DNA of 64,000 bases. Source: Macrostomum lignano. Taxonomy: Eukaryota. The position numbers were made by a program, and so were the translations under genes. Shown here one piece after another: positions 1 to 64,000 of this stretch; positions within the stretch are counted from its first letter, which is position 1, and every line of letters starts with the position of its first letter. The notes under the pieces are model-generated. The model was not told the DNA's origin. It searched no databases and was given only the letters and a program-made list of their open reading frames with translations. Location of the stretch: contig NIVC01002668.1 of assembly GCA_002269645.1 (NCBI GenBank), positions 62,001 to 126,000 of the forward strand, in the 5' to 3' direction.

Positions 1-2013
1 AACCGGACGCGGCTACGGCATGAAAGTGATAGTGTTCATCACCGAGATGGAGCGGCCGCTCGCCCGCTGCATCGGCAACGCCGTCGAGGTGGCCGAAGCT
101 CTGCAGGTGCTGAATGGAGGCGACGCGGCCTCGGCCGGCCTGCGCGAGCTGGTGGCGCGCCAAAGCGGCTGCCTGCTGCGCCTGACCGGCAAAGTCGCAA
201 CGGACGAGGCCGGTGCTGCGGCGGTGCGCAACTCTTGGAGCGACGGCTCGGCGCTGAAGGCGATGCGGCGCATCCTGGTGAACCAGGGCGTCTCCGAGGC
301 GCTGGCCGACAAGCTGTGCGAGCGGGGCCAGTTCAGCGTGCAGGAGTACCTGAGCCGGATGGGCCGGGAGCCGCTGTCTGTTACTCAGCTGAGCAGTCCC
401 GCTTCCGGTGAGTGCATTGTACTCAGGGGAGCTCAAATCCGCTAAGTCACTAAGTTTAGCAATTTGTCAAGAGTGATCCAGCTGCGCCTTGAGTAGTTCA
501 TCAACAGGTTGGTGATCAGGATAACCGTAAAATATATAGTAAAAGTACAACTTAAGGACTTTTGGACCATCATTGGCCTGGAGGTTGTTGTGCGATTTCA
601 CAGTCACGAAGGCCGGCCCCAAGGCGCAGAGAGTCTACAAAACATGCCTGATGATTAGAAAGTCAGAGCCGATGTACACCCTTAGTGAGCGTGTGTATGA
701 ACGCGTGCTTTGTACATTATGTGCTCATGGGGTGGCGGAATGGACAGAATTGTCATGACCTATCGTTGTGGGACGATGTCGCCAAAAGGTGTAGCGCCAC
801 CTCAAATTTATAATGGGGCCCTTCCCCTCCCCAGTGATAGATCCTGGCTACACTCTTGATGCTAAAACGAGTCACTTCATGCTCATGCACGCTCAAGGCT
901 CCTTCAAATGAATTTTAATCACCAAAGACATTGTTTACTAAGTTCACCCCAGGAGGCCCTACATATAGTTCGTAGGATTGCCTTCGAATGAAGCCTACTA
1001 CAAGAGTTATAGGTGTTCACAAGGTGGACTTTAAAGGCAAATTAACTTGATACCACAAATGAAAGCAACATTCAGAACTCGAAGAGGCAAAAGCATTCAT
1101 GCCTTATGACGGCACACGCTCACACAGGGTGAACAGCGGCATGGGAGGCCATGACTGTGAGTCGTCGTGATTCAGGAGTAAGACGCGTTTACCGCTGAGG
1201 CACTCTGCCTCATAACCACATGCTAGGATAAATGCTACATGCTACGAATGCCCTTTGATTGCAGGTTTCGTGTCGGACATTGACGCCCTGTCTCTGGCCA
1301 AGATCTGCCATCAGCTCAGCAGGCCGGAGCGTCTCGGTGGCAAGCTGGATCATTCAACCGGACTCGAGCTGCTGGTTGTCAAGGGTGACGCTGTTAAACA
1401 GGGTACGTTTTTGTCTGAGCTAAACTGTAGTAGGAAGCTTCCAAATTTTAGACCGAGTCAGTGTAGGTAAAAATCAATTTCATTAAAGCCGCTGAATCAA
1501 TTTACGAAGAATTTTTCTAATTTTTAAAAAAAATACTTTGGGAAGTGTGAGTAAATTTTGAAATCAAGAATGTACTTTCACAATCGAGAATGTACTTTCA
1601 CAATCGAGAATATACTTTCACAATCGAGACTGTACTTTTTTCACAATCGAGAATGTACTTTCACAATCGATAATGTACTTTCACAATCGATAATGTACTT
1701 TTACATTCTAGAATGTACTTTCACAACAATAAATGTACCTTTAGAATCGTTAATTGTCTAAATCGTAAATCGAAAATCGTAAATAAATATATTTACTTTA
1801 ACAATCAAGATGGTACTTCTGCACGTCTTGCACTTCCCTTTATGACCAAACTCAATGAACAATTTCCTTACTGCAGGCAGCCCGTGGGTGACGGTGTACC
1901 ACAGTGACCCGCTGACTGAGCGTCAGAGACAGGGTATTGACGCGTGCCTTCAGGTAACCAAGGAGCGGCCCCAGGTGCTGTCCCTAATCCGTGAGATCTT
2001 CCCACAGCATTGA
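1..2013 (+). CDS. TYMP: Thymidine phosphorylase, 3' part (5'-truncated by the window)
   Basis: Exons <1..407, 1265..1402 and 1877..2013, all GT-AG with matching phase 1. The translation has the family motif ITEMERPLARCIGNAVEVAEAL and the C-terminal LDHSTGLELLVVKGDAVKQGSPWVTVYH. TGA at 2011-2013; AATAAA near 2087. Confidence 0.9.
1568..1740. repeat. 20-bp minisatellite (GAATGTACTTTCACAATCGA), about 8 degenerate units, in a TYMP intron
   Basis: Tandem units read directly from the sequence. Confidence 0.85.
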
Positions 2014-2980
2014 TCGGAAGACGCAGCTTATAATTAAACGTCGATAAAGCGATAGTGAACTTTCATTTTAGCGATTACCATTATCTAATAAAAAATGCTG
2101 AATTCAAATTAAAGTAGCTAGTATCCAAGTATCCCTCTTTATTATATATGTATGTATTAGTACTACATACATATACTAATAGCATTTCCCAGCCAATGGA
2201 GCCCTAAGAAAAAGCAGTTCAAATCCTCAGTGGGAGAATCAGGCTATTGAAGACTTGCTTCTTGCATTGTCCATGGCCCAAAAGGTGGTCTGTGGAGCGG
2301 CCTATATTCTGAGAACTTTTCCACAGCATATATTCAGCGATTGAAATCCAGGCTGATGAAATTTTCAGAAAATGTTTTCGAAGCTCTCCTTGCTAAATCC
2401 TTTAACTGTTATATCTATTTTTGTCTGATGAGAGATCTGCTGGTTCCTATAGTTTCAAGTTTTTACGGCTATGGAAGAGATTAATTGCGTACCGAACTCT
2501 CAATTTCGCTGCTTCACAGACTCCCATTTAGGCCATAGACAGGTAAAAGCAAGTCATCAATCGCTTGAGCCTCTCAGTAAAGATTCAACTGCTTGCTAAT
2601 TATAGGCAACCACTAGTGCACGAGGCTTCTATAGCCACACTGTCTCAATCAACGGATGGCACGCTAGGCGTGCCATGGCTTATCAAACTCGTCCCCACTG
2701 TCAATGAGCACTGTGTCAGCAAACGGCTAATTACATAAACTTGCTAACTTGGCAGCTTCTTTTTCCATCAATCGATTGATTTTACGCAGCCCTATCCTGG
2801 AGACTGTCTATAGCCAATATCGACCCCTCTTGCTTTTCTTTTACAGTATTTTTTCAAAATAGAATGACTGACTCTCTGGAGTAAAACTTTACGATTTTAT
2901 AACATATATTTTTGTGCCCTAGGCTACCTTATTACTGCTTTCAATACTGGTTCTAATCAAATCCTTCGAGACAAGTATAA

Positions 2981-4715
2981 ATGGCTAGCAATTTTCATGA
3001 GGATGCCGTTGACTTTCTTGACGACTCACCGGCTTTGACCAGTGATAACAGCGCCAGCGAGTACGCAAGCATTGATGGCGAGGTGGATGAAGAAGATGGC
3101 CAGAGTGACGTGGAAGGCTCTCAGGTAGAAGAAGCTTTGATTGAAAATGGATGGAATTTCGTTCAGGAGGGCGAAGACTCGCGTCTCCGGGATGCGCCAG
3201 AATTCCTCGGAGTGCCCGGTCTGAACCCGGATCTATTAGCCCAAGCGCCGGAAAACACAATGACTCGGATCGAATTCTTCCTCTAGCACTTTATTACCTC
3301 TGATCTGGTGTCTGCCATTCGATTTTGGACCAATGCTCGAGCTGATTTCGAGCTCCAAAACATTGCAACTGAGGCTGATGGACCTCTTCCCCCCTTACTA
3401 TCATCTTGGAGACAATGCACCGAAAACGAAGTGAGGAAATGTCTCGCCATTGTCCTGTACATGGGTCTAGTGAAGAAGCCCGAATTGCACATGTATTGGT
3501 CGACTGGCGATTTCTACGGTGGTGAATATTTTCAAAAAGAGCATTGCCTCGGAAGGGATCGGTTCATTCAGATCTTGTCATTCCTCCGATTCTACGACTG
3601 CACCGCAGTAAATAATCACCAGGATTCCCTGAAGAAAATCAGGCCATTTTTAGACATTGCGCGATGGTATTTGCCAAGCCAACTACTGCCCGAATCAGGA
3701 CGTTTCAGTAGATGAAGAGTTGGTCATGTACAAAGGCAGACTCATTTTCCGACAGTTCATGCCCAACAAGCGCGCCAGGTTCGGCATAAAGGTCTACTGT
3801 CTCACAGAGGCTTCCACCGGATTTCTGTGGAACTTCCGTGTGCATGCTGTCAAGCAGGACAACGACAGGTTTGGAGAAGGAGTGAACTGCGGGAATTTAT
3901 CTTTCAGTGAAAAGATTGTTGTCGAGCTAAGCAAGGACTTGCTGGGCTTGGACTACCGGATCTACTGTGACAGCTGGTTCACGTCGCTTCGCCTAGCTCA
4001 GTTTCTGCTCGAACGTAATACCATGCTGACAGGAACCGTGAGAGTCGACCGAGGCATCCCCAACGAGCTAAAGGTGCTGGCACTGCAACCCATAAGTCAC
4101 TCTCACATGCGCCGAGACGATGTTCTTGCCGTCAAGCTCGTTGACAGAAAGGCCAGTGGTCGCAAAACTGTCTACCTTTTGGACACCCACGGCGTCGCTG
4201 GAAGCACGGAAGTGAGGCGAGTAATTCGAGGCGGCGTGGTGGAGACAGTTTTGAAGCCCAACTCATTGCTGCAGTACAACAAGAGTATGGGAGGCGTCGA
4301 TCGCCTTGACGCAGCGCTACAACCCTACAGTGCAGGAAGAAGGACGCACAGGTGGCACCAGAAGCTCGGGTTTCATATTTTGCTTCAGTTGGTGCGCAAT
4401 GCTTGGATTTGTTACTGCCATTCTGGCAACTGCATGAAGTTCTTAGACTTCTTGGAGGCCACGATCCGCCTTCTGATGGAGCAGACGGGTCGGGGAAAGC
4501 GGCAGAACACATCGAAGCGTCGAGCTGCCTCGCTGCATACCCCATCCAAACTACCACCGACAGAGGCCAATATGAGACCGACTAAGCGGTGCAGAGTCTA
4601 CTATGGAAACGGCTCGGTCAAGCGAACTGTCTACGTGTGCGATGCTTGCCCTGGAGAGCCTGGACTTTGCGCAGCCCCTTGCTTTCAGAGCTGGCACACT
4701 GCCGCGGGGAACTGA
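2981..4715 (+). mobile_element. piggyBac/PGBD4-like transposase, inactivated
   Basis: Three consecutive ORF pieces: an acidic N-terminus, an in-frame TAG at 3284-3286, and a frameshift near 3660. DDD motifs VDEEL, YCDSWFTS and GGVDRLD are present. The C-terminal Cys-rich domain is RCRVY..VCDACPGEPGLCAAPCFQSWH. No TTAA-flanked TIRs were found. Confidence 0.92.
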
Positions 4716-6101
4716 TTGTACAGTCGACTTACTGTTACTCTGTAATCATCTGAATTCCTGACATCCAAACCGATCCCCTTCTGCCGAATTATCTTGTGAA
4801 TTTTCTATTGTTACAAGTCAGAGAGTAAGCTACTTCTCGCTTGTTTTATGTTAAAGTGCTAGTTAAATTAGCTAAGCTTCTTTACCTCCTTAGCTTGTTT
4901 CAATAGTTCGTACAAGTCCCAGTTCGTATAATTCCGAGTCCGTCGAAGTCCCATGTGTCTCAAAATCCCAGTTATTCGAATCCCAGTGCTTCAATTGTTA
5001 TACTATTTTGCTAAACTATTTACTTAGAATTTCGAATTCTTAAAATAAAAAATTTCCTCTGACACTGAACATGGAATAACAAGAACAAAAAAGTCTTTCG
5101 ATCTATGAGTGAGTTGTGGGGATGTAGAAAACTGAGAAGTCAGAAAAAAAGATTGTGCCATAGACACGTTAAGCAAGAAATATTTCTTTCTAGTATATAA
5201 TATGGTACGCCCAGCATGCCATCCGTGAAGACGGGGTTGGGATTCATGCAAAAGATATTTTGTGATCTTATGATTTGATTAAAAATACTTTGAAGTGAAA
5301 CAGTATCAATAAATATTAAATTTAGAGTTGTTTATTGATTTGCATAAAATGCATCTCATATTCATCAACTATAGCCATACTGTACCATTCAGCAAATACA
5401 CAACACAAGACCAAATTAAAGCATACAGTTTGTTCGTCAAAAACGAATCGAGTAATGATTCAAATTCAAATTATAATATTCTCAGTTTTAACAAACATTG
5501 TTTATATTTTTTGGATTATAAATATACTTCATTAGTTTACTGCGTAATAAATCTGTGTATAAGTAGAGTAGCTAGCAGCAGGCTAATATTTAAATCATAA
5601 ATTCTGAGATTTAGTTGCTAGTTGACTTCGGTATTAAAGAAAAACTTGAATAGAAACGTCCAAACAGAAAGTGCCGTTAATTCTGGGGAAATTTCTGAAT
5701 AAATGTTGTCGGAATAAAAATAAAACGATAGGTAAAATATGGATAATTAGAGTATAATTTAGCGTTCGAATAAAAGTTTTTTTTTAAAAACGAGATTAAA
5801 TATTCAAAATTTTCGTATCTTGATTTTATAGATTTTGAGTAATTATTGAGTAGATTATATCTCGGATATATTAATGATTTTATAGTCAATGTGTGTTGAT
5901 TAGCTAAAATGGAAAATCAACTCATCAGGCCTCCCGTGTGACCTAACGAACCACAGATGAGGCCCCGAAATCACTACAAATTAAGCAATACACACTATAG
6001 GATTTCTAAGTTGAACCAGAAAATCTCTTGTCAGCACATGGCTATCAGTTCAGATTCGGAGTCGATTGAAAATTTCATTCAGAACATGCAGCTAGCTTCA
6101 C

Positions 6102-9100
6102 TCAGCTAATTTCCAACATTAGACGAATACTTCTCAGCATTGGTCTGATCACGTATACATAGTCAGCTGCGTAAAGCCACTGCATATTTCTCGAACTGTT
6201 CCATCTGCTGCCGATCTCCGACAAGTTAAAGTAGCCGTTTGGATTGACGTAGGTGCAGCTGTCGTACCACCATCCAGCGTTACTATTCTGTCTTGAGCAG
6301 CGAGAATTCGACCCCGAGTCCATTGTTGAGAAGGTCAGATTGTTGTTGTAGGAGAATGCGTCCTTAGAGGTGTTGGAGCTGCCGGGCAGGTAACCGCTGA
6401 CACTCAGCCTGTACCGCGTGCTGGCGCTGCCAACCGAGAAGTGAGAGTACTCGCACACGTACAGCTTGCCGTTCTGATGGTTGCGAGCTTCCATTCGAAA
6501 CAGGCGCGGCGTTGCGCCACTCAGACTGTGGATCTTCTGCAGGCCTGCAGTTGTATTAGTTGGTGATGTGGCGGCCCGAAAAGCATCCGACATTATTTTT
6601 TTTTATTAGAGGCAGGGGGGTTGTGTGCACCCTGGCGCACTTTAAGCGACATGGGCACACAACCGGCGAGAGGCATTGCTGCCCATTCCACCGACTCCCC
6701 TGAGCAGGCATACAAGCGCGCGGATACGTACGCAGGCACACACTCACACAGGAGTGTACAGCGGCCCTAACTTTATATTATCGTTAGGCATGTACACTTC
6801 ACTGCGCCTTGGGGGGTTGGCTCTCAAGGCCGTTAATTGCACGAGCAGAGCCAAGCGGAGATTCCAATTCAGCCCCAAATTAATGTAACTGCACTTGGAA
6901 TCGAGCCTGGGTCGCTGGCACACCAGAGCAGCCGCGCTACCGCTGGGCTACGGCCCCCCTAAGCATCCGACATACTCGAAATACAAGACAATACATGTAG
7001 CTGTGTGCTGGGAGTTCCCCACTTTCTAAGCGATTCACTTAGCTGTGAAGAGATTGACTAGCTACTTAATCCGTTGAGCACCCTCCCCTAGTTCTCTCTC
7101 GTGACTCTTTCAACAGTATACTCACATATCTATACCATGCGTCCACCCTGGACCCTGGACCCACCTATCCATCAATCAATTCATCAACTCCAGGGGCGCA
7201 ACCAGGGGGGGGGCCTTTAGGCGGAGACCCAAAAAAATCGAAGGGGGGACCAAGCGAATTTTCGCAAAAAACAGAGCCACCCCTCCGCCCCCCCCCCCGG
7301 GACTTTACCCTCCAGAATCCCACCCTCAAAAAATTTCTGTTTGAATTCATCCATTCATTCACTTACTCATCTATCTATCAATTCGTCCACCAAAGGACCA
7401 AATGAAAACTGAATACTACGGACGGTCACAAATTCAGAAATCTCTTCGGTCGCCTATAACTGACCATCGGTCTCGTCTAACACTCGACCTACTGACATAA
7501 TAAAAACTTCTAAAATTTTTCGCAAGGCTTTGCTTAAAGTTTTTCGACTCACGCTAAACAACTGGCCCGACGCCACTCACCGATCCAGAAGTCAATATCG
7601 TCACCGAAGCCAGTCTCGTACTCAGTCCAGTTTCGCTGAAAACTCACTTTATCGGTGAGTCGCTGCTGAATTATTGTGAAACAACGACCGTCTCGCTTAA
7701 CTCGCTTAGCAAAGTCGGCTGTGCACAGCTCGGCCCGGGAACTGAGGCTGGAGCAGCTGGCTGCACTCCCAAGTGGTTTCATTCTCCATGATGAAGTGAT
7801 TCGGCTGGACTCGAAGAGGCACTGCTCAGCAACCAGCGATGTCACGCGCCACTGCACGTGTCGCCAGATATCAACAGGTTCCAAAAGAAGCACAGACCTG
7901 AAGTTGAACAATATTTTGCTAATAAAACTTTGAATCGACGTAAGAAATGGTCAAAAGACATATGAGCATTATGGAAAATCAAAGAGCTAAAATGGCAAAA
8001 GTCTTGCAATGTCATAAATGCCTTGCGTAAGAGGGCGATCCTTTGTGCGAATTTAATCCAAAGCATAAGAAACTGTGGGACAGAATCAGCCAGCTGCTAG
8101 AAGTTGATGAAACAGTGAATTCCCACCTGTCTCAGTGGTGGTGGATAGTTGCCTGCAGCGTTAGCAGCAGCACCTCCAATACTGTTTTGGTTGTACAGGA
8201 CTTATTGCATATGCTTCCAACTTCTTGCTATTGATCTTGTGATAGAAACTGTTGGGTGACTACACTCCTAGCTCATAAAAAACGTATTACAGAAGAATAC
8301 GACTCCCTAAACTGAAGGACTCACTTGATGTTTTTCGATAGCATAACTAATTCAGAAGCTGAAAGGACCAATTTGAATTTTGGATGCTTGATAAACTTGC
8401 AAACTTTAGGAGCGTTCACTGCGTCATCGAATAAAATAATCACACATTTTGTGCAAAATGACGACAGTATTTTTATGTCATGCGAGCAGGCAGAATAGTG
8501 AACTGCTGCTAAAAAGCGCTCAGAAATTATATACTAATAACGCATTCGCAAAAACCGAAACCGAAATTTCAAAGGGGATGTCAACTTAAGCACCAGAATG
8601 GAGCCCGAAGTTCAGCTCCGGACCAAACCGACTGCAATCGATAACTTGTCGGCCCAGACGACTAGAATCGCCGAGACATCCCATCCGGCTCCCTTCCTTG
8701 GGGTCCCAGGGGATAAAGGGGATAAAATGGGGATCTCATGTCAACTTAAGGCTCTGGAATGGAGCTCGAAGTTCAGCTCCGGACCAAACCGACTGCAATC
8801 GATAACTTGTCGGCCCAGACGACTAGAATCGCCAAGACATCCCATCCGGCTCCCTTCCTTGGGGTCCCAGGGGATAAAGGGGATAAAATGGGGATCTCAT
8901 GTCAACTTAAGGCTCTGGAATGGAGCCCGAAGTTCAGCTCCGGACCAAACCGACTGCAATCGATAACTTGTCGGCCCAGACGACTAGAATCGCCGAGACA
9001 TCCCATCCGGCTCCCTTCCTTGGGGTCCCAGGGGATAAAGGGGATAAAATGGGGATATCATGTCAACTTAAGGCTCTGGAATGGAGCCCGAAGTTCAGCT

Positions 9101-11205
9101 CCGGACCAAACCGACTGCAATCGATAACTTGTCGGCCCAGACGACTAGAATCGCAGAGACATCCGCTGTGCCACTATGTTCCGCTATGTCATTGAGTGCT
9201 GCTTTGCTGCCATTTAGCAGGACAAATGTGTTAACGAGAGGCACAAACCGTATCAGTGGCTGCCGTCAGCCGGCTTCAGTGAGCCCAGCCGATTAGACGT
9301 TGTTATCGAGACCTCGATGGCAAAGTACAACCGGGCGCAGTCGGTTTGGTCCGGAGCTGAACTTCGAGCTCCATTCCAGAGCCTTAAGTTGACATGAGAT
9401 CCCCATTTTATCCCCTTTATCCCCTGGGACCCCAAGGAAGGGAGCCGGATGGGATGTCTCGGCGATTCTAGTCGTCTGGGCCGACAAGTTATCGATTGCA
9501 GTCGGTTTGGTCCGGAGCTGAACTTCGGGCTCCATTCCAGAGCCTTAAGTTGACATGAGATCCCCATTTTATCCCCTTTATCCCCTGGGACCCAAGGAAG
9601 GGAGCCGGATGGGATGTCTCGGCGATTCTAGTCGTCTGGGCCGACAAGTTATCGATTGCAGTCGGTTTGGTCCGGAGCTGAACTTCGAGCTCCATTCCAG
9701 AGCCTTAAGTTGACATGAGATCCCCATTTTATCCCCTTTATCCCCTGGGACCCCAAGGAAGGGAGCCGGATGGGATGTCTCGGCGATTCTAGTCGTCTGG
9801 GCCGACAAGTTATCGATTGCAGTCGGTTTGGTCCGGAGCTGAACTTCGAGCTCCATTCCAGAGCCTTAAGTTGACATGAGATCCCCATTTTATCCCCTTT
9901 ATCCCCTGGGACCCCAAGGAAGGGAGCCGGATGGGATGTCTCGGCGATCCTAGTCGTCTGGGCCGACAAGTTATCGATTGCAGTCGGTTTGGTCCGGAGC
10001 TGAACTTCGGGCTCCATTCTGGTGCTTAAGTTGACATCCCCTTTCAAATTTCTTCATTTCAATGTCATAATATCATCAAACCTGAGTTCTCGGCACTGCA
10101 ATGATGTAGTGCAGAGCAGCCGCAGCTGAGCGGACCTCCAGTCTGCCGACACCATCAGCGGACCCACCTCGAACCGAGCACTCAACGAAGAGCTCACCGA
10201 TCTCTCAGCAGTCCACAGCCGCATGAAGTCGACCGAGAGAGGCGACAAGTCGGCCAACTGAGTCCTCACAGCATCGCGTGTGGCCTCATCTTGCAGTACC
10301 AGATCCAGCTTCAGGTAGTGCATGTCTCGGCTGTAGTCATACCTGACTGACTCGCTGCTCAAGCTGGAGATGTTGTGGCACAGCAGAGGCTCGATGAGGA
10401 AGTGGCCCTTCATGTCGAGTCTCTGGTGCACTCGGGCAGAGCAGTTCTCGAGATTGACGGTGCGGCTGAATTTCAGCTGTCGGCATGTCATCAGGGGTGA
10501 GAATCTTTGTGCGTTTATCTCTGAGTCGAGGAGGATGTCATTCTGCAGCCGGAGGCGACTCTGAACATCGTGGCAGGAGCCGTTTGCAATGATTGAAGCT
10601 GTTAGCTTCACTTTTTCAAGAGCTTCTCGGGGTGAATTTCTAAGGCCATCACTGTTCTTCTGACTGTACACGCATTGCATTGGAAGAATGTTTTCAATTA
10701 ACCATGTCTTTGGAACTCGACTTGAATTGTCCTCCGAGCTGATGTTTTTCAATCTGAGAGTGGCGACTGGCTCATCCGGAGTCCACAGGACGCCCAAAGC
10801 CCGAATCGATGAGCGGGTGTCGGCTGAGACGCTGATGTTGGTCACCGTGGCGAAGCTCACAGACCTCGGTGACAGATGCCGCAGTTGACGCTGAGCCTCT
10901 GCGAGCATCCCAGCGTCCCGCATCAATACAGGAACGCTGAAGTACAGCTGCTGGGTGATGAAGTCGAATCGGGGAGCAATGCCTACTAGGCTGTCCGTCA
11001 CGCACATGAGCGGCTCGACTGCCAAGTGCGGACCGTCGCTCTCTCCCGTGTCGTGCACGAACAGCGCGCAGCCGTTCACGCTGAGCTGCGCCACGAAGCG
11101 GAGCCGCGGAGAGTCAGCGGGAGCGCACTGGGAGACCTGGCCGGCTGCCAGCGAGCAGAGCAGCAGAGCCAGCAAAGTTTTGAAAAGCAAATTTAGTTGC
11201 TCCAT
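6102..11205 (-). CDS. FReD-1: secreted protein, signal peptide + two copies of an unrecognised domain + fibrinogen C-terminal domain (627 aa)
   Basis: Exons 11205..10082, 7897..7581 and 6544..6102 (1884 nt; intron phases 2 and 1 are consistent). Hydrophobic N-terminus LLALLLCSLAAG. FReD motifs IIQQR..VSFQRNWTEYETGFG..DFWIGL, FSTMD and GWWYDSC..VNPNG. Confidence 0.85.
6594..6960 (-). mobile_element. tRNA-derived SINE, family A, copy 1
   Basis: Minus-strand head with an A box (TAGCCCAGCGG) and a B box (GGCTCGATTCC), an A-rich tail, and a 13-bp TSD AAGCATCCGACAT (6581-6593 and 6961-6973). Confidence 0.88.
8574..10041. mobile_element. Foldback-type element with inverted arms built of 161-bp tandem repeats
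   Basis: Termini GGGGATGTCAACTTAAGCACCAGAATGGAG are inverted. About 3.7 forward units, a ~170-bp spacer and about 4.4 reverse units. 7-bp TSD TTTCAAA (8567-8573 and 10042-10048). Confidence 0.88.
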
Positions 11206-11619
11206 TATCTTTGTTCGTGAGAATTGAAGACTCTACAATCTGCTTTGTGTTTAAAGATGTGTAGAATTTTACAAACGCGTTTTAAAATAGGTTGAATTGC
11301 ACTTTATCTTTGCTGTTAGCATTCTTTTATTTATAATAGTCTGCAATTTAGAAATGCGTGACAAACGGGAACACTATAGAAAGTTTTGAATAAATAAATG
11401 CTCTATAATTAGGAAGAGACGCTTTAAAAACATATCTATTTTTAATCTGCAAGAGCTTCTGATTGCCTATTCAGATACAGGATGCTAATGCAGAATTTCA
11501 GCGCGATCAAGTTCAGGGGTTATTTTTATACTATCAAGTGAGCTTCGGCAGTCTCGAGACTAAACACCCTGGAGGCCGGGTCGAGCTATAGTTGATAAAA
11601 GGTGAAGGAGAATTCTGTT

Positions 11620-11712
11620 TACAGTGCTTACAGTGCTTCCAGTGCTTACAGTGCTTCCAGTGCTTACAGTGCTTCCAGTGCTTACAGTGCTTACAGTGCT
11701 TACAGTGCTTAA
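11620..11712. repeat. 9-bp tandem repeat (CAGTGCTTA/CAGTGCTTC)
   Basis: About 10 units visible directly. Confidence 0.85.
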
Positions 11713-12428
11713 AGTGCCTAAAGTACTAGCAGAGACTTTGAGGTTGCCCTTAGCTTCGCAATTCAACAACAGCTTCGAACCTAACTGCTACCTGCATGTA
11801 CTGACAGTGACGTATATCAAACTACAATTCATTGTCAGAGGATAAAAACAAGGCTAAATATTGTAAAATTTATTTACTATATGGCTGACTAATTTGATAT
11901 GAGAACTTTGTTGACAAAATAACTCAGAATTATCTTTATTCAATTATCGGACTTTCTAAATCCAATAGACTCAAAAGGCTACAGATCTTTATACTTAAAG
12001 ACGCGATTCACAAAATCTATGTGATGCAGCAGACATGGCTCTTAATTGTCTCTCTGTGCTCAAGCAGACTTTATCAGACTGAGTCTTCTAAGCATTTGGA
12101 CGAGTTTGACGCTTTTCAGATCAATTAAAAAAGCCTCACTCAATTGTTAGCACAGGACGCAGCAGTAGTGCAACTCGAGTATAGACATTATTCAATTTTA
12201 TTTAATCAATTTCTATTTATCAAAAATGACTTTTAAAAGACTTCTTAAAGTACAATGACCAATTAATTTGCTATTTTGAATCAGGCAAAAAAGAGATGAC
12301 GATTACTCAGTTAATCATAGAAAAATTTAATATATTAACAATGCAGATTAGATTAGATGCCGTCAGATTAAGAGATATTTAGACATTATTGCTGAGCATT
12401 TGTGAGAATTCATTTGTTTCTTTTCCTG

Positions 12429-14483
12429 TCAAATCTGGAGCAGCAGTCGTACTTGGCGAAGTGCCAGCCACCGGCGACGCGAAAACCAAGACATGTACAC
12501 ATCGTCCGAAGTCTCGCGGGTGGAAAAAATCCCGTTTGGGTTGAAGTGCATGCAGTTGTTGAACCACCAGCCACCTTTGCCGTAGCCGTCGGAGCACGAC
12601 TCACTGCGCCTGTCGTTGTCTGCGTCCATGGTGGAAAAACGCGACCGATTGTTGTGCTCCATGGCGTCCCAGCTGACGGTGGACCTCTCCGGCAGCATCT
12701 CTCGGTACGTCATCCGGTACCTGGAGCTGGCGTCGCCCACCTGGAATCCCGCGTACTCCGCATGCAACTCAGAGCCGTTCCACAGCCTCATCTCCACTCT
12801 GAGGGTGGCGCCACCTGTGCTTAGCAGACTAATTGCAGATAGACCTGAAAGTGCAACAAAGGCTACTGGAACTACAGCTTAGGCCTTATACAATTTCAGG
12901 ATGGATACATTTACTAAAATAACAAAAAACGAACCAATCCAAAAGTCGGTGTCGTGGCCAAAGCCAGTCTCGTATTCCGCCCACGTTCGCTGGAAGCTGA
13001 CGCTTCCACTCACCCTCTGCTGGATGGTCACGAACCATCTGCCGTCAGGTAAACTGCGAAACGTCTCGAAGGAAACAATTTTGGATCGCAATAGGCTGGG
13101 AATATTGCGGCAGGAGTTGTAGGTTGAGCAGGAAGGCGAACTGCCAATCGTTTTCATTCTCCAAGACAAAGATGCTTATGGGACATCAATAAGCACTGAT
13201 TCGCCACCAGAGAGGATGTCCGCCATTTTAGATGTCGCCACAAGTCAACAGGCTCCGACAGAGCAGAAAATCTAAAACAAGAGGCAATTTTCCTGTCATT
13301 CAATATGGACTAAAAAATTGCATTTAACTGCAGCGCCAACCTGGCAGCGCCACACTGGTTTAAGGACGAGCAGTACAGCCGCAGCTGAGCGGACCTCCAG
13401 TTTGCCGACACCATTAGCGGACCGACCTCGAACCGGGCACTCAACGAAGAGCTCACCGATCTCTCAGCAGTCCACAGCCGCATGAACTCCACTGAGAGAG
13501 GCGAAAAATCAGCCAGTTTAGTTCTCACAGTCTGAAGTGATGCTTCATCCTGCACTAAAAGGTTCAGCTTGAGATAATATTTGCCGCGGCTGAAGTCATA
13601 TCTGATTGACTCGCTGCTCAAGCTGGAGATGTTGTGGCACAGCAGAGGCTCGATAAGGAAGTGGCCCTTGATGTCGAGTCTCTGGTGCACTCGAACAGAG
13701 CAGTTCTCCAGACTGATGGAACGAATGAATCTCAGTTGTCGACATGAAGGCAGGGGACAGTACCTTAATCTGTACTCACTGGGGTCAAAGAAGGTGTGAT
13801 TTTGAGTCGATACTCGGTACTGGTAGGTCTGGTAGGTTCCGTTGAGAAAAAGCTTCGCCGATAAGCGAAGTCGTTGAAGGGATTCGACCGATGATAGCTG
13901 CAGTTCTGATCTGAGCAGGATGGTTCAGGTTTGTTCGAATCTTCACTATAATGATTTGTAAATATGAGCCAACCCAATTTTTCAAAACTTACGAGAGCTC
14001 ATATGCACTTCTGTCCATATCTGTTTCGATTCTTAGATCTCCAACGGACTCATGTGGACTCCAGATAAAAGCAATAGAACGAACAGTGGAGTTAGCATCT
14101 GTGGAAGCATTGACTTCTGACACAGCCGCAAAGGTCACAGACTTTGGTGATAGATGTTGCAGCTGACGCTGAGCTTCTGCCAGCATCCCATCATCCGTCA
14201 TCAACACAGGAATGCTCACGTACATCTGCTGCGTGATTAGATCCACTTTCGGACTCAGAGACTTTAAGCTTCGCGTCACGCACATGAGCGGCTCGACTGC
14301 CAAGTGCGGACCGTCGCTCGCTCCCGTGTCGTGCACGAACAGCGCGCAGCCGTTCACGCTGAGCTGCGCCACGAAGCGGAGCCGCGGAGAAGAGGCAGCG
14401 GGAGCGCACTGGGAGACCTGGCCGCTGACTCCCAGATAGAAGTACAGCAGTGACAGTGCTGCATTTTTGAGTGACATTTTCAT
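12429..14483 (-). pseudogene. FReD-2: paralogue of FReD-1 and FReD-3 with a 1-nt frameshift (pseudogene or assembly error)
   Basis: Exons 14483..13993, 13910..13341, 13271..12935 and 12844..12429 total 1814 nt, which is not a multiple of 3. Exon 3 is one base short near 13165-13175 relative to the paralogues, giving LCLGE*. The signal peptide, both N-terminal domains and the FReD (FSTMDADND, GGWWFNNCMHFNPNG) are otherwise intact. Confidence 0.75.
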
Positions 14484-15115
14484 TGAAGTGCCTTTCCTCA
14501 AGGTTTCTGTGCCTGCTATTCGAACATAGTTGTCTTCTAAATTTACTAATAAAAAATATCTTGCCGTTGAAATTTTTTAATTTATAGTGCTAATTATATA
14601 CCAGCGAATGCCAGATCAAGATTGTGTTGTCAAGTCTTAGTCAAATAAGTTTTGCTGTTTTCGTAATTGCCTGATACACCTACTTTCACGAGTAAAATTT
14701 AAGGGCAAATATACAAAAAATGGACTGAAATTTGATATTTTCAGCCTTTTGCTTAGGTGAATTGGTTATTTGTGACTTGCCTTGTCTGTCACTGCTTGTT
14801 GCGCACGTGCGTCTTAGAGTCACATGATGTTTTCCAATTCGCAAGTTCATTTTGGTGCAAAGCTTCGTTCGTTTCAAATTTAGCGTCTAAAGCTGTAGCG
14901 GCTTCCTCACCGTATCTGATGTTTACTCGCGTGCTTCTCTTGCAAGTTGCAGAAAGCATCCGCACCGGCTATTTGTGGGCTTGAAGCCAGTTTTCCGCTC
15001 GAAGTGGGAATCATCGATTTCCAAAACTACTTCATATACATGTACAAACGCATTTTTCTGGACTTGATGACCTTCTAATCAAAATTGCAAGTTTTATAAA
15101 GCTGTTTGTTTAACA

Positions 15116-15314
15116 CAGTGGTTTTTTGAAAGTTCACGATAGCAATCCGGCCCTCTCATTTGTGTCTTTTCTCCCCACTCCTCTCTTTTCTGTCATATGT
15201 CATCTCTTTCTTCTTCACTTTCCCCATTCTCTTCTCTTTTCTCGCTCATCTCGTGCGCAGCAATGAGCTGGATTTTTATCTGGCCCTTGAGATAAAAATT
15301 TTTGCCACCCCCTG
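15116..15314. mobile_element. Short hAT-like (Charlie-type) non-autonomous element
   Basis: CAGTGG...CTGGCCC...TTGCCACCCCCTG with imperfect TIRs. The 8-bp flanks GTTTAACA and GTTTAACG match at 7 of 8 positions. Confidence 0.5.
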
Positions 15315-15549
15315 GTTTAACGTATTCTTGCGTTGAAAACCTAAACAAAGATACAAATAAACTTTTTAATGTTAATGAAAACAGGAAACAGCTTAATCTT
15401 AATATTGCAGTTCTGTATTGAAAACGTTAAATCTGAGAACAGCGATTAAACAATCGCTTCCTTTATTTTATTGCGTCAAGTTTGCGCGGAAGTTTAATCA
15501 TCTCGACAAGTCCCGATTTGAACTTGTTCGTGTCGTGTTAAGCATCAGA

Positions 15550-18212
15550 TCATAACTGCACCATCAGCCGCACAAGCCGAATGGACATCCATCTGTCAGA
15601 GTGCCACAGCATGTACTTCAGGTTTATTGTCGGGCTGGTCGGGAACAGCCCATTTGGATTGAAATGGTAGCAGCTATTGAACCACCAGCCACCTCCGCCA
15701 TATGCATTGGAGCAGGACTTCCTACGGTCTCTGTCATTGTCCACATTGATGGTAGAAAACTGCATGCCTTTGTGGTACTGCATTGCATCGTGTTTGGCGT
15801 TAGACTTGTCCCTCAGCATCTCACGGTACGTCATCCGATACATGGAGCCGACGCCTTCAACTGTAAAGTTCGAGTACTCCGCGTACCACTCGGTGCCGTT
15901 CCACAGCTTCATCTCCACTCGAAGGGTGGCGCCGCCGTCGGTAAGCGAGGCAATTCTGTTCAGACCTGCAATGTCAATGAAGGGCGAATTCACGTTTGTT
16001 AATATTTGATTTGCTTTTTATGGGCTGGTGCGATTTGAAATGTTTAATAGTATTTAGAAGTATTGAAAGCACTGACAATATTTGAACGCTGAATTTCGCG
16101 TGTAGTTTCATTTTTACACTGGTAGCCCCTGGGACTCTTGCCGCGGCTAAGCCAAGATAAGTCTGACAAAAGGTTCTCAAAAGCAACTCAGATTTTATCA
16201 TACAGAAACAATAAAGAAAAACTTTTTAATGTTGAGACATCGTACCGATCCAGAAGTTGTTTTCATTCCCGAATCCGCGGATGTACGACGCCAGAGTGCG
16301 CCGAAAACTTTCCTCGGCCGAGACTCTCTGCTGTATAATGAAAAACCATCTGCCATCTGCGAGCCTTTTTAGCTTGCCAAAACTCAGGTCTCCACTCCGA
16401 GCAAGACTGCGAAGATAGGCGCAGCTTGCGGAGCGGCTGCAACTGATGGCGTCGGTGGAGCTTTCCGTTTTCCCAGAGGAGACGGTCGAGTCCGACTTGA
16501 AGAGGCAATCCGAATTAACAATTGACGTTGGATGCCAATTGATATGATACCAAAAAGCAAATGGATCCTTTGTCATTACATTGGACCTAAAATGTGTTGT
16601 AGTTTTATGGTTTTTTGTTTTAAAATACTAAAAAATTCGGAAATAATATACCTTTTTGCAATCAATTTCGTCGTTTTTGCATTCAATTTCGGCGCGAGCG
16701 CTAGTGTGCAGTCTAAACAACTGAGCCATAGACACTGGGCAACTTTTGCGTTCAAATTTGGCCTTTTTGCGTCCTATTTCGGCAGCTTACGGCATCAAAC
16801 ATATTTGCGGAGACGACTATAGGCCTGCTTTAGGAGACAAATTTTTCGTCCCACCCTCACTGAATGCGATCGAGTGAGAAAGTGTCTATGGCAAAAACAT
16901 TCGAACTGTGCCCACAGTGCGGCCCATGTGATTGCGCTGCCGAAATAGGACGCAAAAAGGCCGAATTTGAACGCAAAAGTTGCCCAGTGTCTATGGCTCA
17001 GTTGTTTGGACCGCACACTAGCGCTCGCGCCGAAATTGAACGCAAAAACGACGAAATTGATTGCAAAAAGGTATACTATAGAGGCAATAATTACTTCAGA
17101 TTGGTGCACTGTTTTATACTCCTGCAGTACAGCCGCAGCTGAGCGGACTTCCAGTCTGCCGACACCATCAGCGGACCGACCTCGAACCGAGAGCTCAACA
17201 AAGAGCTCACCGATCTCTCAACAGCCCACAGCCGCATAAACTCGACTGAGCGAGGCGACAATTCGGCCAGCTGTGTCCTCACGGCATCGAGTGTGGCCTC
17301 ATCTTGCAGCACGAGATCGAGTTTCAGGTAGTGCATGTTTCTGCCGTAGTCATATTCAACTGGTCCGTATGTTGACTTATCGACGCTCCAGAGTAGAGGC
17401 TCAATATAATAGGCACCCCTAGAATCGAGTCGCTGAAATACTCGAACTTGACGGTTTCTGTGGTGCATTAAAAGTACAAATTTAATGTCTGAGCAAGTTT
17501 CCAATTCGTATCTGGCACTTAAGAGAGACAGTTCCGTGAATCCGCGGTTTCGCGCCACTGGGCGCAGAGTGACTTGTCGAAATTTGCGATTTGATAAAAT
17601 GGTGGCCGTGAGTTGCACCTGGTCTAAGGCGTCGGTAGGCGACGTTTCTCGTCTAGAAATTGATTAGTTTAATATTGGTTTTGTCAAAAATTGCCAAAAA
17701 TATTTTTCTACCAAAAAGGACTCTAAATACACTCACTTCATCATCATCAGAGCCGCTTCTGTGTTATTTATTCCTATTTTTAGAACACCAGCCGAGTGAT
17801 TTGAACTCCACTCGAACCCAATAACGCTAGACTTGGTTGCCAAAGCTCCTATATTAGTGACAGTAGCGAAGCGAACGGGCTTTAGAGAAACGTTTCGCAG
17901 CTGCAGCCCAGCTTGGGCAAGCATGTGGGTATCCCATAGAAGCACCGGGACTCGGATGTACAAAATCTGCGAAATCAGATCGAGTTTCAAAGGCTGCTTT
18001 TCGATGGCACCAGTGACGCACATGATAGGCTCGATCTCCAGTGCATGCTCTCCCGAGTCGTATACAACCAGCGGACAGCCGCTCACGTTGAGCTGGGTCA
18101 CAAAGCGCGGCTTGGATGAGGCAGTTGGAGCTCTCTGAGGAAGCTGAGCAGCTACCAGCGAGCAGAAAATTAGAAGCAGTGCAGCCACTGCCACTTGGGC
18201 TGCGGAACTCAT
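15550..18212 (-). CDS. FReD-3: signal peptide + two unrecognised domains + fibrinogen C-terminal domain (596 aa)
   Basis: Exons 18212..17737, 17652..17095, 16586..16246 and 15965..15550 (1791 nt; phases 2, 2, 1; all GT-AG). Motifs FIIQQRVS..SFRR..YIRGFG..FWIGL, FSTINVDND and GGWWFNSCYHFNPNG. Confidence 0.88.
16649..17073. mobile_element. Tc1/mariner-type MITE in FReD-3 intron 2
   Basis: About 138-bp near-perfect TIRs (TACCTTTTTGCAATCAATTTCG...), flanked by TA on both sides. Confidence 0.85.
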
Positions 18213-20687
18213 GTGTTTTAGTATTGCCGTTCAAGCGCAAGCAAAAATATCCCAGACGAAGTTTCTTGGCGACCTTTTACTTTTATAGCTATACCTTCCA
18301 CCTCTGATGGCGTTATATTCGCTTTGCCGCAGCCAAGCATATCGATCGCATCTTGCTTGGGTTTGCCTGCACAATTTTTCTGTGCAGTTCTGATAGCCGC
18401 CTGGCATTAGGCGTGCTTGCAGTATGCTTGAACATCAATTCCTAGGCCAGCTGAACCGGTCTAGTTTTAACTGCTGGCCAGAATCTGATTGCCGTATCGC
18501 TTGTACGTTGACCATATAGTACTCGTAGCATGCCCTGGTACATGTGCTGTATTTTCTGCTTCCGTTCGTGCAGACCGCAAACAGCCACGCTTAGAAAACA
18601 TCCGGGCGGGTTTTTGACCGTTCCCACGTCCGCCTGCTGCTGCAGATTTCGCGGCTTTGCGCCTGACGGGTCCTCAGAGGGATCGCGACGCGCAGGGGTT
18701 CCTTTTTATTCGGCGTTTCGGCTCGGCAGATCTCCCACTCGCCCGTTTCCGCTTCTCCGGTTCTCATGGGACCACGACGCAATTTGCTGGTAGTTACAGA
18801 TTAGTTGGCAACATTAGGCGGTGAGTTCGTCGGCGTTGTTAATGGCGCTGCGAGCCGGAATCAAAGCACGGTGCCGCGATGTGTCTCGGGTCGCTCAACT
18901 CCGCACAGCATTCGAAAGCTTTGAACAGTATCTTGAGAAGCTACCGCCCAGACTGGCGGTCGGCAGGTTGGATGTGAACTGCCTGGTCTTCGACGCTCGT
19001 CCTCTTCTAAGGTGGATTTGTACATTATTCGGCTTAGTGGGTTTGGCCAGAAGCTTTTGCTTTGGATCTCTTAGCAGCCGTGGGAGTTTCCTCACGAGCA
19101 GAGGTCCCGCCGAGGGAGGAAACAGCCGCACCACGTTAACAGCCGAACCCTACGTTTCCAGCTGACGCGCGGAGCCCCCCCCCCTGTCGCATGTCATGAC
19201 ATGCCTGCAACCCTCCCCAAAGTCGGTAGATGAGGCATCTTTCGCTCACCTCTGTGCTTCGGCTTTGCGCCGGCGGAAATCCTAGAAGCGGGCGATGCTA
19301 TGAGCCTCTTTTTAGAGATGTAGCGCCCGCTACCGTGTTGTCCGACAAGGTTGTTGGTGTGAGGAGAGACGGATGTTCCGGTGCTACAAATGTCCGGTTG
19401 AGCCGCGGTACCATCCTCGGTGGGGGTTCCAGCAACATCAAGCGAAGCGGCGTTTATACATTGTTACTCCATTTGTCGCTGCAAAGCAAATGGGGACTAA
19501 GGTGAGAAGCTGCTGGGCCATATTCCCAAACCCAACAGCAGCCAAAAGATAGCGACCGGGGGTGGCCCAAGCCTTTGCCAGCCCGACCGCCAGCAACAGA
19601 GAAACTCCCTGGCCAAAAGCCAAAGATCCATCATTGTGGTGCTGCACTGGGCCTTTAAGAGAGACAAGGAGGCTGTCTCTGGAGCCTGCGGATTGGCCGC
19701 ATATCATGTTAAGAAGTCAGAGGGCAAAATCTGTTCCTCAAAGCCGTGGCCAGAGATACGCACAGGTTCACTTACAGGTAGAAGCCGAACCCAATACGGA
19801 CAAGACAGAAGCCAAGGCCATGGATGGATTTCCGCCACCAGAGCCCAATCAGTCCAGCAGTCCTAGAGCTGCCCTGAACACATGCGGGACGGGAACCCCC
19901 GGGTCGACTTGTGAGTCCCTGAGTAAGCTTGGAGTAAGTTCTCCTGCAATTCCTGCACCGGAATAGAGGGGTTTTAAGCCTGGTCTGTCCCATGCTAAAC
20001 AGGCGTGCCCAGCCCTCCGTAAATGTGAGCGCGCTGTCAATACTTGGCAGAGCCGCACAGGCAAATGACAGCAGTCAAAGTCAACAGAGCTCATCTTCAC
20101 AAAGCTCGCATCAGTTTTTTAATCCACTTTTGCTTCCGTTCAATGCGGGCAGGGGTTTGCAAATTTTTATGGATTCCGGACCCGCCTCCCAGCAGCACCT
20201 GGTCGGGGCTCCATCATTAATTGAATGCAGAATTCTCGTTCAGTGAGCAGAAGGCCAGGTGGGTGCATTATTAATGTGATGGGGCAGCGCTTCTCTGCCT
20301 CGGGGACTGCTGCTGGTTGCCATGCTGTTGCTAGCGGGTCATTTGATGCGGGCAAGAGAGACAGGGAAAGTGGGAGGTGGGGAGGGAGATGGGGAGCGAC
20401 CACTGGGTGGACAACTGTCTGCATAGCAAAGGGCTCGGCATGAGCGCACAGTGGCTCGGTACCTAAGCTCCATAACTGGGCACTGCGGGGCCGCCAAGTA
20501 CAGTGGGGAAAGAGAGGCGAGGGGTGGTTTGTCAGGCGCTTGGCAACCAGCTTGTATTTATCAGCTCTGGGGCGGCAGAATCCCTTATTTCAGGAGCCCC
20601 ATCAGGAGCTGAGCTCCATCGCGGATCATCTCGCATCAACAGAGCCGATCGCTGACTGTAAAATCTGCCCAGCAACTCCTGCCTGCA

Positions 20688-23600
20688 ATGAAGCTGAAAG
20701 CCAAGCGGTCCGAGCCGCTGCAGCTGCTTCTGTGCCAGCTGCTCACGGGTGAGTCTGAATGGAAATGGTGCCACCTTGATGGAGACTCACTCACTGCTCA
20801 CTCACACTCCTTTCAGCTGTGGCCTCCGCCGTAGACCCCAGCGCCGTCACCAGAGGCTTCTACCATCGGGTGACCAGCGGCTTCATCGGCATCGGAAGCT
20901 ACGTGAGCAGCGAGCTGCTCAACGAGACGGGTGTTCGATCAGATGTTCTCTGCCTGTGGAAGTGCTGGGCAACGTCATGCGTTGTCGCAGTCGTCAAGGA
21001 AGCCGCGATCCTCGAATGCCAGGTGCTCGTCATCAACAATGCGAGCGAGCCGGGCTTGAGCAGCAGCAGCTTTGTTGCCAGGGAGATTCGGCTTGAGGAC
21101 GGCGTGCAGATCTGGAAGGCTGGCGACTTTGAGCAGCAGCTGCTCAGAGGCACCGACGCCGCGCGCCCACTCGGTGAGTTTGTGAAATTGGCTGATGGAG
21201 TTCATGATTCAGCATTCATGCAAACGCACCCGCATCATCTGATGCTTACTCAAAGCTCAGTTTTGAAGAAAGCTGTTTCAGCCTTAATTCCTATCGAATC
21301 CAACCCCGAATATCCATCTCACAGCGTACCTGGATTCTAAGAACGTGACTCACAAGCGGGTCCACATTCCCAACAACTCGGTGAAGATTATCGCCGCCTT
21401 TCTTCAGCACCAGTCGGCTGTCTCATCGCTCGTTGGCTGCGTTGACAAGTGCAGCGAGGTGCCGGACTGTCGCGGGATTGTGTTCAACTCCAGCAACTGC
21501 TCTCTGCTCACCGACTACCCGCTGTGCCGCTGGTTCGAGCAGCCTCCGAACAGCTCTGAGCTGGCCGTCTATGTGAGTGTTGGGAAAGGAAGCTTTTTGG
21601 CGTCACGTCACTGCTGAGTAAAGCATGTCTGCATTGATGACGATCGAGTTCCGGATGTTCCGGGTTCGGTTTCTGTGCCAGCGAGCAGTTTCTCTGAGCA
21701 GCTCAGCGGCTCGCGCGCCACGACCCTTGGGCCTTGGTTCGATTCTGTGTGCGGCCGCATTAATTTGGCCTTGTTCTCAGAAATTAGCTGAGGGGTCTTT
21801 TCTCTGATTTCCACACATGCCGGCCGACACTTCACAGACACATGCCGGCCGACACTTCACAGACACATGCGTGCCGACACTTCACAGACACATGCCGGCC
21901 GACACTTCACAGACACATGCGTGCCGACACTTCACAGACACATGCCGGCCGACACTTCACAGACACATGCGTGCCGACACTTCACAGACACATGCCGGCC
22001 GACACTTCACAGACACATGCGTGCCGACACTTCACAGACACATGCCGGCCGACACTTCACAGACACATGCGTGCCGACACTTCACAGACACATGCCGGCC
22101 GACATTTCACAGACACATGCCGGCCGACATTTCACAGACACATGCGTGACAGTTAGAAATTTAACAAGCCGCTTTTCATCCTGGACGTGTGCACGCGTGT
22201 TTGAGTGGCGTTCCTGCGTACACCATCTCTCAGTTTGAATGAATGTACGAGCTAAGGAGTCAGCAGTGTAACTGTCATACCAAGGACGAATTCAGTAGGA
22301 CGGGAAACCTCGTTTCTTGGAATAATTTTGAAGGCAGGTTTTTCAAAAAAATTCAGTGCGGAGACAGAAAGTTTTCATTTCTTAGCAAAAAAATTGTTAT
22401 TGCTTTAGATAGGAGGCAGATCCAGTGTTCATCTTTTGATATGCTGTTATTGCTGTTTTGTTTTTTTGTTTTTTCGCAATGTTGTTGGGGCTTCTGTCTC
22501 GGGCAAACTCGGTTCACTAAAGTTGCAGGAACGCATTCCACAGCCGGCGTCCGGCCTCCGGCTCTCGACAGAGGTCACTCAGGCTGGTCACGCCGAGTTG
22601 TCGCCGTACTCGGTTCAGGGCAGGGCAGCCTTGTTATTGCTGTCTTATTGCTCTATCGATATTCATAAAGCTTTTCGTTCAGAAAAATAGTTTTCTATGC
22701 CATTTTTCCACGTAAATTTGCACGTGTCTTGTGCCTAAAAACCATTAAAATGGCACAGCTCGGCTCTTTGGTTTTATTAGTGTATTTTGTTATTCTTATC
22801 TGACTGTTTAAATACGGAGTATGCTTAACAGAGATTATAAAATCGATTCAGAAAACCAAAAATTGGAGCTGTGCCAAGCATTTTTATGATTTTTAGGTAC
22901 AGGAAATGCACATAGAATAAGAAAAGAGCATAGAATCCTTTTTTTTAACGAAAAGCTTCAGAATATCGATAGAGCAACAAGAAAGACACAAAATATCAAA
23001 AGATGAACACTGGATCTGCCTCCTAACAAAAACGAAAACATTTTTTTCTGAAAAACCTGCTTTCAATTTTTTTTCAAGAAACGAGGCTTCCCGTCCTTTT
23101 ACTTGAGTCGTCCTTGAGTCATACATGTAGCTGCCTCAACGCTGCGGGACGTCCGATGCCACTGAAAGTGTTTGTTCAAGGATTCCACAAGTCTTATGCC
23201 AATAGTTATGTGAAAGTTGCTAGCAGTTAAAAATGCCTTTGTTGCATGAGTTTAATTTAAACAAGGCTGTAAAAGTATTTTGATTGCTTTCTGGATCAAC
23301 AGCTAACATCTCTGACAGTCCACATCGATTTCTATCACAAGAAAAATACTTTAAAGATTTCACGAAACCGCAAACTCAGGAGTTCCACACTGTGGGCACT
23401 CAGCAGTGCTTCCAGACCGTCAACCTGCGGGTGTCGGACGCGCTGAGCTTCGACCGGCTCTGGGCCGAGTACAAGGCCGGCTTCGGCACTTATCACGGCA
23501 ACTACTTTGCTGGTGAGTCACTTGGGGCTCTTTTACTTGAGTTTCTGGTCGTATGCGCACTGTGTTTTTCATAGAAGAAAGTAAGTATTATTTATTTTTC

Positions 23601-24528
23601 AGCTTATTGAGATCATTGGTAAATTTTGAATACTTTCGGAATTCAGAAATATGATATGTACTTGAAAAAACGTTTTTTTGAAAATTGAATTTATCTAAGT
23701 TATAAGAAACTTTGAATTTTTTAGCAACTATTACATATTCTACTTCAGCACTCAAAGCTACTTGTAAAAGTACACTCCGCCAAGCTACTCTAAAAGTACT
23801 CTGCATGTTCAAATCTTTTAGATTTCTCTTCCCATATTAAAATAGGATATTAGAATATTTAACAGCTCTACTTATCTGATGAAGATGAGGCAAGCGATAA
23901 CATGAAATATTCTCGTTTGTCAAAGACCAAATGTGTTTGCCTTGTGCAGCTCAAGTAGCTGTGTAAAAGCTTTGTAAAGTAAAAGATAAATGGGGACAAA
24001 CAAGTGATGCTTATTAATTCTAATGGGAAATTCTAAAGTAAGCCATGTAAAATTTTCTCACAAACAGGCCTCGAGTGGCTGCACGCCCGGACCAGCGCTC
24101 AGCCCAGCAGCAACCGGTTCCGCGTCGACCTGCTGTATTGGAACGACACCTTCATCTACGCCTACTACCTGAACGTGCTCATTCTGGCCGAGAGCACCAA
24201 CTACACGGTGTCTGAATTCACGTTTGAGCCTGCTGTGGGTCTTCGCCAGAACTTTTTTGTCGGCAATAACATCCAGTTTCAGACTCGAGATCGTGGCTTG
24301 AGTACCTGCATTAATGGACAGAACTGTGCCCAAAGGTACCAGCCTCAGTGGCACGCATGCTGCCATGCCTCAGGTCCGTTCGGCAAGTACTTCAACTACC
24401 CGACAGCGCTGAATGTGCCAGCTGCAGACCGAGCCAAGGGCATCGTTTGGGCTTCAAATGCTCCAAATAACATCACTGACGGATGGTACTACAGCTTCAA
24501 GCAGCTGGAGATTCTCATGCTGACCTGA
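20688..24528 (+). CDS. FReD-4: signal peptide + two PAN/apple-like domains + atypical fibrinogen C-terminal domain (419 aa, isoform a)
   Basis: Exons 20688..20748, 20817..21173, 21325..21572, 23380..23512 and 24068..24528 (1260 nt, phases consistent). PAN-like Cys patterns LCLWKCWATSC and GCVDKCSEVPDCRGIVFNSSNCSL. FReD motifs LRVSDALSFDRLWAEYKAGFG..NYFAGLEWLH and FQTRDR. The exon-4 acceptor was chosen by phase. Confidence 0.78.
21812..22147. repeat. 25-bp minisatellite (CACATGCCGGCCGACACTTCACAGA), about 13 units
   Basis: Two alternating variants (GCCG/GCGT) in FReD-4 intron 3. Confidence 0.92.
22281..23116. mobile_element. CAAGG-ended non-autonomous DNA transposon (P-superfamily-like), copy 1
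   Basis: TIRs CAAGGACGA...TCGTCCTTG. The 8-bp flanks TGTCATAC and AGTCATAC match at 7 of 8. Homologous throughout to 33856..34553. Confidence 0.8.
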
Positions 24529-25085
24529 GTTTTGTATTGGGTTCAATTGCTGATCGTAGGGTTCTCTGACTTCAAATCTTATTGAACGAGAATAAACTCA
24601 AAGGACCAGTATGGTGGAGGGTTGTGCACATCTAGGATTCAATGGCAATTTCTGCAGTGTCAGCAGCATTCCTGGCTTTTTACTCGTATATCGAGCTGCT
24701 CGTCGATTCCTTGCCGTTTAAATAATTTTCCAGACTTTTCAGTCGCAAACAAGGTTTTTTGGTTTGCCTGAATCAAAAAGGATATCTGATAGCTTTCTGC
24801 TGTTTGTCCTCACGCTGCAACTGTACCAAGTTTTTCCTTAACTGTCATGTTTTAAGTTGTCCTTTTGCACTAAAGCAAGTTTGCACTCAAACAATACTTC
24901 TTGCACTGGAAATTTGCGGCAGAATAATGCTAAAAAACATGAAAAAGCGAACGATCTTTTGTTCTTTAAAAGAGTTTTCCATCTAGACCCTGAAGCATGG
25001 AAACTCATTTGGGTTGCGGCCGCTCCCCCTGAAGCAAGGAAGCCCGTTTAAGTAGTATTTTAGGCTTTAGGCAAATTCAATCTTA

Positions 25086-25385
25086 GAGGATTATAGCCTG
25101 GCGGTTAGAGCATCTGACTCACGACCGGAATGTCAGGGGTTCGAATCTAGACCCATTTAAAACATTTTAATGTCCTTGAGCAAGACACTTAACTCTGCAT
25201 TGCTTCAGTTCACCCAGCTGTAAAATGGGTGCCATGGCATTGCTGGGGTAATTGAGGGTGTGTGTGGCGACCCCCCAGTCCTTGGACTGAACAGCCGTAC
25301 GCAGCCTTCAGATGCGCCGCGCAATAGCTGCGGCTGAGCTGTCAGTTCCGCATTTGCCCATCGAAGCGGGTGTAATAAGTTAGTT
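25086..25385 (+). mobile_element. CORE-SINE
   Basis: tRNA-like head (TAGCCTGGCGGTTAGAGC; GGTTCGAATC) followed by the CORE domain TGTCCTTGAGCAAGACACTTAAC...CACCCAGCTGTAAAATGGGT (25171-25230). The ends are approximate and no clear TSD was found. Confidence 0.8.
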
Positions 25386-25578
25386 TTTTATTTTATTTTC
25401 TATTTTCAAAGCAGCTCTTAAGGCTATTGTCCCGTCAAATTACTGTTTAGAACATTGAGATAAAAAAATTGCGATGTTGTTATATCTTCCTTTGCTGTCT
25501 GCTGGATGTGACAATTTTCCTGTAGCAAGTTAGCTCATTTATAAGCGAATTTCTTACCTGCAAATCTCGTAACGCCAG

Positions 25579-26039
25579 GCCTGGAGTGGCTGCACGCCCG
25601 GACCAGCGCTCAGCCCAGCAACAACCGGTTCCGCGTCGACCTGCTGTACTGGAACGACACCTACATCTACGCCTACTACCTGAACGTGCTCATTCTGGCC
25701 GAGAGCACCAACTACACGGTGTCTGAATTCACGTTTGAGCCGGGTGGAGGTCTTCACCAGAACTTGTTCGGTGGCAATAACATCCAGTTTCAGACTCGAG
25801 ATCGTGGCTTGAGTACCTGCAATAATGGACAGAAATGTGCCCAAAGGTACCAGCCTCAGTGGCACGCATGCTGCCATGCCTCAGGTCCGTTCGGCAAGTA
25901 CTTCAACTACCCGACAGCGCTGAATGTGCCAGCTGCAGACCGAGCCAAGGGCATCGTTTGGGCTTCAAATGCTCCAACAAACATCACTGACGGGTTCTTC
26001 TACAGCTTCAAGCAGCTGGAGATTCTCATGCTCACCTGA
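25579..26039 (+). CDS. Duplicated terminal FReD exon (5b) of FReD-4; probable alternative last exon
   Basis: Same 461-nt length as exon 24068..24528, with its own CAG acceptor in the same phase and open to TGA. No separate copy of the upstream exons lies between the two. Confidence 0.75.
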
Positions 26040-26584
26040 AATATTTCATATTTTTCATGTCGTTTTACTCGCCTTCAGTTGCTTTAACCGTTAAATCAAC
26101 AACTGTGAGTCAGTTTCTCAAAAACATCTAGTTCTGTCTGACTCTGATGCAATTTTCGGACTCCAGTTTGCCCCCGAGTCCCTGTCCTCAATGAAGTCCA
26201 ATACCTAACCTAATGCTTGTACTCGTACCGCACTTGCCTCTTCTGTGTGTCAGTAAGGTCAGCCTGACAGCATCAAAAAATTAATTGACTATTTGTTAGA
26301 CTGTTGAAATTTTTAGGTGGCTTACTCGAAGTTTCCTCTGAAATATTAATTTATTGTACACGTTTCATGATGATGATTTCCTATGTAGCCATTTCCGCGC
26401 CAGTTAGCTACAGACATTTTCTTGCCAACTTGTTCTTCTTAAATAAAACTAAAGTAATTATTGAGGTCTGCTTTATCTCTCTGGAAAAAGCAGCATTTTC
26501 ATGGACTCTGATGTGTTTTGAACACACAAACTCTAATCGTGCTTGCATTAATCATATTGAAGACGATCCCAACTGATTGATTGA

Positions 26585-26874
26585 GCTGGGGCTGGCGCCT
26601 CTGGTGCTGGCGCCTCTGGTGCTGGCGCCTCTGGTGCTGGCGCCTCTGGTGCTGGCGCCTCTGGTGCTGGCGCCTCTGGTGCTGGCGCCTCTGGTGCTGG
26701 CGCCTCTGGTGCTGGCGCCTCTGGTGCTGGCGCCTCTGGTGCTGGCGCCTCTGGTGCTGGCGCCTCTGGTGCTGGCGCCTCTGGTGCTGGCGCCTCTGGT
26801 GCTGGCGCCTCTGGTGCTGGCGCCTCTGGTGCTGGCGCCTCTGGTGCTGGCGCCTCTGGTGCTGGCGCCTCTGG
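26585..26874. repeat. Perfect 15-bp minisatellite (GCTGGCGCCTCTGGT), about 19 units
   Basis: Identical units read directly. Confidence 0.95.
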
Positions 26875-27349
26875 TCCATATTCTTTTCCCACTGCTAGAA
26901 TCAGTGCTAGTAGAGTCCCTAGATCAGTGCTAGTAGAGTCCCTAGATCAAGGCTAGAGGGACCTTACAAGTCCAAAAGAGTCTGCAGAGAGGATAGGATA
27001 AGACGCGAGAAGAGTGACAGTTACTGAGAAGCATCTGAGCATTTGCAACTAAGCCTACGAATTCTCATTAGGCGCGAGAGCCTATTGAGTCAGTATTAGA
27101 AATACCCGCTACTCGGAATCCAAAGACAGGCTTAAATCTGACCAGTTGATACAGGCAGGCGCGAATAATGAGCGGCATTGATCTGTGAAATCTATTATTT
27201 TTGTCTATTTGCTTACATGAGCTTCTTTATTAATTGCGTCGAGCGGTACATTTGGCTTATGCGCGCATTGCATGCAGTAGCATTTAGCCTAGGTACTGCC
27301 GAAGCTGTGCGGCCGTATCATCGGTTGCATGGGATATCATGGTCTCTTC

Positions 27350-27478
27350 ACCCCCAGGACTCTTCATTGTGTCCCCAGGACTCTTCATTGTGTCCCCAGG
27401 GCTCTTCATTGTGTCCCCAGGGCTCTTCATTGTGTCCCCAGGGCTCTTCATTGTGTCCCCAGGGCTCTTCATTGTGTC
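27350..27478. repeat. 21-bp minisatellite (CTCTTCATTGTGTCCCCAGGG), about 6 units, decaying downstream
   Basis: Tandem units visible. Confidence 0.85.
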
Positions 27479-28945
27479 AGAGCTCTTTGTTTTCCCTCGG
27501 CCTTCCTCTTGGTTTCCCAGAGCTTTTCATTGTGCCCCAAGACTCCTCAATTGGGCCTCAGAGCTGCTCAACGGTGTCTCAGAGCACATCAATGGTGTCT
27601 CAGAGCTCCTCATGGTGTTTCAAAGCTCCTCATGGTGTGTCAAAGCTCTTCCTGGTGTCTCTGAGCTCCTCAGTGGAGTCTCAGGGCTCCCAAATGGCGC
27701 TTTAGAGCTTCACATGGCGTTTCAAAAATGTGGTAAAGTGGTTCCTACTTCGAGGAGCGGAATATCGTTTTAGAAAGAACCAAGCATGGCTCAAAAATAC
27801 AGCTTGAATTAAACGGTGGTTCAAAATTAAGACACAAGAATCGAGTTAATGTTTTAGCACGGACAACTAAAGCCACGTATCTACTTTAGTAGTCCTTGAT
27901 GTTTCAAGGTTAAACAAATGTTTAGTTTAGAATAAGTCAAGACGTACGACTCGCAATGGTTAGAATAACACAGCCATTTTGTGTTTTTAACACTTATCTC
28001 ATTGAATGCTTTCCATGTACCAATCCCAAAGCAAGGGAAGGTACAGTTTTGTTGAGGTTAAATCCAGATTTTAGAATATATTATTTTTGTTAGGTAAATT
28101 TGAACTTCAAAGATACGTTTTTAACAACAGGGGCAGCTAGTGAAAACTGAAGTTTTAGAAAGAGCAATAGAACAGCATAGGTATATAAGGGCTAAAATTG
28201 AGTTCTATTGGACGGTAATTCAGAGCCGGCAGTCAAAGTTAAATAAAACGACAACATCAAGGCCTAGCATAGTAACATGACCTGTAGCCCGTACAATAGC
28301 GTAGCACATAATGTGTTACCTGTACTCTACACAGCGAGGGTGCTCACAGCCGACATAAAAACAGCTTTAGCTGAGGTGCCACAAAAACTATGAAGAACAA
28401 AGAAAGCAGAAGAAAATCGAGAGAAACATGGCTGATAAACCATTATAAATAAGTTGATTTTAAACATACAACACGATTTTGGTAGGAAAGCAGGACCAGT
28501 TGTGGAATGATTGGCAGGCAGTCAGAGAAATAAGGAGAATATAGTACGTTATAATAGCCATCATGGAATGCTGCATTATGACCTTTTTAGTAGTTTCTAC
28601 AGATATTCACGTTAACAGTTGCTGTCGCTCCACTGATAGAATAAAAAAGGTTCGTGACCAACTTGCCGATTTGTATACTTATTCGAATATCGCTTGGATA
28701 GAAACAGATATGAAATTGGTAAGAATTTGCTATATTTGACCGATGATTTTATATGCGTCTAAAAAACAAGAAAGTGGGGCTTAAAAAACGGCATTTAACA
28801 GAAAATCAAAAGTCAAACTCTCGAGTCAGCGGTCATTGACAAAGTATTTAAAAAGCTTTTCAGCCGCATGCCCTGTTTTGTTAAAGTGACTGACTGCGGC
28901 TGGTGAGTACAGCATCATCATCCGTTCTAAATGGACAACCCGACG

Positions 28946-30266
<1,321 letters not shown>

Positions 30267-31544
30267 CAGAAAAAAGCAATTTACATAGTTCACTATTGTT
30301 ACTAATGTATTTTAACAACTAGATAATTAATATAATATGCCAATTATTCCATCAGATATATATTTAGTGTTTGGTATTTTACACCACGACATTTTTCTAG
30401 CATAGGCAATTAAAGCAGTAAATAAAATACATATTGTCATGATTAAGTCGCTATAATAAAATTACAAAGCCATGAACTCATCGGTGGCCATTATTATCTA
30501 AGTACAAGGGAGATAACAAAATATTGAAACCATGTGCCTGTGCATGTGCATCTATTCTAAGACTTTTGAACTGGTAGATGTGAGGTATTTTCAAATCCTA
30601 AAACATTTTTATTTGCATACATCATAATTAATTTTTCCTTTTCGCTTCACCAATATACCACAAACTTTTTGCCATACAAGAAAAGGAAAATGCTGTTTTT
30701 TTAATAAAACTTCCATGAAGGCATGAAGCGGATTCGCTACTAAAATTTGTGTACACAACAATACAACAATAAAAAAGTTTTCTAAGTTTCTATATAGTCA
30801 AACGTAATTTTGATATTGTTGTTTAAAGTACAAGAGCGCATAATCTCTTTGACTAATCAGAAGCTAGCAGCCAACAATATGTGCATGTACAGCTGCTACA
30901 CAAAATGATGACTGGTGAGCGCCTACTAAGCGGTAACGGCAAAATAAGCCAGATCCACGAAAAATGCGATAGCATAACTAAGTTAAAATGTAAAATAAAG
31001 CTGACCAACATGCAAATAGGCATATTTAAATAAAGTAAGAAAATATATAGAAAAAAATAAATCACTAGTAGAAATAATTAAGCAATTTCTTTTTTTGTAA
31101 CAAAAAGTATAGGAACATTTGTTTAAAATGAGTTACTTTTTAGCCAAGATTTAACTCACACTAATTTAACGTACTGTTTTTTAAGTAATTCGAATTGCAG
31201 AGCTGAGATCTCTGAACAAAGCAGCAATAATGTGCCTGCCACGCTGCCAAGTACCAATTGCCAACAAAAAGAATACTTACTTGTAAACTTAGCAGCAGGG
31301 ACTGCTGTAAAATGGGACTAATGGAGAAAACATTGCGGTGTATTGGTGGTAATATAATAATATTATAATAATAATATTCCTGCTTGTTTGTTTTTTGGTT
31401 TTATATTATAGAAATTTAGGTCTCTGACTCTCTGGCTGACACAGGCACAGTTAACAGTTTTTTTCCATTTACTTACCTTTTGGCCTTTTCCATAATTTTG
31501 CTCATTTTAATCATTTTAGGCAAATCTTAATACTTTCTTAGCAA

Positions 31545-31959
31545 CCATAGCTGGGAAGGTGGCAGTTTTTGGTGAATTTTCTGGCGCAAATTGGCCCTTT
31601 TTTGGCACACACGGCGCACACAGCATACAAGGAAAAATTGGAAATGCTCTGGCGGCGCACATGGCGCATGGCGCTGAAAAAATATATAGTTATACTTTGT
31701 TATACTTTGCAAAATATATAGTGTCAGGCCTAATTCCATAATTCGTAAAATAAAATTACGTAAATCATGATATAAAATACGTAAATAAAATTCAAATTTG
31801 TCTACCGTAAATTCCTTACCTTACCTTACCTTACCTTAGACTTACCTTATCATGGTGCGCTGCAGCGCACAAAATCTTTTCTTCATGGCGCACGGCGCAC
31901 AGTGCTCAAAAGCCATCAAAATAGTTCTGGCGCACACTGTGCCACCTTCCCGACTATGG
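31545..31959. mobile_element. MITE with CCATAG termini and an 8-bp TSD
   Basis: TIRs CCATAG(CT/TC)GGGAAGGTGGCA, a perfect TSD CTTAGCAA (31537-31544 and 31960-31967), and repeated internal GGCGCAC motifs. Confidence 0.82.
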
Positions 31960-32482
31960 CTTAGCAAGTTGATTTTGTTTTACTATTTAGTAGGGCCTAC
32001 CTCTAAATTACTCTAGTCTAGGCAGTCTTACATGCAAAAAATAGATTCTTAACAACATGTCTTGATGGCTTAGTAAAAGGTGTGTAGATATACATAGATA
32101 GGCCTAACTTAATTTTTTTAGTATTTTATTATTTATCCAATAATATAATTGCATAGATGGAATTTCACAGATGTGACAAAAAGCCATAGAAATGTTTTTG
32201 CAATTTTTTATTAGCTATTAATAACCAATGACAATGTCTTTTTTTCTATTAGTAGGTTTATATAATTACAATATACTATATAGGACTAGGTCCTATAGTC
32301 TAGATCAAAGCAAGCATAGGCCTATACCAGAATGAAAATTAATGTTTTTTTCATTCATGCAGTAAAAAATGCAGTGCAATACAAAAAGGTAGAGAGAATA
32401 TAGATATGACATAAAAGCAGAGATATAAGAAAAAAGAGAGTATAGACTATAAGATGGAAGAGATTAGATAAAGATAAGAGAT

Positions 32483-32848
32483 TTTTTTATTAGAGGCAGG
32501 GGGGTTGTGTGCACCCTGGCGCACTTTAAGCAACATAGGCACACAACCGGCGAAAGGCATTACTGCCCATTCCGCCGACTCCCTTGAGCAGGCATACAAG
32601 CGCGTGGATACATATGCAGGCACACACTCACACAGGAGTGTACAGCGGCCCTAACTTTATATTATCGTTAGGCATGTACACTTCACTGTGCCTTGGGGGG
32701 GGGGGTTGGCTCTCAAGGCCATTAATTGCACAAGCAGAGCCAAGCCAAGATTCCAATTCAGCCCCAAATTGATGTGACTGCACTTGGAATTGAGCCTAGG
32801 TCGCTGGCACACCAGAGCAGCTGCGCTACCACTGGGCTACGGCCCTCC
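32483..32848 (-). mobile_element. tRNA-derived SINE, family A, copy 2
   Basis: Highly similar to 6594..6960. 14-bp TSD TAAAGATAAGAGAT (32469-32482 and 32849-32862). Confidence 0.9.
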
Positions 32849-32859
32849 TAAAGATAAGA

Positions 32860-33390
32860 GATGAAAAAGAAACAAGAATAAATAAAAGAGACAATGCAAG
32901 AAGAGAGAAAAAGAAAAGAGAGAGTAAAAAGGAGAGAAGAGAGATAAAAGAGCAGAAGAAAAATACAAGTACAAGAGAAGAGAGAAAAGAAAAGAGAAAA
33001 AAGGAAAGAGAAAAGAGAAGAAATGGGATAAGGGAGAGGAGAGAGGATAAGAGAGAAGACAGGAGGGAGTAGAGCCAAAAGACAAAAGAAAAAAATAAGA
33101 GAGTAGAGATGAAGAAAACGAGAAAATATGAAAAAGTAGGGAGAAGAAATAAAATATTAGAGAGGAGAAAGAAAAGAGTAGATATATAAGAGCAAAGCAA
33201 GGAAAGATGGAAGATAATAGAATAGAGATAAGGGAAAAGAGCAGAGATGAAAGAGTAGAGAGAAGAGATAAAAGATTAGAGAGTAGATATAAGAGCAAAG
33301 AAAGGAGAGATAAGAGATGATAAATAAAAGTTAAGAGCAGAAAAAAAGATAAGAGATAAGAGACCAAAAAAGAGAGAGGAGGCATGAGAG
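32860..33390. repeat. AG-rich low-complexity tract
   Basis: The + strand is almost all purines. Confidence 0.85.
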
Positions 33391-33855
33391 TCTCAGTCTA
33401 AACAATAATAGTAGAGAAATGGTATTTGATAGAACCTCAAATGGAAAAGATTTGAAAGATGGAACTTGGGTCATAGGATGGATTTCAGGGAGTGAAGTTC
33501 TGGCGATAGGAGTTCTATCCCCTTTCTCTTCCAATGGAGGAGTTGGCCTCATTAATTATAATACTAAGGCTTATTGATCTAAATACGTTCATTAGGCCTA
33601 TTTTATTAATTATAATGATATTATATATTGAAGTTTCAGTTTGAGCCAGTGATAAAGTAAGAGTTTGGCAAATCTGCAGTGCAAATAAGAAAATAAATAG
33701 TTTTAAAAAGTAAAACAGGGAATAACAAAGAATGAAAGGGTTGAATAAATTGGTCATTTATTAGGTTTAAATGATATACAAGCTCAGTATATAAAACAAA
33801 TGCATTTCCAATAAAAAATATGCCCCACTGAAAGCAGGAGCAAAAATGGTTAGCA

Positions 33856-34553
33856 CAAGGACGACTTAAGTAGAAGGACGGGAAACCTCGTTTCTTAGAA
33901 AATTTTTGAAGGCACTTTTTCCCAAAAAAATACACTGCGGAGATAGGAAATTTTCATTTTTTCAGCACAAAAATTGCTATAACTTTTGATAGGAGGCAGA
34001 TCCAGTGTTGATCTTTTGATATGTTGTGCCTTTTTTATTGCTCTATCGATATTTATAAAGCTTTCCGTTTAGAAAATTAGGATTCTATGTTAATTTTTTA
34101 TTCTATGTATATTTTCATGTGTCTTGTGCTTGAAATACATTAGAATGCCACGGCTTGGCTCTTTGATTTTATGAGTCTATTTTATCCTTCTTACCTGACT
34201 GTATAGCAAATAGTCGTAACATAGATGATAAAATAGATTCATAAAACCAAATATTAGAGCTGTGTCATGCATTTTTGTGATTTTTAGATACAGGAAATAT
34301 ATGTAGAATAAAAAATTAACATTGAATCCTAATTTTCTGAACGAAAAGCTTTATAAATATTGATAGAGCAATAAAAAAGGCACAACATATCAAAAGATCA
34401 ACACTGGATCTGCCTCCTATCAAAAGTTATAGCAATTTTTGTGCTGAAAAAATGAAAATTTCCTATCTCCGCAGTGTATTTTTTCGGGAAAAAGTGCCTT
34501 CAAAAAATTTCTAAGAAACGAGGTTTCCTGTCCTTCTACTTAAGTCGTCCTTG
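33856..34553. mobile_element. CAAGG-ended non-autonomous DNA transposon (P-superfamily-like), copy 2
   Basis: About 230-bp inverted arms, CAAGG...CCTTG termini and a perfect 8-bp TSD GGTTAGCA (33848-33855 and 34554-34561). Confidence 0.88.
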
Positions 34554-36112
34554 GGTTAGCATTAAATCAGCAAGAGGGAGGGGGCCTAGCCTAATAAGAT
34601 CTATGCTTAGGATTAGAAGGTTAGACAAAGGCCTTTATTGTATGTGAAATTTTATAGTTTTTTGTTGGGCATGATTGTGATTGTGATTATGATAATTATT
34701 ACTAATGAAAATTTACATTTAGTGCCACACTTGAGATTTTAGTAGTAATTAGTAAATTTTAGTACTAAAATGTCAGGTGTTTTGCTAAATTGTTGCTAAA
34801 ATGAAAATCATAATCTTGGATTTAAATTCTATAAGTCATGATTGTAAAAAAGTGTTATGAGATCACAATTTAATGATCATGCTCTTGCATACATGCACAA
34901 CCTCCAACATTCAGTCGGCCATGCAACTTAGTTTTAACAAAAATGCGACATAGATTTTGGCCAAAAAAGCAACTTACATGTAAAAAAACCTAATGCAAAA
35001 TTAATGCAATTTTGGGTAAACGGCAGGAGTAACTATGACTTTCTTATTAAGTCAAAATGCCTCGTCAGATACTTAGTACTACTACTTATTTATTCTACTT
35101 AGGTATTTTTCAGGTGCGAATTTTTGCAACTTCCTTGATTAGCCGCCAAATTGGTCAGCCTGATCGGCCAACTCGGCCGACTGTTGTGCATGTATGCTTG
35201 TGATCATGCCTGACCCTTTCTCAGGATGCAAGGACTCTGGTTACTAGGCTATAGAGGGTCCTAGCAATGGAAAAGACAGATCCTAAGCAATGGGCCCAAG
35301 ATGACAAGACATTTTATCATGCAATATTTGTCTAAAGGACTATCTTAGAGAAGGACCATGTGGAAATTTGTCTGTTATATATGCAAACAAAGTTAAATAA
35401 TAAATGAAATTCAAAAAATAAAATAGTAGTAGCTCCCCACCACAGTTTCTTTATGAAGTCTTCTAATGAAAGATAACAGTTTGTTATAATTCTAATAAAA
35501 GTTGTAAAATAAGTATATTTATATTATGTTATCTCCTTGATTCTATCCAGTCAATTTTTTAGCCAAGGTCTAAAGTGTGCTTTACTAGAAGCTTCCATTT
35601 GCTGTGCTAGACTCTAATCTCTTCCTATTATATATATTCTTACCTTTTATATTTGCCTCCATATCCATGTTTTGTATTCCATTCATGCTTAATAGTAGGA
35701 ATATCAAGCTTTTTTATAAAAATTATTTAAAACTACTTTAACTGGCTAGGTTAGCTAGGCTAGGTTGGCTAGGTTAGCTTATATTCATATACTAGTATTA
35801 TTTTTTTCAATCTACAATTTTTCAATTTCATAATTTCATGTGCTATTAAATTTTAAAAAATTGCCTTCAAATAAATTCATATAAGCTACTTAAATTTAAT
35901 AAATGCAGAGTAATATATTTTAAACAGTAAATAAAATGCAATAGTCAGATTCAAAATAAGTTACTGATACAATTGATATATATTACACAATAAGCATTGT
36001 AGATATCAATTATAGCAAATTAAAAAAGAAACTTCTGCTTATTAGTTGTATGCTTTATTCAACGCATGCCAAAAGCTATGCTCATCACAGTGTTGCACAG
36101 ATACAAAAAGCC

Positions 36113-38340
36113 ATGAGCCATACCCAGTTGGACTTTTCCCACACTCAGCAGCAGTCCCTTGGCACCAGTCCAGGGATGGTGGCAGCTCTCTGCTGTCCGC
36201 TGTCTGCTTCAGAGAAGCGACAGAAGTTTCTTCATCGACTTGTCCATTTCCGGCACATGGACTTTGAGTATGCCCTGTGGCAGATGCTCTACCTATTTGT
36301 GTCGCCCCAGAAAGTCTATCGGAACTTTCAGTATAGAAAGCGTAAGTGAAGTTTTGCCTAGCATTGTGGTTCTATTTTGTATGTTAGTATAGCACTGGAT
36401 AGCTAGTGAATAATACTAAGACAAGTGATAGATAATTTAGAACAGTTAAGTAGGGCTATATCACAGGTATGGAAGGTAATTGAATAGTTTGGGTAGGGTT
36501 ATATTGATAGAGCAGGTGGACATGGTTATAGGAGAGGTGGACATGGTTATAGGACAGGTGAACATGGTTATAGGACAGATGGTCAGGGTTATAGGACAGG
36601 TGGTCAGGGTTATAAGACAGGTGGTCAGGGTTATAGGACAGATGGTCAGTGTTATAAGACAGGTGGTCAGGGTTATAGGACAGGTAGAAAGGGTTATAGG
36701 ACAGGTAGAAATGGGTTATATGACAGGTGGACAGGGTTATAGGACAGGTGTACAGGGTTATAGGACGGGTGGACAGCGTTATAGGACAGGTGGTCAGGGT
36801 TATAGGACAGGTGGTCAGGGTTATAGGACAGGTGGTCAGGGTTATAGGACAGGTTGTCAGGGTTATAAAACTGGACATGGTTATAGGACAGGTGAACAGG
36901 GTTATAGGACAGGTAGATAGGGTTGTAGGACAGGTGGACAGGGTTACAGGACAGATGGTCAGGGTTATAGGACAGGTGGTCAGGGTTATAAGACAGGTGG
37001 ACAGGGTTATAGGACAGGTTGTCAGGGTTATAAAACTGGACATGGTTATAGGACAGGTGAACAGGGTTATAGGACAGATGGTCAGGGTTATAGGACAGGT
37101 GGTCAGGGTTACAGGACAGATGGTCAGGGTTATAGGACAGGTGGTCAGGGTTATAAGACAGGTGGACAGGGTTATAGGACAGGTTGTCAGGGTTATAAAA
37201 CTGGACATGGTTATAGGACAGGTGGACATGGTTATAGGGCAGGTGGACAGGGTTATAGGACAGGTGAAGAGGGCTATAGCACGAATAAATATAAATATTT
37301 GTAATAAAAAAATTATAATACCAATTAAAACCTACTCTTTGCCACCTCAGAAACCCGAAACCAGTGGGCCCGCGATGACCCAGCCTTCCTAGTGCTGCTG
37401 TCGACCGTTCTGCTGGGCACTTCCCTGGTCTTCGGCCTGGTATTGCGCCTGTCATTCCTTGAGACTCTCAAACTGATGCTATGGATTGTCTGCATCGACT
37501 GTATCGGCGTTGGCGTTGTCATAGCAACCATTTTCTGGCTGCTGGCCAACCGGGTATACCGGCTGCCCGGCTCTGCGCCCGCCCTGCAGGTGGAGTGGGC
37601 CTACGCCTTTGACGTGCACCTCAATGCCTTCTTTCCGCTGCTGGTGATTCTGCACCTCATCCAGCTGCCCTTTCTCTACCGTGAGTACCCTGGCTGGCGA
37701 TTGGAATGACTGGCAGACAGACACAGACAGACAGGCAGGCAGTCAGACAGACAGACAGGCAGACAAAGATACAACCAGACAGATGGGCAGGTACAGCAAG
37801 ACACCAAGACTGGCTGAGGCAAATGGAAAAGCATATAGTAGACACACTAAAGCTGGTAACACAGACAGATGTATTGATTCTCAGACATGATCAGAGCCGG
37901 ACTATTGAGCAGACAATCTCATAACAGAACTGAAGACAGACATGGCTATTAACAGTAGTTAGTAGCGTCACAGTGCACTGGTGCCCAAGGCTGATCCTCA
38001 TGCAACGCTAACCCATTGCAGCCGTACTCTATCACGACTGGTTCGTCTCTTCACTATTGGGCAATCTGTTCTGGCTGGTGGCCATTGTCTATTACCTGTA
38101 CATCACTTTTCTAGGATATCGAGGTAAAGCCTGTTGATTTTCGATACATATGGGCGATTCAAATTTCACAAAAAATTAACTAAATATACATTTTCTCTCA
38201 CAGCGCTAAGTTTCCTGCGCGGAGTGAACGCCATCCTGTACCCCATCACCCTGCTGTGCATCGTGTTCCTGGTGTCCGTGCTGCTCCGCTGGAATTTCAC
38301 CAAGCTTCTGGCCGACTTCTACAAGTTTAGAATACGCTGA
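36113..38340 (+). CDS. UNC50: Protein unc-50 homolog
   Basis: Exons 36113..36341, 37351..37680, 38022..38123 and 38204..38340 (all phase 1). Motifs MDFEYALWQMLYLFVSPQKVYRNFQYRKQTRNQWARDDPAFLVL, VEWAYAFDVHLNAF and GWNF-like LRWNF. The start codon choice is uncertain. Confidence 0.93.
36505..37270. repeat. 21-bp minisatellite (GGTTATAGGACAGGTGGTCAG) in UNC50 intron 1
   Basis: About 36 variant units. Confidence 0.92.
37715..37790. repeat. (GACA)n-like microsatellite
   Basis: Seen directly in UNC50 intron 2. Confidence 0.7.
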
Positions 38341-39874
38341 GCGGCCTGCAGCAAAGTGATACATATAAAATATATATGAAACATAAAATTTTTTCAAATA
38401 TCGGTCAATGTATGCGTATTGCTCTACTCACTGTTAAGTAGATTGGGACACTTTTGCACTAATTACCGTATTTTTTCATTTTTATGTGTCTGTTCGCTTC
38501 TCTGTATCTGTTAGCTTAACCAAGTTAGTAATGTTTAGTTGCGGTACATGAATATAATATCACTGTTTTCTCTGGGGCTCGCGGTTTCTGGTGTTCTTCT
38601 TCTGTGCATGTAATCATTAATCTAACAGTTTAGTGAAATTTGTAAATATACCGAGTCTTTTGTATATGAAAGAATACAAATAACTAATTTGGATGTTGGA
38701 TGCGCTACTTAACTACTTATTAGTAGCTTTCTAGCGTATTTAATTTAATAACCCCACTAATATCGACCAATTATCCTCCTTTACCTAATGCTTCTGCTGT
38801 AAATTAAACTATTTGAGTCTAAATTAGAGAAATGCTGGTTAACTGGTTGGGTTGTGTTGGTGGCGCACATTAATTAAGTTTGCTTGGTTATTTCTATTTT
38901 TATCTTTGTGTATTTATTGTTAGGATGCTCTGGACTAGAATCCCACAGTTCTGAAATTAAGGTTTCCAGTCCAGGTTGGATGAGGATCCATGGCTTCCTC
39001 ATTGGCTAGCCTCCCTTGTTGGAACCTGTAGTGCCTTTAGTTTCAAAAAGGAATTCAATTCAACTCTTGATTATCGATTTTCAATTTTCGATATTTATTG
39101 AAAACAATTTTTCGATACATATCGGCAATTGACCCAGTTCCTATTTCACAAGCGTTGGCAACTACGGTGGAGCAGTTTAACTACGTGTCTCTTCCACATC
39201 CCTGTCTAACTGTCTCGTTCTTTTATATTCCTATCTGTTCTTGTAATTTTATTCAGAAATCTGTGTTTCCCTATTGTTTGCTTACATTTCAATAGCTGTT
39301 TGTGTTTTTTGAGTTGAATAAAATACATGATCTGAGAGAAATATGCGACTACTTATGCTATAAATACATCTACATATGCAGAACGGTTACACTGCGGCTT
39401 TTTTTGATTGTTGGATTTATTTTCTATTCTGTTAAGTTAATAATTCAAGCTGAAGTTGCTATTTTTAGCTTTTTTTTGGTTTAGTGCAATGTCATTTCAT
39501 ATCAGTTTGGGTTTTTTTCAGTGTTCGCTTTGGCTTTTAAAAATTTGCGATCAAGATATGTCTCAGTAATGAGTTTTATTTTTTCACTGTTATGTTAGGC
39601 AAGGCAGGTCACTGAGTGCAAGTGCGGTGCGTATGTAAGGGTGTAGGTTGACTGCGTTTTCATTTCATGGGAGCTTTTAAAGTCATTCATTATCTGCTAG
39701 GGGATGCAGTACCATTTTTGGGGAATCTATAGTTATCTCGCTTCTCGATATTCTTCGGGCAACTCTACCTAACGATCCGACACCATTCTTGTAGAGTAAT
39801 TCCTGCCATTCTTCCCGGGGATTTCACGCTAGTCTCCATGAGGATTCACTGCTACTCTTGTTGGGAAATTTCCG

Positions 39875-40450
39875 TCTCTCCCAGGGGATTTTCTGCCACT
39901 CTCCCAGGGGATTACCCGCCACTCTTCTAGGGGATTTCCCGCCACTCTTCTAGGGGATTTCCCGCCACTCTCGCAGGGGATTTCCCGCCACTCTCGCAGG
40001 GGATTTCCCGCCACTCTTCTAGGGGATTTCCCGCCACTCTCGCAGGGGATTTCCATCCACTCCTCTATGGGATTTCCCGCCACTCTTCGAGGGGATTTCC
40101 AACCACTCTTCCATGGGATTTCCAACCACTTCCAGGGGGATTTCCCGCCACTCTCCCAGGGGATTAACCGCCACTCTCCCAGCGGATTTCCCGCCACTCT
40201 TCCAGGGATTTCCCGACACTCAGGGGATTTCCCGACACTTTCAGGGGATTTCCCGCCACACTTCCATGGGAATTCCCGCCACTCTTCCAGGGGATTTCCA
40301 ACTAATCCAGCGGATTTCCCGCCACTCTTCCAGGGGATTTCCCGCCACTCTTCCAGGGGATTTCCAACTAATCCAGGGGATTTCCCGCCAATATTCCAGG
40401 GGATTTCCTGCCACTACTTCAGGGGATTTCCCGACACTTCCAAAAGATTC
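39875..40450. repeat. About 21-bp degenerate minisatellite (GGGGATTTCCCGCCACTCTTC)
   Basis: Tandem units upstream of the tubulin gene. Confidence 0.88.
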
Positions 40451-40588
40451 CCTGCTACTTTTCCCGAGGTTCACCCCAGCAATCTCTGAGATTTTCTATC
40501 ACTGGATTTTGTTTATTTCGAAATTCTTACAGTTTTACGGTAATGCTTTGTTCCTATTTCAGCAGTGAAAGGGCCATTGACTCGTGTC

Positions 40589-43500
40589 ATGTCGACAGTG
40601 CTGGTGTGCATCGGCCAGTGCGGCAACCAGCTGGGCGCGGAGTACCTGTCGCATCAGCTCGCAGTTGAGCCCAGCGTTGTGTCCGACGCTCTGGGCAACG
40701 TCAGGGCAGTGTTTGTAGACTCTGAGCGGAAAGTGGTGCAGTCCATGTGCCGCAAGTATCCCGCCTTGCGAGGCAGAGTGCCAGATGCTAACTGCGTCAC
40801 TGCCAGGTAGGTGACAACTAATCGTGGGATTCCCTTTGTTGAATTATGGGGATACCCCTTTTCACTCATCTATGGAGATTCCCCTTTTCACTGATCTATG
40901 GGGATTCCCCTTTTCACTGATCTATTGGGATTCCCCTTTTCACTGAAATGGGGATTCCCCTTTTCACTGATCTATAGGGATTACCTTTTTCACTGATCTA
41001 TGGGGATTCCCCTTTTCACTGATCTATGGGGATTCCCCTTTTCACTGAATTAAAGGGATTCCCCTTTTCACTAATCTATGGTGATTCCCATTTTCACTGA
41101 TCTATGGGGATCTATGGGGATCTATGGGGATTTCCCTTTCACTGATCTAGGAGTATTCCTCTTTCTACTGGTAAATGAGGATTCCCCTTTCTACTGATCA
41201 ATGGAGATTCTCCTTTTCACTGATCTATGGGGATTCCCGTTTTCACTGATCTATTGGGATTCCCCTTTTCACTGATCTATGTGATTCCCCTATTCACTGA
41301 TCTATGGGGATTCCCCTTTTCACTAATCTATGGGGATTCCCCTTTTCACTGATATATTGGGATTCCCCTTTTCACTGATCTATGTGGATTCCCCTATTCA
41401 CTGATCTATGGGGATTCCCGTTTTCACTGACCTATCTGGATTCCCTTTTTCACTGATCTATGGGGATTCCCCTTTTCACTGATCTATGGTGATTCCCCTT
41501 TTAACTGATCTATGGGGATTCCCGTTTTCACTGATCTATGGGGATTCCCCTTTTAACTGATCTATGGGGATTCCCGTTTTCACTGATCTATCTGGATTCC
41601 CTTTTTCACTGATCTATGGGGATTCCCCTTGTCACTGATCTATGGGGATTCCCCTTTTAACTGATCTATGGGGATTCCCGTTTTCACTGATCTATGGGGA
41701 TTCCCCTTTTAACTGATCTATGGGGATTCCCCTTTTCACTGATTTATTGGGATTCCCCTTTTCACTAATCTGTGGGGCTCCCCTTAAGAATGAAACTTTA
41801 ATGCCGAACCCCGACCGTCCCGCAGGCAGGGCCGCGGCAACAACTGGGCTTATGGCTACTCGGCTTCCGGCGACGAGGCGCTTTGCGCCGAACGCCTGGT
41901 TGACGACTGCATTCGCCGGGTTGGCGAGCAGTGCGACTATTTCTCTGGGGTGCTGCTGGCGCACTCGCTGGCCGGCGGCACCGGCTCGGGCCTGGGCACC
42001 CGGCTGGCGGAGTGTGTCCGGGACAGCCTCGGACTGCAGCTGCTGGCGCACTGCTGCGTGCTGGCTGACAGGGACACCCCGCTGCAGAATTATAACAGCC
42101 TGCTGGCTCTGAGCCGCTTGGCTGGCCTGGCTGACTGCATGCTGCTTTATAGGAACTCTTCTGAGGCTTCTCCTGCTCAGGTGCGGCCCGCCTGTTGGGG
42201 CTGTGGGGGTCTTTGTGCTCAAGATTCTTAAGCATGGGTTTCTGAGTTTCTTTTCCCTGAAGTCATGAGTTCCTGAGTTTCTTTTCCTGAAGTCATGAGT
42301 TCCTGAGTTTCTTTTCTCTGAAGTAATGAGTTCCTGAGTTTCTTTTCCCTGAAGTCATGAGTTCCTGAGTTTCTTTTCCCTAAAGTCATGAGTTCCTGAG
42401 TTTCTTTTCCCTGAAGTCATGAGTTCCTGAGTTTCTTTTCCCTGAAGTCATGAGTTCCTGAGTTTCTTTTCCCTGAAGTCATGAGTTCCTGAGTTTCTTT
42501 TCCCTGAAGTCATGAGTTCCCGAGTTTCTTTTCCCTGAAAGTGAATCTATGAGTTCCATCCATCACTGCATCCCCATTCCCCAGGTAAACTCCATCACTA
42601 CATCCCCATTCCCCAGGTAAACTCCATCACTGCATCCCCATTCCCCAGGTAAACTCCATCACTGCATCCCCATTCCCCAGGTAAACTCCATCACTGCATC
42701 CCCATTCCCCAGGTAAACTCCATCACTGCATCCCCATTCCCCAGGTAAACTCCATCACTGCATCCCCATTCCCCAGGTAAACTCCATCACTACATCCCCA
42801 TTCCCCAGGTAAACTCCATCACTGCATCCCCAGGTAAACTCCATCACTGCATCCCCATTCCCAGGTAAACTCCATCACTACATCCCCATTCCCCAGGTAA
42901 ACTCCATCACTGCATCCCCAGGTAAACTCCATCACTGCATCCCCATTCCCCAGGTAAACTCCATCACTACATCCCCATTCCCCAGGTAAACTCCATCACT
43001 GCATCCCCAGGTAAAATCCATCACTGCATCCCCATTCCCCAGGTAAACTCCATCACTACATCCCCATTCCCCAGGTAAACTCCATCACTGCATCCCCATT
43101 CCCCAGGTAAACTCCATCACTGCATCCCCATTCCCCAGGTAAACTCCATCACTGCATCCCTATTCCCCAGGTAAACTCCATCACTACATCCCCATTCCCC
43201 AGGTAAACTCCATCACTGCATCCCCAGGTAAAATCCATCACTGCATCCCCATTCCCCAGGTAAACTCCATCACTGCATCTCCATTCCCCAGGTAAACTCC
43301 ATCACTGCATCCCCATTCCCCAGGTAAACTCCATCACTGCATCCCCATTCCCCAGGTAAACTCCATCACTGCATCTCCATTCCTTAGGTAAACTCCATCA
43401 CTGCATCCCCATTCCCCAGGTAAACTCCATCACTGCATCCCCATTCCCCAGGTAAACTCCATCACTGCATCCCCATTCCCCAGGTAAACTCCATCACTGC

Positions 43501-45116
43501 ATCCCCATTCCCCAGGTAAACTCCATCACTGCATCCCCATTCCCCAGGTAAACTCCATCACTGCATCCCCATTCCCCAGGTAAACTCCATCACTACATCC
43601 CCATTCCCCAGGTAAACTCCATCACTGCATCCCCAGGTAAACTCCATCACTGCATCCCCATTCCCCAGGTAAACTCCATCACTACATCCCCATTCCCCAG
43701 GTAAACTCCATCACTGCATCCCCAGGTAAACTCCATCACTGCATCCCCATTCCCCAGGTAAACTCCATCACTACATCCCCATTCCCCAGGTAAACTCCAT
43801 CACTGCATCCCCAGGTAAAATCCATCACTACATCCCCATTCCCCAGGTAAACTCCATCACTACATCCCCATTCCCCAGGTAAACTCCATCACTGCATCCC
43901 CATTCCCCAGGTAAACTCCATCACTGCATCCCCATTCCCCAGGTAAACTCCATCACTGCATCCCCATTCCCCAGGTAAACTCCATCACTACATCCCCATT
44001 CCCCAGGTAAACTCCATCACTGCATCCCCAGGTAAAATCCATCACTGCATCCCCATTCCCCAGGTAAACTCCATCACTGCATCTCCATTCCCCAGGTAAA
44101 CTCCATCACTGCATCCCCATTCCCCAGGTAAACTCCATCACTGCATCCCCATTCCCCAGGTAAACTCCATCACTGCATCTCCATTCCTTAGGTAAACTCC
44201 ATCACTGCATCCCCATTCCCCAGGTAAACTCCATCACTGCATCCCCATTCCCCAGGTAAACTCCATCACTACATCCCCATTCCCCAGGTAAACTCCATCA
44301 CTGCATCCCCATTCCCCAGGTAAACTCCATCACTACATCCCCATTCCCCAGGTAAACTCCATCACTGCATCCCCATTCCCCAGGTAAACTCCATCACTGC
44401 ATCCCCATTCCCCAGGTAAACTCCATCACTGCATCTCCATTCCCCAGGTAAACTCCATCACTGTATCTCCATTCCCCAGGTAAACTCCATCACTGCATCC
44501 CCAGGTAAACTCCATCGCTGCATCCCCAGGTAAACTCCATCACTGCATCTCCATTCCCCAGGTAAACGAGTCTGTCGCCAGCCACCTCAGCCGCCTGCTG
44601 TTCCCCTGTCGCAGCCTCTACAAGTCTTGTAGGCTGGGCGGCAATGAGCTGGCTGAACTCACCCGGTCCTGCTGCCCCCTGCCGGGTCTCAGCCTGCTCA
44701 GGACCGCCTCAGCCAACGACCTGCCCTGCCTGCTCCGCTGCCGGCCCCGCCCCGCCTCCACCGTGGCCGCCGTGGCGGTTCTCCGCTCGCCAAGCGGCTC
44801 AAAGATTCGAGCTCCGAAGTCCGCTGATTGCGACGCTTTGAAAGCCTACCTGCGACCCGTGGCTTACAATGCCTTCCCGGTGGATTACTGGATGGATTCC
44901 GGCTGGGGCGGCGGCGGTTCCAGCCTCACGTTGGCCTACAATTCCGTCTCCGTGGTGGACTGGCTGGTTCCCATAGCAACTAAAAGTGCCGCCCAGCTGA
45001 GCGCGGGTGCCTACTTGCACCACTATGAGCGCTACTTGCCGGATGCCAGGGAGGCGCTGCGCCTGGTCTCCGTGCAGTTCGAGGATCTCATTGCTGGCTA
45101 CCGGTCTATGCGCTGA
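40589..45116 (+). CDS. Zeta-tubulin-like protein (delta/zeta group), 375 aa
   Basis: Exons 40589..40806, 41826..42180 and 44562..45116. GQCGNQLG, VDSERKV, GRGNNWAYGY, HSLAGGTGSG, TPLQNYNSLLAL, ELTRSCCPLP and AYLHHYERY. Tubulin identity is certain; zeta rather than delta rests on remembered motif differences. Confidence 0.8.
40825..41775. repeat. 26-bp minisatellite (GGGGATTCCCCTTTTCACTGATCTAT) filling tubulin intron 1
   Basis: About 35 variant units. Confidence 0.92.
42232..42538. repeat. 31-bp minisatellite (CATGAGTTCCTGAGTTTCTTTTCCCTGAAGT)
   Basis: About 10 units in tubulin intron 2. Confidence 0.92.
42556..44567 (+). repeat. 32/25-bp minisatellite containing the exon-3 splice acceptor
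   Basis: Unit TCCATCACTGCATCCCCATTCCCCAG|GTAAAC. The last copy is the functional acceptor at 44561/44562. Confidence 0.93.
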
Positions 45117-45142
45117 CTGTGTGCAGCAAATCTGGCTAGTTC

Positions 45143-45880
45143 TAGGATTGGGAGATTTGGGGAGATTTAGGATTGGGAGATTTGGGGAGGTTTAGGATTG
45201 GGAGATTTGGGGAGGTTTAGGATTGGGATATTTAGGGAGGTTTAGGATTGAGAGATTTGTGGAGGTTCAAGATTGGTATATTTAGTGAGATTTAGGATTG
45301 GGAGATTTAAGATTGTGATATTTGGGGACATTTGGGATTTGAATATTTAGGGAGGTTTAGGATTGGGATATTTGGGGAGATTTAGGATTGATATATTTGG
45401 GGAGATTTAGGATTGGGAGATTTAAGATTGTTATATTTGGGGAGATTTAGGATTGGGATATTTAGGGAGATTTAGGATTGGGATATTTAGGGAGATTTAG
45501 GATTGGGATATTTTGGGGAGACCTAGGATTGGGAGATTCAAGATTGGGATATTTGGGGAGATTTAGGATTTGAATATTTAGGGAGGTTTAGGGTTGGGAT
45601 ATTTGGGGAGATTTAGGATTGGGATATTTTGGGGAGACCTAGGATTGGGAGATTCAAGATTGGGATATTTGGGGAGATTTAGGATTTGAATATTTAGGGA
45701 GGTTTAGGATTGGGATATTTGGGGAGATTTAGGATTGGGATATTTGGGGGGATTTAGGATTAGTATATTTAGGGAGATTTAGGATTGGGATATTTTGGGG
45801 AAACCTTAGGATTGGGAGATTCAAGATTGGGATATTTGTGGAGAGTTAGGATTGAGAGATTTGGAATCGGGAGATTTGGC
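45143..45880. repeat. Degenerate 15-20-bp minisatellite (GGGAGATTTAGGATT) downstream of the tubulin stop
   Basis: Tandem variants; AATAAA follows near 45904. Confidence 0.85.
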
Positions 45881-46167
45881 ATTTTGAGATCCTTTTATGT
45901 TCAATAAATGCTGTATACATGGTATATAAATGTACAAAAATATCCTGTAAGAAGCGGCTGTGCATTTATGCTTTTACTTGAGCTGTTCCGTCCATGTTAT
46001 GCTAACTTTATTTGCAAGAAAAATTATGCCAAAATAATGTTTTCTAAAGCAGTTTGTTTATGCCTTTCGATGACTTTCATTTAAGTTACTTTAAGTAGTA
46101 CTAATGGGATTATAAATGTTGTCATCCAGCTGATTTACCCTGCCTTCTGATTCGTTCCACTCTTCAG

Positions 46168-46212
46168 CCAATAGCATTTGCCCAATAGCGAATAGCCAGT
46201 CAGCTTATAAAA
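46168..46212 (+). promoter_or_regulatory. Candidate core promoter of the ZIP gene (two CCAAT + TATAAAA)
   Basis: CCAAT at 46168 and 46182, and TATAAAA at 46206, about 200 nt upstream of the ATG. Motif match only. Confidence 0.35.
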
Positions 46213-46413
46213 CACTCGTCTGGGTCTGGGTAACTGACTGCAGCAGTGCGAACTTTGCGTGTCTCTCACTGTGTGCCTACTTGTTCATTTGCAGCCTCCT
46301 TCATCCCCGGTGGCAGCTGGCACTGTTACTGAGAAGAGCCTCGCGGTGAGAGTCTGAGCGGCAGTTCACCAGCTACTACTAGTCAATCAGTAGTAATTAT
46401 CATTATCAACAGT

Positions 46414-48222
46414 ATGTGCAAAGCCAGGGATTGGCAGCAGGTGAGAACTGCGGCCTGTCTGTTCTGCTTTCTACTCTGCGTGCTGCTCAATGTGCACCTG
46501 CAGTCGGCTGCCGCTGCCGACTCGGCTGTCTACCGGACTAACCAGTCTCGAAGGCACCTGAATCTCATCATGCTGGAGTACGGAGGCTCGAACAAGTCTG
46601 TGAATCTGCACGGTCTGGAGCGGCTCATGGTTCAGATTGGGCTGCTGAAAAACCAGACTGCTCAGCCGGTTGAGCACAAGGAGGAGCATGAGCATGAGCA
46701 CGAAAATGAGCATGAGCACGAGATGGAGGCTAAACAGAGCGCAAATGAGACCGGCACTGTTAAAGAGGTCAGTATGATGCTATATTTTCAGATTTCACCG
46801 CCCTGAGGGCCTTGAGTACAGTATTGGCGCGATTGTATTCATGCTCAAGAGTCAGCGCATGGCTAATGGTGATGTCGAGTAACTGAGTAGTAGCGTGTGT
46901 ATGGACAGACTCTCTTGCATGCTCCCTCATCAGTATAGGGGCAAGCGTAAAAACGTACACCCCAAACAGTACACAAATTGTTCTCAATTTCAGTTCTTAA
47001 GTCCTTCTAACCATTAGCTCTGTAGGCCTTGCTGATTTCACTTGGCTCCGCCTCCGCCTTCCTAACAGACACGTGTCTGTTCTTATCTGTTAGACTTTGT
47101 GGTAGGCGGGCTGGTCACGTGAGCAGCTCGTGCTCGTGTGCTCCGCCACAGCTGTTAATGCTAGCAGCAGGTTTATGCGCTATTCAACTTCATTGAACAA
47201 TCTCTTCTCAAGTTCGAAAGAAATTTGTCATGTGACCGGCGGCTTGCTAGCATGCAAAAAAGTGCTCACAAAGAAGTACCAGTGCGTTAATTTAACGCCT
47301 TAATATTGGTGTTACCTTTTTCCGAGTGCTTTCTAGTTAACAAACAGCAGAAGCAGAAACCGGCTTGGGTGCAGTGTTGTAGATAAGTACAGGCCCCCCC
47401 CCTGTGCTTTCTTTCTTAGAAATAGTTAGCTTTATGACACAAAAATCAGGTGCTGCTCAAAGTCCACCTGTCAATCAGTCTGGTCTGTCTGCATACATTC
47501 CAGTTCATAAATAGTGTATCCTGTCCTGAAATCCTATTGAAAATTGCACAAGGTCCAAGCTGGAGTAGTTTTAGACCCTTGTAGCCATAGTTCCTTTCCT
47601 GCATCAGCTAATTCAAATCAACCGCTCAGGCCGTGTCTTTGTATTCTGCATATTTAATTAGCAATACAGTGCTCAAGCAGGAACTTGCCCTTTGGGAGCC
47701 TGCCGCCTCGGCACTGTGGTTTTTCCTCTTGAGCTCTTGAGCTGCTCAAATGCTATTTATAGCTTATAGATTGCTGGTCAGGAGAGAAAGTACGGAGAGC
47801 AGCCGAGTGGCTCCTTTCATTTTTAATTTGTCGTCGGCTAAAGCCTGCTCGCGTGCTGGCACCTAATCTTAGTTATTTCTCTGCTGCTTCCTTCCTGCGA
47901 GATCTTCCGAGAGGCGTCTTGCCACTTCAGCTTGTTTTTTGGCTGTGCCAATTTTGCTGCTTTTTTTCTTCTTGGAACGCACAGGCACAGGACCTGTCAG
48001 CGAGCACTGGTCTGCCTGGCATCATCGATTGCTGGCCACCCACGCGTTTGCAGAGTTTGCTCAGGCCGTGTACTCAGGCCTCAGGGGTGATGGGCTTTAG
48101 GGACAGGCGTTCAGACCGTTTGTGTGGCTTGTCCCTGTCTTTTGGAAGGAATATGACAATAAAGTGGGTGTGATACAGATGGATAAATCGATATATGGAT
48201 AGACAGACAGATAGATAGATAA

Positions 48223-48295
<73 letters not shown>

Positions 48296-48448
48296 CAGAT
48301 TGATAGATATACAGATAGATAGATAGATAGACAGATAGATAGATAGAAAGATAGATAGACATATAGATAGATAGACAGACAGATAGATAGATAGATAGAT
48401 AGATAGATGGATGGATGGATGGATAGATAGATAGATAGATAGATAGAC

Positions 48449-48483
<35 letters not shown>

Positions 48484-51471
48484 CAACAGGCAGACAGATA
48501 GATATATGATTTACTAGAGATTAACAAGTATTTAGCACAATATACAAGTTAATTCTCATGCATCCATCCTAAACGCCATGCTCAAATTCAACACTCAGAA
48601 CAGCAGTATGACTCAGCGCCAGGTGCTGACTAAGGTCCCAAGCTTATAACCGCTATTTTCTCCTTGGCTGGCTCCCAGCCAGTCCCTCCTGTCTGCTAAG
48701 ACCCTCGCTGACGTAATCATTTGAAACTCTTCCTTTCGTGTCGGATTACTGTACTGTAAATATTCCCAAAAGCTTGTAGGCATCAGTATTATGCATTATT
48801 ATATACTATACTACCGGCTCTAAGGAGTTCCGCTGTTCGTGTCTTATTTCCTCATTAATCCTCTCCGGTGGACCCCCAACCGTTCTTTTTTCAAGTCTAA
48901 AAACTGGGCCATCCCGCCTAGTGGTTCGCTACACTCTGCCTGCCTGACACGCATCGCCACTGTAAACTTGCTTTAAATATAGTCAGCTCAGCACTGGACT
49001 GGCAATGAAAAGGAAAATCTTGAGAGAAAAAACGATACTTCTCTTGTGTCCTGCATGGCCCACTGTAGCCATCTGCTTCAAGTTTAATTTAAGCACTCAC
49101 CTTTGATGGCCTGGATCCTGCGGATGAAATTAAAGGGCTTCAGGGCTTGGTGACGAAGATTTCTGCGGTGATTGCATGAGTTTAATGGGTTCAAGGGGTA
49201 TTAGATGCATCCAGGGGGTATTAGATGCATCCAGGGGGTATTAGATGCATCCAGGGGGTATTAGATGCATCCAGGGGGTATTAGATGCATCCAGGGGGTA
49301 TTAAATGCATCCAGGGGTATTAGATGCATCCAGGGGTATTAGATGCATCCAGGGGGTATTAGATGCATCCAGGGGGTATTAGATGCATCCAGGGGGGTAT
49401 TAGATGCATCCAGGGGGTATTAGATGCATCCAGGGGGGTATTAGATGCATCCAGGGGTATTAGATGCATCCAGGGGGTATTAGATTCATCCAGGGGGTAT
49501 TAGATGCATCCAGGGGGTATTAGATTCATCCAGGGGGTATTAGATGCATCCAGGGGGTATTCGATGCATCCAGGGGGTATTAGATGCATCCAGGGGGTAT
49601 TAGATGCATCCAGGGGGTATTAGATGCATCCAGGGGGTATTAGATGCATCCAGGGGGTATTAGATGCATCCAAGGGGTATTAGATGCATCCAGAGGGTAT
49701 TAAATGCATCCAGGAGGTATTGAATAGGTTCATGAGGGTATTGACTGGATTTAGCGGGGTATTGACTGGGTTCAGAGGGTATTGACTGGGTTCAGGGGGT
49801 AGTGATTGGGTTCAGTGGGTATTAAATCAATTCAGGGGGTATGAAATCGGTTCAGAGGGTATTGAATTGGTTCAGAGGGTATTAAATTGGTTCAGAGGGT
49901 ATTAAATCGGTTCAGAGGGTATTAAATCTGTTCAGAGGGTATTGAATGGGTTCAGAGGGTATTAAATCGGTTCAGAGGGTATTAAATCGGTTCAGAGGGT
50001 ATTAAATCTGTTCAGAGGGTATTAACTTTAGAGGGTATTAAATCGATTCAATGCATTCTATAGGCTCAGATGATGTTAACTTTGTTCAGTGCATAATTAA
50101 TAGACTTTATTTTATTGTGTCATTTCACACGCGCATATATAACCGAAGCAATAATTGTTTAACGCTGCGCCCCTTCCGTCACTTCCGCAGTGCCCCACAG
50201 CCAGGCAGATGCTGTCCTGGTACCCCAGCGGCCAGGCCTTTGGCAGCCTCACGGAGCCGGAATTTCTGGACCTCTGCCCGACCCTGGTGTACCTGCTGCA
50301 CTCCAAGGCCTGCAGCCGCGGCTCGACTCCCGACCCCGCCAAGCCGCCCGGTCGCACCTGGAAGGTGTGGGGCGCCTCCCTGCTGGCTGTTCTGATCACC
50401 AGCCTGGGCGGCGTGGCCACCATCTTCATCATCCGGCCGCTCATGCGGACCCGCTTCTACACTCTGGTGGTCCAGTTCCTCATCGCCCTGGCCGTCGGGT
50501 CTCTGAGCGGTGACGCCTTCCTGCACCTGCTGCCTCATGTGAGTCTGCGGTTCACCTGTGTGTCTGTGACTGCTGCCTCATGTGAGTCCGCGGTTCACCT
50601 GTGTGTCTGTGACTGCTGCCTCATGTGAGTCTGCGGTTCACCTGTGTGTCTGTGACTGCTGCCTCATGTGAGTCCGCGGTTCACCTGTGTGTCTGTGACT
50701 GCTGCCTCATGTGAGTCTGCGGTTCACCTGTGTGTCTGTGACTGCTGCCTCATGTGAGTCTGCGGTTCACCTGTGTGTCTGTGACTGCTGCCTCATGCGA
50801 GTCTGCGGTTCACCTGTGTGTCTGTGACTGTTGCCTCATGTGAGTCTGCGGTTCACCTGTGTGTCTGTGACTGCTGCCTCATGTGAGTCTGCGGTTCACC
50901 TGTGTGTCTGTGACTGCTGCCTCATGCGAGTCTGCGGTTTACCTGTGTGTCTGTGACTGTTGCCTCATGTGAGTCTGCGGTTCACCTGTGTGTCTGTGAC
51001 TGCTGCCTCATGAGAGTCTGCGGTTTACCTGTGTGTCTGTGACTGCTGCCTCATGTGAGTCTGCGGTTTACCTGTGTGTCTGTGACTGCTGCCTCATGTG
51101 AGTCTGCGGTTCACCTGTGTCTGTGACTGCTGCCTCATGTGAGTCTGCGGTTTACCTGTGTGTCTGTGACTGCTGCCTCATGTGAGTATGCGGTTTACCT
51201 GTGTGTCTGTGACTGCTGCCTCATGTGAGTCTGCGGTTCACCTGTGTGTCTGTGACTGCTGCCTCATGTGAGTCTGCGGTTTACCTGTGTGTCTGTGACT
51301 GCTGCCTCATGTGAGTCTGCGCTTCACCTGTGTGTCTGTGACTGCTGCCTCATGTGAGTCTGCGGTTTACCTGTGTGTCTGTGACTGCTGCCTCATGTGA
51401 GTCTGCGGTTTACCTGTGTGTCTGTGACTGCTGCCTCATGTGAGTCTGCGGTTCACCTGAGTCTGTCTGTC

Positions 51472-51518
<47 letters not shown>

Positions 51519-51593
51519 TTCTGTCTGTCTGTCTGTCTTTCTGTCTGTCTACCTGTATGTGTCTGTCCGTCTATCTGTCTGCCTTAGTGTCTG

Positions 51594-51638
<45 letters not shown>

Positions 51639-54600
51639 CTCTGTCTTCCTTAGTGTCTGTGTCTGTCTGCCCTTCTATCTACCTGCCTGTCTTATTTGTC
51701 TTAGTGTGTCTGTCTGTCCGTTCGTCTGTCTGTTAGTGTGTGTGTATTTCTGTCTGCCAGTCTGTGCCAATCTGTACTCGCCTGTGATACCCCTGTCCCG
51801 CACTCCCGTTGGTTCAATGCTCTTATATTTGTCACCTGCGTCGGTGCAGAGGCACTGGGAGACGGCGCGATACTTAAAAGTTCATTTCGCCTTCAGCAGA
51901 AGCTACTGTCTGCTACCTTCTGCTTCCCTCAAGCCAGAAACTGGAGCAGCTGTACTCTTCAATAATAGTGCGTGTATATTTAGGATCAATACTTCTTTAT
52001 ATCTGGCCCCCAATCTCGTGAGATGATAAATTTAATGATAAATAAAGGCCGCAGTCACCCAGTCTGAAATTTCCTATTGTTTACTGAGCGTTAGGTTGTA
52101 GAGGAAATTCGTCTGAATAAGAATTTTTATTAATTCCTTTCGACCGCTTGCACCACTGTGTCTGGATTGCGATTTCCTCTCGTACCAGCGAGTGGGCGTT
52201 CCTGATTGAAGAGCTGCTTTGGCTGGCGGTGAATTAATTGAATGGTGGCCCGTGTTGTTGACTTTGATTTGATTAGTAATTTTTTTTCGAATGCACCGGG
52301 TCCTTGTGTTTGTTCCTGTAAGGATCTGAGAGCTATTTTTGGACACTGCTTCTGACTGTTGACTGTCTTCCCTTTTCCCCAGATCCCAGCTGCTGGCCTG
52401 CTGGGCCAGCCTCCCAGATCCTCAATTGCTGGGCCAGCCTTCCAGAGTGTCAGTTGCTGGGCCAGCCTCCCAGAGTGTCAGTTGCTGGGCCAGCCTCCCA
52501 GAGTGTCAGTTGCTGGGCCACCAGCCTCCCAGATCCTCAGTTGCTGGGCCAGCCTCCCAGATCCTCAGTTGCTGGGCCACCAGCCTCCCAGATCCTCAGT
52601 TGCTGGGCCAGCCTCCCAGATCCCCAGCTGCTGGGCCAGTCTCCCAGATCCTCAGTTGCTGGGTTAGCCTCCCAGAGTGTCAGTTGCTGGGCCACCAGCC
52701 TCCCAGATCCTCAGTTGCTGGGCCAGCCTTCCAGATCCTCAGTTGCTGGGCCACCAGCCTCCCAGATCCTCAGTTGCTGGGCCAGCCTCCCAGATCCCCA
52801 GCTGCTGGGCCAGTCTCCCAGATCCTCAGTTGCTGGGTTAGCCTCCCAGAGTGTCAGTTGCTGGGCCACCAGCCTCCCAGATCCTCAGTTGCTGGGCCAG
52901 CCTCCCAGATCCTCAGTTGCTGGGCCACCAGCCTCCCAGATCCTCAGTTGCTGGGCCAGCCTCCCAGATCCCCAGCTGCTGGGCCAGCCTCCCAGATCCT
53001 CAGTTGCTGAGCCAGCCTCCCAGATCCTCAGTTGCTGGGCCACCAGCCTCCCAGATCCTCAGTTGCTGGGCCAGCCTCCCAGATCCCCAGCTGCTGGGCC
53101 AGCCTCCCAGATCCTCAGTTGCTGAGCCAGCCTCCCAGATCCTCAGTTGCTGGGCCACCAGCCTCCCAGATCCTCAGTTGCTGGGCCAGCCTCCCAGATC
53201 CTCAGTTGCTGAGCCAGCCTCCCAGATCCTCAGTTGCTGGGCCACCAGCCTCCCAGATCCTCAGTTGCTGGGCCAGCCTCCCAAATCCTCAGTCGGGAAG
53301 CTGTCTAAGCGGCAATCGCGCTAAGTGAAATCGATGTTGCTAATATATTCAAATAAATATAGTCTTGCAGAAGTTTCATTCAGAAGGGCCAAGTGTTTTT
53401 TTATAATTTTCAGTTTATCAACCCAATCACGAAAAAACATGCAATTAGGCACCTGCCAATCAAAGCCTTGTGTTTTTCTCTATGCATTTTTGTTTAGAAT
53501 TCTAGGCCAGACTTTTTGTCCGGTTCGAATTGATTCTAATTATTCTGTAGCAGAGGCTTCCTTTTTTAAATCAATTTGTTTGCACTATTTACCTCTGTTT
53601 TTCCCTTTTAGCTCTCTTGGAAATTGCCTACATTTTTATTGCTTATTGATTTTTTCAGTGTAGTGCTCTACAAATCCCTAATGCAGTTCCTACAAATCCC
53701 TAATGCAGTTCCTACAAATCCCTAATGCAGTTCCTACAAATCCCTAATGCAATTCCTACAAATCCCTAGTGCAGTTCCTACAAATCCCTAATGCAGTTCC
53801 TACAAATCCCTAATGCAATTCCTACAAATCCCTAATGCAGTTCCTACAAATCCCTAATGCAGTTCCTACAAATCCCTAATGCAGTTCCTACAAATCCCTA
53901 ATGCAGTTCCTACAAATCCCTAATGCAGTTCCTACAAATCCCTAATGCAGTTCCTACAAATCCCTACTGCAGTTCCTACAAATCCCTAATGCAGTTCCTA
54001 CAAATCCCTAATGCAGTTCCTACAAATCCCTAATGCAGTTCCTACAAATCCCTAATGCAGTTCCTACAAATCCCTAATGCAGTTCCTACAAATCCCTAAT
54101 GCAGTTCCTACAAATCCCTAATGCAGTTTCTACAAATCCCTAATGCAGTTCCTACAAATCCCTAATGCAGTTCCTACAAATCCCTAATGCAGTTTCTACA
54201 AATCCCTAATGCAGTTCCTACAAATCCCTAATGCAGTTCCTACATATCCCTAATGCAGTTCCTACATATCCCTAATGGAATTCCTACAAATCCCTAATGC
54301 AGTTTCTACAAATCTCTAATGCAGTTCCTACAAATCCCTAATGCAGTTCCTACAAATCCCTAATGCAGTTCCTACAAATCCCTAATGCAGTTTCTACAAA
54401 TCCCTAATGCAATTCCTACAAATCCCTAATATAGTTTTCTATAAATCTCTAATGTAGTTCCCTACAAATCCCTAATGTAGAGCCCTACAAATCCCTAATG
54501 TAGCGCCCTACAAATCCCTAATGTAGAGCCCTACAAATCCCTAATGTAGCGCCCTACAGATCCCTAACGTTGCGCCCTACAAATCCCTACAAGTCTAATG

Positions 54601-57600
54601 CAGCCTGAGTGCCCGTGAACGGGAGTAGTGACACCGCACCCCAACCCCATCCCGCAGGCCCTGTTCCCAGAAGACGATCACAAACACGAGCACAAGGAGG
54701 GCGGAGAGTCTGGCGGCCTGGACCACATGGCAACTATGTACCGCTGCCTGACCGCCCTGACTGGCATCTACTGTTTCTTCGTGATCGAGCGAATCACCGT
54801 GCTGTGCCAGAACCGGCGCAGCAGGCGAAGGAGCAGCTCTCGAAGGCCGGTGAGTTGAGAAGAGTTTAGCGGTATTTTCTAACAAAATGTTCAACACTTT
54901 TTGTCTTGGTCACAGCTACACTTTCTAAGCCTTAATGATATCTGCCTATCTATCTGTCCTGTGTTGCTCCAATGCAAAAATTTCAGTTCTCTATCACCGC
55001 TGCACTGGTGCGTTTGAGGCGGATAAAAAAGAATTCGTTTATAAAAAAACAACAGCTAAGAAATTGATCATTTTTAGCTAGAACACAAAACATTCCATAG
55101 CTAATCCTAAATAAGTTACTATTTACACACGAGTTGTAGTTTTGCACTGTTAAATCTTTCTCCTTGTGCTGTGACTCAGTGTTGTGCATTAGATAGTAGG
55201 GGTGATTGATCATCTTAATTTATAAAGCTTGTGTTGTCTTACAATATAGTTTATTTGTTGCAGTATATGAAATATTTAGTTGAATGTTTATTTATCTAGC
55301 ATGATGTTCTGTGTGGTAACTGCGCTGTTTAGTGTGTGTGATTTTTACATATAACTTTCTCACTTACATGAGATAGTGCTCATTTGCATTTAGTTTAGGG
55401 GGCCAGGGGCTTGGGTAGAGAGCGGAGAGTTGGGAGAAGGCGGAGAGGGTAGGGAAAAGGCGGAGAGGGTAGGGAAAGGGCGGAGAGGGTAGGGAAAGGG
55501 CGGAGAGGGTAGGGAAAGGGCGGAGAGGGTAGGGAAAGGCGGAGAGGGTAGGGAAAGGGCGGAGAGGGTAGGGAAAGGGCGGAGAGGGTAGGGAAAGGGC
55601 GGAGAGGGTAGGGAAAGGGCGGAGAGGGTAGGGAAAGGGCGGAGAGGGTAGGGAAAGGGCGGAGAGGGTAGGGAAAGGGCGGAGAGGGTAGGGAAAGGGC
55701 GGAGAGGGTAGGGAAAGGGCGGAGAGGGTAGGGAAAGGGCGGAGAGGGTAGGGAAAGGGCGGAGAGGGTAGGGAAAGGGCGGAGAGGGTAGGGAAAGGGC
55801 GGAGAGGGTAGGGAAAGGGCGGAGAGGGTAGGGAAAGGGCGGAGAGGGTAGGGAAAGGGCGGAGAGGGTAGGGAAAGGGCGGAGAGGGTAGGGAAAGGGC
55901 GGAGAGGGTAGGGAAAGGGCGAAGAGGGTAGGGAAAGGGCGGAGAGGGTAGGGAAAATGCGGAGAGGGTAGGGAAAATTCGGAGAGGGTAGGGAAAGGGC
56001 GGAGAGGGTAGGGAAAGGGCGGAGAGGGTAGGGAAAATGCGGAGAGGGTAGGGAAAATGCGGAGAGGGTAGGGAAAGGGCGGAGAGGGTAGGGAAAATGC
56101 GGAGAGGGTAGGGAAAAGGCGGAGAGGGTAGGGAAAGGGCGGAGAGGGTAGGGAAAGGGCGGAGAGGGTAGGGAAAGGGCGGAGAGGGTAGGGAAAGGGC
56201 GGAGAGGGTAGGGAAAATGCGGAGAGGGTAGGGAAAGGGCGGAGAGGGTAGGGAAAATGCGGAGAGGGTAGGGAAAGGGCGGAGAGGGTAGGGAAAATGC
56301 GGAGAGTGAGCTTTACGACTTTATTTACAGAAGGTGCCGCGGCCAGTGATTTAATTGATAAATCACCACTACGTTCTTAGAATAATTTATTGCTGATCCA
56401 TTTTTAGTCCTGTTGACCGTCCGGGGCAGTCCATCAGCAGCTGATCAACAAGTTGTGTAGAAATTTGCCAGCTAAATATAGAACACTGACTGCCTGCAGA
56501 CCGAGGCTTGCTTATCACCCGGTCCTGTGGAAGAGTGGCTTTTGAAAGCTCAGGCGCCGCTGTCAGCCTCCGCTCCCAACAACCTCCCACAAAAAGATGA
56601 TGGGTTTCGTGAGAAGCCGACTGGAAACAGAGGCGGAGAGATAATGCTCTCGCTAGACAGCTTCTCTTCCTCATCATTCGCGTCACCGAATTCCCGAAAG
56701 GGCTGTCCGAAGAAGACCCTGAATGAGGCATTTCTGCTTTGAAAGAAAGAGTCGATTGGCCTCTTCAATTAGCCGCGTTTGATTGTCTTCTGAGCAGGGG
56801 GGGGGGGCAGCTGCTTATTAGATGGCGAAGGCTTCGAAGGCGGTGTATGAACGCGTCCAACACCCGACACTCCCCTGGTTCGATCTGTGCTCGAAAATTG
56901 GCCTGGAGGTTGTCGTACGGTTCACAGCCGTGAGGGCCTTCAATGGCGTTAATTGCACAAGCAGAGCCAAGCCGAGATTCCAATTTAGCCCCAAAATTAC
57001 TGTGACAGAACTTTAAATCGAGGCCTGGGCGGCTGGCACATCAGAGTCGCACTCCTAATAGATTAGAAAGTTCCCCTCCTGTGCGTATTTGTATTTCTTA
57101 GCAACAGTCAACTTACTCTCGCCTTATGTATTGTATTGAGTTGATTGATTTTGTTTACAAACTTTGCAGCAATCCAATTCTTCCAATGTTGGCGAGAAGT
57201 TGTGCAATCCGTTCCATCGGTCCTATGCCAACCTGACCGGGGGCGCTCAGCGTGAGTTCTGCTCTGCTATCATTAACCTGCTTGCTGCTGGCTTTGGAAT
57301 CCGTCTTTTGAATCCCCCCCCCTGAACCCACTAGAAATCGCCCCCTGACCCCACTAGAAATCGCCCCCTGACCCCACTAGAAATCGCCCCCTGACCCCAC
57401 TAAAAATCGCCCCCTGACCGCACTAAGAATCTCCCTCTGAACCCACTAAAAATCGCCCTCTGACCCCACTAAGAATCGCCCTCTGACCCCACTAAGAATC
57501 GCCCTCTGACCCCACTAAGAATCTCCCACTGACCCCACTAGAAATCGCCCCCTGACCCCACTAAAAATCGCCCCCTGACCGCACTAAGAATCTCCCTCTG

Positions 57601-60600
57601 AACCCACTAAAAATCGCCCTCTGACCCCACTAAGAATCGCCCTCTGATCCCACTAAGAATCGCCCTCTGACCCCACTAAGAATCTCCCACTGACCCCACT
57701 AGAAATCGCCCCCTGACCCCAGTAAGAACCCCCTGACGCCACAAGGAATCGCCCCCTGACGCCACAAAGAATCGCCCCTGACTCCAATAAGAACCGCCCC
57801 CTGACCCCACTACGAATCGCCCCCCTCCCCCCTGACCCCATTAGGAATCGCCTTCTGGCCCCACAAAGAATCGCCCTCTGACCTCATCTTCGCATTGGCT
57901 GGCTTCACCCCGCTGCTCCTCCCCTCCCAGCCGAGTCCGTCATCTGCGAGGCGGCAGCGGCCGCGGCAGCCGAGGCCGCCGAAGCGGCAGCGGACGACCT
58001 GACCGTGGAGTTCCTGCACGACTGCAACCGCTGCACCGCCAACGCAGCCGCTGTAGCCGCGGCCGCCGCCGCCAATGCAGCCGCCAGCGACACCAACGGC
58101 AACAACGGCGGCAGCTGCTTCCGCCGCCTGTCGGCCTGCGGCAGCCCCGACGACAAGCAGCAGCAGCGAAACAATCACCACACCGACAACCAGCACAACG
58201 ATAGCGAGAAACCGAAGGACGCCGGCCCGGCCGCGGTGGCCGCCCAGGAATCCGAGCTCACCAGCCTGTCCACCAACGCCGCTTCCGCCGCCACCGACAG
58301 CGCTGTCGCGGGTAGCCGGGGCGGCCCCGCCGGCAGCACCGCCGCCGCTCTCAGCGTCACCTTCGACGATGACGTTGGCGGCAACGGAGACGACGCCGAC
58401 GAGAGCGAAGGCCGCGGGCACGGGCACGGGCATCACGGGCACTCGCACTCGCACACCACAGTCAGGGCGCTGGCCTGGACTGTCATCATTGGCGACGGGC
58501 TGCACAACTTCTGCGACGGTATGGCGCTTGGCGCGGCGTTCGCCGCCGATGTCGGCTCCGGGGTGTCCACCGCTGTGGCCGTCTTCTGTCACGAGCTGCC
58601 GCACGAGTTGGGCGACTTCGCCGTGCTGCTCCAGGCTGGCATGTCGGTGCGGATGGCCCTGCTGGCGAACCTGGTGTCCAGCCTGGTGTGCCTGCTTGGC
58701 ATGGTCTGTGGTGTGCTGCTCGCCAAGGGTGCCACCAACTGGGTGTTCATGGTGACCGCTGGCATGTTTCTGTACATTGCTCTGGTGGATATGGTGAGCA
58801 GTTCTCAGATCCTTTATAGCTTTAGGTTTGATTGAGGTTTTGATTGAGCTCATGTAGGTTTTGATTGAGCTCATGTAGGTTTTGATTGAGCTCATGTAGG
58901 TTTTGATTGAGCTCATGTAGGTTTTGATTGAGCTCATGTAGGTTTTGATTGAGCTCATGTAGGTTTTGATTGAGCTCATGTAGGTTTTGATTGAGCTCAT
59001 GTAGGTTTTGATTGAGCTCATGTAGGTTTTGATTGAGCTCAAGTAGGTTTTGATTGAGCTCATGTAGGTTTTGATTGAGCTCATGTAGGTTTTGATTGAG
59101 CTCATGTAGGTTTTGATTGAGCTCATGTAGGTTTTGATTCAGCTCATGTAGGTTTTGATTGAGATCATGTGGGTTTTGAAGCAGCTCATGTAGGTTTTGA
59201 AGCAGCTCATGTGGGTTTTGATTGAGCTCATGTAGGTTTTGATTGAGCTCATGTGGGTTTTGAAGCAGCTCATGTAGGTTTTGAAGCAGCTCATGTAGGT
59301 TTTGATTGAGCTCATGTAGGTTTTGATTGAGCTCATGTGGGTTTTGAAGCAGCTCATGTAGGTTTTGAAGCAGCTCATGTAGGTTTTGATTGAGCTCATG
59401 TAGGTTTTGAAGCAGCTCATGTAGGTTTTGAAGCAGCTCATGTAGGTTTTGATTGAGCTCATGTAGGTTTTGAAGCAGCTCATGTAGGTTTTGATTGAGT
59501 TCATGTGGGTTTTGAAGCAGCTCATGTAGGTTTTGATTGAGCTCATGTAGGTTTTGATTGAGCTCATGTGGGTTTTGAAGCAGCTCATGTAGGTTTTGAA
59601 GCAGCTCATGTAGGTTTTGAAGCAGCTCATGTAGGTTTTGATTGAGCTCATGTAGGTTTTGAAGCAGCTCATGTAGGTTTTGAAGCAGCTCATGTAGGTT
59701 TTGATTGAGCTCATGTAGGTTTTGATTGAGCTCATGTAGGTTTTGATTGAGCTCATGTAGGTTTTGATTGAGCTCATGTAGGTTTTGATTGAGCTCATGT
59801 GGGTTTTGAAGCAGCTCATGTAGGTTTTGAAGCAGCTCATGTAGGTTTTGATTGAGCTCATGTAGGTTTTGATTGAGCTCATGTGGGTTTTGAAGCAGCT
59901 CATGTAGGTTTTGAAGCAGCTCATGTAGGTTTTGATTGAGCTCATGTAGGTTTTGATTGAGCTCATGTAGGTTTTGAAGCAGCTCATGTAGGTTTTGATT
60001 GAGCTCATGTGGGTTTTGAAGCAGCTCATGTAGGTTTTGAAGCAGCTCATGTAGGTTTTGATTGAGCTCATGTAGGTTTTGAAGCAGCTCATGTAGGTTT
60101 TGATTGAGCTCATGTAGGTTTTAAAGCAGCTCATGTAGGTTTTGAAGCAGCTCATGTAGGTTTTGAAGCAGCTCATGTAGGTTTTGATTGAGCTCATGTA
60201 GGTTTTGAAGCAGCTCATGTAGGTTTTGATTGAGCTCATGTAGGTTTTGATTGAGCTCATGTGGGTTTTGAAGCAGCTCATGTAGGTTTTGATTGAGCTC
60301 ATGTAGGTTTTGAAGCAGCTCATGTAGGTTTTGATTGAGCTCATGTAGGTTTTGATTGAGCTCATGTGGGTTTTGAAGCAGCTCATGTAGGTTTTGATTG
60401 AGCTCATGTAGGTTTTGAAGCAGCTCATGTAGGTTTTGATTCAGCTCATGTAGGTTTTGATTGAGCTCATGTGGGTTTTGAAGCAGCTCATGTAGGTTTT
60501 GATTGAGCTCATGTAGGTTTTGATTGAGCTCATGTGGGTTTTGAAGCAGCTCATGTAGGTTTTGAAGCAGCTCATGTAGGTTTTGAAGCAGCTCATGTAG

Positions 60601-61421
60601 GTTTTGATTGAGCTCATGTAGGTTTTGATTGAGCTCATGTAGGTTTTGAAGCAGCTCATGTAGGTTTTGATTGAGCTCATGTAGGTTTTGATTGAGCTCA
60701 TGTAGGTTTTGATTGAGCTCATGTAGGTTTTGAAGCAGCTCATGTAGGTTTTGATTGAGCTCATGTAGGTTTTGATTGAGCTCATGTGGGTTTTGAAGCA
60801 GCTCATGTAGGTTTTGAATCAGCTCATGTAGGTTTTGAAGCAGCTCATGTAGGTTTTGATTGAGCTCATGTAGGTTTTGAAGCAGCTCATGTGGGTTTTG
60901 AAGCAGCTCATGTAGGTTTTGATTGAGCTCATGTAGGTTTTAAAGCAGCTCATGTAGGTTTTGATTGAGCTCATGTAGGTTTTAAAGCAGCTCATGTAGG
61001 TTTTGATTGAGCTCATGTGGGTTTTGAAGCAGCTCATGTAGGTTTTGATTGAGCTCATGTAGGTTTTAAAGCAGCTCATGTAGGTTTTGATTGAGCTCAT
61101 GTGGGTTTTGAAGCAGCTCATGTAGGTTTTGATAGAGCTCATGTAGGTTTTAAAGCAGCTCATGTAGGTTTTGATTGAGCTCATGTAGGTTTTGATTCAG
61201 CTCATGTAGGTTTTAAAGCAGCTGTCAGAGACCTGCCTATCCATGGTCTGCGCCCCATCCCCCAATTCCAGATGCCGGAGCTCACCACGGAGAAGTCCTC
61301 GCGCGGCCCCGGACCCTGCGTGGTTTTCTTCTGGCAGAATCTGGGCTTCTTCATCGGCGCGGGGATCATGCTGCTCATATCGCTGTATGAGCACAAGATC
61401 ATCAAGCTGGGGTCTGGCTGA
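46414..61421 (+). CDS. LIV-1 subfamily ZIP zinc transporter (SLC39A6/A10, foi-like), 662 aa
   Basis: Exons 46414..46767, 50191..50538, 54658..54849, 57170..57251, 57931..58793 and 61272..61421 (1989 nt, phases consistent). Signal peptide, His/Glu-rich ectodomain, [22 protein letters not shown] loop, [27 protein letters not shown] and [13 protein letters not shown]. Confidence 0.92.
48190..48505. repeat. (GATA)n microsatellite
   Basis: Long GATA run with GACA and GATG interruptions. Confidence 0.95.
49195..50045. repeat. 20-bp minisatellite (GGGGGTATTAGATGCATCCA grading into GAGGGTATTAAATCGGTTCA)
   Basis: Two related unit types in succession. Confidence 0.92.
50527..51458 (+). repeat. 43-bp minisatellite containing the ZIP exon-2 splice donor
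   Basis: Unit CTGCTGCCTCAT|GTGAGTCTGCGGTTCACCTGTGTGTCTGTGA, about 21 copies. The first copy is the real exon end. Confidence 0.93.
51459..51770. repeat. (CTGT)n-like microsatellite
   Basis: Seen directly. Confidence 0.88.
52376..53292. repeat. 28/31-bp minisatellite (GCCTCCCAGATCCTCAGTTGCTGGGCCA[CCA])
   Basis: About 31 units. Confidence 0.92.
53663..54590. repeat. 22-bp minisatellite (AATCCCTAATGCAGTTCCTACA)
   Basis: About 42 units ending about 65 nt before the ZIP exon-3 acceptor. Confidence 0.93.
55423..56307 (+). repeat. 20-bp G-rich minisatellite (GGAGAGGGTAGGGAAAGGGC)
   Basis: About 44 units, with three GGG tracts per canonical unit. Confidence 0.95.
56935..57050 (-). mobile_element. 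Diverged partial copy of SINE family A (5' part only)
   Basis: Matches TTAATTGCACAAGCAGAGCCAAGCCGAGATTCCAATTTAGCCCCAAA...CTGGCACATCAGAG of copies 1 and 2. The sequence on the tail side is unrelated. Confidence 0.65.
57325..57880. repeat. 23-bp minisatellite (GAATCGCCCTCTGACCCCACTAA)
   Basis: About 24 variant units. Confidence 0.9.
58832..61222. repeat. 21-bp minisatellite with two interspersed variants (GTTTTGATTGAGCTCATGTAG / GTTTTGAAGCAGCTCATGTAG)
   Basis: About 113 units filling the last ZIP intron. Confidence 0.95.
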
Positions 61422-62174
61422 TCAAACAGTCCATGTTGTTTTTTTGTTATCCTTGAATGTAAACTCCTGTTGTTGTCCTTGAACTCTCTGCTCCGCGAGC
61501 TACAATTTTTTGTGCAATTTTTTCATCATATCTTTTTGTTTGTGACACTTTCACTACCTGCTGACTCTGCATTGCCGTTGGCTGTGGGCCCTTGAATCTG
61601 AATGGTCAGGGACCGGCGGCATGATAACACTGTCTGTCAACTTCATTTTGCTTCCAAGTAGCTCTATTTTTTGTCTTCAACCAAAAGTACATATTTGTTA
61701 CCTCGCTTAATGCATACTTATACTGTTTTTTGTCCTCAAATATGCATTCGCCTAATAAATAATAAAGTTCTTATTTGGCTGTTATAGTTGCTATATTGTA
61801 AGGACCATTGATTTCTGTTATTGCATAACAGTTCTTGTTTGCGTGCAATCTGTTAAACATATCCGTTATTGTACACCTCCTATTCTTTATATTCATATAG
61901 CCCTATGTTTAATATCAAGCCGCAGTTCCAATGCACACACAGCTATGTCTAAACTTTTTTCATGTTGTTACTTTTTCAACATTCACGTCTTATTATTCAT
62001 TTATTCTGTCAGTCAGCTCTGGATTCACGTGTTCTTTCACGCTTTCACGTGAGTCATTCAATTCACAGTGAATTTTTGCTGGTTAGCGACTGCAGTTGTT
62101 TGTGGACCCGTTTGCTCAGCCCTGCTGTCTATACTTGATTTTGCCTGGTTGCTAGCTAATAGTGCTCATTATTC

Positions 62175-62835
62175 TCTGCTCACTTCCCATCTTCCTACTT
62201 CCTCACTTCTCATCTCCTCACTTCCCATCCCCTCACTTCCCACCTCCTCACTTCCCATCTCCTCACTTCCCATCTCCTCACTTCCCACCTCCTCACTTCC
62301 CATCTCACCTCCTCACTTCCCATACCATCTCCTCACTTCCCACCTCCTCACTTCCCATCCCATCTCACTTCCCATCCCACATCTCGCTTCCCATCCCATC
62401 TCCTCACTTCCCATCCCACCTCTCACTTCCCATCCCATCTCCTCACTTCCCATCTCCACTTCCCATCTCCTCACTTCCCACCTCCTCACTTCCCATCTCA
62501 CCTCCTCACTTCCCATCCCATCTCCTCACTTCCCATCTCCTCACTTCCCACCTCCTCACTTCCCATCTCACCTCCTCACTTCCCATCCCATCTCCTCACT
62601 TCCCATCTCCTCACTTCTCACCTCCTCACTTCCCATCCCATCTCCTCACTTCCCATCTCCTCACTTCTCACCTCCTCACTTCCCATCCCATCTCCTCACT
62701 TCCCATCTCCTCACTTCCCACCTCCTCACTTCCCATCTCACCTCCTCACTTCCCATCCCATCTCCTCACCCTCCTCACTTCCCATCTCCTCGCTTTCCAT
62801 CCCATCTCACTTCCCATCCCACCCCTCACTTCCCA
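62175..62835. repeat. Pyrimidine-rich 15-20-bp repeat (CTCACTTCCCATCTC)
   Basis: Seen directly. Confidence 0.9.
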
Positions 62836-63429
62836 TCCTCCAGACTTCTCATCCCTTGAGTCCCCAATTACCATCACACTGACTTCCCAATTCTTTAACA
62901 ACTAAGCTACTTTCAAACAATCCAAGTTGCTGTTCTCATAAGCAATCCCTTGTTCGATGTTGTTGGCCTTATTTAACCGGCAATAATATATGTATATATA
63001 ACTGTTTAACAGAACTGTGCTTTTTCCAGTTCTTAATAGCAATTTTCGTTCAATTCAGCTGTGCGCTGTCCAAATTAAACACTTGAGCAGTCCCCAAGTG
63101 TCCTCAGCCGCTGCAACGAGTTGATCGGATCGAGAACCGTTCCGCAACACTGCCTGCGCCCCCTACCCGCTATCCGTATATTCAATGCGCCTTTGCTTTT
63201 ATTGTGTTTGTTCTCTTCTTCAACTGCCGTGTTATTTCGCTTCTATATATATATTCGTATACTACTAAATAAAAATACGTTAATTTCCTGCAATTTTCGT
63301 GCTTTTTTTCTATCATTGTGTGCTCGTGTCCGTGTTCACTTTTTGGAAGCAAAAATTTTGCCGGTGTATTTTTTCCAATTATTTTTTCTAGTTTCTGTGA
63401 CTCCAGATGGCTGGCTTAGGGACCGCGGC

Positions 63430-63714
63430 TTTTTATTAGTAAGTGGGAACTGCTGTGTGCACCTCAGCGCACTCTGCCCATTCCACCGACTCCTGGGCAG
63501 TCATACGCACAGGCACACACTCACACAGAAGTGTACAGCGGCCCTAACTTTATTTATCGTTAGGCATGTACACCTCACTGTGCCTTGGGCACGAGCAGAG
63601 CCTGGCCGAGATTCCAATTTAGATCCAAACTAATGTGACTGCACTTGGAATCGAGCCTGGGCCGCTGGCACATCGGAGCGTCGCGCTGGACCTGGCGGCA
63701 GGCTACGGCCCCCC
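63430..63714 (-). mobile_element. SINE family A, internally deleted and diverged copy
   Basis: Shares GTGTACAGCGGCCCTAACTTTAT and CACTTGGAATCGAGCCTGGG...GCTACGGCCCCCC with copies 1 and 2. Confidence 0.82.
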
Positions 63715-64000
63715 AATTGACCCTATCAGACATCAGTACTAGAACTAAAATCAAACAGATTTCACTCCGTCAAGAGAGTTCATAACTCAGAATTCAGACA
63801 TTTCTCTGTCTGATGCAACCGACCGTATGAATCGTTGATTCGTCAATAGTTATGGATCGTGCATCAGTCGTTGTTTGCAAGTACGAGTATATACTTGTGC
63901 ACATGAAGGGCACATTGATTTGGGTTTGTTTACAGAATTATTGGCCGGATCGGGTTGTCGCATAATTCACAACTATGAGGGTCAATCGCAAAGGCACAGA

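Follow-up and report, generated by a model that had tools for sequence, protein, structure and literature searches.

Three fibrinogen-related genes in tandem

A preliminary description of a locus in the flatworm Macrostomum lignano, made from the DNA alone, proposed that three adjacent genes encode secreted proteins in which a C-terminal fibrinogen-related domain (FReD) follows an N-terminal module of no recognized kind. We asked what this module is and what such proteins may do, using a genomic stretch of 64,000 nucleotides (contig NIVC01002668.1; hereafter the window).

Exon models with GT-AG borders delineated three paralogous genes placed head to tail on the minus strand at 6102-18212, between the ATG of gene 3 (18212) and the stop codon of gene 1 (6102). 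The trio is thus as first described: Pfam Fibrinogen_C matched the 3' exons of all three genes (E 2e-7 to 7e-24), and intron phases 2, 2, 1 are common to them. Gene 3 (15550..18212; exons 18212-17737, 17652-17095, 16586-16246, and 15965-15550) is open, encodes 596 aa, and corresponds to BOX15_Mlig015699g1, the public exons of which have the same borders and are 99-100% identical. Gene 2 (12429..14483; exons 14483-13993, 13910-13341, 13271-12935, and 12844-12429) corresponds to BOX15_Mlig006328g1; the public copy encodes 604 aa, and in the window a 1-nt deletion at 13168 causes a frameshift. Both GenBank proteins are from M. lignano, with identities of ~99%. Gene 1 (6102..11205; exons 11205-10082, 7897-7581, and 6544-6102) is an open reading frame of 627 aa. 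The proteins can already be retrieved from public databases, where they bear generic names.

The proposed family depended on the N-terminal exons being joined to the FReD exons. Because the GenBank BOX15 models derive from RNA-seq transcript assemblies and have the same exon borders as ours, this splicing is supported for genes 2 and 3. Gene 1 has no full-length public model; its first-exon ORF of 383 aa, which encodes the N-terminal module, has a best protein match with 79% identity. In the public copy, gene 1 is a pseudogene with a stop codon and without exon 2, the intact version being found only in the window. Between the two copies that were compared, none of the three genes is disrupted in both; single-base indels in the cluster may be long-read assembly errors. 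Two 161-bp satellite arrays in opposite orientation are inserted in intron 1 of gene 1, outside the coding unit (8574..10041), and are missing from the public copy of the locus. The sequence around the cluster is rich in satellites and includes a transposase. Expansion by local duplication, as initially suggested, fits the trio, and other family members are dispersed in the genome.

The N-terminal module is a repeated six-cysteine unit

Gene 1 begins with a predicted signal peptide (11140..11205, minus strand; MEQLNLLFKTLLALLLCSLAAG, QVSQC), read directly from the sequence, whose residues 2-19 are modelled as a helix. Equivalent hydrophobic N termini are present in genes 2 and 3. The sequence that follows had been divided into a domain A, a linker, a domain B, and a second, Cys-containing linker (WxHxxW...CL). 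The overall order of signal peptide, N-terminal module, and FReD holds, but this subdivision does not. Domain A is a homologue of domain B (28% identity, E 3e-10), and the module consists of a single type of unit, 180-190 aa long and containing six cysteines, that is present twice. We rejected the two linkers as separate elements: the alignment of 29 units, the AlphaFold2 model, the unit HMM, and the co-occurrence of C1 and C6 identify them as the C-terminal tails of units A and B.

All units lie on the minus strand. In gene 1, unit A comprises a core and a degenerate tail (10555..11142; unit HMM i-E 1.9e-50) and is devoid of the C4-C5 pair; an in-frame stretch of 60 nt within it (10716-10657) may be an intron. 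The core of unit B extends from C1 to C5 (10082..10524; i-E 8.7e-52), and its tail, the former WxHxxW...CL linker, forms a helix and a beta-hairpin with C6 (7795..7897; HMM positions 146-178). The unit HMM placed the gene 2 cores at 13995..14423 for unit A (tail 13915-13820) and 13341..13768 for unit B (tail 13273-13175), and those of gene 3 at 17760..18146 for unit A (tail 17651-17574) and 17097..17516 for unit B (tail 16588-16487), the latter missing C2 and C3 together.

The fold prediction and the cysteine analysis rest on the 29-unit alignment, in which most sequences are paralogous. With gene 1 unit B as the query, AlphaFold2 gave a model with a pLDDT of 93.2 and a pTM of 0.85 (92.3-93.2 over all five models), in which the tail is inside the domain; the gene 1 unit B tail has pLDDT values of 81-97 and packs into the rest. 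The model is of the alpha/beta type: its 180 aa form about 11 strands as well as two long helices, at residues 80-89 and 141-153. Counted as both present, neither, or discordant, the cysteines co-occur as pairs across units (C2-C3, 19/8/0; C4-C5, 22/4/1; C1-C6, 22/4/1), which suggests disulfides C1-C6, C2-C3, and C4-C5.

We detected no relative of the unit, either as a described domain or as a solved structure. Pfam gave no match on the N-terminal exons of the three genes even at E<=1, and none of the 29 units matched any family reproducibly at E<=10. NCBIfam and PDB sequence profiles did not match the unit, and a Foldseek search of PDB with the unit model returned nothing at E<=0.001 (best TM 0.15-0.22). 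These searches agree with the early view that the ~370-aa N terminus is not Ig, collagen, EGF/FN3, or coiled coil. One Foldseek match in BFVD, to a Medusavirus protein (TM 0.52), indicates that structural relatives of the unit may exist. When 1.84 billion representatives were scanned exhaustively by HMMER with the unit profile, 15 matches were obtained, from M. lignano, two Logan assemblies, and one JGI/IMG record, plus one low-complexity chance match; among the representatives scanned, the unit thus appears only in Macrostomum-type sequences. We found no paper on the family in the published literature, which, with the lack of a domain match, supports the proposal of an undescribed FReD class.

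The FReD heads have diverged to different extents

The FReD of gene 3 (15553..16450, minus strand) is encoded by the 3' portion of exon 3 and the whole of exon 4, separated by intron 3 (16245-15966; Pfam E 7e-24), and that of gene 2 (12432..13140, minus strand) by the 3' part of exon 3 and by exon 4, on either side of intron 3 (12934-12845; Pfam E 2e-19). In gene 1 the domain spans 7731-7581 and 6544-6105 (within 6105..7731, minus strand). Sequence matches in PDB were fibrinogen alphaEC, ficolins, angiopoietins, and tenascins (E 4e-22 to 1e-12), including, for gene 3, fibrinogen-420 alphaEC (4e-22) and ficolin-3 (4e-20). Genes 2 and 3 keep the motifs FST(M/I)DxDND ... C ... GGWW ... C ... NPNG. 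The DxDxD calcium motif is preserved in gene 2, its first Asp is replaced by Asn in gene 3, and it reads DSGSN in the strongly diverged last exon of gene 1, with loss of the Ca2+ ligand. As the Pfam match begins at about model position 37, the Pfam and PDB alignments starting ~35-45 residues into the canonical FReD, the A subdomain is atypical.

The same unit carries C-type lectin heads

Units were found in two arrangements, either one or two followed by a FReD or about six followed by a C-type lectin domain (CTLD); both the single-unit FReD form and the CTLD form are encoded by M. lignano genes outside the trio. The unit profile gave 5-6 HMM matches per protein (E 1e-43 to 1e-61) in the M. 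lignano entries BOX15_Mlig001894g2, 001890g2, and 001546g1, named C-type lectin domain-containing proteins, and in the Logan transcript P0022, and Lectin_C lies C-terminal to 5-6 units in P0022, P0023, and P0034. The C-type lectin proteins share the repeat unit, its cysteine pattern, and the intra-unit intron position with the FReD genes; they differ by having about six units where the FReD trio has two, and Lectin_C in place of the FReD. The P0022 ORF runs without interruption for 4.4 kb on a contig that resembles a transcript, and its product has a mucin-like Ser/Thr/Pro repeat at the N terminus. In the CTLDs, the canonical EPN/QPD and WND motifs for sugar binding were not apparent by eye.

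An intron interrupts all six units of the window at unit-HMM position ~145 (phase 2-2), and the CTLD gene, with exons of 660, 612, ~576, and 612 nt, has one at the same relative position. This common position points to an exon cassette: since all genes are split at one point within the unit, one symmetric exon corresponds to the tail of unit n plus the core of unit n+1. Such a cassette would allow units to be added and heads to be swapped by exon duplication and shuffling.

Units are homogenized and heads diverge

Close paralogues are 92-93% identical in the unit cores, whereas identity falls to 75% in the last FReD exon and to 49% in the linker. Synonymous divergence (dS) is 0.08-0.12 in the unit cores but rises to 0.37 in the P region of the FReD and to 0.92 in the linker; between gene 1 and the clade, it is 0.12 in the units and saturated in the FReD. 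Tracts of low pS also occur between the three window genes, over a background of 0.6-0.9. We read these patchy tracts as gene conversion, which would homogenize the unit cores between paralogues, while the segment between units and the P subdomain of the FReD diverge freely. The dN/dS ratios are 0.3-0.7 in the domains and average 0.58 in the P region of the FReD, so they do not demonstrate positive selection on the head.

Comparison with known FReD proteins

Snail FREPs are secreted proteins of a multigene family, with one or two N-terminal IgSF domains, a spacer, and a C-terminal FBG domain (PMC7588048). The flatworm proteins resemble them in being secreted, in ending with an FBG/FReD that a short spacer separates from one or two repeat domains at the N terminus, and in being encoded by multiple genes, clustered and dispersed. 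In contrast, their N-terminal module is a 180-190-aa six-cysteine alpha/beta unit rather than IgSF, their units are the most conserved part while the P region of the FReD varies, and they have no coiled-coil interceding region because the apparent spacer is part of the unit. The family is not homologous to FREPs outside the FReD; the layout is analogous. The analogy extends to a second lectin head: in snail CREPs the FREP-type N-terminal module is borne on a C-type lectin, and in both animals one module carries two types of head.

The FReD itself has sequence kin in ficolin-3 (4e-20), ficolin-1/2 (~1e-15 to 1e-13), FIBCD1 (3e-13), and tachylectin-5A (1e-12), all of them FReD lectins with acetylated ligands. 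It shares with ficolin-type FReDs the P-domain cysteine pair around GGWW, kept in gene 2 together with DxDxD. Unlike these proteins, the flatworm family has no collagen-like or coiled-coil oligomerization region, and no oligomerization motif was identified in it; the late start of the alignments and the lost calcium ligand of gene 1 are further differences. In tenascins, angiopoietins, and angiopoietin-like proteins, too, a non-lectin region at the N terminus precedes a C-terminal FReD, and this group was matched in PDB at E 1e-19 to 1e-13. However, the flatworm proteins have none of the partner domains of this group (EGF/FN3 or coiled coil) according to Pfam, and the flatworm family is multicopy and restricted to one genus.

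Possible functions of the family

Published articles and supplements yielded no expression, localization, binding, or challenge data for any family member, and we weighed several explanations on the features above. Reproduction-related secreted proteins (seminal-fluid, sperm- or egg-coat, or shell-gland) that evolve fast by sexual selection or conflict, the FReD binding gamete or partner tissue, are an unlikely alternative. Lineage-specific secreted genes in Macrostomum are often expressed in the gonads or prostate, and the family is confined to one genus, secreted, and cysteine-rich, with diverging heads and a fast turnover visible as pseudogenes and copy differences between assemblies. However, FReDs and CTLDs are classic modules for recognizing carbohydrates in humoral immunity, and we found no tie of family transcripts to published seminal-fluid or positional screens. 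It is improbable that the proteins are components of extracellular matrix, mucus, or adhesive, with units as structural spacers and FReD or CTLD cross-linking glycans in the animal's own secretions. A bead-like array ending in a lectin domain, the mucin-like Ser/Thr/Pro-rich N terminus of the relative with about six units and a CTLD, and the presence of FReDs in the matrix proteins tenascin-R and tenascin-C, both among the PDB matches, would suit such a role. Yet the members with a FReD, at ~600 aa and with no more than two units, are short, numerous paralogues with diverging heads are not what a structural role would predict, and the M. lignano adhesive-protein paper mentions fibrinogen only in an unrelated context.

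The lost Ca2+ ligand and pseudogenized public copy of gene 1, together with the frameshift in gene 2, suggest that parts of the cluster may be decaying. That the whole cluster consists of transcribed relics with little or no function, in a repeat-rich and recently duplicated genome, as the very diverged last exon of gene 1 and the satellites and transposase nearby could also suggest, seems quite improbable. Each gene has an intact copy in at least one of the two versions, the domain dN/dS values are below neutrality, cysteines are lost pairwise (0, 1, and 1 discordant units for C2-C3, C4-C5, and C1-C6), intron phases are conserved, another sample expresses a 49%-identical relative with its ORF at full length, and the single-base indels may be assembly errors. 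Least credible is that the N-terminal domains are extremely diverged IgSF domains, making the proteins true homologues of molluscan FREPs (VIgLs). The layout of signal peptide, two N-terminal domains of similar size, spacer, and FBG in a multigene family is superficially the same, and many Fab chains were among the top Foldseek PDB matches, but those matches are noise (E 0.05-0.2, TM 0.15-0.22, rmsd 14-20 A). Two long helices and about 11 strands in 180 aa differ from an all-beta sandwich of 7-9 strands in ~100 aa, Ig models of Pfam matched none of the 29 units at E<=10, and six cysteines with a terminal C1-C6 pair are unlike the B-F disulfide of Ig; Foldseek, predicted fold, Pfam, and cysteine pattern thus all contradict an IgSF identity.

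We consider it somewhat probable that the locus is a tandem trio of Macrostomum-restricted, modular secreted lectins that act as an extracellular pattern-recognition set with distinct specificities. The FReD would be the ligand-recognition head; the analogy to ficolins and tachylectin-5A suggests ligands of the acetyl or glycan type, and its binding in genes 2 and 3 may be Ca2+ dependent. The conserved units would form a constant stalk, with the role of presenting the head, of docking to a common partner, or both, through oligomerization or by contacting an effector or a cell-surface receptor. It is from this combination of a FReD head and a constant stalk that we infer pattern-recognition lectins of differing specificity, with a possible immune role. 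If this reading is true, the flatworm family would parallel the snail FREP/CREP system, with an independent origin.

Genomic organization of the three genes

Exon models were built by mapping the closest public proteins back onto the window and choosing GT-AG junctions. Together with Pfam, these models bear out the place, strand, number and size given in the preliminary description: three genes lie head to tail on the minus strand across 6102-18212. Gene 3 comprises exons 18212-17737, 17652-17095, 16586-16246 and 15965-15550 (596 aa), gene 2 exons 14483-13993, 13910-13341, 13271-12935 and 12844-12429 (604 aa), and gene 1 exons 11205-10082, 7897-7581 and 6544-6102 (627 aa). Intron phases 2, 2 and 1 are common to all three, the first intron of gene 1 being absent or read through in frame. 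Where genes 2 and 3 have that intron, gene 1 carries a 60-nt in-frame stretch (10716-10657). The equivalent 63 nt are present or absent in the public models of close paralogues (proteins P0001 versus P0017 of our homology searches), which suggests that the stretch is a candidate in-frame intron with optional retention. By reading of the translations, all three proteins start with a typical hydrophobic signal sequence and none has a C-terminal hydrophobic anchor, and thus they are probably secreted.

Genes 2 and 3 correspond to BOX15_Mlig006328g1 and BOX15_Mlig015699g1, which are adjacent on GenBank contig NIVC01001149.1, a contig colinear with the window at 97-99.5% identity. The annotation of the public assembly derives from RNA-seq transcript assemblies (PMC5730564), and its exon borders for both genes are identical to those of our models. 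This indicates that real transcripts of genes 2 and 3 join their N-terminal exons to the exons for the FReD; a lack of such spliced transcripts would have refuted the preliminary description. The public copy of gene 1 is interrupted in exon 1 by an in-frame stop (SADTRS*IRALG) and lacks 834 bp that include exon 2 (window 7073-7906; position 15207/15208 of NIVC01001149.1), and its annotation is reduced to a 132-aa FReD fragment. Gene 1 is open throughout in the window, and intact in this version only. In the window copy of gene 2, one nucleotide is missing at 13168 in exon 3 (CTTT-GTC versus public CTTTCGTC). The deletion breaks the frame just ahead of the FReD and was seen in this copy only; it could reflect a genuine null allele, a null copy or an indel error of the assembly. 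The disruptions of genes 1 and 2 may be allelic, homeologous or long-read indel errors, and the gene cluster may also be in partial decay. The gene 1 N-terminus has 21 relatives in the databases, every one from M. lignano and bearing no other name than 'hypothetical protein BOX15_Mlig...' or 'Fibrinogen C-terminal domain-containing protein'. For genes 2 and 3, public but uncharacterised sequences exist, and gene 1 is without a full-length public model.

The C-terminal domain

Pfam Fibrinogen_C (PF00147) matched the 3' exons of all three genes, with 70-85 bits for the last exons against a cut-off of 22 and 51-109 bits for relatives, while the 5' exons gave no Pfam match even at E<=1. The closest PDB entries by sequence were fibrinogen alphaEC, ficolin-3, angiopoietin-like proteins and tenascins (E 4e-22 to 1e-19). 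Judged from these matches, the C-terminal domain is a genuine FReD, as the preliminary description had it. The P-subdomain cysteine pair flanking GGWW and the NPNG turn are found in gene 3 (CSNAYGGGGWWFNSC...NPNG), gene 2 (CSDGYGKGGWWFNNC...NPNG) and gene 1 (CSRQNSNAGWWYDSC...NPNG). The calcium motif (FSTxDxDxD) is intact in gene 2 (FSTMDADND), has Asn for the first Asp in gene 3 (FSTINVDND), and is degraded in gene 1 (FSTMDSGSN), with loss of the second Asp. Pfam alignments begin at profile position 34-39 of 221 and PDB alignments at chain residue ~40-50, and the Cys-containing stretch ahead of the aligned FReD cannot be aligned. As the alignments start ~35-45 residues into the canonical domain, the A subdomain appears atypical.

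A disulfide-type repeat unit makes up the N-terminal region

The N-terminal region had been drawn as domain A, linker, domain B and a second linker ahead of the FReD. The two domains and the FReD stand, and alignment and HMM analyses showed that A and B are homologous repeats (28% identity over 124 residues, E 3e-10) and that the linkers are unit tails. A 37-copy alignment gave a true repeat length of 180-190 aa, so-called linkers included. The 'WxHxxW...CL' stretch ahead of the FReD corresponds in the alignment to inter-repeat segments of C-type-lectin proteins; the unit HMM also detects it, where exon 3 begins in genes 2 and 3 and where exon 2 begins in gene 1. The same HMM matches six of six window units, with i-E values of 2e-34 to 9e-52 for the cores. 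The unit is defined in part by an (I/L)EPL motif followed by C3, and the window units conform to this definition, in which cysteines may be missing as pairs; E45 and P46 are kept in at least 90% of units.

The six cysteines are gained and lost in pairs. C2 and C3 are both present in 19 units and both missing in 8, with no discordant case; for C4-C5 the counts are 22, 4 and 1, and they are the same for C1-C6. This pattern is typical of an extracellular domain with three disulfides. The co-occurrence predicts bonds C1-C6, C2-C3 and C4-C5, the first of which would join the unit tail to the unit start.

An exhaustive search of 1.84 billion representative proteins with a profile of the six window copies matched 15 proteins and no more: proteins from M. 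lignano by name, two Logan contigs, one JGI/IMG record and one sponge false positive. Sycon ciliatum P0031/P0053 was rejected as a homologue, being a low-complexity repeat that contains 'EPLMCSTR'. A search with the unit alignment returned three close matches only, none beyond those of the exhaustive scan. Divergent two-unit FReD proteins (P0024, P0025, P0029 and P0030) and a one-unit FReD protein (P0028) are among the matches. P0022, P0023 and P0034 (1285-1462 aa) carry five or six unit copies and then a C-type lectin domain (CTLD). The source of P0022, a Logan SRR30276812 contig of 4758 nt, holds an uninterrupted 1462-aa ORF in which a mucin-like Ser/Thr/Pro repeat precedes six units and a CTLD; its product shares 49% identity with the M. 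lignano protein. The contig is evidently a transcript of another species than M. lignano, and it shows that the unit predates M. lignano.

Predicted fold of the unit and search for relatives

AlphaFold2 applied to the whole 374-aa N-terminus with a 20-sequence paralogue alignment reached a pLDDT of 38.6, and that model was discarded. One spliced unit (gene 1 unit B) with a 29-unit alignment was a usable input and yielded a pLDDT of 93.2 and a pTM of 0.85, all five models lying between 92.3 and 93.2. The unit is modelled as an alpha/beta globular domain with the tail integrated, in the order five strands, helix, four strands, two helices and final hairpin, and the model contains no Ig sandwich, collagen or coiled coil. 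The pre-FReD segment forms the unit tail, a helix plus a hairpin with C6, at pLDDT 81-97 inside the globular unit.

Foldseek against 350,542 PDB chains found nothing at E<=0.001 for this model; the top matches (Fabs, GAK kinase) are noise, with TM 0.15-0.22 and rmsd 14-20 Å. No Pfam family recurred across 29 units at E<=10, and profile searches of NCBIfam and PDB sequences with the unit brought no relative. Riboflavin synthase in NCBIfam (15.9 bits against a cut-off of 155) and OTUD5, LENG8 and coronavirus nsp3 among PDB sequences (E 0.3-0.8) were chance matches. A divergent Ig domain was rejected on account of the alpha/beta model with two long helices, the noise-level Fab matches and the lack of any Ig Pfam match. 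The earlier statement that the N-terminus matches no recognised domain, and is not Ig, collagen, EGF, FN3 or coiled coil, thus holds in Pfam, NCBIfam, PDB and Foldseek searches, and the structure prediction and Foldseek search that it had proposed gave a confident unit model with no PDB match. Among predicted viral structures (BFVD), Foldseek found one match, A0A7S7YF07, an uncharacterised protein of Medusavirus stheno T3 (E 3e-4, TM 0.52, 174 columns, 14% identity to the gene 1 unit B model). It is the sole significant structural match of the unit and comes without functional information; on such model comparisons, the unit may have relatives outside the PDB. That the unit is no described domain is well supported, and we provisionally regard the modelled structure as a new fold relative to PDB chains.

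An exon cassette shared by two types of lectin

All units of genes 2 and 3, and also gene 1 unit B, are split by a phase-2 intron at unit-HMM position ~145; in gene 1 unit A the stretch at that position is in frame. Hence the middle exon (558-570 nt, phase 2-2) joins the unit A tail to the unit B core. The same intra-unit intron position is found in the C-type-lectin gene on public contig NIVC01000698.1, where successive exons (660, 612, about 576 and 612 nt) each combine a unit tail with the core of the following unit; the 3' end of this gene consists of a short exon and then the CTLD exon. As such a symmetric cassette keeps the frame upon duplication or joining to other 3' exons, we infer from the gene structures that one-, two- and six-unit proteins with two head types arose in this manner. 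On the same contig, a TIR_2 + SAM_2 gene (26000-26150 and beyond) is located ~8 kb downstream of the repeat-unit/C-type-lectin gene BOX15_Mlig001894g2.

Mosaic evolution of scaffold and head

Amino acid identities were determined for seven close paralogues and dS for the five of them with DNA. The unit cores are 92-93% identical with dS of 0.08-0.12, versus 49% and 0.92 for the inter-unit segment. Within the FReD, dS is 0.11 in the A/B part and 0.37 in the P region, and the last exon as a whole shows 75% identity and a dS of 0.20. Between gene 1 and the close-paralogue clade, dS is 0.12 in the units and ~1 or saturated in the FReD, so the 5' and 3' halves of gene 1 differ in history. Import of the gene 1 last exon from another FReD subfamily was rejected, its best matches belonging to the same clade (~38% identity). 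The exon looks like the product of old or fast divergence combined with 5' conversion.

In 30-codon windows, low-synonymous tracts between the window genes are isolated against a background of 0.6-0.9. The synonymous difference between genes 1 and 2 is 0.04 at residues 23-52 and 0.11 at 263-292, and that between genes 1 and 3 is 0.18-0.27 at residues 293-352. The five close paralogues lie singly on other contigs. We read the pattern in the unit cores as recurrent gene conversion, or another nucleotide-level homogenisation, among tandem and dispersed copies. The dN/dS ratio is below 1 in both unit cores and FReD windows (0.33-0.67), and constraint on the domains is evident from these ratios. 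The ratios for the 40-codon unit B tail (1.13) and for the 35-codon junction preceding the FReD (1.44) come from short stretches with very low dS (0.07-0.10). For the FReD P region as a whole, positive selection is unsupported (mean omega 0.58, a region average).

Surroundings and repeats

Gene 1 intron 1 contains two 161-bp satellite arrays in opposite orientation (8578-9164 and 9337-10037; 97-98% internal identity). The block 8574-10041 is absent from the public copy, indicating an insertion or deletion polymorphism, and is possibly a foldback-type element. A dispersed repeat with a tRNA-like stretch occupies ~6600-6960 in gene 1 intron 2, and its public counterpart (NIVC01001149.1, 15318-15674) also matches window 32482-32851 at ~90% identity. 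ARAGORN called no tRNA in the stretch, so the repeat may be a SINE-like element. In gene 3 intron 2, a 425-bp window-only insertion (16649-17072) includes a duplicated stretch, as a result of which nearly identical ORFs (…AINFVVFAFNFGASAS…) occur on either side.

On the plus strand, opposite to genes 1-3, there is a highly diverged FReD-like gene (23284-23574, 24175-24528 and 25686-26039). One exon carries a W.EY..GFG motif and another is P-domain-like, with Pfam scores of 15-21 bits that fall just short of the cut-off of 22. A second copy of the last exon follows 1.5 kb downstream, and no repeat unit was found upstream of the gene. Plus-strand piggyBac-type transposase ORFs (3308-4715; DDE_Tnp_1_7 E 2e-37, plus a zinc finger) are located between a thymidine phosphorylase fragment and gene 1. 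In the right half of the window (26500-63000), the exons of a ZIP zinc-transporter gene (e.g., 58005-58835, Zip E 2e-37) are interspersed among more than 25 minisatellite arrays with units of 15-43 bp and up to 65 copies.

Discussion

The classes of FReD lectins are defined by the N-terminal partner domain. Genes 1-3 encode FReD lectins with a new partner module. Ficolins have a collagen-like Gly-X-Y region, whereas our translated models contain no Gly-X-Y and no Collagen Pfam match; proteins of the tenascin/angiopoietin type have EGF and FN3 domains or a long coiled coil, whereas here no such Pfam matches were obtained and the unit is modelled as globular. The defining features of molluscan FREPs are IgSF domains and a coiled-coil interceding region (PMC7588048). 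FREPs and VIgLs resemble the present family in the C-terminal FBG domain, secretion and multigene organization. However, they have one or two N-terminal IgSF domains, whereas 29 units gave no Ig-family Pfam match at E<=10, and in place of their coiled-coil region the pre-FReD segment is a unit tail, as in the inter-unit segments of the CTLD proteins. By analogy, the logic of the family would mirror that of snail FREPs and CREPs, VIgL-like in its working without being VIgL.

The family combines a secreted architecture with a disulfide-bonded repeat as common N-terminal scaffold and with two alternative heads, both of the carbohydrate-recognition type; the scaffold is homogenised while the head diverges, and genes turn over. 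By analogy with ficolins, tachylectin-5A and FIBCD1, the FReD would be the ligand-binding end, calcium-dependent in genes 2 and 3, and the units would serve as a constant stalk, presenting the head or contacting a common partner. The role of the family would then be extracellular recognition, with microbes as the most plausible targets. Literature searches, including full texts and supplements searched by transcript ID, found no expression or functional information on the family.

A more far-reaching reading, which we consider possible rather than probable, is that a structurally new extracellular domain, with no counterpart among solved structures, arose in the Macrostomum lineage and serves as the constant, conversion-homogenised scaffold of a combinatorial lectin repertoire, i.e., that FREP/CREP-like humoral recognition was invented independently. 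One exon cassette would have been combined with fibrinogen-type heads, which diversify, or with a head of the C-type lectin kind. Lineage-specific, fast-turnover secreted proteins might also suit a reproductive role, which we hold to be unlikely, and a matrix, mucus or adhesive role seems less likely still.

New in this work are the repeat unit with its disulfide pattern, its confidently modelled, unmatched fold and its restriction to Macrostomum-type sequences, as well as its pairing with FReD and CTLD heads through a common exon cassette and the mosaic of conversion versus divergence. The unit is a new kind of FReD partner, its modelled fold without PDB match and its sequence detectable in one flatworm genus only. 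Its reuse and the cassette exons offer a clean natural example of exon-shuffled modular recognition proteins, and also illustrate gene conversion holding a 'constant' region as the 'head' drifts. The practical yield is an intact model of gene 1, missing from public annotation, and a domain definition for domain databases. The findings are relevant to comparative immunology and protein-domain evolution, within the limits of a narrow taxonomic range. To our knowledge, almost nothing is known of humoral recognition in flatworms. M. lignano is amenable to transgenesis and RNAi, and the function of these lineage-specific candidate immune lectins is thus directly testable.

What the first reader, a model, noticed from the sequence alone, without database searches (positions are those of the whole stretch)
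10095..11106. The novel N-terminus is an ancient internal duplication of one ~125-aa two-cysteine domain
Seen by manual alignment in FReD-1: A = LRFVAQLSVNGCALFVH..LAVEPLMC..RFDFITQQLYFSVPVLMRDAGMLAEAQRQLRHLSPRSVSF; B = LKFSRTVNLENCSARVH..FLIEPLLC..RYDYSRDMHYLKLDLVLQDEATRDAVRTQLADLSPLSVDF. Shared pattern: LxF-x6-C...VH...(I/V)EPLxC...xD...Y...L..D......L..LSP.SV.F. The same two repeats occur in FReD-2 and FReD-3; the first Cys of B is absent in FReD-3. Inference: a discrete folded module, probably with one disulphide, that can be defined as a new domain family.
Basis: partly seen in the sequence, partly recalled or inferred. Interest (0 to 1): 0.75.

Follow-up and report, generated by a model that had tools for sequence, protein, structure and literature searches.

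The report
Duplicated novel domain in flatworm lectins
The front half of three neighbouring flatworm (Macrostomum lignano) fibrinogen-type lectin genes is two copies of a previously undescribed, confidently foldable protein module of about 180 residues, which multiplies by duplication of one exon and also forms six-copy arrays in front of a C-type lectin domain.

Summary
In FReD-1 (minus-strand ORF 10054-11205) segments A and B align at 28% identity over 124 residues (BLASTP E=1e-10; shuffle z=16-22; profile-profile E=1.7e-9). The same pair occurs in FReD-2 and FReD-3.

The interpretation needs three corrections.
- **Unit size.** The unit is about 180 residues, not about 125. Two units tile the whole region between signal peptide and fibrinogen domain.
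- **Cysteines.** The canonical unit has six cysteines. They are present or absent as three pairs: C1/C2, C3/C4 and, less strictly, C0/C5. FReD-3 B lacks both C1 and C2, not only the first.
- **Age.** "Ancient" holds only within this family. A and B units form separate groups across all two-unit relatives.

An HMM search of 1.84 billion representative proteins found the module only in M. lignano and three unnamed assemblies. It occurs once or twice before Fibrinogen_C and six times before Lectin_C.

Every unit examined, except FReD-1 unit A, carries a phase-2 intron at the same position. This implies growth by tandem duplication of a symmetric exon.

AlphaFold models are confident (single unit pLDDT 94.4). 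There is no Pfam match, no PDB sequence match and no PDB fold match. One Medusavirus predicted protein matches at TM 0.55.

Function is inferred: a disulphide-stabilised stalk or accessory module of secreted lectins.

The parts
10082..11205 (-). FReD-1 exon 1. It holds the signal peptide (aa 1-22), unit A and most of unit B. It ends ...LQCREL + AG at the donor AG|GTTTGA (phase 2).
   Evidence: ORF list; tblastn with M. lignano paralogues; splice junction read; coordinates.
10543..11148 (-). FReD-1 unit A (aa 20-221). The C3/C4 cysteines are absent, and a stretch of about 21 aa specific to FReD-1-type genes, predicted disordered, sits in their place.
   Evidence: Unit HMM hit on aa 25-215, envelope 20-221; model residues 140-169 have pLDDT below 50.
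10082..10524 (-). FReD-1 unit B, exon-1 part (aa 228-375).
   Evidence: Unit HMM hit on aa 232-412; the HMM built only from C-type-lectin units hits aa 242-404 with iE 4.4e-38.
7783..7897 (-). FReD-1 unit B, exon-2 part: helix alpha2 and the beta10-beta11 hairpin (SVLLLEPVDIWRHVQWRVTSLVAEQC...SSWR).
7581..7897 (-). FReD-1 exon 2: the end of unit B, a short linker and the first half of the fibrinogen-related domain.
   Evidence: tblastn; translation and splice sites.
6102..6544 (-). FReD-1 exon 3: the second half of the fibrinogen-related domain. It is divergent: the usual FSTxDxDND motif reads FSTMDSGSNS.
   Evidence: tblastn; translation.
13796..14429 (-). FReD-2 unit A, with a phase-2 intron inside it (about 13911-13992; donor TC|GTAAGT).
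   Evidence: P0013 is the annotated M. lignano protein for this gene (99% identity over exon 1).
13166..13783 (-). FReD-2 unit B, with a phase-2 intron inside it (donor AG|GTTGGC) at the position homologous to the intron of unit A.
   Evidence: The single-unit AlphaFold model (pLDDT 94.4) is of the P0013 form of this unit.
17541..18155 (-). FReD-3 unit A, with a phase-2 intron inside it (donor AA|GTGAGT).
16472..17534 (-). FReD-3 unit B, with a phase-2 intron inside it (donor AA|GTAATT). Both C1 and C2 are replaced (R and W).

Best explanation
The window is Macrostomum lignano DNA. It carries three tandem paralogous genes for secreted fibrinogen-related lectin-type proteins.

**What the region is (shown).** The region between the signal peptide and the fibrinogen domain consists of two adjoining copies (A, B) of one lineage-restricted module of about 180 residues. 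The predicted order of elements in each unit is beta1-beta5, helix alpha1, beta6-beta9, helix alpha2, then a beta10-beta11 hairpin.

**How units multiply (inferred from shown intron data).** Every unit examined, apart from FReD-1 unit A, is split by a phase-2 intron five residues after C4. Each internal exon therefore encodes the tail of one unit plus the body of the next, and is symmetric (2-2). Tandem duplication of that exon adds a unit without breaking the frame. This gives one or two units in front of a fibrinogen domain and six in front of a C-type lectin domain.

**Order of events (shown, unbootstrapped tree).** The A/B duplication predates the split of all two-unit family members.

**Function (inferred only).** The module is an extracellular, disulphide-stabilised stalk, spacer or accessory binding module that presents the C-terminal lectin head. 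It would play the part that IgSF domains play in snail FREPs.
For: **Organism and architecture.** All 21 close homologues are M. lignano Fibrinogen_C proteins. tblastn places the fibrinogen-domain exons downstream of each N-terminal region.

**Duplication.**

**Unit length.**
- The 183-column unit HMM tiles FReD-1 aa 20-221 and 228-413, and tiles six contiguous units in P0022 and P0035.
- An HMM built only from the C-type-lectin proteins reproduces the long boundaries in the FReDs.

**Fold.**
- The single-unit model has pLDDT 94.4 and pTM 0.86.
- The two-unit model has pLDDT 81.1 and pTM 0.69.
- Predicted secondary structure of A and B agrees at 79% of 169 aligned positions, against 23-50% for shifted controls.

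**Cysteine co-occurrence over 69 distinct units.**
- C1/C2: both 55, only one 3, neither 11.
- C3/C4: both 50, only one 2, neither 17.
- C0/C5: both 47, only C0 13, only C5 3, neither 6.

**Introns.** Phase-2 introns lie at HMM columns 145-148 in FReD-1 B, in FReD-2 A and FReD-3 A and B, and in all six units of the P0035 gene; the FReD-2 B junction was read directly from the DNA and aligns with that of unit A.

**Partner domains.** Lectin_C and Fibrinogen_C.

**Distribution.** There are 16 hits in 1.84 billion representatives. The credible ones are M. lignano proteins or come from three unnamed assemblies.

**Family tree.** A units and B units form separate groups.

**Selection.** dN/dS is below 1 wherever dS could be estimated.
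Against: - No coordinates of the models were available, so A and B were not superposed and Cys-Cys distances were not measured. The disulphide pairing rests on co-occurrence among related, non-independent sequences.
- The unit-A copies in the window are degenerate. They have no C3/C4, and in FReD-1 an insertion with pLDDT below 50 sits there.
- FReD-1 unit A has no canonical intron at the conserved site.
- The alignments used for AlphaFold are shallow (18 and 28 rows) and mix A-type and B-type units. That could favour similar predictions for A and B.
- The neighbour-joining tree has no bootstrap.
- There is no expression, binding or localisation evidence for any function.
Confidence: 0.82

Rival explanations
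1. One reading: a module of about 125 aa with two cysteines and one disulphide, with the two copies separated by a linker of about 80 aa.
For: The strongest sequence similarity lies in this core (88-124 aligned columns). C1 and C2 do co-vary.
Against: - The 'linker' aligns to the segment after B and to the inter-core segments of the six-unit proteins.
- AlphaFold folds it as helix alpha2 plus a beta-hairpin within one confident body.
- Units abut without spacers in P0022 and P0035.
- Four more conserved cysteines exist.
Confidence: 0.1
2. The unit is not a new family. It is a strongly diverged copy, or a fusion of two subdomains, of known folds such as an Ig-like sandwich plus a ferredoxin-like or SEA-like alpha/beta domain, too diverged for sequence methods.
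For: - The top PDB hits are two-domain Fab/Fc chains. LuxS and kinase N-lobes also appear. All are at E>0.01.
- A Medusavirus stheno predicted protein (A0A7S7YF07) matches at E=3.6e-4, probability 1.00, TM 0.55 over 188 columns. The fold is therefore not unique to flatworms.
Against: - No PDB chain reaches TM above 0.23 for the single unit, despite pLDDT 94.
- No Pfam family recurs among the 28 units even at E up to 10.
- The PDB profile search gives nothing.
Confidence: 0.25
3. The A-B similarity is chance, compositional bias, or the result of recent gene conversion between the two halves rather than an old duplication.
For: Patchy low dS between the paralogous genes shows that conversion does operate at this locus.
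Against: - Shuffle z is 16-22 and E is 1e-10.
- A and B are only 28% identical.
- A and B fall into separate groups that each contain all two-unit family members.
- The intron position and phase are shared.
Confidence: 0.02

Closest known systems
Biomphalaria glabrata FREPs (fibrinogen-related proteins with one or two N-terminal IgSF domains). Comparison from general knowledge and from the title and abstract of review PMC12074976 listed; the paper was not read.
   Same: Secreted proteins in lineage-expanded tandem gene families. One or two N-terminal non-lectin domains are followed by a C-terminal Fibrinogen_C domain.
   Different: Here the N-terminal modules are not IgSF. They have no Pfam hit, and Ig-type chains match at TM of only 0.11-0.23. 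The same module is also used six times in front of a C-type lectin domain. No immune role or somatic diversification has been shown here.
Ficolins, tachylectin-5 and angiopoietin-like proteins (other Fibrinogen_C lectins; general knowledge)
   Same: A C-terminal fibrinogen-related domain with the FSTxDxDND and GGWW...NPNG motifs in FReD-2 and FReD-3, preceded by an N-terminal non-lectin region.
   Different: Those proteins use collagen-like or coiled-coil regions for oligomerisation. Here the N-terminal region is a globular alpha/beta repeat.
Medusavirus stheno T3 uncharacterised protein A0A7S7YF07 (BFVD predicted structure)
   Same: It is the only fold match below E=0.001: E=3.6e-4, probability 1.00, TM 0.55 normalised to the query, 188 aligned columns.
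   Different: Identity is 12%. The profile search did not find it. Its function is unknown. Both structures are predictions. I could not read its sequence or architecture.

Membership tests
Fibrinogen-related proteins (FReD/FREP) | C-terminal Fibrinogen_C domain (PF00147) | tested here: met
   Annotated paralogues, including the proteins for FReD-2 (P0013) and FReD-3 (P0018), hit PF00147 at E of about 1e-32 to 1e-35. The corresponding exons are in the window.
Fibrinogen-related proteins (FReD/FREP) | Secretion signal at the N-terminus | not tested
   A hydrophobic N-terminus (MEQLNLLFKTLLALLLCSLAAG|QVSQC) is visible in the sequence. No signal-peptide predictor was available.
Snail-type FREPs | N-terminal immunoglobulin-superfamily domains | tested here: not met
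   No Ig family in Pfam at E up to 10. Foldseek hits to Fab/Fc chains have TM 0.11-0.23 and E>0.01.
Internally duplicated (tandem repeat) domain | Statistically significant similarity between the copies | tested here: met
   BLASTP E=1e-10; shuffle z=16-22; hhalign E=1.7e-9.
Internally duplicated (tandem repeat) domain | The copies adopt the same structure | tested here: inconclusive
   Predicted secondary-structure elements correspond one to one, with 79% agreement against 23-50% for shifted controls.
Any described Pfam domain family | A hit above threshold, or a recurrent weak hit, across the members | tested here: not met
   The FReD-1 N-terminus has 0 families. Among the 28 units only four unrelated single-member hits appear, at E of 0.03 or more.
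Any experimentally solved fold (PDB) | Foldseek match at E of 0.001 or below, or TM of 0.5 or above | tested here: not met
   Best single-unit hit: E=0.042, TM at most 0.23. Two-unit model: E=0.011, TM at most 0.18. PDB profile search: nothing below E=1. AFDB was not available.
Disulphide-bonded extracellular module | Cysteines paired in space | not testable with these tools
   Only co-occurrence is available: C1/C2 55 both, 3 single, 11 neither; C3/C4 50, 2, 17; C0/C5 47, 16, 6.

The most novel reading that the evidence does not exclude
The unit of about 180 residues is a new extracellular fold. It has no solved relative, arose or was acquired in macrostomid flatworms, and is shared in shape with a giant-virus protein. 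It serves as a shuffled building block, through a symmetric phase-2 exon, for at least two kinds of lectin. It may act as a second, diversifying recognition surface rather than as an inert stalk.
Probability: 0.25. Interest if true: 0.65.

Novelty: new variant of a known kind. Interest (0 to 1): 0.5.

Why it matters
- **A definable new family.** This is a high-confidence domain family with no entry in Pfam or the PDB. It has boundaries, a cysteine pattern and a seed alignment of 28 diverse units.
- **A clean example of domain multiplication.** A conserved phase-2 intron sits out of register with the domain boundary, which explains arrays of one, two and six units.
- **Reuse across lectin types.** The same module was placed in front of two unrelated lectin heads, a fibrinogen-related domain and a C-type lectin domain.
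- **Relevance to flatworm biology.** It marks a lineage-specific family of secreted lectins. M. lignano is a laboratory model in which RNAi and in situ hybridisation are routine (general knowledge), so candidate roles such as immunity, adhesion or reproduction can be tested.

Tried and rejected
- **Word-indexed protein search with the 28-unit alignment.** It returned only one protein, P0017. It was uninformative, probably because of candidate retrieval.
- **Metagenome scans.** With the B-unit alignment A4, 45 pattern matches were found but none was confirmed.
- **PDB sequence search with the profile.** Only a chance hit at E=1.2.
- **Literature.** Three searches on Macrostomum, flatworms and fibrinogen-related proteins, plus one on gene identifiers, found nothing on these genes or this domain.
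- **Intron in FReD-1 unit A.** I looked for a canonical in-frame GT-AG intron at the conserved site and found none. Whether that stretch is an exonised intron or an insertion is open.
- **Model coordinates.** I checked whether model coordinates were readable for superposition. They were not.

Full report
**1. What is at the coordinates**

The interval 10095-11106 lies inside a 383-aa minus-strand ORF, 10054-11205. The ORF starts with a hydrophobic signal-like peptide. tblastn of this ORF against the window finds two further copies, at 13352-14456 and 17094-18170. Fibrinogen-domain exons lie downstream of each copy.

All 21 close database homologues are Macrostomum lignano proteins carrying Pfam Fibrinogen_C. 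P0013 is 99% identical to FReD-2 over its first exon, and P0018 is 100% identical to FReD-3 over its last exon. The window is therefore M. lignano DNA with three tandem paralogous genes on the minus strand.

The FReD-1 gene model is as follows:
- Exon 1: 10082-11205.
- An intron of about 2.2 kb, which contains two inverted arrays of a 161-bp repeat.
- Exon 2: about 7581-7897.
- Exon 3: about 6102-6544.

**2. The observation**

The quoted A and B peptides are present as written. Their similarity is well above chance:
- A versus B in FReD-1: 28% identity over 124 aa, BLASTP E=1e-10.
- A versus B in FReD-3: E=1e-4.
- Smith-Waterman scores lie 16-22 standard deviations above 2000 shuffles for FReD-1/-2 combinations, and 5.6-11.8 for combinations involving FReD-3.
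- An A profile against a B profile gives hhalign probability 96.3%, E=1.7e-9.

The six repeats align with 12 invariant columns. One correction is needed: FReD-3 B has lost both cysteines of the pair (N-R-Q for N-C-S, and PLLW for PLLC), not only the first.

**3. The family and the true unit**

I searched a profile of the six repeats against 1.84 billion representative proteins. It gave only 16 hits. The credible ones are M. lignano proteins plus three unnamed sequences:
- P0022, an RNA-type Logan contig from run SRR30276812.
- P0032, a short Logan contig from run SRR31628403.
- P0026, on a JGI metagenome contig.

Two low-complexity hits (P0031, P0033) look spurious.

The module occurs in three arrangements:
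- Once before Fibrinogen_C (P0027).
- Twice before Fibrinogen_C (FReD-1/-2/-3, P0024, P0025, P0029, P0030).
- Six times before a C-type lectin domain, with a period of about 195 aa and no spacers (P0022, 1462 aa; P0035/P0036, about 1436 aa).

P0022 and P0035 are collinear at 49% identity. The six-unit architecture is therefore conserved between species.

It runs through 'LRLxC-x5-C', a helix region, and a strand ending in another cysteine.

Two tests confirm the longer unit:
- A 183-column unit HMM tiles FReD-1 as aa 20-221 plus 228-413.
- As an independent check, an HMM built only from the twelve units of the C-type-lectin proteins hits the FReD B units over about 165 of its 188 positions (at most columns 7-181; iE about 1e-12 to 1e-38). 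It hits FReD-2 unit A over columns 6-172.

**4. Cysteines**

Six cysteine positions recur over 69 distinct units:

| Pair | Both present | Only one | Neither |
|---|---|---|---|
| C1/C2 | 55 | 3 | 11 |
| C3/C4 | 50 | 2 | 17 |
| C0/C5 | 47 | 16 (13 C0 only, 3 C5 only) | 6 |

The exceptions for C1/C2 include at least one clearly mis-modelled sequence (P0012).

This pattern is what three intradomain disulphides would produce: C1-C2, C3-C4 and C0-C5. It is inference, not proof, because the units are related to one another. The window's A units lack C3/C4. FReD-3 B lacks C1/C2.

**5. How the duplication happened**

The introns were read directly from the DNA:
- FReD-1 B, FReD-2 A and B, and FReD-3 A and B each have a phase-2 intron about five residues after C4 or the aligned residue.
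- The genomic locus of the six-unit gene P0035 (L004) has an intron at the same HMM column (145-148) in every unit. I read the junctions of four of these units, and all are phase 2. The three consecutive exons that each span a tail-plus-body segment are 576-675 nt long.

Each internal exon therefore encodes the last 37 or so residues of one unit plus the first 146 or so of the next. It is symmetric (2-2), so tandem duplication of this exon adds a unit in frame. FReD-1 unit A is the exception. It has an uninterrupted ORF and no canonical in-frame GT-AG at the site.

A neighbour-joining tree of 30 units puts all A units of two-unit proteins in one group and all B units in another. The units of P0022 and P0035 pair by position (no bootstrap). 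The A/B duplication thus predates the radiation of the two-unit family.

**6. Structure**

The single-unit model is of the FReD-2 B unit (186 aa, built from 28 aligned units). It has mean pLDDT 94.4 and pTM 0.86.

The two-unit model covers FReD-1 aa 20-413 and used 18 rows. It has pLDDT 81.1 and pTM 0.69. Unit B is mostly above 90. The only internal low-confidence segment is residues 140-169, the insertion specific to FReD-1-type genes where C3/C4 and the start of helix alpha2 would lie.

The predicted elements of A and B correspond one to one: beta1-5, alpha1, beta6-9, alpha2, beta10-11. They agree at 79% of 169 aligned positions, against 23-50% when B is shifted.

Fold and family searches gave the following:
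- Foldseek against the PDB gave nothing meaningful. The best single-unit hit is E=0.042 with TM at most 0.23. The best two-unit hit is E=0.011 with TM at most 0.18. Most are Fab/Fc chains at rmsd of 14 Å or more.
- Foldseek against predicted viral structures gave one real-looking match, an uncharacterised Medusavirus stheno protein: E=3.6e-4, probability 1.00, TM 0.55, 188 columns, 12% identity.
- Pfam gives no hit for the N-terminus or for any of the 28 units.
- A PDB profile search gives none.

**7. Selection**

Among the three window genes, dN/dS is below 1 in every region where dS could be estimated. Both units are therefore maintained as coding sequence.

dS is mosaic. The C-terminal half of the B core has dS of 0.17-0.36 in all three pairs, while most other regions are saturated (above 1). 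This points to patchy gene conversion between the tandem genes.

**8. Mechanism and function**

Shown:
- There is a duplicated, confidently predicted module of about 180 aa.
- Its intron structure is conserved.
- It is used in front of two kinds of lectin domain.
- Its taxonomic distribution is restricted.

Inferred:
- The three disulphides.
- The exon-duplication route.
- A role as a rigid extracellular stalk or accessory binding module that presents the lectin head. This is analogous to the IgSF domains of snail FREPs, but the module is not a member of that family.

No data on expression or binding were found.

**9. Verdict**

I rate novelty as a new variant of a known kind, namely lineage-specific multidomain lectins built on a domain that has not been described. 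Interest is moderate. Orphan domains in poorly studied phyla are not rare. This one is unusually well defined, has no solved structural relative, and shows a clear exon-level mechanism of repeat growth.

Noticed in passing
window 8578-9164 and 9337-10037: Two arrays of a 161-bp tandem repeat (3.7 and 4.4 copies, 97-98% matches) lie in inverted orientation inside intron 1 of FReD-1. They create many spurious ORFs of about 120 aa on both strands.
   Followed up: partly
window 10108-10284, and the homologous parts of FReD-2 and FReD-3: The C-terminal half of the B core has dS of only 0.17-0.36 between all three paralogues, while the rest of the genes is saturated (dS above 1). The N-half of the A core has dS 0.29 between FReD-1 and FReD-2. 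This suggests patchy gene conversion between the tandem genes.
   Followed up: partly
window 10640-10740 (FReD-1 unit A): The other units examined have a phase-2 intron at this site. FReD-1 instead reads straight through an extra stretch of about 21 aa with no canonical in-frame GT-AG. Annotated M. lignano paralogues differ here too (P0001 is long, P0002 short). It may be an exonised intron or an error in the gene models.
   Followed up: partly
window 6102-6544 (FReD-1 exon 3): The fibrinogen domain of FReD-1 is much more diverged than those of FReD-2 and FReD-3. The FSTxDxDND motif reads FSTMDSGSNS, so the usual calcium and ligand site may be altered. The role of the motif is from general knowledge.
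   Followed up: no
window 3657-4715 (+): A 352-aa ORF matches the piggyBac-type transposase domain DDE_Tnp_1_7 (E=2.3e-37, profile positions 118-349 only) plus its zinc finger. It is a truncated transposase remnant or exon.
   Followed up: partly
window 58005-58835 (+): An ORF with a ZIP zinc-transporter domain (PF02535, E=1.8e-37). It is part of an unrelated gene, flanked by long coding-looking tandem repeats on the opposite strand.
   Followed up: partly
window 23362-23535 (+): A short fibrinogen-domain-like fragment on the plus strand (36-43% identity to the FReD fibrinogen-domain exons). It may be a fourth, fragmentary family member.
   Followed up: no
L002 (JGI metagenome 3300040801, 1516-bp contig) 381-803 and 992-1438: An environmental contig carries an A-type and a B-type unit exon of a relative, closest to P0024 in the unit tree. 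The family therefore exists in at least one uncultured animal besides M. lignano.
   Followed up: partly
window 11619-11717, and many stretches between 27 and 63 kb: A 9-bp microsatellite (11 copies) lies about 400 bp upstream of the FReD-1 start codon. Long low-complexity tandem repeats with strong strand skew fill much of the right half of the window.
   Followed up: no

Follow-up and report, generated by a model that had tools for sequence, protein, structure and literature searches.

The window, by which we mean the whole 64-kb stretch of DNA that was analysed, contains a gene for a fibrinogen-type lectin of the flatworm Macrostomum, in which exons 1–4 together with either of two last exons, 5a or 5b, predict a protein of 419 aa (Table 1). 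All four splice donors of the gene read GTGAGT, and its exon junctions are those of annotated M. lignano relatives. It is a PAN and FReD lectin-like gene, belonging to a family that is arranged in tandem arrays.

Table 1. Features of the lectin gene and of the sequence around its two last exons (window coordinates).
Feature	Position	Strand	Remarks
Exon 1	20688..20748	+	ATG, signal-peptide-like N-terminus; GTGAGT donor; junction same as in P0001
Exon 2	20817..21173	+	Cys-containing N-terminal module ("type A"); PAN not confirmed
Exon 3	21325..21572	+	PAN/apple domain, on the basis of a PAN_1 match
Exon 4	23380..23512	+	Start of FReD; donor 23512 is the only donor able to feed 5a or 5b
Exon 5a	24068..24528	+	Last exon in ancestral position; 153 codons and stop
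Variable patch 1	24231..24261 (5a), 25742..25772 (5b)	+	PAVGLRQNFFV vs PGGGLHQNLFG
Identical tract, 142 nt	24325..24466 (5a), 25836..25977 (5b)	+	5a and 5b the same
Variable patch 3	24467..24488 (5a), 25978..25999 (5b)	+	NNITDGWY vs TNITDGFF; holds the pocket-wall equivalent
3′ flank of 5a	24529..25049	+	Common to the P0029 locus; ends in a 39-nt repeat, 1.6 units (24987–25049)
AATAAA	24591..24596	+	63 nt past the 5a stop
Short interspersed repeat between the exon copies	25084..25412	+	Copies in L003 and L005
166 nt upstream of 5b	25413..25578	+	CTTAC branch-point-like motif, CAG acceptor
Exon 5b	25579..26039	+	Second, orphan copy of the final exon; intact, phase as in 5a
AATAAA, first after 5b	26442..26447	+	403 nt past the 5b stop

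The Fibrinogen_C profile (PF00147, cut-off 22) scores 61.9 bits on isoform a and 61.3 bits on isoform b, the match covering residues 234–414 and profile positions 44–215 of 221, with a Pfam E-value of 1e-16. Exon 3 scanned alone matches PAN_1 with 23.7 bits (E=4.5e-5; gathering cut-off 21.4), and scores 18.7 bits within a scan of the whole protein. The preliminary description had read the gene as PAN-PAN-FReD, of which one PAN, that of exon 3, is supported. For exon 2 a Pfam scan for PAN gave no match at E≤10, hhalign returned nothing significant against either the exon-3 PAN (E=0.054, 1% probability) or the type-B exon 2 (E=0.28), and the AlphaFold2 model, with a pLDDT of 37, is unusable. A C-x3-C-x4-C spacing is its sole resemblance to PAN, and the module shares 69% identity with its P0001 counterpart.

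The two last exons, at 461 nt each, align without gaps and with 22 mismatches (95.2% identity). Both acceptors read CAG/GCCT, the phase from donor 23512 is the same and TGA falls at the same codon, which bears out the earlier claim of two 461-nt exons with intact same-phase acceptors and stops. The accompanying claim of a single set of upstream exons also stands, as a tblastn search of the window with the spliced protein finds exons 1–4 once, on the + strand. Homology between the copies breaks off 3 nt before the exon on one side and at the stop codon on the other. Judged by these signals, 5b is intact and could be expressed only by being spliced to the exon-4 donor (23512). A separate downstream gene, of which 5b would be a part and whose 5′ exons went unrecognised, would be in keeping with the 3′ flank and poly(A) signal that 5b has of its own, but taken by itself the exon offers no in-frame Met until its last residues, and the domain's first 45 residues are missing from it. 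Moreover, 24529–25578 holds no FReD, PAN or other coding similarity and there are no further copies of exons 1–4 in the window, and we find such a gene hardly credible.

When the differences between 5a and 5b were recounted, we arrived at the same 12 amino-acid replacements and 6 synonymous-only codons as the preliminary description. The clustering of changes that it reported is likewise confirmed, with 9 mismatches packed into 31 nt (permutation p=2e-4), and its identical stretch of about 140 nt measures 142 nt (p=0.006). What does not hold is the reading of the 12 against 6 as a sign of diversification, which is no signal of selection, dN/dS between the exons being 0.44, which does not differ from 1 (p=0.12). 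Within the two variable patches pS is 0.43 and pN 0.21, against 0.034 and 0.013 elsewhere, so that synonymous divergence in the patches is raised about 12-fold (Fisher p=9e-5). As synonymous sites are raised there equally, the pattern points to patchwise exchange between paralogs rather than to selection on point mutations. The relationships of the exons also change along their length: between 24259 and 24419, the 14 informative sites join 5a and 5b against P0002, whereas elsewhere 15 of 19 join 5b and P0002 (three-way breakpoint test, permutation p<0.002). The closest relative of 5b is the P0028 exon (96.1%), followed by 5a (95.2%), and the TTC (Phe) pocket codon and the CTCACCTGA end of 5b are otherwise found only in copy3, a further paralog described below. 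At 12 of the 22 sites where 5a and 5b differ, both states are found in other paralogs. The two exons are therefore gene-conversion mosaics, and the 12 amino-acid differences are mostly variants that the paralogs already carry.

Exchange among paralogs is thus evident, and the 142-nt identical tract reflects a recent exchange between 5a and 5b, as would be expected if 5b were mainly a silent donor cassette, with orphan exons and pseudogenes serving as a conversion reservoir for expressed FReD exons. However, one genome sequence hides the direction of conversion and any somatic part in it, and the pattern needs no dedicated donor; we think this role very improbable. The intact frame of 5b says little in itself, since a calculation for neutral change gives an intact ORF by chance with P=0.37–0.65 for 3–7 changes. 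Caution is therefore due at 5% divergence, where neither an excess of replacements over silent changes nor an intact ORF carries much information.

Comparison with paralogous loci of M. lignano places 5b in its genomic setting. Positions 23371–25018 of the window are 87.8% identical to the P0029 locus, and colinear with it across intron 4, exon 5a and, beyond the exon, 490 nt of 3′ flank as far as a 39-nt repeat present in both, the AATAAA of 5a being AGTAAA at the same position there; intron 4 is also common to the P0002 and P0028 loci. At the P0029 locus a complete paralog with its own exons 1–5 (copy3) lies 3.9 kb downstream, and the window has there 5b alone, 1,050 nt behind 5a. The flanks of 5b match neither intron 4 nor the 3′ flank of any copy, and the 166 nt upstream of it show no similarity to any intron 4 or to any locus compared. 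Copy3 and the window gene are likewise alike in their exons alone (exon 4 is 96.6% identical to that of this distant paralog), so that exon-limited homology is normal among older paralogs, and not special to 5b. The short interspersed repeat that lies between the exon copies occurs three times at 77–83% identity in the M. lignano locus L003 and once, at 70% and in the opposite orientation, in L005, and gave no tRNA or Rfam match.

The colinear P0029 locus, with its complete downstream paralog, suggests that 5b is the remnant of a downstream tandem paralog. We favour a history, about evenly poised in our judgement between right and wrong, in which 5b is an orphan exon left by a collapsed tandem paralog and is splice-competent by its sequence signals. 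A complete paralog would once have lain directly downstream of the window gene, as copy3 does in the colinear locus, and a deletion would have taken its exons 1–4 while the last exon stayed behind 5a. Conversion confined to the exon, with copies like 5a and P0028 as partners, would then have brought 5b to 95–96% identity save for short patches, and the exon-4 donor could be joined to it whenever the 5a acceptor and poly(A) site are skipped. Since 5b keeps an in-phase CAG acceptor, a stop and a downstream AATAAA, splicing to it from the exon-4 donor could occur, and some 5b transcripts are plausible on the strength of these signals. Both the deletion history and the expression state of 5b are things that we infer and have not seen.

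Some observations sit less easily with an orphan exon: tblastn found no remnant of a lost paralog's exons 1–4 between 5a and 5b, the exon is free of lesions, and its splice and poly(A) signals are in place.

An error of assembly could also have put 5b after 5a, through a mis-join or the false expansion of a repeat, the genome being repeat-rich and neopolyploid. Assemblies of M. lignano are prone to error: chimeric scaffolds make up 36% of the length of Mlig_3_7, and haplovariants have been collapsed or expanded in error (PMC10733133); the lectin family, too, has many copies at 90–96% identity. Against this, the 22 differing sites and the unrelated flanks show that 5b is not an expanded haplovariant, the exon 5a/5b region contains no N runs, and a mis-join would have to lie no more than 1 kb from exons of two different paralogs and yet leave no trace of exon 4 or intron 4. 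We regard an artefact as distinctly unlikely.

The closest solved structures by PDB profile search are ficolin-2 (2e-17), ficolin-1 (1e-15) and FIBCD1 (3e-10); in FIBCD1, for which the residues of pocket and Ca-site have been listed, Trp443 forms a wall of the acetyl pocket (PMC3908420). By alignment to the ficolins and FIBCD1, the replacement sites lie in the loop ahead of the Ca-loop, where patch 1 aligns with the ficolin loop GSAGDSLTFHN, in the equivalent of the Ca-loop (I126N and N130K), and at or beside the pocket position Trp443/Tyr283 (W184F). By sequence alignment W184 was equated with FIBCD1 Trp443 and M-ficolin Tyr283, through the anchor G-[WY]-x-Y-S-x-K and the coordinates at which the 4m7f alignment ends; 5a has W there, 5b has F, and P0002, P0028 and P0029 have H. 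Of the claim that exon choice diversifies the binding surface, the placement survives, being non-random and in ligand-side loops by alignment, but diversifying selection is not supported, dN/dS being 0.44. Three changes are unique to 5b, all of them non-synonymous and in ligand-side loops, a ratio of 3:0 that is not significant. Such changes would suit an exon in use. The 5b-specific residues were found in no protein of a database of 5.8 billion sequences, and looking up the two genomic ORFs gave no match either.

Like the ficolins, FIBCD1 and tachylectin 5A (PMC3908420), the family keeps the disulfide beside the pocket, NCA...CH aligning with the ficolin NCA...CH (FIBCD1 Cys401-Cys414, then His), with C131 and C143-H144 invariant in the family; in the S1 pocket, as aligned, Y135, H144 and A167 stand for Tyr405, His415 and Ala432. 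Unlike these proteins, it has not kept the Asp ligands of Ca2+ (FIBCD1 Asp393 and Asp395), which align with G121 and C125 in all family members. It further has an extra Cys pair (C125, C142), an Arg (R166) for Tyr431, and a 6-residue insertion with an N-glycosylation sequon ahead of the pocket-wall aromatic at the Trp443 position. The change of Asp to Gly and Cys, the extra Cys pair, the Arg for Tyr431 and the sequon insertion together make it unlikely that the family would bind its ligand in the canonical acetyl mode.

It is possible, though in our estimate short of probable, that 5a and 5b are genuine alternative last exons, which would yield two secreted PAN-FReD proteins 12 residues apart around the ligand pocket and widen recognition by splicing. 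The two copies agree in length, phase, CAG/G acceptor and stop position, each has an AATAAA, and the window holds one upstream exon set for both. Eight of the 12 replacements fall in columns that are variable among other paralogs (p=0.01), and I126N, N130K and W184F are placed as above by alignment. While a family pseudogene of about 92% identity has a stop, one large and two small deletions and a mutation in its acceptor, 5b is without any lesion, and there is precedent in Drosophila PGRP-LC, whose terminal exons swap the recognition domain (PMC9013439). However, dN/dS does not exceed 1 and synonymous sites are clustered just as much as replacements, and intactness is uninformative at such divergence, as conversion from functional paralogs can preserve a silent copy. 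A second last exon is absent from each of the paralogs compared, namely P0002 (L001), P0028 (L004), and P0029 and copy3 (L005). With the proximal acceptor and a canonical poly(A) signal 63 nt past its stop, 5a should be the default, and competing RNA structure was not found above chance. Slightly more doubtful is the fuller proposal that two alternative terminal exons give alternative pockets, with a W or F wall and changes in the loop replacing the Ca-site, and that germline conversion, drawing on paralogs and orphan exons as a pool, refreshes these exons. A single locus would then unite isoform switching of the PGRP-LC type and conversion of the FREP type.

The locus resembles the tandem-duplicated alternative terminal exons of Drosophila pip and PGRP-LC (PMC9013439) in having adjacent homologous exons of equal length and phase with their own acceptors. 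As in the 3′ variable regions of PGRP-LC, the second exon lies behind the first and one of them would end the mRNA, the exon encoding the recognition part, here of a putative innate-immune lectin. Unlike in pip and PGRP-LC, the arrangement is known from the genome alone and is not conserved in the paralogs compared, and 5b probably goes back to the collapse of a tandem gene, not to a duplication at exon level. A further parallel is offered by the FREPs of Biomphalaria glabrata, fibrinogen-related proteins that owe their diversity to gene conversion and point mutation (PMC12074976), which like the window family form a multigene FReD family, and in which the patchwork sharing of variants seen here, consistent with gene conversion, finds its counterpart. 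The FREPs, however, are IgSF proteins of a mollusc, whereas the flatworm family has PAN and an unknown module at its N-terminus, and its germline mosaicism is read from one sequence. In vertebrates, an extra 3′ exon adds a FReD to fibrinogen alpha-E (fibrinogen-420) through alternative splicing, and this domain, PDB 1FZD, is among the matches of the PDB profile search. There too an alternative 3′ exon sets which FReD C-terminus, if any, is made, but the choice is between presence and absence of the domain, whereas the window locus has two near-identical duplicated exons.

If 5b is silent, the locus would still illustrate cleanly how gene conversion confined to exons acts within an expanding FReD family. 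If 5b is used, the gene would provide a simple case, open to test, in which an invertebrate pattern-recognition lectin switches its binding head by the choice of 3′ exon, and the collapse of a tandem gene pair would be shown able to create an alternative exon in one step. Flatworms would then join the short list of animals with built-in diversification of immune-type receptors, on which stand the snail FREPs, arthropod Dscam and PGRP-LC.

The two copies of the last exon of the PAN-FReD lectin-like gene (FReD, fibrinogen-related domain), 5a and 5b, are both 461 nt long and align without gaps and with 22 mismatches. They have the same CAG acceptor followed by GCCT, the same phase and the same TGA position, and exons 1–4 are found only once by tblastn in 64 kb, which bears out the two intact same-phase copies and the single upstream set of the preliminary description. 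Its count of 12 replacements against 6 synonymous-only codons is exact, and both the clustering of the changes (9 mismatches within 31 nt; p=2e-4) and the identical stretch of about 140 nt (a run of 142 nt; p=0.006) are beyond chance. The similarity between 5a and 5b begins 3 nt upstream of the exon and ends at the stop codon.

The gene model has five coding exons, with GTGAGT at four of four donors, CAG at all acceptors, and exon junctions that match those of the annotated M. lignano relatives P0001 and P0002. Exon 4 and the last exon together encode the FReD (Pfam, 1e-16). The name PAN-PAN-FReD contains one PAN too many: exon 3 encodes a PAN domain (Pfam), which exceeds the curated cut-off solely when the exon is scanned alone, and the product of exon 2 is a cysteine-containing module for which Pfam, hhalign and a single-sequence AlphaFold2 model (pLDDT 37) give no support as a PAN domain. 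Protein relatives of the window genes tested are all from M. lignano and none is identical, the best reaching 78–90% for the PAN-FReD gene and 79% for its neighbour, as would fit either a paralogous M. lignano region that lacks annotation or DNA of a close sibling species. The family is modular at the level of exons, since a “type A” exon 2 is common to the window gene and P0001, while the related proteins P0002, P0028, P0029 and P0003 have an unrelated “type B” exon 2 with weak PAN hits (window 20817-21173 compared with 10247-10560 of M. lignano locus L001 and 10001-10345 of locus L005) and exons 3–5 that are 90–94% identical to those of the window. Intron 3 is 1.8 kb long, compared to about 70 nt in an M. 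lignano paralog, the excess consisting of 13 copies of a 25-nt tandem repeat plus a MITE-like palindrome.

Features in the window (window coordinates) and, where a locus is named, in M. lignano comparison loci
Feature	Position	Strand	Remark
Piggybac-type transposase ORF	3657-4715	+	DDE_Tnp_1_7 2e-37 and its zinc finger
Second FReD family, three tandem genes	about 11205-6108, 14522-12432, 18170-15553 (span 6108-18170)	-	
Coding exons 1-4 of PAN-FReD gene	20688-20748, 20817-21173, 21325-21572, 23380-23512	+	followed by 461-nt last exon
Intron 3 excess	21813-22145, 22281-23116		tandem repeat and MITE-like element
Exon 5a	24068-24528	+	first copy of last exon
Exon 5b	25579-26039	+	second copy of last exon
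15-nt satellite CTGGTGCTGGCGCCT	26586-26875		19 copies; 550 nt past 5b
Two arrays of 20-21-nt tandem repeats	27331-27733		downstream of PAN-FReD gene
MITE-like element, second copy	33856-34556		
Region of ZIP exon and long 21-nt repeat arrays	57810-60428		
ZIP zinc-transporter exon	58005-58835	+	Pfam Zip 2e-37
Family pseudogene, L001	3317-4562	-	same as L005 2328-3604; also L004 3343-4565

The excess of replacements is no sign of diversifying selection: non-synonymous sites are 3.5 times as numerous as synonymous ones, so that 12 against 6 gives a dN/dS (NG86) of only 0.44, a value that does not differ significantly from 1. Two short patches, exon codons 54–64 and 133–140, account for 15 of the 22 differences; in them pS is 0.43 and pN 0.21, compared to 0.034 and 0.013 in the rest of the exon (synonymous excess p=9e-5). 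Synonymous divergence in the patches is thus inflated as much as non-synonymous, and with dN/dS below 1 both inside and outside them we rejected positive selection. A 12-fold rise in silent-site divergence is beyond the reach of selection on amino acids but can be produced by short tracts imported from diverged paralogs. A three-way comparison of 5a, 5b and the P0002 exon gives a significant mosaic (permutation p<0.002), in which informative sites at 24259-24419 join 5a with 5b and the flanking ones mostly join 5b with P0002. When eight copies of the exon are aligned, 12 of the 22 differences have both their states represented among other paralogs; 5a has 7 changes of its own and 5b only 3.

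Exon 4 and the opening 160 nt of exon 5 (24068-24227) are near-invariant in nucleotides in all eight copies, silent sites included (0–7 differences between any two, and no more than 3 where copy3, a paralog downstream of P0029, is one of them). Copy3 (compared at L005 16587-17105) shares this invariant part though the rest of its exon 5 is about 77% identical. This could reflect homogenisation of the framework or constraint acting on the RNA. Two copies of a family pseudogene are 99.6% identical, compared to 95.9% for P0002 and P0028, which could be taken to mean that the last exon evolves faster than neutral DNA. We discarded this, as the pseudogene lies inside a near-identical block: the loci L001 and L004 are 99.4% identical over 9 kb, dropping abruptly to about 93% near 9050 for the remainder, which includes the FReD gene. 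The drop marks a boundary, due to recombination, conversion or assembly, a short way upstream of that gene.

For the origin of 5b we compared four M. lignano gene copies with their surroundings, P0002 (L001), P0028 (L004), and P0029 and copy3 (L005), as well as the damaged pseudogene. Each of the four genes has one last exon. The window matches the P0029 locus colinearly (87.8%) through intron 4, exon 5a and 490 nt of flank 3′ of it, as far as a 39-nt repeat present in both. The P0029 locus then has the complete tandem paralog copy3, at 3.9 kb downstream. What comes after the repeat in the window is a short interspersed repeat, another 166 nt and 5b on its own, the flanks of which match nothing among the available sequences. 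A Phe pocket codon and the 3′ end of 5b are common to copy3 only, and elsewhere 5b is nearest to P0028 (96.1%), then to 5a (95.2%). The simplest reading of these comparisons is a collapsed tandem paralog: the downstream gene would have lost exons 1–4 and kept its last exon as 5b, and conversion from close relatives would later have replaced most of its sequence. In the 64-kb window, tblastn finds no trace of such a second set of exons 1–4.

Homology confined precisely to the exon, with unalignable flanks despite a pS of 0.03–0.09, might also suggest that selection keeps 5b. However, copy3 likewise shares only exons with the window gene, intron 4 being unlike, so that exon-limited homology is the look of an older paralog and no sign of present selection; the flanks of 5a, moreover, are conserved with the P0029 locus. 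Retrocopying of a trans-spliced partial mRNA was set aside as an unlikely source, as the genomic CAG acceptor is kept, a poly(A) tail is absent, and no leader sequence is recognisable at 5b.

The REPLACEMENTS between 5a and 5b are placed non-randomly, with 8 of 12 in columns that vary among three other paralogs (p=0.01). The best solved relatives of the FReD are the ficolins and FIBCD1, and we mapped residues by alignment to these and to the published FIBCD1 pocket, which comprises Tyr405, His415, Tyr431, Trp443 and, at its base, Ala432, with Asp393 and Asp395 as Ca ligands (PMC3908420). The window family retains the pocket disulfide and equivalents of Tyr405, His415 and Ala432, but has Arg at the Tyr431 position, Gly and Cys at the two Ca-binding Asp positions, and an extra Cys pair. 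In the alignment, I126N and N130K (5a state first) fall in the loop replacing the Ca site and five replacements in the loop immediately preceding it. W184F, adjoined by Y185F, falls at the position of FIBCD1 Trp443 and M-ficolin Tyr283, the latter essential for sialic-acid binding (PMC13358205); among paralogs this pocket-wall position is W, H or F. The alignment by itself thus agrees with the proposal that the replacements may alter the ligand-binding surface, though the mapping of W184 crosses a 6-residue insertion.

The elements for expression, which can only be from the exon-4 donor, are in place at 5b: its acceptor is CAG, there is a branch-like CTTAC motif, the phase is correct, and the stop is followed at 403 nt by an AATAAA. 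That it is a true alternative last exon, as first proposed, is a real if lesser possibility, favoured by the heavy decay of the family pseudogene (about 92% identity), which has lost the end of exon 4 and most of intron 4, has TAG for its CAG acceptor, an in-frame stop, and deletions of 11 and 5 nt, while 5b has decayed in no such way. However, 5a has the proximal acceptor and a canonical AATAAA 63 nt past its stop, an intact 5b ORF is expected by chance with a probability of 0.37–0.65 given 3–7 changes on its branch, and conversion can repair a silent copy. We put the chances at about even that 5b is an orphan relic, incidentally spliced at most. An assembly artefact is improbable, though chimeric stretches are known from assemblies of M. 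lignano (PMC10733133); minor alternatives take up what remains.

Only 9 members of the family occur in the protein database, and the 5b residues are in none of them; look-ups of the genomic ORFs of 5a, 5b, P0001 and P0003 gave no match. When intron 4 was searched against the 5a–5b spacer for docking and selector sites of competing RNA structures, only AT-rich, chance-level matches came up; a 16-nt match covering the 5a AATAAA is unconserved in the P0029 locus. The region was also scanned for Rfam families and tRNAs, with no hit. Poly(A) signals are uninformative, as paralogs have AATAAA, AGTAAA or none within 700 nt.

Elsewhere in the window, the genes of the second FReD family (roughly 600 aa) lie head-to-head with the PAN-FReD gene and belong to a group of >20 M. 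lignano members (best identity 79%); their 380-aa N-terminal part has no Pfam domain. In the M. lignano database proteins P0003 and P0030, translation of the satellite repeat seen past 5b has produced a false N-terminus (“[11 protein letters not shown]…”, “PLVLKPLVLK…”), so that in M. lignano, too, the repeat is found upstream of a family member. The piggyBac-type domain is matched from profile position 118 on, so the ORF is either 5′-truncated or extends upstream. The ZIP exon adjoins the 21-nt repeat arrays, from which spurious ORFs of 430 aa (“MSSIKTY…”) arise on the strand opposite to the exon.

A search of the literature gave no account of FReD genes in Macrostomum. Diversification of FReD families by gene conversion is known from the Biomphalaria FREPs (PMC12074976). 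Alternative use of duplicated exons, terminal ones included, is already a known kind, as in pip and the 3′ variable regions of the immune receptor PGRP-LC (PMC9013439). On present evidence the window locus is a candidate for such use and no more; if 5b is expressed, it would extend this known kind to a new protein family and phylum.
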